Source of the DNA: an uncultured virus (IMG/VR IMGVR_UViG_3300031841_005832)
Taxonomy: Duplodnaviria > Heunggongvirae > Uroviricota > Caudoviricetes
Reading direction: 5' to 3' (one strand)
Length of the DNA stretch: 20,000 nt
IMG/VR virus record: IMGVR_UViG_3300031841_005832
Made by a program: the position numbers and the translations under genes
Shown here: piece by piece, positions 1-20,000 of the stretch
How the letters are laid out: every line of letters begins with the position of its first letter
Numbering within the stretch: the first letter of the stretch is position 1
The notes under the pieces: generated by a model
Seen by the model: only the letters and a program-made list of their open reading frames with translations
Databases searched by the model: none
What the model was told of the DNA's origin: nothing

Positions 1-187
1 TTACAAGCTTCTCGGCTTCGGGACCTGCTTTGGAGGCAGCCTGAGAAAGCTTCAGAGGAAACCTCTCTGGGTCGACTTTAGTTGGGTTTGCATCTTCTGA
101 AATGACGTCCTTGATAAGGCTCTTAAGCTCTTCAATTCTCAGCTTTTTTGGCACATCAAAATCGTATAGTTCTTTTAAAGTTTTCAT
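1..187 (-). CDS. Hypothetical protein, N-terminal part only (runs off the window edge)
   Basis: Not in the ORF track. ATG at 187 with GGAG SD upstream; the frame is open to position 1: MKTLKELYDFDVPKKLRIEELKSLIKDVISEDANPTK... Confidence 0.8.
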   Translation of the reverse strand, partial: MKTLKELYDFDVPKKLRIEELKSLIKDVISEDANPTKVDPERFPLKLSQAASKAGPEAEKLV

Positions 188-220
188 ATTTCTCCAGAAT
201 TTTAAATAACTGTCAACCTA

Positions 221-895
221 TTAAATATTCTTTCTGTAGGCTTTTAGCGCCCTTTCAAAATCGTAACCTTCTCCCACTATAATAGGGCTGTCTTCAGTTC
301 CTTTCCCAGAAGCCTGTTTTGACGACTTTAGATCAGATCTTGAATCAGGAGATTTTTCTCCCTTTGTACTTACTCCAATGTCCTTTGGCTCTAGGGCTTC
401 GGCGCCCTTTTCAACTCCAGTGAGTATTTGAGCTATCCCAGTCATGAAAGCTAGCAAAGTCTGCCTCTCAGATGTACTGAGTCCTTCAAAATACTGTTCA
501 AAAGATTCTTTGACGTCCGGGTCTTTTAGGGATTTCCCGCCTCTGAGTGCGTTGAGCTTATCAATAACAGATCCTAGAGTGGGAGCTTTTAGAACCTTTT
601 CTTTAGGGACTTTTAACTTCGGAGAATCCGCTGTACCTTTTCCGCCTGTTCGGTCTTCTCTTTTTTTATCCTCAGAGTCATCCTCTTCTTTTTCGGCTTC
701 ATCCTGAGTTCTTGGGTTCTCATCTGAGTCTGAGACGATGCCTCTATCTTTTACAGATTTCGCCATTCGCTCTTGTCTCTTTTTTTCCTCGTCTCCATCA
801 GAAGAGAGCTTTGTCTCAAGAACAGCTTTTACAGATCGACTAATCTCTCTGGTTATCAAGCTGTTTATATCATTTATTGACATTTTTCTTCCCAT
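221..895 (-). CDS. Hypothetical highly charged protein (possible virion-internal protein)
   Basis: 224 aa ORF in a tightly packed minus-strand run; acidic/basic low-complexity linkers; the second Met (883) is an alternative start. Confidence 0.8.
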   Translation of the reverse strand: MGRKMSINDINSLITREISRSVKAVLETKLSSDGDEEKKRQERMAKSVKDRGIVSDSDENPRTQDEAEKEEDDSEDKKREDRTGGKGTADSPKLKVPKEKVLKAPTLGSVIDKLNALRGGKSLKDPDVKESFEQYFEGLSTSERQTLLAFMTGIAQILTGVEKGAEALEPKDIGVSTKGEKSPDSRSDLKSSKQASGKGTEDSPIIVGEGYDFERALKAYRKNI

Positions 896-1058
896 GAGTA
901 ATTAAGTTTTGAGGAAGTTCCCTATAGAGCTTAGCAAGCTTTCTTGCATAGTTGTTTTCCTCTTGCTCTTGCAACCTTTCAAGCTCTTCAGTCCTAAGTC
1001 TATCTCTTTCTTCGATGTCTTTCATGAATTTTTCGAAGTCAAGCTTATACTGTTTCAT
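870..1058 (-). CDS. Small hypothetical coiled-coil protein
   Basis: 62 aa, GGAG SD about 8 nt upstream of ATG, overlaps both neighbours. Confidence 0.7.
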   Translation of the reverse strand: MKQYKLDFEKFMKDIEERDRLRTEELERLQEQEENNYARKLAKLYRELPQNLITHGKKNVNK

Positions 1059-1425
1059 TAAATATTCTCCGGGTCTTTATTGTTAAAAGATTGTTTTCCC
1101 ATGAAACTATCTCATTGGGTATCTGAATGAAATGTTCTCCTTCTATTTCTGCTTCAACGGAGTCTGATCTTAGTAGATCTCTTGTTGAAAGCGAAGGAAC
1201 CTCGAGAGTAAAAGAAAAAACTTTGTCCTCTATCTCTATCTTCTTCAAAGAAAAGATGTAACTCTTTCCTGAAATTGTTAGGTGATTTTCTTCGGAAGGT
1301 TTATCTTCAGAGATATCAGCAGATGAATGCTCGTCTAGACTTGATAAAACCCCTTCCAGGGATTTGCTGATTATCACATTCTCAGGGTTTCCTAAAACCC
1401 TTTCAAACTCTTTATCTGCAGTCAA
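1045..1425 (-). CDS. Hypothetical protein
   Basis: 126 aa, TTG start overlapping the end of the upstream gene; fills the gap in the operon. Confidence 0.7.
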   Translation of the reverse strand: MTADKEFERVLGNPENVIISKSLEGVLSSLDEHSSADISEDKPSEENHLTISGKSYIFSLKKIEIEDKVFSFTLEVPSLSTRDLLRSDSVEAEIEGEHFIQIPNEIVSWENNLLTIKTRRIFNETV

Positions 1426-1783
1426 AGTCTAAAACGTCCCTATAAATTCTATCGATCTGAACTGTGTATTCTTTGTCAAGATCAGTTATTCTGTTAATGT
1501 CTTTCGTGTAAATCTCTATGTTAACCTCTAGATGATCGATTCTCATCTGACCGTGATGATTAACATGATCTTCGTGCATCATGACTTCGGAAACAAAGCT
1601 GGCTAACCTCTTTCGAGAGACGAACTTAAATGTTTTCGAAAATCTTTCCGGATCTGTGTGTACTTCCCACGAGAACTTTTTTACTTGAACCGGTTGTAAA
1701 CTAGTGGGTATACCAAAAGGATCACGTCCAATTTCGGTGTTCTCAAAATATTCGTTCAAGAGTCTTTTTAAACTAGTTTTCAT
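1412..1783 (-). CDS. Pterin-4-alpha-carbinolamine dehydratase (PCD/DCoH)-like protein, degenerate
   Basis: Pattern W...KTFKF...FV...NHH...V.I.IYTKD..RITDLD...ID matches the PCD fold; canonical HHP and THD appear as HHG and TKD. Confidence 0.75.
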   Translation of the reverse strand: MKTSLKRLLNEYFENTEIGRDPFGIPTSLQPVQVKKFSWEVHTDPERFSKTFKFVSRKRLASFVSEVMMHEDHVNHHGQMRIDHLEVNIEIYTKDINRITDLDKEYTVQIDRIYRDVLDFDCR

Positions 1784-2908
1784 TCAACCCTCTGACGTCT
1801 TCTCCAGAGCCTGTTTAATAGCCTTAAGCCTCAATCCCTTAGAAGTGGACTGCCACTTGTCAAGCGATCTTTGAACGAGATCATCACTATATTCAACTGA
1901 TGCCTTAAGCGCAGGCAGAGCAGAAGAAATCTTTCTAGCTATTTCAGGTATGTCCTGTTCTTTTATCTCACCAGAATCGATCAATTTCTTGAGTCTCTTT
2001 AAAATAACTTCGGGCTTCTTAGATGAAGCACCTGTAACTTGATTGAATACTGTCTGATGAAGAGCGTCTGGAATTCCAAGATCTGAGATTTCTTTCTTGA
2101 GTTTCTTTGTAGCTTCTCTAACTACTTCTCTGTATGCAGGAAGAACAAAAGTCCCAACGAAGAAAAACCTAAAAGAATCTAATCCTTTTACCATATCGGG
2201 AGACTTTTGAAGGTCTCTGGCATCCTCTTCTTCGATGAAGTCGCCTTTTAGCAAGGTGTCGACATATTCTCCTACAGCATACTCCATGAGAGCGTTGAGG
2301 TCTTCTTCTGAAACTTTTTGAACAAAGTATTCGAGCCTGTTTGTTATTTTATCTATTTCTTGTCTAACTCCAGGAGCTCCGGAATATCCAAACTTTGCAG
2401 CAAGATCCTCAAGGCTCATGCCTTCGTTGTCTTCGGTCTCAGGCTCAGAGTCTCCGAAATAGTCAACCCCGCCAGTTCTATACTTGTCAAACTCTCTTTT
2501 GTCTTCGTCTGAAAGCATTTCTTTGAGGACGTTCTTTATCATTTTTTTAGATCTGGATTCGCTTACTTCTTTAGAGTCCAATTCTTCACCAGCCCTATCT
2601 GTTGAGTCGTCTAAGAGCTTGTGAAGCTGTCTATAGAAAAACTCTAACTGTCCTTGAGGTACCATTCTAGCTATAGCGCTAGCTGACTTAGAAAGCTCCT
2701 CTATGTTCCCAGGAACGTAATCTTCATCCTCTACAGGGGGCCTCTCAACAGAAAGCTGACTTGCCATTTGATTAGTAGGCATAATCGGAGCTGAATCGGG
2801 AACTGTATCTTCTGGTTCTTTGTCTAATTCAGCAACAGATCCCATAGGACCCGGCTTGTCGTAGATTCCATAAGCTATGTCTTCAAGAAATATATTTCTC
2901 TTTTTCAT
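1784..2908 (-). CDS. Hypothetical acidic protein with an internal HTH-like segment
   Basis: 374 aa, GAGGTG SD; MSLEDLAAKFGYSGAPGVRQ resembles a sigma region-4-type helix-turn-helix. Confidence 0.8.
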   Translation of the reverse strand: MKKRNIFLEDIAYGIYDKPGPMGSVAELDKEPEDTVPDSAPIMPTNQMASQLSVERPPVEDEDYVPGNIEELSKSASAIARMVPQGQLEFFYRQLHKLLDDSTDRAGEELDSKEVSESRSKKMIKNVLKEMLSDEDKREFDKYRTGGVDYFGDSEPETEDNEGMSLEDLAAKFGYSGAPGVRQEIDKITNRLEYFVQKVSEEDLNALMEYAVGEYVDTLLKGDFIEEEDARDLQKSPDMVKGLDSFRFFFVGTFVLPAYREVVREATKKLKKEISDLGIPDALHQTVFNQVTGASSKKPEVILKRLKKLIDSGEIKEQDIPEIARKISSALPALKASVEYSDDLVQRSLDKWQSTSKGLRLKAIKQALEKTSEG

Positions 2909-2929
2909 TTTTCACCTCAAGGGTAAGTA

Positions 2930-3385
2930 TTACTTTGCTTGCCCAATTGCGTATCCGGCAGCAGTTGTTATTCCGATGCCTGCTATTACGCCAAAAGCAA
3001 ACCAGAACTCTCCGCTCTCATACCACGCAGGGGGTCGATAATTGTCTTCCAGAAATTTAATTCTATCGTCTCTGACAGCTATCATTCCGGTGAGACGTTT
3101 TGTCTCGACTTCGAGCTTGAGATCAGACGTCTTGAGAAGGCCTTCAAACTTTATTTTAGAAAACTCTAGTTCCTTCTCAAGCCGAGCATCACATTCTTTT
3201 TTTGAATACTTGATATCTGCAAACAGTTTAGCAGCTGTTTCGTCAGAAAGTAGTATTCCTTTGAAAGGAGCTTCCTCTCCCGCTTTAAGCTCTGTGACTA
3301 AGCCCTCAGAGTAAGCATACAAGGGAGAAAAAATCACAGAGACAGAGCATACAATTGCAATTATTTGGCTAGTCTTTTTCCACAT
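2930..3385 (-). CDS. Putative lysis accessory (spanin-like) envelope protein
   Basis: N-terminal signal-peptide-like stretch, central coiled coil, C-terminal Gly-rich TM helix (FWFAFGVIAGIGITTAAGYAIG). ATG at 3385 preferred over GTG at 3394. Confidence 0.55.
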   Translation of the reverse strand: MWKKTSQIIAIVCSVSVIFSPLYAYSEGLVTELKAGEEAPFKGILLSDETAAKLFADIKYSKKECDARLEKELEFSKIKFEGLLKTSDLKLEVETKRLTGMIAVRDDRIKFLEDNYRPPAWYESGEFWFAFGVIAGIGITTAAGYAIGQAK

Positions 3386-3737
3386 ATTTGGCACCTAGTT
3401 CTTCAGCAAGCTTTCTGGCTAAGCTGTCGTCATGAGTCACTTCCTTCGCTAGTTCTTCCTTAGAAGCCTTGATCTCTTCTTCTTTTTTTTCATGACGAGA
3501 TCGTGCGTCTTCTAATTGATCAATCGTTGAGTCGGATATCTTCTCAAGTCCTGATGTTAGATCATTGATTGCATCATCATTAAGCTTGTTGTCTTTTTCG
3601 TGAGATTCATTTGCTTTTTGAAGAACTCTCTTCTGAGACCTTATTTTCAAGTACACAGAAAGTATTCCCAAGAGGCTGAGAATAGCTGCTAGAGCTATCT
3701 TCCACTTTTCTCTCAACCATATCCATACGTTACTCAT
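3369..3737 (-). CDS. Putative i-spanin-like membrane protein
   Basis: From ATG 3737: single N-terminal TM (IALAAILSLLGILSVYL) followed by a long coiled coil; overlaps the next gene as spanin pairs do. Confidence 0.55.
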   Translation of the reverse strand: MSNVWIWLREKWKIALAAILSLLGILSVYLKIRSQKRVLQKANESHEKDNKLNDDAINDLTSGLEKISDSTIDQLEDARSRHEKKEEEIKASKEELAKEVTHDDSLARKLAEELGAKYVEKD

Positions 3738-3747
3738 AAAAGCCTTC

Positions 3748-3945
3748 TTACTGCTTTCCGTGCTTCCACTGAACTGCAAGATCAACAAGAGCTTGTGACC
3801 CGATGTAAGCTAAAGTTACTGCTACCCAATCCCCACTGGTGACAGACCCTGAAAGGCACAAATAGGTAGCTGTGCCCCATGCTAGAAATTTTCTAGAAAT
3901 AAATCGTTCTGTATGTTTATCTAAAAATGCTTTTACCCTTGCCAT
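3748..3945 (-). CDS. Putative holin
   Basis: 65 aa, AGGAG SD, SRKF motif followed by two hydrophobic helices and a basic tail; sits directly upstream of spanin-like genes. Confidence 0.55.
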   Translation of the reverse strand: MARVKAFLDKHTERFISRKFLAWGTATYLCLSGSVTSGDWVAVTLAYIGSQALVDLAVQWKHGKQ

Positions 3946-3954
3946 TTCTTCTCC

Positions 3955-4227
3955 TTAGTGAAGATACCCTTTGTCGTCGTCTTCTTTAGAAAGAAGAGCT
4001 TCAAGAGGATCCTCTGTGGTTGCTGATTTGATTCCCTGTAGTGCAAACGTTGTCATTGATGCAGCAAGATGCTGTATGCAAACAGCTATGTCTGATATGT
4101 TTGTCTCGAGATCTTTATTTTTTTCTGAGAGCTCCTCGACGTCTTTTTGTAAGATTTCGATTCTTTTCTCAAGAACCTTGATCTTGCTAGAACTCCCCAG
4201 AGAAAGGATCGATGTGAGATATTGCAT
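3955..4227 (-). CDS. Hypothetical coiled-coil protein
   Basis: ORF 3955-4248; ATG 4227 (MQYLTSIL) shortens the overlap; heptad pattern LEKRIEILQKDVEELSEKNKDLE. Confidence 0.65.
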   Translation of the reverse strand: MQYLTSILSLGSSSKIKVLEKRIEILQKDVEELSEKNKDLETNISDIAVCIQHLAASMTTFALQGIKSATTEDPLEALLSKEDDDKGYLH

Positions 4228-4501
4228 CGTATAAGTCGTCCACTTCATTTTGATTTAGCTTCTCCAGTGTTTTTGATCTTTTAATATTTTTTGCTTCTAT
4301 CACGATCTCAAGGGCTCTCTTATCTTCTTCCCCTACTAGAAGGGCAAACCTTTCGAAAACTTCTTGCATCGAAAGACCGTGATCTAACAAAGTTTTTCTA
4401 AACTCAGAATGTGTTTTCTTTTTTAAATTTATGTGAACTGACTTCTTTGTTTCAAAATCAGTAAGCTTTTCTACTACTTTGTCACTCACTTGATCTTGCA
4501 C
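4187..4501 (-). CDS. Putative ribbon-helix-helix DNA-binding protein
   Basis: KKSVHINL (alternating beta strand), helix, then G-L-S-M-Q-E-V (GxS-helix) pattern. The true start may be GTG at 4489. Confidence 0.55.
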   Translation of the reverse strand: MQDQVSDKVVEKLTDFETKKSVHINLKKKTHSEFRKTLLDHGLSMQEVFERFALLVGEEDKRALEIVIEAKNIKRSKTLEKLNQNEVDDLYDAISHIDPFSGEF

Positions 4502-5075
4502 CCAAAGCTAACGGGACTTCTGCGTCGGAGCTTAGAGAGCTTGAGTCTTTTACTTCGACGTCATGCGACTTCTCAAGCTCATCTATCAGTGCGTCTCCGG
4601 CAGGATCTCCGTATCTGTCTACGAGAAATTCTTTTGCCCGAGAAACTAAAATACCTTCAATGTCAAGAAGGTTTTCATAATTTTTTACGAGACGAGCAAC
4701 GTTTGCTGCAAATGAATCTATATTGATGTCATCGATGTCAGACTCTTCGTACAAGAGTCGTATTGAATTCTGATTGGACTCAGACTGTATCGCTTGCTTC
4801 CTAGCATCTGTCTCGAAGTCTATAAAGATGGCATTCAAGTCAGCATCCAGGGAGTTTTCGTAAGAGCCTTTCTTTTCTTCGGATTCTTCCTCAGCCTCTT
4901 CTTCGGTTTCTTCCTCAGTTTCTTCCTCAGTTTCTTCCTCAGTTTCTTCTTCGGTTTCTTCTTCGGTTTCTTCTTCGGTTTCTTCTTCGGTTTCTTCCTC
5001 AGTTTCTTCTTAGTCGCCAGGGGCTTCTGATAAGATCTTTATGCCGCCTCTGTATATCAATTCGATGTCTGACAT
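4482..5075 (-). pseudogene. Acidic hypothetical gene interrupted by one in-frame TAA (codon 22, 5010-5012)
   Basis: ATG 5075 with AGGAG SD is in frame with ORF 4482-4838 and reads MSDIELIYRGGIKILSEAPGD*EETEEETEEE...SLDADLNAIFIDFE. Could be a nonsense allele or a base-call error. Confidence 0.7.
4875..5012. repeat. 12-bp tandem repeat, 11 units (TTCYTCRGTTTC on +), encoding (EETE)n on the minus strand
   Basis: Nine clean units of two variants at 4899-5006 plus two degenerate units at 4875-4898, read directly. Confidence 0.95.
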
Positions 5076-5085
5076 CTTGATTCTC

Positions 5086-5766
5086 CTATGCAGTCAGAGT
5101 CTTTGAAGATTTTTCAATTCTCTTAATTCTCTTTTCAATAACTTCCCAGTCAAACTCTTTCATCATTCTTAAGACGTACGATCTTCTGTCGTCTAGGTAG
5201 TCTCTGTAGTAGGCGCCTTCTGCGACGTCAAGAGATATTACAGGAAGGAAACCAATGGGAACGTTTAAAGACTCAGTGTCAACAACTATGTTCATATACC
5301 TTTTAAGAAAAGTAGAATAGCCAGTGACAGCATATCCGTCTCTTGACGACATTGCGCAAGCTATGAAATCTTTTTGCCAAGCATCAAAACCCCCGAAGTC
5401 TCTTTCGAGTCTAAGAAAACTCATCATATCCATAGTCAGAGAACTCTTTAGATCTGAGATGTTTTCAAAATGTAAAGCTCTTAAAAAAGCAGCATTCATA
5501 CAGTGAGACTCGTCTATTTTTAATCCCCTGAATTTGCTTTTCTTATCACTCGCAGCATCTCTATCTACAGTATCTAGCTGCGCACTGATTTCATTTAACT
5601 GATCTACGAATTTCTCGAAGTCTTTCTGTCTAGCCACTTTTACCTTCTCTGACAGTGACTCAGTATTTAGACTGAATTTTTTTGCCTGAGTTACGTAAGC
5701 TTCCTCTAGAACTCCAGAAAGAGATTCATTGATGACTCTTTTTAAATCTTTCTTTATGTCAGACAT
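5086..5766 (-). CDS. Fe/Mn superoxide dismutase-fold protein, probably catalytically inactive
   Basis: ERDFGGFDAWQKDF, LPVISLDVAEGAYYRDY and DWEVIEKR match the Fe/Mn-SOD C-domain (canonical DxWEHAYY); His ligands are replaced. Confidence 0.8.
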   Translation of the reverse strand: MSDIKKDLKRVINESLSGVLEEAYVTQAKKFSLNTESLSEKVKVARQKDFEKFVDQLNEISAQLDTVDRDAASDKKSKFRGLKIDESHCMNAAFLRALHFENISDLKSSLTMDMMSFLRLERDFGGFDAWQKDFIACAMSSRDGYAVTGYSTFLKRYMNIVVDTESLNVPIGFLPVISLDVAEGAYYRDYLDDRRSYVLRMMKEFDWEVIEKRIKRIEKSSKTLTA

Positions 5767-6120
5767 TTATTTGACCTCGTATTCTTTTTCAAATTCACTT
5801 TTAGGAACAGCCAAGAGATCTTCTTCAGACTCAGGCTCTTCTTCGTCGGGCTCATAAATTTCAACGCTAGGATCTACCTCATAAAGAACTGATCCTCCGC
5901 TAAGATCTTTCATTAAGTCAGGAGAGGCAACTTGATCTTCTTGATCTATTCTAGGCTCTTCGGGCATCCTCAAAAGAACTACAAGCTCTCCGGCGTCGTC
6001 TTTCGCAACAGAGTCTACAGTATACTCGTACTGAGACTTTTTGTGTCGAACTTTTAAGTCAGGGGATATCACGATGTTTCCGTGCTTATCCTCTAGATCC
6101 ATTTCGTTTATTTTAGTCAT
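5767..6120 (-). CDS. Hypothetical acidic protein
   Basis: 117 aa, ATGA overlap with the upstream gene, abuts the downstream gene. Confidence 0.75.
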   Translation of the reverse strand: MTKINEMDLEDKHGNIVISPDLKVRHKKSQYEYTVDSVAKDDAGELVVLLRMPEEPRIDQEDQVASPDLMKDLSGGSVLYEVDPSVEIYEPDEEEPESEEDLLAVPKSEFEKEYEVK

Positions 6121-8339
6121 TTTATGGTTCCTGCCATTTTGTTCATTCTGTAGGCCATCATCTCTACCTCTGAATATTTCTCCTGAGATTCAACTAGAAC
6201 CTTGTCAAAGTCTTTATAGAATTTTCTGTTAAGAAATTCAAAAACTATCTTTTCAACATTTGACTCATTTAGAAAAAACTTAGATTCATTTGATTTTTTG
6301 ATCATTGATCCTACAAGCTGAGGTATTAACTGCTGAAGAGAGTCGAAGTTCTTTTTAGCGAACCTTCTGCTTTTTACAAGTGTTTCTTCGTGCTCTGCTC
6401 TCCATTTTTTAATAGCATTGGCAACTTGTCTCTCGACTGACTTCGCGGTTTTATCTAAGCCAGTCTGAACGAGACCCTTGAGCTGATCTAACCTTTTCTT
6501 GGAAGTCAGTGACTTTTGGCTCGTGGCAGAAAGACCTCCCATCCAAGAGTCCAAGGCGCCTAGGGCTGCATCTGTAGGGCTCTGACTTTGACCTTCTTCT
6601 TCTTTCACTGCGGCTTCAAGTTCTGCCTGAACTTCTTGTTGCTCTTCTTTTGCTTCAGCAGGAGCAGCCGGTGCTGGTTCATCAGCTGCAGCTGTTGCAT
6701 CTCCTTCAATCTTCTCTCCCAGCTTAGAGGCCGGAAATCTGAAAGGCGGCTTCTTGAAACCGCCCTTGCCGTCTGACCTCATAGCAAAAACATCACCATC
6801 GTCGAAGATTTTTTCAATTTTAACAACCAGCTCTTTGCCTTTGTTGGTAGTGTAGTTGTAAATTTCTCCAACCTCAGCTTTGGGACCCTCATCTTTCTTT
6901 TCTTCTGGGACTCCCGTTACTTCAACTTCAGCAGAAGCAAGAGTATCAGCCATCGATCTAGCGAGAGAATTCTGAACAGATTCGTCGTCTGATGCCTTGT
7001 CTGCTGCCTTGGACAAGGTATCGAAAGGAACGTCTTCGAAAAGAAAAGGAAGAATTCTTCTTGACATTATGCTCTCGTCAATGTTTATCTTTCCTTGAAT
7101 AGCATCCTGAAATGCCTTGTCGTCCTTCAGAGCATCAACAAACTTCTGAGCTGACTCTTTGTTTTCAGATGCATCGACGTACTTCTTAGATATCTCAGAC
7201 CACTTCTGGCCGGCTTTCTCTTCAGAGGGTTCTTCTGCAGGTGTTTCGGCGGCAGGTTCTAGTCCTTCTTCCGCGGCTTCTTCTGCAACATCCTTGGGAT
7301 CTTTTCCTTTTGCTAAGTCTTCTGCGTCATCTGCAAGAGCTGCCTTTACTTCCTTGTCCGAGGCGTTTGCAAAGTCAGAAGGAAGTTTCCCTCCATTTGC
7401 ATCTTTAAGCATCCCTAAGAGATAATCTATTCTCTCGTCTGATGTCATCTTTCTTGGGTCGTAATCTCCTGCGCCCGTTCCTCCCGCACCAGCTCCCTTT
7501 TCAGAAGCAGCCTCCTCTGACTCAACTGCGTCTTGAGCAACATCGTCAAGATCTTTCATAGGAACTTTAGTGTCCTTAAGATCAGCAGCGTCGAAAACTG
7601 ACAAAGAAGTGTCCATTATAGCATCTGCCAGCTCTTGAGAAGCTACCTTGGCGTCAAGAGTAGGGATTGACTTAAGAATTTTACCTTGAGCACCGGGCAT
7701 GTTTTTAGCGAAAAAACCTTTGAGCTTTGCAAGAAAGCCCTGGGGTTTCATAGACTTCTCTATGGCTTTCTGAATTCCCTTTGTTAGTTTCGCTTCATCA
7801 GGAATTCCGCCCTGTCCGGCGATGTCTCTAAGAGGGGCGTTTTTAATTGAATCATCTTTTGCCAATGGAACTAGATTGTCTTCTATGTTCTGTAGGGCAT
7901 CGGTAAAACCTGTTAAGAACTGATTTGCCTTTGTCTGAATTGCTATCGCGGCCTTGGCAATTCCTGGCGCAGACATCTTACTTCCCATAAAGCTAGCTAT
8001 TTTTCCAGAGTCAAAATTAACTGCAGCAAAATCGCCCTGAGCTTTGTCTATCGCAGTCCCTAGGTCGGTTATCATCTTGGTCACAGAAGGAATCTTAGTT
8101 ACATCCAGACCTTTTGACTTAAGGCCGTTAAGATAGTCTTCAAGCTTTTTAATCTGTTGTCTAGAACCATCTAGTGCGGATTTTACCTTCGCAGCCTCAG
8201 CCTTGTCTATTTTCTCAGAAATCAAAAATCTTAAAGATCCCTCTGTAAGGGAGTGTTCAGCCTCTTCTATATAATGAGCTTTTGTGAATATTCTATTAAG
8301 CTCAGGGTCAGAAGATACCTCTATTAATTTTTCTTGCAT
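6117..8339 (-). CDS. Large Ala/Glu/Lys-rich hypothetical protein (possible internal head protein)
   Basis: ORF 6117-8354; ATG 8339 has a GAGG SD; helical blocks separated by acidic/Pro-Ala linkers; ends RMNKMAGTIK. Confidence 0.85.
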   Translation of the reverse strand: MQEKLIEVSSDPELNRIFTKAHYIEEAEHSLTEGSLRFLISEKIDKAEAAKVKSALDGSRQQIKKLEDYLNGLKSKGLDVTKIPSVTKMITDLGTAIDKAQGDFAAVNFDSGKIASFMGSKMSAPGIAKAAIAIQTKANQFLTGFTDALQNIEDNLVPLAKDDSIKNAPLRDIAGQGGIPDEAKLTKGIQKAIEKSMKPQGFLAKLKGFFAKNMPGAQGKILKSIPTLDAKVASQELADAIMDTSLSVFDAADLKDTKVPMKDLDDVAQDAVESEEAASEKGAGAGGTGAGDYDPRKMTSDERIDYLLGMLKDANGGKLPSDFANASDKEVKAALADDAEDLAKGKDPKDVAEEAAEEGLEPAAETPAEEPSEEKAGQKWSEISKKYVDASENKESAQKFVDALKDDKAFQDAIQGKINIDESIMSRRILPFLFEDVPFDTLSKAADKASDDESVQNSLARSMADTLASAEVEVTGVPEEKKDEGPKAEVGEIYNYTTNKGKELVVKIEKIFDDGDVFAMRSDGKGGFKKPPFRFPASKLGEKIEGDATAAADEPAPAAPAEAKEEQQEVQAELEAAVKEEEGQSQSPTDAALGALDSWMGGLSATSQKSLTSKKRLDQLKGLVQTGLDKTAKSVERQVANAIKKWRAEHEETLVKSRRFAKKNFDSLQQLIPQLVGSMIKKSNESKFFLNESNVEKIVFEFLNRKFYKDFDKVLVESQEKYSEVEMMAYRMNKMAGTIK

Positions 8340-8375
8340 TGAAAACCTCAACAATGTCGCAATGATAGTCTGTTA

Positions 8376-8382
8376 TAAGTAT
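8376..8382 (-). promoter_or_regulatory. ATAYTTA motif (candidate phage late promoter); copies also at 222-228, 1059-1065, 2924-2930, 10282-10288
   Basis: The same 7-mer is found on the coding strand shortly upstream of five start codons. Confidence 0.5.
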
Positions 8383-8392
8383 CAAGCGGAAG

Positions 8393-8815
8393 TCATTTTA
8401 GACGCCTTGTTTGAATAGACATCTCTTCTAAAATTGAGATCGAAGACTCATCTCTGTAAAGGTCTTTGTAGATAACCTCAGAGATTCCAGAGTTTATGAT
8501 TGCTTTTGCACACATTCTGCACGGAAGAAGAGTTACGTACATCTTCTTCTTTTTCGGATTGTTGTAGTCCATCTTGAGAAGCGCGTTGATCTCCGCGTGA
8601 AGCATACCTGACTCGCCTGGAATTACAGATTCTACCTCGTTAGGTCCACCTGAGTAGTTTCCATTGTATCCCACAGCGAGGACTTGAGTATTATCTTCAG
8701 TTACTACAATTGCCCCGACTTTATGACGAGGGTCATAAGATCTTTCGGCCAGGGCTTCGGCGGTCTTCATCCAGACTTCGTCCCAGGTTGGTCTAGAATT
8801 CATAGAATACCTCAA
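8393..8815 (-). CDS. dCMP deaminase
   Basis: RPTWDE, VGAIVV, GYNG, HAEINAL and PCRMC zinc motifs all intact. Confidence 0.93.
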   Translation of the reverse strand: MRYSMNSRPTWDEVWMKTAEALAERSYDPRHKVGAIVVTEDNTQVLAVGYNGNYSGGPNEVESVIPGESGMLHAEINALLKMDYNNPKKKKMYVTLLPCRMCAKAIINSGISEVIYKDLYRDESSISILEEMSIQTRRLK

Positions 8816-9699
8816 GTCTTCTCAGAAGATTGTTTCTTCCTGGTTGTTCTTTTTGGTTTGTCAAAGATATCTTCAACATGCTTGTTCTTTGGAAGCTGAA
8901 ATCCTGCAGCTTTTTTGTGTCCTCCTCCGCCGAACTTCTTCGAAATTTCAGAAACATCGACAGTGTCGTGAAACGCTCGAAGACTAACTTTAGTGTGCTG
9001 AGCGTCGTGATCCCAGTACCATATCATTGCAAAGTCACAGTCAGGTGCAAGTCTAGTTCCAATCTCAGACATCCAGTGAGAAGCGTTAACTACAAGGACC
9101 TCTTTGTCGTCAAGCTTTCTAAGCTGAGCTTTTTCACAAACCTTCTTGACGACCGTCTTTGAGTATGCAAGAATGTAACTTCCTCGCTTTACAGCGTCGT
9201 CAAACACAGAGTCGTCTTCAAACTTCTCGAACTCCTCAAACTCAAAAGGAACCATGTCAAAAGCAGCGCTAAACTCTTTGGAGTAGTCAAGCTCCCAAGT
9301 CCAAAGGTCCCTATCCTGGATGTATTTCACGAACTTGGGAGGCTCTTTCCCAGGGTGAAAGAACTCCCACGAAAGAATTGCTCCTGACTTTGTCATGTCA
9401 AAGTGAGTGTTTGATATGTCGTGAAGCTCTACCATCGCTGACTTGTGGTGATCTATTACGAGAAGACTGTTTGCCTCCTCTATCATTTTCTTGGTGGTCG
9501 GGTTATCAAAGGAAAAGTCTAGAATCACTACGTTCTTTCCCTTAACATCTGGGGGCGGTGTCCCGTGTTTGCAAGCATGATATTCTGCCCTGTTGCCTAA
9601 AAGCTTCCACGCAGAGTACGCTGCACCGAAACCGTCTGTACAATCTGCGTGATATATAACGCAATCTACACTAGAGGGTTCAAGCATTTTCTTCTCCAA
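8812..9699 (-). CDS. DHH/DHHA1 family phosphoesterase
   Basis: YHADCTDG, ILDFS, IDHHKS, DRDLW, SLR and FGGGGHKKAAGF motifs. Confidence 0.92.
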   Translation of the reverse strand: MEKKMLEPSSVDCVIYHADCTDGFGAAYSAWKLLGNRAEYHACKHGTPPPDVKGKNVVILDFSFDNPTTKKMIEEANSLLVIDHHKSAMVELHDISNTHFDMTKSGAILSWEFFHPGKEPPKFVKYIQDRDLWTWELDYSKEFSAAFDMVPFEFEEFEKFEDDSVFDDAVKRGSYILAYSKTVVKKVCEKAQLRKLDDKEVLVVNASHWMSEIGTRLAPDCDFAMIWYWDHDAQHTKVSLRAFHDTVDVSEISKKFGGGGHKKAAGFQLPKNKHVEDIFDKPKRTTRKKQSSEKT

Positions 9700-10261
9700 G
9701 TTCCTGATTCATAAATGAGGTATGTGTCCAGGCTCTAGGTTCATAAATATCAGAGCCCCCTACCTCAATTTCTTTAGCTATTTCTTTTTTTCTAACAGTG
9801 TAATAAGCGTCTGCACCTGATCTCGGGCAAACCGCGGGACAAATCTCTATCTTCGTGGCCCACGGAAGTATGTCTCTAATTTCTTCAAAAACCTGGCCCG
9901 TGGCTGATAACTGTATGGAAGAAACTATTATTGACTTTCCTTTTTTGAAGAGTTTTACAAGAACGTCTGCAACTCCGTCTATCATGAAAGCTTCATCAAC
10001 GGCAATCACGTCATAGTCTTCAGCTTTTTGTAGTATCTCTGCTCCGGAGTTGATGTTTCGGGCAGTGAACTTCATGCCTGTGTGGGTCACGATTTCTCCC
10101 TCTGAGTACCTGTTGTCCATCTTAGGCTTGAACGCTATAACCTTCTTGTTCTGGTAAGAAGCTCGCTCAATAGCTGCTAGCATCTTTGTGGTTTTTGAGC
10201 CAAACATCGGGCCTGTAAAAACTATGAAATAGGGCTGTTGTATCAATGCAGTATCTCTCAT
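9680..10261 (-). CDS. tdk: Thymidine kinase (type II), divergent
   Basis: GPMFGSKTT P-loop, KPKMDNRYS, IAVDEA and IEVGGSDIYEP; zinc-binding cysteines mostly absent. Confidence 0.88.
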   Translation of the reverse strand: MRDTALIQQPYFIVFTGPMFGSKTTKMLAAIERASYQNKKVIAFKPKMDNRYSEGEIVTHTGMKFTARNINSGAEILQKAEDYDVIAVDEAFMIDGVADVLVKLFKKGKSIIVSSIQLSATGQVFEEIRDILPWATKIEICPAVCPRSGADAYYTVRKKEIAKEIEVGGSDIYEPRAWTHTSFMNQELGEENA

Positions 10262-10273
10262 TCACTCGTTAAA

Positions 10274-10294
10274 GTGTGAAATAAATATTCACAC
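10274..10294 (-). terminator. Short stem-loop, possible weak terminator or regulatory hairpin
   Basis: GTGTGAA/TTCACAC 7-bp arms in the intergenic gap, only three T after it on the minus strand; overlaps an ATATTTA motif. Confidence 0.3.
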
Positions 10295-10304
10295 AAAAAG
10301 CAGG

Positions 10305-11222
10305 TCATTTCTCGTGTATCCAGTGAGCACTGTTTAATTTAAGATCAATAGAGTAAGTTTTACAATTTAAAAAATACTTTTTAGAAAGTCTAAGAACGAG
10401 AAAGTTAAGAAATTCAATGTCTATCTTGGCGTTCTTGTCTGCGTTAGTACTCCTAAAAGTAGAAACGCAAGAAACGTGATCTCCTCTAGGTAAAAGATGG
10501 ACAGAAGAAATACAAGAATCAGAGCTGTAGTAAAATCTTCGACTGGACATGTCCTGCTTTGAATTGTAAGGATTTAAACCTCTTAATTCCTTGCGTATGA
10601 CATTTTCAAGATCCCACAATATTTCTTTATAGTAATGACCCTCTAAAGGATCCAGAAGTATTGTTTCGTCTTCTGGATCATCAAGAGAGCCTGATAACTT
10701 ACATTGAATCTGATGCTCGTCAGATTCGTGGTTCTTAACAAACTTTCTCACCATGTCGCCGACAAAAGAACAAGACTCACTTTCAGAAGATTCTAAGAAA
10801 TCAATGCTCAAATCTAAAAGATCGTCGTCGATATTTCTAAGAACTAGAACACTAGGTAAATCCTGTATCTTCTCAACTTCTTCTTCATAAATTCCGTGAA
10901 GATATCTAAGAGTGTCAAGCGTCTGAATTTCGTCGCCTCGGGAAATATACCGAGATCTAAGAACAGAAAATTCTGGTAGAATTATTATCATTCTGTTGTT
11001 GATGTTTGAAAGCTCTTCTTTGAGACGCTGTCTTTCAATATCAACATTTCTTCCGAATTGCCTCGAGAAGCAGATTCTAGAAAGAGCACTTCTGTCCCTG
11101 ATGTCCCACTTGAAAAGCGTTGCTTTATGAATCTTATTGTATAAAGTAGTCTTTCCTGAGAGGTCTGGCCCTTCTAAAGAAACTGTGTTTATCTTAAAAA
11201 TCTTTTGATCAATCATATGCAT
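10305..11222 (-). CDS. dNMP (thymidylate-kinase-like) kinase fused to a C-terminal thymidylate-synthase-like domain
   Basis: N-term EGPDLSGKTT...DRSALS...RGDE; C-term SRR...C...SC...FRSTN...D...SAH follows the order and spacing of the ThyA/dCMP-hydroxymethylase core. Confidence 0.72.
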   Translation of the reverse strand: MHMIDQKIFKINTVSLEGPDLSGKTTLYNKIHKATLFKWDIRDRSALSRICFSRQFGRNVDIERQRLKEELSNINNRMIIILPEFSVLRSRYISRGDEIQTLDTLRYLHGIYEEEVEKIQDLPSVLVLRNIDDDLLDLSIDFLESSESESCSFVGDMVRKFVKNHESDEHQIQCKLSGSLDDPEDETILLDPLEGHYYKEILWDLENVIRKELRGLNPYNSKQDMSSRRFYYSSDSCISSVHLLPRGDHVSCVSTFRSTNADKNAKIDIEFLNFLVLRLSKKYFLNCKTYSIDLKLNSAHWIHEK

Positions 11223-14200
11223 CTATCTTCTTCATCTTGTAACAACTAGTTGAATATCCCCAGGCCTCATCGTGAGAAACGTCGGCAACCCACATGCTGT
11301 ATGGCAAAATAGATTCCTTTGGATTGCCCCAAACTCGGAGCCAGACCGACTTGTAAGAGTTGTTGATGGCTTTGATTCTGTGAAATATTTTTCCATTCTT
11401 TGTCTTTTTTTGAATTACCTCAGTCGCACAAAGCCACCCTATGCCTCTTTCTCCTGCTGGGATATCATGAATAGAGGCCATGTTCTTTTCTTCGATTCTA
11501 GAGATAAGCTCTGGCGGAAACACGAGATCAGCTGCGGCGCCTGATGTTATGTCGACGTAGTTTGCGATCTTTTCATGACGGCTCCAGTCCGGGAGGTTTT
11601 CATACTTTTCAATTAGCCTCTTGACAATGGGAACGAGCATCTCATCGTTTTTCTGTGCTCTCTTCACCTGAGTTTTTGTCATTCCATAAAAACCTTTTCG
11701 AAGAGTGTCATAGTTCTTGTCGTCTGTTAGAACTGCCAAGAGTTGTCTGTGATTTTCAATGGACCCCGTCTTGAAGTCTTCAAGCGTAGAAAGAGCTTCA
11801 ATCTTGCAAAGAGAGGTAAAAGCCGTTTTATTTACTTTCGAGTGCTTCCAGGTTCCGTCTTCGTTGTAAAGAAGATTGTTTAGATCTTTGTAGGGCCTCA
11901 TGTTAATCATCTCAAACATAGCGGCATTACCCAAACCTTTTACCGAAGACAAAGGAGGAACAAAAGCGTTAACATCCTCAGAGAAAGACCATTGCTCGCC
12001 TGACAGGTTTATATCTGCTGGAGCAAATTCATAACCGTAGCTCTTTATCTCAGACATGGTTTTTGCAAGCCCTGCCGGACTGTTATTCTCAGACTGAAGA
12101 ATCGTTGCCAGCCATTCTTTTTCGTAATGAGTGTGAAGCCAAGCTGCGTAATAAGAGTCAATAGCATAAGCGACGGAGTGTGACTTATTGAAACCGTAGG
12201 CAGCAAATGCTTCGATTGTTTCCCATAGTCTGGTCGATATCGATCTATCTACTCCATGGAGAGATTCAGCCCCTTCGATGAACTTTTGTTTTGCAACCTC
12301 TCGCTCGTTCATCTTGCCGTCAGCTGTATCAAGAGACTTTTTAACCAAAGTCTTTCGAAGCTTGTCAGAATCTCCGGGAGAGAAACCGGCTAGCTCAGAC
12401 GCAAGGGTCATGAATTGCTCTTGAAAGACGACGAACCCAGAAGTAGGACCCAGAACTTTTTCAATAATAGGGTGGTCATACGTTATGCTAGAAGCATCTT
12501 TCTTGGCTTTTACATATTTCCTATGAACGTTTGCCTTCAAAGGTCCTGGACGATAAATCGCAGTGATAGCAGCAAGGTCCTCTATAGACTCAGGCTTTGC
12601 CTGGAGACAGAACTTTCGAGCGCCTGCATTAGTAAACTGAAAGACGCCTGTGAAGTGACCGTCATGATAAACATGTTTCCAGACACCTAAATCATCCTGA
12701 AGCACGTTTCTGCAGTTAAGCTTCTCATCAAAAAAGTCTTTGACATCTGCAAACGTAGGAGAAGGATTGCCTTCTTTCTTGAGAACCCGGAATATACAGT
12801 TCTCCACATCTTTCAAAAGAGTAAGTCCAAGAAAGTCAAACTTTAGAAAACCGTTTGCTTCCAAAGTTCTGAAGTTCATGCCTTCTGTCCACGGAGTCTG
12901 TAGTTCACCTCGAACTCCAATGATCGGCATAGTCTTTTCAAGCATTTCAGAAGGAGCTATGATTACACCACCTGCATGTCGACCAATAGATCTGTTTTCC
13001 ATGAAGAGAGTTTCAACGTGCTTTCCAACTTCCGGATACTTTTCCATGAAGTCTTTGTACCCCTTGGAGTGATTCATGCTATCTTCGTGAGTAAGAACGA
13101 ACACAGACTTTTCAATGTCATCACCTTTTGCCATAGACATGACTTCATCTTGAAGAGGACCTGTCATTTTATTGACTTCGTCAAACGGAACCTTATAAAA
13201 CTTTGAGATATCCTTGACAAGAGACTTAAGCTTAAGAGTGTTAAAATTAGAAACAGGAATAACTGAGTCTTCACCGTACAACTCCTTAGCAGAATCGATA
13301 AGGGCATCTCGGTCGCCGGCGTCTGTGTCGATGTCAGGCCAGGAAGCCTTATGACGTCCTAGAAAGCGATTCCAAAGAAGCCCATATGGAATGGGATCTA
13401 TCTGAGTTATTCCTAGCAAGAAATTAACAAGAGAGCCGCCGCCTGAACCTCGACCAGGGCCTAGCAAGGTTCTGTCCTTAGCCTTGTTGAAGATCTCGTA
13501 CATCGCCAGGAAGTAAGCTTCATGTCCTAGATACTTTATATCAGAGAGTTCTTCTTTTGCTCGAGCAATATACTCAGGTTTATCAGCGAATCCTTCTCGA
13601 ACTAGGCCGTCTTTAATTAGATCTGAGAGCATTGAAAATGCGGTTTTCTCAGGGGTTCCGAAATGAGGTAGCTTGGCTCCTGTGTCTATCCACGTATCAT
13701 CACACATTTGCCATGCTATGTCGTGTGTTCTTTCGATAGCACCCTTAACAAGATCTTCTTTGCCGTGATAAAAGTCGTATTCTTCGTATCCTAAGTGAAA
13801 CTCTTCCCACATCTGCATCGCGTTCTTGGGGTAGAGCATACACTTCATTTCTTCTTTTTTCGGAAGAGTCTGTTCGTCAAGTTTTGCACCAATCCACCCG
13901 AGCTTCTTGTAAAGCTCGCGGGCTTGCCATTTGTCGGTCGAAGGAAAGTGAGAGTCAGCTGTAGCTACAAGCGGAATGCCTGTCTTTTCGGATAGATTCA
14001 TCAAGCACATGTTTGTAAGGTGCTGTGCCGAAAGGTTATTAAACTGTATCTCGAGAAAGAAGTTGTCGCGGCCTACGCAGTCAACAAATCTATCTGCAGC
14101 ATTTTCTAGGCTGGTCATGACTTCTTTAGCAAGAGACTCTGCTTGAGGGCCTCGTAAAAGATCGGGATGAAGATCTAAGAAAGTCTTGTCAGGAAATTGT

Positions 14201-14874
14201 CGATAAATAAGAGAAGAGGGATAGCCTCCAACACAAGCTGTAGAGACTACAAGACCTTCTCCATGTTCTTTGAGCATTTTATAGTCGATTCGAGGGAACC
14301 GATAAAAGCCGTGCTTGTATGACTTCTTCACAAGAGTAAAGAGATTACCGAGACCGACTTTGTTCTTAGCTATGACAACGAGGTGATAATACCTTTTCCA
14401 TTCAGGCTTGTTACCCCTAGCTCGCTTAGTTTCCTCTTCATCTTCGATGATCAAACCACCTTGCTCAAGGTCATCTTCTGCGTCTACGACGACAGGAGAC
14501 TTAGCAAGAGATTCTTTTCTTTTCGCAGTCTTTGCATCTTTGACAGCCTGCTGGTGAGCTTCATATTGAGACTTCCAATCGTCAAGAGAAGGAACAAAAT
14601 AAAATTCAACACCGTAGAGCTGTCGATACTTTTTGCCTTGCTTTTGGATCTTTTCAGCGTGGACCCTAGCGTGAGCAAGGCCAGAACCATTTCCGTGATC
14701 TGTCAAAGCCCATGAATCCATGCCCTGGCCCTCAGAGACAATGAAATCTATGTGATCCTTAGGATAACCTAGGCCATCAAATGTACTGAAAGAAGAGTGA
14801 GCATGCAAACCTGTAAACCGGGTAGGTGCTCGATTGAAGAATTCTGATTTTGAAATCTTTGTCATATGTTCCAT
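11209..14874 (-). CDS. dnaE: DNA polymerase III alpha subunit (family C, DnaE type)
   Basis: LHAHS, LTDHG, GPGRGSGGGSLV, PDIDTD, HAGGVII, KFDFLGL, GVFQF, RPGP, FQEQ, YGFNKSH. SD spacing favours the second ATG at 14865. Confidence 0.97.
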   Translation of the reverse strand: MEHMTKISKSEFFNRAPTRFTGLHAHSSFSTFDGLGYPKDHIDFIVSEGQGMDSWALTDHGNGSGLAHARVHAEKIQKQGKKYRQLYGVEFYFVPSLDDWKSQYEAHQQAVKDAKTAKRKESLAKSPVVVDAEDDLEQGGLIIEDEEETKRARGNKPEWKRYYHLVVIAKNKVGLGNLFTLVKKSYKHGFYRFPRIDYKMLKEHGEGLVVSTACVGGYPSSLIYRQFPDKTFLDLHPDLLRGPQAESLAKEVMTSLENAADRFVDCVGRDNFFLEIQFNNLSAQHLTNMCLMNLSEKTGIPLVATADSHFPSTDKWQARELYKKLGWIGAKLDEQTLPKKEEMKCMLYPKNAMQMWEEFHLGYEEYDFYHGKEDLVKGAIERTHDIAWQMCDDTWIDTGAKLPHFGTPEKTAFSMLSDLIKDGLVREGFADKPEYIARAKEELSDIKYLGHEAYFLAMYEIFNKAKDRTLLGPGRGSGGGSLVNFLLGITQIDPIPYGLLWNRFLGRHKASWPDIDTDAGDRDALIDSAKELYGEDSVIPVSNFNTLKLKSLVKDISKFYKVPFDEVNKMTGPLQDEVMSMAKGDDIEKSVFVLTHEDSMNHSKGYKDFMEKYPEVGKHVETLFMENRSIGRHAGGVIIAPSEMLEKTMPIIGVRGELQTPWTEGMNFRTLEANGFLKFDFLGLTLLKDVENCIFRVLKKEGNPSPTFADVKDFFDEKLNCRNVLQDDLGVWKHVYHDGHFTGVFQFTNAGARKFCLQAKPESIEDLAAITAIYRPGPLKANVHRKYVKAKKDASSITYDHPIIEKVLGPTSGFVVFQEQFMTLASELAGFSPGDSDKLRKTLVKKSLDTADGKMNEREVAKQKFIEGAESLHGVDRSISTRLWETIEAFAAYGFNKSHSVAYAIDSYYAAWLHTHYEKEWLATILQSENNSPAGLAKTMSEIKSYGYEFAPADINLSGEQWSFSEDVNAFVPPLSSVKGLGNAAMFEMINMRPYKDLNNLLYNEDGTWKHSKVNKTAFTSLCKIEALSTLEDFKTGSIENHRQLLAVLTDDKNYDTLRKGFYGMTKTQVKRAQKNDEMLVPIVKRLIEKYENLPDWSRHEKIANYVDITSGAAADLVFPPELISRIEEKNMASIHDIPAGERGIGWLCATEVIQKKTKNGKIFHRIKAINNSYKSVWLRVWGNPKESILPYSMWVADVSHDEAWGYSTSCYKMKKIDAYD

Positions 14875-14914
14875 TCCTCTTGGTTGTGTTTTAATTTTAA
14901 CACAAGAGGAATGG
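14871..14914 (-). promoter_or_regulatory. Hairpin that covers the dnaE ribosome-binding site
   Basis: CCATTCCTCT (14871-14880) pairs with AGAGGAATGG (14905-14914), plus TGTGTT/AACACA inner arms; 16 bp with one 4-nt bulge. Confidence 0.75.
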
Positions 14915-14921
14915 ATTTACA
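14894..14921 (-). promoter_or_regulatory. Putative promoter TGTAAA-N16-TAAAAT upstream of dnaE
   Basis: Same two boxes and spacing recur at 17762-17789; sigma70-like -10 with an upstream TG. Confidence 0.6.
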
Positions 14922-14951
14922 CAGATTTATAGGATTTTATAGAAATGATTT

Positions 14952-15404
14952 TTATTCGATTGCTTGATCGTAAGGCTCTTCAATTAAGGTGCCCTCGGCA
15001 TTGCACCGATCGAGGTAGTCTTCAAGCTCTTCGAAAGAAGTGCAGACCTTAATACCGCTTCGAGCAAGCATCAAATTAAATTTAGCGCCTGCAGGAAGCC
15101 CTGCGCAGAAATAGACGATAGGAACTTCGTTGGCAAAGGCAAAGCCTGCTTCCCAAATAGTACCGATATCTTTATCGCGCGTGTTAACGATCAAAAAGTC
15201 AGCTGTCTTGATGTGATGTAAGTTTCCATCAAAGGTAGCATCCTGGGTTTCTTTTGGAGCATTCGGTGGGCAAACAAAGATTCGACGAGGTGATGCCAAA
15301 TCGATCCATTCTCGCTCATCACAAATCGCTTCAAGTCTAGATAGTTCTTCTGCTTGAGTTGGGTTAAACCAGCCTGATGCTAAATAAATCTTACGTGTTG
15401 TCAC
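14952..15404 (-). CDS. Nucleoside 2-deoxyribosyltransferase / nucleotide N-glycosidase family protein
   Basis: IYLASGWF, SP, ADFLIV and DIGTIWEAGFAFA..VPIV (catalytic Glu motif D-x-G-T-x-x-E-x-G). Confidence 0.88.
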   Translation of the reverse strand: MTTRKIYLASGWFNPTQAEELSRLEAICDEREWIDLASPRRIFVCPPNAPKETQDATFDGNLHHIKTADFLIVNTRDKDIGTIWEAGFAFANEVPIVYFCAGLPAGAKFNLMLARSGIKVCTSFEELEDYLDRCNAEGTLIEEPYDQAIE

Positions 15405-16384
15405 TTCGTACCTCCAAATTCGTTTTCGTAGTTAGTCTTGAGAGTGTTGAACTCTTCCATTAGTTCACGCCACATTGTTGTGAATACCTTTTCACCTTCA
15501 CCATGTGTACCGTTTAGTTCTTCACGTCGACACTGATAAATGGTGTCTTGTGGGTGGTGTTCGAACTTATCGTTCTTAGGTTCTGGATAATAAAGATTTG
15601 TACCTCGTGAGATCCACTTGTCACCTTCCTGTACACGGAATGTCTTGATGTAGTGAACATCAGGGGCATCGAAGTTGAAAACCTGTGTTAATTCAGGAAT
15701 CGCCTTACATGCAGCAATCGCCATTTGTGCTGCAAGAATGTTATCAGCAGCAGGTTGAATTTGCCTGTCCTGACGTTGTCGAACAAAACCAATGAGATCC
15801 TTGAGATTCAACCGCATGTAATAGAATGAGGTCATCGCCTTAGGAAGAATCATTCTAGCATCCATCATCGAAATAGTCTTCGAATCGGTCATGTCGGCAT
15901 ACAGCTGCTTAGAATCCTCAACGAGTTTCTTGTAGCGTGCAAGAAATTCAGGTGAGTTTTCAACAGATTCTGGAATCACAGCATCATCGTCACGAAGGTC
16001 ACGGTCACCTGTACATTGTGCAGCGAAAGAACCAGCACGGTGTCGAATGATGTGAGTTACTTCTTGAAAGGAAAGACCTGACAACCTGAAAGTGAAACCT
16101 AAACATTCCATTGGAGTTGGTAATGCCCGAAACTGTAGAACATCCAGAAGGTTCTTGCTCTTGTGTTCATCAGCAGCAGTTGTAGGATCGATCTCGCTTG
16201 GCTGATCTGCCCAGGTCGCCTTCACATAGTGCCAAGCAACATTACGTGCTTGTTCAGTTGTAGGCGCATCCACGAGTTCTGTCGTAAGCGCACGAAGGTT
16301 GTTGTGGAAAGTTGTGGTAGGTTGTTGACCAAACTTCAACTCCATTGGAAGTTCAATCGGTTCAAGATCATTATTGATGGGCAT
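15401..16384 (-). CDS. thyX: Flavin-dependent thymidylate synthase (ThyX)-like protein, divergent
   Basis: TPME..FTF, RHRxxSF, DARMILP and NLKDLIGFVRQR; the RHRx7S serine is Cys. Confidence 0.85.
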   Translation of the reverse strand: MPINNDLEPIELPMELKFGQQPTTTFHNNLRALTTELVDAPTTEQARNVAWHYVKATWADQPSEIDPTTAADEHKSKNLLDVLQFRALPTPMECLGFTFRLSGLSFQEVTHIIRHRAGSFAAQCTGDRDLRDDDAVIPESVENSPEFLARYKKLVEDSKQLYADMTDSKTISMMDARMILPKAMTSFYYMRLNLKDLIGFVRQRQDRQIQPAADNILAAQMAIAACKAIPELTQVFNFDAPDVHYIKTFRVQEGDKWISRGTNLYYPEPKNDKFEHHPQDTIYQCRREELNGTHGEGEKVFTTMWRELMEEFNTLKTNYENEFGGTK

Positions 16385-16622
16385 TATTTAACTCCTTGCT
16401 GTTGTTAATGTGATCTTCAATCATTACAGATGCGGTTGTGTATCCTTCTCTGTTACATCTAGTATCGCCTAAAACCATCCAAATGTACATTAGATAATCA
16501 GAAAAAACATCTTTTAGAATCTTTCTTTCTCTCAGCGAAAATTTTTCTTCTGGAAACCTTTGGTGTTCAATGGTTTTGACCATCGCATCATGGGCGATTC
16601 CCCAACCCGCTTGATACATCAT
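16371..16622 (-). CDS. Hypothetical protein
   Basis: 83 aa, ATGA overlap with the upstream gene, GGAG upstream. Confidence 0.65.
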   Translation of the reverse strand: MMYQAGWGIAHDAMVKTIEHQRFPEEKFSLRERKILKDVFSDYLMYIWMVLGDTRCNREGYTTASVMIEDHINNSKELNNAHQ

Positions 16623-17557
16623 TTGTTACGCTCCACTGAAGATGCGAGATCTTCTTCATACCAGTCAAAAGTGACCAGATTATCCAAGTTCCAAACGCTG
16701 CCGTTGTAAGAACGTTTCGGTACGAAAACCTTCACACCGTGATGGGCGTATTCTGCTGCGTTCTTGGGTGAATCATCCACGGCGAAAGAGATCGCGCCTT
16801 TCTTGAAGAAATCCTTATCTGCAAGCCAGCGGTACTTTTCTGAGGAGAACGCAACGTTATCGTAGGTGATTCCGTTTTGCCGCAACCAAAAGTGCGTATC
16901 ATAAACACACTTAAGATTATCGTGTGGGCGTGCTGTGAGTAACTGAATCCAGTAACCCTGATCCTTGAGGACCTTCAAAGAATTCGCAACACGCTCGTTC
17001 ACAGTGATTCTTCTTAATTCACCTTCATCAATGAACCGCATGAACGCTTCTTCGCCAGTGATATCACCACACATACCGTTGTAGTAATACTCAGGCATGT
17101 TTTCTGAGAGGTTCATATCGAACTCTTTGTTGATCCAATCAAAGAAACACTTTCGGAACTCACCGATCACATCATCGATATCTACCACCGCAACGGGTTG
17201 GCCGATCCAGTTACTGATGGGATTATTCTTTCGATCCCACAGGAACGCATCACGTGATTCAAACGCATCGATGATATCATCAGAACTAAAATCCCAGAGA
17301 TTTAGGGTTCCTAAGAAATAACGGAACACATCGATCGATTCATAAAGAATCTTTTGACGATCTGTTTGGGAAACATCTGAACGGTGGTCCTTGTAGTGAA
17401 CAGAATCTGCGAGTTGTGAAACTTCTGAATGTAACGCCAAACAGAACGTTTTATGCCGTTCGATCTTTTCCTCCTCGCTTAAGCGGCTGGAATCAAAGAA
17501 CTCCTCAGAGAATTTACGCTGAGTTTCTAATAAGATTTTTAGGTTATCTTTCAACAC
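16619..17557 (-). CDS. All-alpha NTP pyrophosphatase (dimeric dUTPase/MazG-like) domain fused to a HAD 5'(3')-deoxyribonucleotidase-like domain
   Basis: N-term ALHSEVSQL...YKDHR...YESIDVFRYFL; C-term VDIDDVI, LLTARP, K and AVDDSPKN HAD motifs. Confidence 0.82.
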   Translation of the reverse strand: MLKDNLKILLETQRKFSEEFFDSSRLSEEEKIERHKTFCLALHSEVSQLADSVHYKDHRSDVSQTDRQKILYESIDVFRYFLGTLNLWDFSSDDIIDAFESRDAFLWDRKNNPISNWIGQPVAVVDIDDVIGEFRKCFFDWINKEFDMNLSENMPEYYYNGMCGDITGEEAFMRFIDEGELRRITVNERVANSLKVLKDQGYWIQLLTARPHDNLKCVYDTHFWLRQNGITYDNVAFSSEKYRWLADKDFFKKGAISFAVDDSPKNAAEYAHHGVKVFVPKRSYNGSVWNLDNLVTFDWYEEDLASSVERNK

Positions 17558-17745
17558 TGATGTACCTCTTCTTTTGGAATTTCAAATAGTTCATCCCCCA
17601 TTAAAACCGTACACATCGTTTGGTTTCTTTCATTCGTTGTTTCATCAATGAGTATTCCATAACATTCGCCAGTTACAAAATGCGAGTTAGATCCGTTTTG
17701 GTTGTAGAACATACACCAAGTTCCTTCCCGTATTTTCACTAACAT
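17551..17745 (-). CDS. Small hypothetical protein
   Basis: ATG 17745 with GAGGTG SD, just downstream of the putative promoter; beta-rich 64 aa. Confidence 0.65.
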   Translation of the reverse strand: MLVKIREGTWCMFYNQNGSNSHFVTGECYGILIDETTNERNQTMCTVLMGDELFEIPKEEVHQC

Positions 17746-17761
17746 TTTCACCTCACAAATT

Positions 17762-17790
17762 ATTTTATGTACGGACCAAAACATTTACAA
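17762..17790 (-). promoter_or_regulatory. Putative promoter TTGTAA-N17-TAAAAT (= TGTAAA-N16-TAAAAT)
   Basis: Near-consensus sigma70 boxes in the divergent gap; same architecture as the dnaE promoter. Confidence 0.65.
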
Positions 17791-17805
17791 TTTTAGTGTG
17801 AAAAA

Positions 17806-18450
17806 ATGAGAGAAAAAGACGAAGAAATTTTAAACGCGGTAACTCACCTGTTAAGTGGAATTGCGTGTTTAGTTGTGATGGGTATTGTTACCCTAGATAG
17901 TAACATTCACCTCGTAGATCGAATCGCGTTTTTACCTATGATCGGAACCACAACTTGGACCTTCCTATCATCTTTCATATATCACGCCTCTGAAACTCGT
18001 TACATCAAAGAACGTAATCGCCAACTGGACAAATCCGCAATCTTCCTCATGATCCTGGGTTGTGGAGTTACCACCATTTGGACCTGTCACGATAAGATTC
18101 TCGCAATCACGTTCTCGATGATTCTTTGTACCGTTCTTTTCGCTTGTATCGCGAAGTTCTGCACCATGCGAAACTTTCCTGACTGGTTATCAGTTTCTAT
18201 CTACATCGTTGTGGGATGGATCGCAACCTTTCCCAGTTTAGGAATCTTTGCCGCTTCGGATTATACTCAACACGAAATGGTTCCTTGGGTTCTTCTTGTT
18301 GGCGGTTTCTACTGTACGGGTGTGATTTTCTATGCGCGTGATTCTGTCAAATGGTTCCATACCATCTGGCACCTGTTCGTGATGGCGGGTGCGGGAACAC
18401 ACCTCGCCACTCACATCTACGTGATGTATGCGAAATCAATACCCGTTTGA
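17806..18450 (+). CDS. Hemolysin III / PAQR-family membrane protein
   Basis: EEILNAVTH, SSFIYH, LDKSAIF, YIVVGW, GVIFY and HTIWHLFV...H; about seven hydrophobic helices. Confidence 0.92.
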   Translation: MREKDEEILNAVTHLLSGIACLVVMGIVTLDSNIHLVDRIAFLPMIGTTTWTFLSSFIYHASETRYIKERNRQLDKSAIFLMILGCGVTTIWTCHDKILAITFSMILCTVLFACIAKFCTMRNFPDWLSVSIYIVVGWIATFPSLGIFAASDYTQHEMVPWVLLVGGFYCTGVIFYARDSVKWFHTIWHLFVMAGAGTHLATHIYVMYAKSIPV

Positions 18451-18819
18451 GATACGATCTCGAATAATCTGGTCCTTCTTCCGATACGCCTCGTAGAAAT
18501 CATCCTCATTCACACCCACAAGTGCGAGAACTGAGAGGAAATAGTTGAACGCATCAACAACTTCTTCCAAGAACTCTTCCTTATCGAAATCCTGAATCTC
18601 AGTAGATCGGTGAGGTTTCCAGTTCTTCAGATGTTGTAACGCCTCAAACATTTCCTCGATACCTTTGAGTGCGGTATCCCGTAGGATTTGCTGCGATTTC
18701 TTTTCACTGATATTCACGGGCCATTCGGGATAGGTTCCCGGACGAGCCGCCTCCAGTGATTTCATAAAAGATTCTCTGAGTTCAAATAACTCAGTTAACC
18801 TGTCCTTGTTCGATTTCAT
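18436..18819 (-). CDS. All-alpha (dimeric) dUTPase/dCTPase-like NTP pyrophosphatase
   Basis: IEEMFEAL..LKNWKPHR...EEVVDAFNYF...Y.KK..I...R...GY, with intact ExxE and EExxD motifs. Confidence 0.85.
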   Translation of the reverse strand: MKSNKDRLTELFELRESFMKSLEAARPGTYPEWPVNISEKKSQQILRDTALKGIEEMFEALQHLKNWKPHRSTEIQDFDKEEFLEEVVDAFNYFLSVLALVGVNEDDFYEAYRKKDQIIRDRISNGY

Positions 18820-19027
18820 TGTTCGCCATCTCCGTTAGTTTTGCGAGGTTACTGTTGAACGTTTCAACAAACCCAGGATCAGGTTCCACGGTTCCATCAT
18901 CAGTGGTTACAACTCGCAGGGTTCGAATCTGATCTGAGATATCTGTTCCCGTCAAGATTCCCATTTGCACGAGCTGAATGATCTGTGCGATTGTTGAATC
19001 GGCCAACTTATACGTTTGAGTACTCAA
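18791..19027 (-). CDS. Hypothetical protein
   Basis: Within ORF 18791-19072; TTG at 19027 has an AAGGAG SD and follows the upstream stop directly. Confidence 0.7.
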   Translation of the reverse strand: MSTQTYKLADSTIAQIIQLVQMGILTGTDISDQIRTLRVVTTDDGTVEPDPGFVETFNSNLAKLTEMANNEIEQGQVN

Positions 19028-19028
19028 T

Positions 19029-19838
19029 TTAATCTCCTTGTTTCGCAGGGGCCCAATGTGTTGTTCTTCCATCGGGTGTTTCTAATTTTTCTACAAGATT
19101 ACCTTCTGCATCTTGTTTTCTTCCGTAACACAAAAATCTACTCGAATAATCTCCAGGTTCACCAGAGAAATTCTTGTGTGATTTAAAAGTAGCGCCGCCC
19201 GATTCAAATGAATTGGACAGAACACTCTTCAATGTTTCACACAGTAATAATAACTCATGATCCTCTAATTGTTTCACATCTTTCATAGGGTTTATTTCGG
19301 CCAACCATAACGCTTCGGCCTTCACGTAATTACCTACTCCAGCGAAGATCGATTGATCCATGAGGACCTTCGTGATGTTTTTCTTATCGTGTTCTCGGAT
19401 ACGTTGAACGAAGAACTCAGGTTCGATCCGATCAGATAAAAGATCAGGACCAAGTGATCTGAGTTTCTTGATCATCTCTTCTTTACCGTACACGAACTTC
19501 AGGGTTCCAAAGTTTCGGGTATCCTCGTAGTTCACGTAATCTCCATCGGAAAACCTGAACCTTGCCCGTACGTGTCCATCGTTAGATTTTGTCCACCTTC
19601 CGGTCATTCCCAAAGTACACCAAACGTTGAAACCTGAGTTTGTCAACATGTACATGAATTTACCGTGGCAGCCCGCACCAATAACCTTTGTAGGAAGGAC
19701 AGATTGAATCTCTGATAAACCTTCTGCCGGTTTCTTGGTATATCTACCGGAAATGATCTCGATACTCTCTAGCGTTTTGTTTGATACCACCTCAGCGAGG
19801 TCCATCGCCATTCGTTTTACTTCTGGTCCTTCAGGGAT
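19029..19838 (-). CDS. Fpg/Nei family DNA glycosylase/AP lyase, zincless-finger type
   Basis: PEGPEV, GKF, LGMTG, DTRNFG, LGPD, LMDQSIFAGVGNY (H2TH) and GRTTHW; no C4 zinc finger. Start placed at ATC 19838 because the family requires Pro2. Confidence 0.93.
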   Translation of the reverse strand: MPEGPEVKRMAMDLAEVVSNKTLESIEIISGRYTKKPAEGLSEIQSVLPTKVIGAGCHGKFMYMLTNSGFNVWCTLGMTGRWTKSNDGHVRARFRFSDGDYVNYEDTRNFGTLKFVYGKEEMIKKLRSLGPDLLSDRIEPEFFVQRIREHDKKNITKVLMDQSIFAGVGNYVKAEALWLAEINPMKDVKQLEDHELLLLCETLKSVLSNSFESGGATFKSHKNFSGEPGDYSSRFLCYGRKQDAEGNLVEKLETPDGRTTHWAPAKQGD

Positions 19839-19877
19839 GACGCACCTTCCTTTCTTGATATAGAATCTCAATGTTGT

Positions 19878-20000
19878 TCATTTTTTGTTTTCCTCACGAA
19901 ATATTCCGCTCTCTTCAGTAAGAACCATAACTTCGTATTTATTGGTGAGGATGCTCCACAACTCTTTTCCAGCAACAGAACACTCTTTTCCAAAATAACC
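19878..20000 (-). CDS. Hypothetical protein, C-terminal part only
   Basis: Open frame from the window edge (GYFGKECSVAGKELWSILTNKYEVMVLTEESGIFREENKK) ending in TGA at 19878-19880. Confidence 0.55.
   Translation of the reverse strand, partial: GYFGKECSVAGKELWSILTNKYEVMVLTEESGIFREENKK

Follow-up and report, generated by a model that had tools for sequence, protein, structure and literature searches.

Results

A kinase/thymidylate synthase-like fusion gene in the window

The DNA examined here, termed the window, is a 20,000-nucleotide stretch from an uncultured virus (IMG/VR record IMGVR_UViG_3300031841_005832), a marine T4-like jumbo phage. The minus-strand open reading frame at 10305..11222 (305 aa in the open reading frame list of the window; ATG at 11222, stop TGA at 10305-10307) encodes a kinase domain followed by a small domain of the thymidylate synthase (TS) fold. 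The true start is probably the third codon, ATG 11216, which gives 303 aa; this start is favoured by the overlap with the stop of the DnaE gene (ATGATTGA) and by agreement with homologues of 303 aa. The strings SSRRFYYSSDSC, SCVSTFRSTNADKNAKIDI and NSAHW, quoted in a first-pass annotation of this DNA, were all found in the translation, and a codon check placed R228 and R229, C237, R257-S258-T259-N260, D268 (11 residues after R257) and H300.

The upstream gene (11209..14874, minus strand) encodes a DnaE-type DNA polymerase III alpha, and its stop overlaps the fusion gene start. In all 80 of 80 viral loci a DnaE-type gene lies no more than 10 kb from the fusion gene; the window DnaE had no relative above 30% identity among 50,697 GenBank phage records. 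Downstream are genes for a TK1-type thymidine kinase (9680..10261, minus strand; PF00265, 1.1e-33) and a dCMP deaminase (8393..8815, minus strand; PF00383, 7.9e-23), each seen in 66 of 80 loci. An all-alpha NTP pyrophosphohydrolase related to the T4 gp56 dCTPase/dUTPase (18436..18819, minus strand; PF08761, phrog_12184; BLASTP to T4 gp56, E 2e-6) could supply dCMP. Since the window encodes dCMP deaminase, thymidine kinase and also ThyX (15401-16384), dTMP synthesis is already covered. The salvage genes around the fusion gene are those for thymidine kinase, nucleoside deoxyribosyltransferase and 5'-nucleotidase. Canonical ThyA was found in none of five long related contigs and ThyX in all five (a canonical and a divergent copy); no dTMP kinase over the PF02223 cut-off was found in these five contigs.

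A pterin-4a-carbinolamine dehydratase gene is located at 1412-1783 of the window. Four of the five long relatives also have it, at a distance of 8-14 kb from the fusion gene; the one without it is the contig in which the fusion copy no longer has the catalytic Cys. The window has no recognisable DNA glycosyltransferase or other DNA-modifying gene. For the 284-kb relative G001, 280 of the 293 called ORFs, of at least 90 aa, were scanned, and DHFR, SHMT, other folate enzymes, TET/JBP and T4-type glucosyltransferases were not seen among the 280. The same genome has many general glycosyltransferases and sugar-nucleotide enzymes.

The fusion protein belongs to a conserved, unannotated family of 276 homologues, which form 190 clusters at 50% identity and are carried by uncultured aquatic, marine and freshwater, T4-like jumbo phages. 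The window protein matched no Pfam model at E<=1 and no NCBIfam model, and its PHROGs matches were to a family of unknown function (E 0.002) and, over the P-loop only, to thymidylate kinase (E 0.005). Neither it nor the distant member P0255 had a tblastn match in the GenBank phage records mentioned above. A search for longer fused forms (554-2000 aa), which counts as weak evidence, found none. Literature searches on kinase-TS and dCMP hydroxymethylase-dNMP kinase fusions, YorR, and AfhB/HY126 returned no description of the family, which is thus unpublished as far as these searches show.

The kinase domain

AlphaFold2 gave a full-length model (pLDDT 95.7, pTM 0.90) of two domains, residues 7-149 and 150-305. 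The N-terminal domain (10776..11204, minus strand) has a trimmed thymidylate-kinase/deoxynucleoside-kinase fold by model, VIA-align and profile match. Its closest structures by VIA-align were B. subtilis YorR (3kb2, Z 13.2, 140 residues aligned), M. mycoides deoxyadenosine kinase (2jaq, Z 13.2) and S. aureus TMK (Z 12.7), and its profile matched YorR 2axp at E 4.2e-10. The three elements of the P-loop NMP-kinase fold are all present: the P-loop EGPDLSGKTT (residues 17-26; 11145..11174, minus strand), which aligns with that of E. coli Tmk (hhalign E 1.1e-4); the DR(Y/S) motif of TMPK- and dNK-type kinases at D43-R44 (11091..11096, minus strand); and an Arg-rich, lid-like RYISRGDEIQ (residues 91-100; 10923..10952, minus strand), aligned to YorR RLRVRGDEY. 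Over the 193 full-length family members used for all conservation counts, K24 was conserved in 191, D43 in 185, R44 in 192, R91 in 192, R95 in 185 and D97 in 185. Profile, models and structural Z values of 12-13 thus bear out the earlier reading of the N-terminal part as a kinase, and place it among the P-loop kinases of thymidylate-kinase/dNK fold.

The window protein itself had no match to PF02223 or TIGR00041. Two distant members passed the PF02223 cut-off of 27 bits (P0255, 41.4 bits; P0243, 30.7 bits), and the members that pass dTMP-kinase models do not pass the dNK model; the TIGR00041 score of P0255 was 42 bits, below the cut-off of 83.25. Residues 37-138 of P0255 correspond to positions 95-196 of the dTMP-kinase model (TIGR00041, 8.1e-11; PF02223, 1.6e-10). 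The domain is shortened, with 130-140 residues aligning to TMPKs of about 195-205 residues: its DR motif lies 19 residues past the P-loop, and TMPKs have about 60 more residues in this interval. Likeness to the T4 kinase gp1 was limited to the P-loop (hhalign probability 0.4%, E 0.16).

The TS-fold domain

The C-terminal domain (residues 150-305; 10308..10775, minus strand) modelled alone gave pLDDT 94.2 and pTM 0.89. The top Foldseek match for the TS fold was 9iqu, the dCMP hydroxylase AfhB of phage HY126 with dCMP (E 1.3e-5, probability 1.00). For the domain alone, VIA-align aligned 134-142 of the 156 residues with MilA (5b6e, Z 11.6), 9iqc (Z 11.0), 9iqu (Z 10.7) and TS (about Z 10). A wide search of 48,161 representative chains returned seven with Z>=8, all seven of the TS superfamily, the best unrelated chain having Z 5.9. 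From the Foldseek ranking, 395 of 995 chains reached Z>=8; among the 50 entries listed 49 were TS-superfamily enzymes, and the other was 4f2v, a de novo designed hydrolase aligning over TS-like residues 1-214. By sequence, hhalign matched residues 150-305 to the dCMP hydroxymethylase (T4 gp42) profile with 96.4% probability (E 1.2e-9), and the family profile searched against the PDB found T4 dCMP hydroxymethylase at E 0.021. A likeness to TS of this strength cannot be put down to chance. The Pfam TS model is nearly blind to it: of 76 C-terminal domains, PF00303 matched two at E<=0.1 (the better at 0.064) and none over the 24.3-bit cut-off, and it matched the fragment P0242 at E 0.0047 (16.6 bits).

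The TS fold that the first-pass annotation had suspected is therefore found by AlphaFold2, Foldseek and VIA-align alike, in a domain of about 156 rather than some 110 residues. The N-terminal part of TS, thought at first to be missing, is represented by a helix and a long strand, and the alignments span E. coli TS 1-214. What is missing are internal segments of about 100 residues and the C-terminal ~50; the alignments end at E. coli 212-214 of 264, and the window protein ends 5 residues past H300. In TS, the C-terminal tail closes on folate. The model has only one helix between E194 and G215, and nothing in the sequence alignment pairs with the Trp80/Trp83 segment of TS. According to PMC6400193, this region in TS, like Ile81/Trp82/Val85 in T4 dCMP hydroxymethylase (dCH), helps to bind folate; the T4 folate contacts given there (Ile81, Trp82, Val85, Tyr218, Arg220) have an aligned counterpart that is absent or non-conserved in the window protein. 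With the C-terminal ~50 residues and the internal cofactor-binding segments missing, the domain has no established pocket for either folate or flavin.

Active-site residues

The equivalents of the catalytic Cys, of R166-S167 and of the phosphate-site pair R126/R127 of the TS superfamily are present in the window protein. Alignment to E. coli ThyA paired SRR with SRR126-127 and D268 with N177; hhalign to T4 gp42 paired C237 with C148, RS with RS, D268 with D179 and H300 with H216. Accordingly R228-R229 (10536..10541, minus strand) correspond to the phosphate-binding Arg pair (E. coli R126/R127, T4 R123/R124), C237 (10512..10514, minus strand) to the nucleophile (E. coli C146, T4 C148), D268 (10419..10421, minus strand) to E. 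coli N177 and the cytosine-specifying T4 D179, and H300 (10323..10325, minus strand) to E. coli H207 and T4 H216. R257-S258-T259-N260 (10443..10454, minus strand) align with E. coli R166-S167-C168-D169, so that Asn stands at the D169 position. E194 (10641..10643, minus strand) is a candidate equivalent of TS Glu58 and T4 dCH Glu60, its pairing with Glu60 falling in a stretch of the global hhalign alignment that has low confidence. PMC6400193 gives roles in T4 dCH for Cys148, Asp179, Glu60 and Arg123/124.

The Asp 11 residues after the RS arginine, the Cys at the nucleophile position and the RSxN motif were thus all as first described. They are also kept in the homologues: R228 was conserved in 188 of the 193 members, R229 in 180, C237 in 187, R257 in 187, S258 in 188, D268 in 190, H300 in 187 and E194 in 188. 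One locus of 79 viral loci (L078) has lost the Cys, one Arg, the RS and the His with its kinase intact, which suggests that the kinase has value without TS-like catalysis. A role of the TS-like domain in dTMP synthesis was rejected in view of the invariant Asp in place of the uracil-reading Asn and of the presence of ThyX.

Both the N177D and the D169N equivalents (D268, N260) are carried by the window protein, and N260 is common to it and its five nearest relatives. As stated in PMC13326640, TS homologues with these two substitutions are flavin/O2-dependent 5-hydroxy-dCMP (5hodCMP) synthases, N177D giving dCMP specificity and D169N being diagnostic. Position 260 in the family was D in 106, N in 72 and E in 7 of 193 members, and changed among D, N and E at least 24 times on the family tree, as against a mean of 62.5 and a minimum of 55 when the labels were shuffled; such lability is difficult to reconcile with a drastic change of cofactor at every step. 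When the gene clusters of 81 loci were compared with the state of position 260, no cluster of known function tracked N. The position of TS L143, set in register by the hhalign pairing of S233-S144 to C237-C148, is S234 in the window protein, so that the acidic residue of 5hodCMP synthases and T4 dCH is absent; in the 193 members it was S in 111, D in 33, Q in 20 and E in 6.

Comparison with known systems

The flavin/O2-dependent dCMP 5-hydroxylases AfhB of E. coli phage HY126 (9iqu, 9iqc), RB69 gp48 and DLP3 gp80 share the TS fold, and 9iqu/9iqc were the top Foldseek and tied-top VIA-align matches (137 residues aligned). Like the window protein, these synthases have a nucleophilic Cys, an Asp and an Asn at the positions of N177 and D169, respectively, and an SAH motif before the end of the last strand; they act together with a phage dNMP kinase (PMC13326640). 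However, they are free-standing and of 217-238 residues, whereas the window domain has 156, lacks the C-terminal part and is fused to its kinase; they have Glu rather than Ser at the L143 position; and the Asn that is diagnostic for them at the D169 position is not fixed in the fusion family (N 72, D 106 of 193). The supplement of PMC13326640, in the part available, shows no IMG/VR identifiers for the nine metaviromic homologues tested in that study. The PDB codes 9IQU, 9IQC and 9IR2 were named in no relevant paper that our literature search found.

T4 gp42 (1b49, 6l18) is the best sequence-profile relative, with equivalents for all of Cys148, Arg123/124, Arg168-Ser169, Asp179 and His216, and both it and the window protein come from a T4-like phage with a gp56-like dCTPase. 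It differs in its 246 residues, in its folate dependence, in having Asp171 and Asp145 where the window protein has Asn260 and Ser234, and in being unfused, its kinase gp1 being unrelated to the window kinase domain; its VIA-align Z was only 8.8. From the T4-type set of Asp179, Asp171 and Asp145 with a methylene-THF site, the window copy has only D268. The core of the fold is shared by the ThyA enzymes of E. coli and L. casei and by the CMP hydroxymethylase MilA (Z values of 9.6-11.6 over 134-142 aligned residues), with SRR, Cys and RS aligned, but ThyA has Asn177 (uracil) and 264-316 residues.

The kinase-then-TS order recurs in viral 437-aa "thymidylate kinase / thymidylate synthase domain" proteins (an ESM Atlas cluster of 62 members), for which comparison by features and structure gave a feature score of 0.90 and a structure TM of 0.50 over residues 12-301. 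These are about 130 residues longer and have a full TS domain, Pfam-recognised in 100% of members. YorR of the B. subtilis SPbeta prophage shares the EGPDxxxK, DR and RxRGDE motifs with the window kinase but is a free-standing protein of 173 aa; no functional study of YorR turned up in our literature search.

Discussion

The analysis shows a minimal TS-fold domain fused to a P-loop kinase of thymidylate-kinase/dNK fold, in an unannotated family. We lean towards the interpretation that the fusion protein is bifunctional, making a C5-modified dCMP and phosphorylating it for use in phage DNA. The putative substrate, dCMP, would be bound by the TS-like domain with Asp268 reading the cytosine, its phosphate being held by Arg257/Ser258 and by Arg228/Arg229, the latter probably contributed by a partner subunit of a presumed dimer. 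Cys237 would attack C6, and a group would be installed at C5. The kinase domain would then phosphorylate the modified dCMP to the diphosphate, a host enzyme would add the last phosphate, and the altered nucleotide could be used by the DnaE polymerase encoded in the overlapping upstream gene. The single most likely product, named here tentatively, would be 5-hydroxy-dCMP, ahead of a hydroxymethyl or methyl transfer from methylene-tetrahydrofolate or the addition of another group; it is favoured because the window's clade has both the N177D and the D169N substitutions. Folate-independent chemistry, suggested in the first-pass annotation as a possibility, now has a published precedent in the N177D + D169N synthases, which, according to PMC13326640, needed a cognate dNMP kinase for efficient incorporation of 5hodCMP into DNA.

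The TS-like domain might instead be a non-catalytic cytidylate-binding module that regulates, or gives specificity to, a fused kinase with a shortened NMP-binding region. The trimming of the kinase (the DR motif 19 residues past the P-loop, and P0255 37-138 falling on model positions 95-196), the missing TS cofactor-binding parts and the intact kinase beside a degenerate TS-like domain in L078 are all consistent with this. However, binding alone does not explain why Cys237, His300 and Glu194 are kept in 187, 187 and 188 of 193 members, and the nucleotide phosphate, which in the TS family is buried by four Arg, would not be expected to face the kinase. We hold such a module to be rather unlikely, and the near-invariance of the nucleophile Cys favours an enzyme. 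A miniature folate-dependent dCMP hydroxymethylase or methylase of the T4 gp42 type, with the kinase domain or a partner subunit supplying the folate contacts, would fit with sequence homology being strongest to T4 dCH, with Asp at the D169 position in 106 of 193 members and Asp or Glu at the L143 position in 39 of 193, as in hydroxymethylases, and with a fixed packing of the two domains, implied by the full-length pTM of 0.90. It is made distinctly unlikely by Asn260 and Ser234 in the window copy, by the lack of a folate enzyme among the 280 scanned ORFs of G001, and by the absence of the C-terminal tail that closes on folate.

The order of steps could also be reversed, the N-terminal domain acting as a deoxynucleoside (deoxycytidine) kinase that supplies the TS-like domain with dCMP by salvage of dC, and the product being phosphorylated by a separate kinase. 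By fold, YorR and the M. mycoides deoxyadenosine kinase (Z 13.2) tie with the TMPKs (Z 12.7), the DRSxLS...RQ and RxxxRGDE motifs are ones that we take to resemble dNK motifs as well, and the neighbourhood is rich in salvage genes. Against this order, no other dNMP kinase over the PF02223 cut-off was found in the five long related contigs, the distant members pass dTMP-kinase models and not the dNK model, and the family is without similarity to T4 gp1; we consider it very unlikely. Finally, there is a slim chance that the TS core represents a new class of enzyme, one that modifies pyrimidines at C5 with another co-substrate after losing the pocket that classically holds folate or flavin. One candidate would be a reduced pterin with O2, the 4a-hydroxypterin being recycled by the phage pterin-4a-carbinolamine dehydratase; another would be reduced flavin passed on by the divergent ThyX paralogue, whose gene lies at a distance of 4 kb. 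If so, a cytosine modification not yet described, the product of one fused synthase-kinase, would be present in a widespread clade of T4-like jumbo phages from marine and fresh waters.

Were the bifunctional synthase-kinase active, it would be the smallest known TS-fold enzyme (about 156 residues, compared with 217-316 in solved relatives) and a natural fusion of base-modifying and kinase steps that in T4, RB69 and DLP3 are done by two separate proteins. It would also point to a modified cytosine in the DNA of abundant uncultured marine and freshwater jumbo phages, with consequences for how they withstand host restriction and CRISPR and for metagenomic sequencing bias. The natural variation between D, N and E at position 260 in the family also provides a way to learn the actual effect of the "diagnostic" Asp169-to-Asn change. 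Because the Pfam TS model is blind to the family, Pfam-based surveys of DNA-modification genes, such as the one described in PMC13326640, probably miss it. The fusion gene was found in seawater metagenomes of at least seven studies, the contigs carrying it all being Illumina assemblies, and RNA-library contigs from one study, possibly representing DNA carry-over, also overlap it.

The fusion ORF and its start

Listing of the open reading frames in the window gave a minus-strand frame at 10305-11222 encoding 305 residues, in exact agreement with the first-pass annotation, and every sequence string quoted there was found in its translation. By codon check, the kinase domain carries the P-loop EGPDLSGKTT (residues 17-26), D43-R44 and RYISRGDEIQ (residues 91-100), and the thymidylate synthase (TS)-like domain carries E194, R228-R229, C237, R257-S258-T259-N260, D268 and H300, all encoded on the minus strand; the Asp annotated 11 residues past the RS arginine (R257 to D268), the RSxN in place of RSxD and the Cys at the nucleophile position were each borne out. 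The first ATG is at 11222, and a second ATG, at 11216, shares bases with the stop codon of DnaE, the gene upstream (ATGATTGA). The product is likely to have 303 residues, because the 303-aa homologues and the Atlas record start at this second Met; residue numbers here are those of the 305-aa form.

Family and conservation

The fusion protein had no match in Pfam or NCBIfam, and its PHROGs matches were to a family of unknown function (E 0.002) and to thymidylate kinase over the P-loop only (E 0.005). A word-index search with a threshold of E<=1e-3 returned 276 proteins from marine and other metagenomes, most of them 296-312 residues long; an exhaustive HMMER search returned 190 cluster representatives (E<=1e-30 for 63), and none of 50,697 GenBank phage records matched. 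It is well supported that the kinase/minimal-TS fusion is a real feature, carried by an abundant group of uncultured phages. Literature searches turned up neither a description of the family nor one of a kinase joined to a minimal TS fold; a 437-aa viral cluster in the ESM Atlas, auto-named thymidylate kinase/thymidylate synthase, shares the domain order but has a full-size TS domain.

The key residues are almost invariant across the 193 full-length aligned members. Within the kinase domain K24 is kept in 191, D43 in 185, R44 in 192, R91 in 192 and R95 in 185; within the TS-like domain the counts are 188 (E194), 188 (R228), 180 (R229), 187 (R257), 188 (S258) and 187 (H300), and the Cys and Asp singled out in the annotation are conserved in 187 (C237) and 190 (D268).

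Fold of the two domains

The AlphaFold2 model of the whole protein, built on a 68-sequence alignment, had a mean pLDDT of 95.7 and a pTM of 0.90. Structural comparison of residues 7-149 by VIA-align gave Z 13.2 for both YorR of the B. subtilis SPbeta prophage (140 residues aligned) and Mycoplasma deoxyadenosine kinase, and Z 12-12.7 for thymidylate kinases, of whose 190-205 residues only 130-139 were aligned. The family profile matched YorR also at the sequence level (E 4.2e-10), and distant family members passed the Pfam dTMP-kinase cut-off; alignment with E. coli Tmk was limited to the P-loop, and T4 gp1 gave no alignment with the family.

Residues 150-305 modelled alone had a pLDDT of 94.2. 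They gave Z 11.6 with MilA, 11.0 with the riboflavin-dependent dCMP monooxygenase 9iqc, 10.7 with AfhB (9iqu) and about 10 with many ThyA chains, 134-142 of the 156 residues being aligned and covering residues 1-214 of E. coli TS; Z values no more than 1 apart are ties. A Foldseek-independent search of 48,161 representative chains found Z>=8 for seven, all of the TS superfamily, the next best being Z 5.9; the modelled domain thus matched only this superfamily. Foldseek with the whole model ranked 9iqu (HY126 dCMP hydroxylase AfhB) first (E 1.3e-5), and in the viral structure library the top rank went to the gp42 homologue of Acinetobacter phage Acj9. The TS fold proposed in the first-pass annotation was therefore recovered by AlphaFold2, Foldseek and VIA-align alike; its start, proposed near residue 185, was moved to near residue 150 by the model and the structural matches. 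The domain is reduced, as annotated, in that it is missing internal segments of TS as well as the final ~50 residues, but its N-terminal helix and long strand are present, along with helix B, three central strands, helix J and the last strand. The Pfam TS model reached only 2 of 76 C-terminal domains at E<=0.1, none above its cut-off.

Residue equivalences and the predicted product

Family residues 150-305 were aligned by hhalign with a profile of T4 gp42 (dCMP hydroxymethylase), 60 homologues and E. coli ThyA (probability 96.4%, E 1.2e-9). The SRR arginines 228-229 paired with T4 Arg123-124, C237 with Cys148, R257-S258 with Arg168-Ser169, N260 with Asp171, D268 with Asp179 and H300 with His216; E194 paired with Glu60 where the global alignment has low confidence, in its N-terminal part. 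In E. coli ThyA the SRR arginines, C237 and D268 correspond to Arg126-127, Cys146 and Asn177. PMC6400193 describes the roles of the equivalent residues in the T4 enzyme.

Lee et al. (NAR 2026; PMC13326640) show that dCMP is hydroxylated to 5-hydroxy-dCMP (5hodCMP) by TS homologues from several sources, RB69 and DLP3 among them, with a loosely bound flavin and O2, and that 5hodC was UV-visible in DNA only when a cognate dNMP kinase was co-expressed. There, dCMP use is marked by Asp at the N177 position (E. coli ThyA numbering) and non-methyl products by an acidic residue at the L143 position, and Asn at the D169 position is proposed to identify 5hodCMP synthases. In the window protein the first and last of these are matched by Asp268 and Asn260, but the L143 position is occupied by Ser234; Asn at 260 is shared by the five relatives nearest to it. 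Across the family position 260 is D in 106, N in 72 and E in 7 (n=193), and in 79 viral loci N in 36, D in 28 and E in 15; a FastTree tree requires at least 24 state changes, against a mean of 62.5 and a minimum of 55 when the labels are shuffled. Because of this variation, 5-hydroxylation of dCMP by the window's clade is kept as our leading guess rather than as a finding.

Gene neighbourhood

The fusion gene sits in a minus-strand run of genes for replication and nucleotide metabolism: dCMP deaminase (8393-8815), DHH phosphoesterase (8812-9699), thymidine kinase (TK, 9680-10261), the fusion gene, DnaE (11209-14874), nucleoside deoxyribosyltransferase (14952-15404), a divergent 327-aa ThyX (15401-16384; PF02511, 3.2e-20, under the TIGR02170 cut-off), a MazG-like all-alpha NTP pyrophosphohydrolase (dUTPase_2/MazG-like) fused to an NT5C-type 5'-deoxynucleotidase (16619-17557), a small all-alpha NTP pyrophosphohydrolase of the same dUTPase_2/MazG-like kind, related to the T4 gp56 dCTPase/dUTPase (18436-18819; E 2e-6), and an Fpg/Nei glycosylase (19029-19871). 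Also in this run, at 5086-5766 (-), is a superoxide dismutase (SOD)-like gene whose product resembles Fe/Mn superoxide dismutase in the C-terminal domain alone (1.2e-13); of about 80 related loci, 54-55 keep it within the replication/nucleotide module. When 80 IMG/VR loci were surveyed up to 10 kb from the fusion gene, we found DnaE in 80, TK and dCMP deaminase in 66 each, the SOD-like gene in 54, DHH in 48, the deoxyribosyltransferase in 47 and the ThyX paralogue in 36.

None of five long related contigs (202-284 kb) has a canonical ThyA or a dTMP kinase above cut-off; each of the five carries a canonical ThyX gene plus a divergent one, the divergent copy lying close to DnaE and the fusion gene. 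The divergent ThyX retains the RHR motif but shows only remote similarity (BLASTP 8e-5) to a related phage's canonical ThyX, and its role may lie outside dTMP synthesis.

In most relatives NAD-dependent epimerase/dehydratase (RmlD-like) genes adjoin the fusion gene and DnaE, e.g. at 18497-19513 of locus L096 and 4144-5106 of L097 (contig G001); the cluster occurs in 62 of 81 loci at a median of 968 bp from the fusion gene, is absent from the window, and possibly represents a link to sugar-nucleotide supply. The 43-nt spacer between the fusion and TK genes (10262-10304) holds the inverted repeat GTGTGAA-N7-TTCACAC (minus-strand reading). A 745-aa acidic Ala/Glu/Lys-rich protein at 6117-8354 (-) has no Pfam or PHROGs family match, and only 4 of 80 related loci encode a homologue; the only annotated plus-strand gene encodes a haemolysin-III-family membrane protein (17806-18450; PF03006, 2.2e-24).

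A degenerate copy and the PCD gene

One related copy (L078:9986-10876 (+), on contig G004) has an intact kinase domain and a degenerate TS-like domain, with Cys to Asn, RR to RN, RS to KQ and His to Tyr substitutions. The kinase therefore has a role independent of the TS-like domain, and conservation in the rest of the family reflects selection, not inertia. Pterin-4a-carbinolamine dehydratase (PCD) is encoded at window 1412-1783 (-), in the minus-strand run; 28 of 81 loci have a PCD gene no more than 10 kb from the fusion gene, and four of the five long contigs have one 8-14 kb away. The one contig without it is G004, whose fusion copy also lacks the catalytic Cys; this joint absence, a single case on an 84%-complete contig, is a lead only. 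The 284-kb relative G001 showed no pterin-dependent hydroxylase.

Proposed pathway and alternatives

Beyond the observed fold, homology, residue conservation and gene linkage, we infer the following pathway by analogy with T4 and RB69. The gp56-like enzyme would hydrolyse dCTP and dCDP to dCMP, which the TS-like domain would bind through Asp268 and the Arg/Ser cluster; Cys237 would add to C6, and the activated C5 would receive a group from a cofactor. The fused kinase would convert the product to the diphosphate and host NDP kinase to the triphosphate, for incorporation by the DnaE polymerase; translation of the DnaE gene is presumably coupled to that of the fusion gene.

Three other readings remain beside this pathway. 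The TS-like domain may bind cytidylate without any catalysis and so regulate the trimmed kinase, or it may be a miniature classical folate-dependent hydroxymethylase or methylase; alternatively, the order may be reversed, with a deoxynucleoside kinase supplying the TS-like domain.

Host phage, occurrence and possible expression

G001 (284 kb, CheckV 100%) is a T4-like myovirus with gp23 capsid, gp20 portal, gp32 and baseplate proteins, and also encodes DnaE, RNR, topoisomerase II and many sugar-nucleotide enzymes and glycosyltransferases; among 280 of its ORFs scanned, no DHFR, SHMT, TET/JBP or T4-type glucosyltransferase was seen. A 7-kb stretch round the fusion gene is present in seawater, marine and biofilm metagenome assemblies, and 15 DNA runs, not counting three possible source runs, each contain 38-89% of its sampled words; the DNA runs come from seven studies. 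Two metatranscriptome libraries, both from one study, yielded contigs that map to portions of this stretch, one of which (10480-10727, 98% identity) falls within the fusion gene; these contigs possibly represent RNA, or else DNA carry-over. A single RNA-library contig (run X19), which may derive from a related strain, skips 75 bases between 10240 and 10316, a gap that takes in the spacer together with one end each of TK and the fusion gene.
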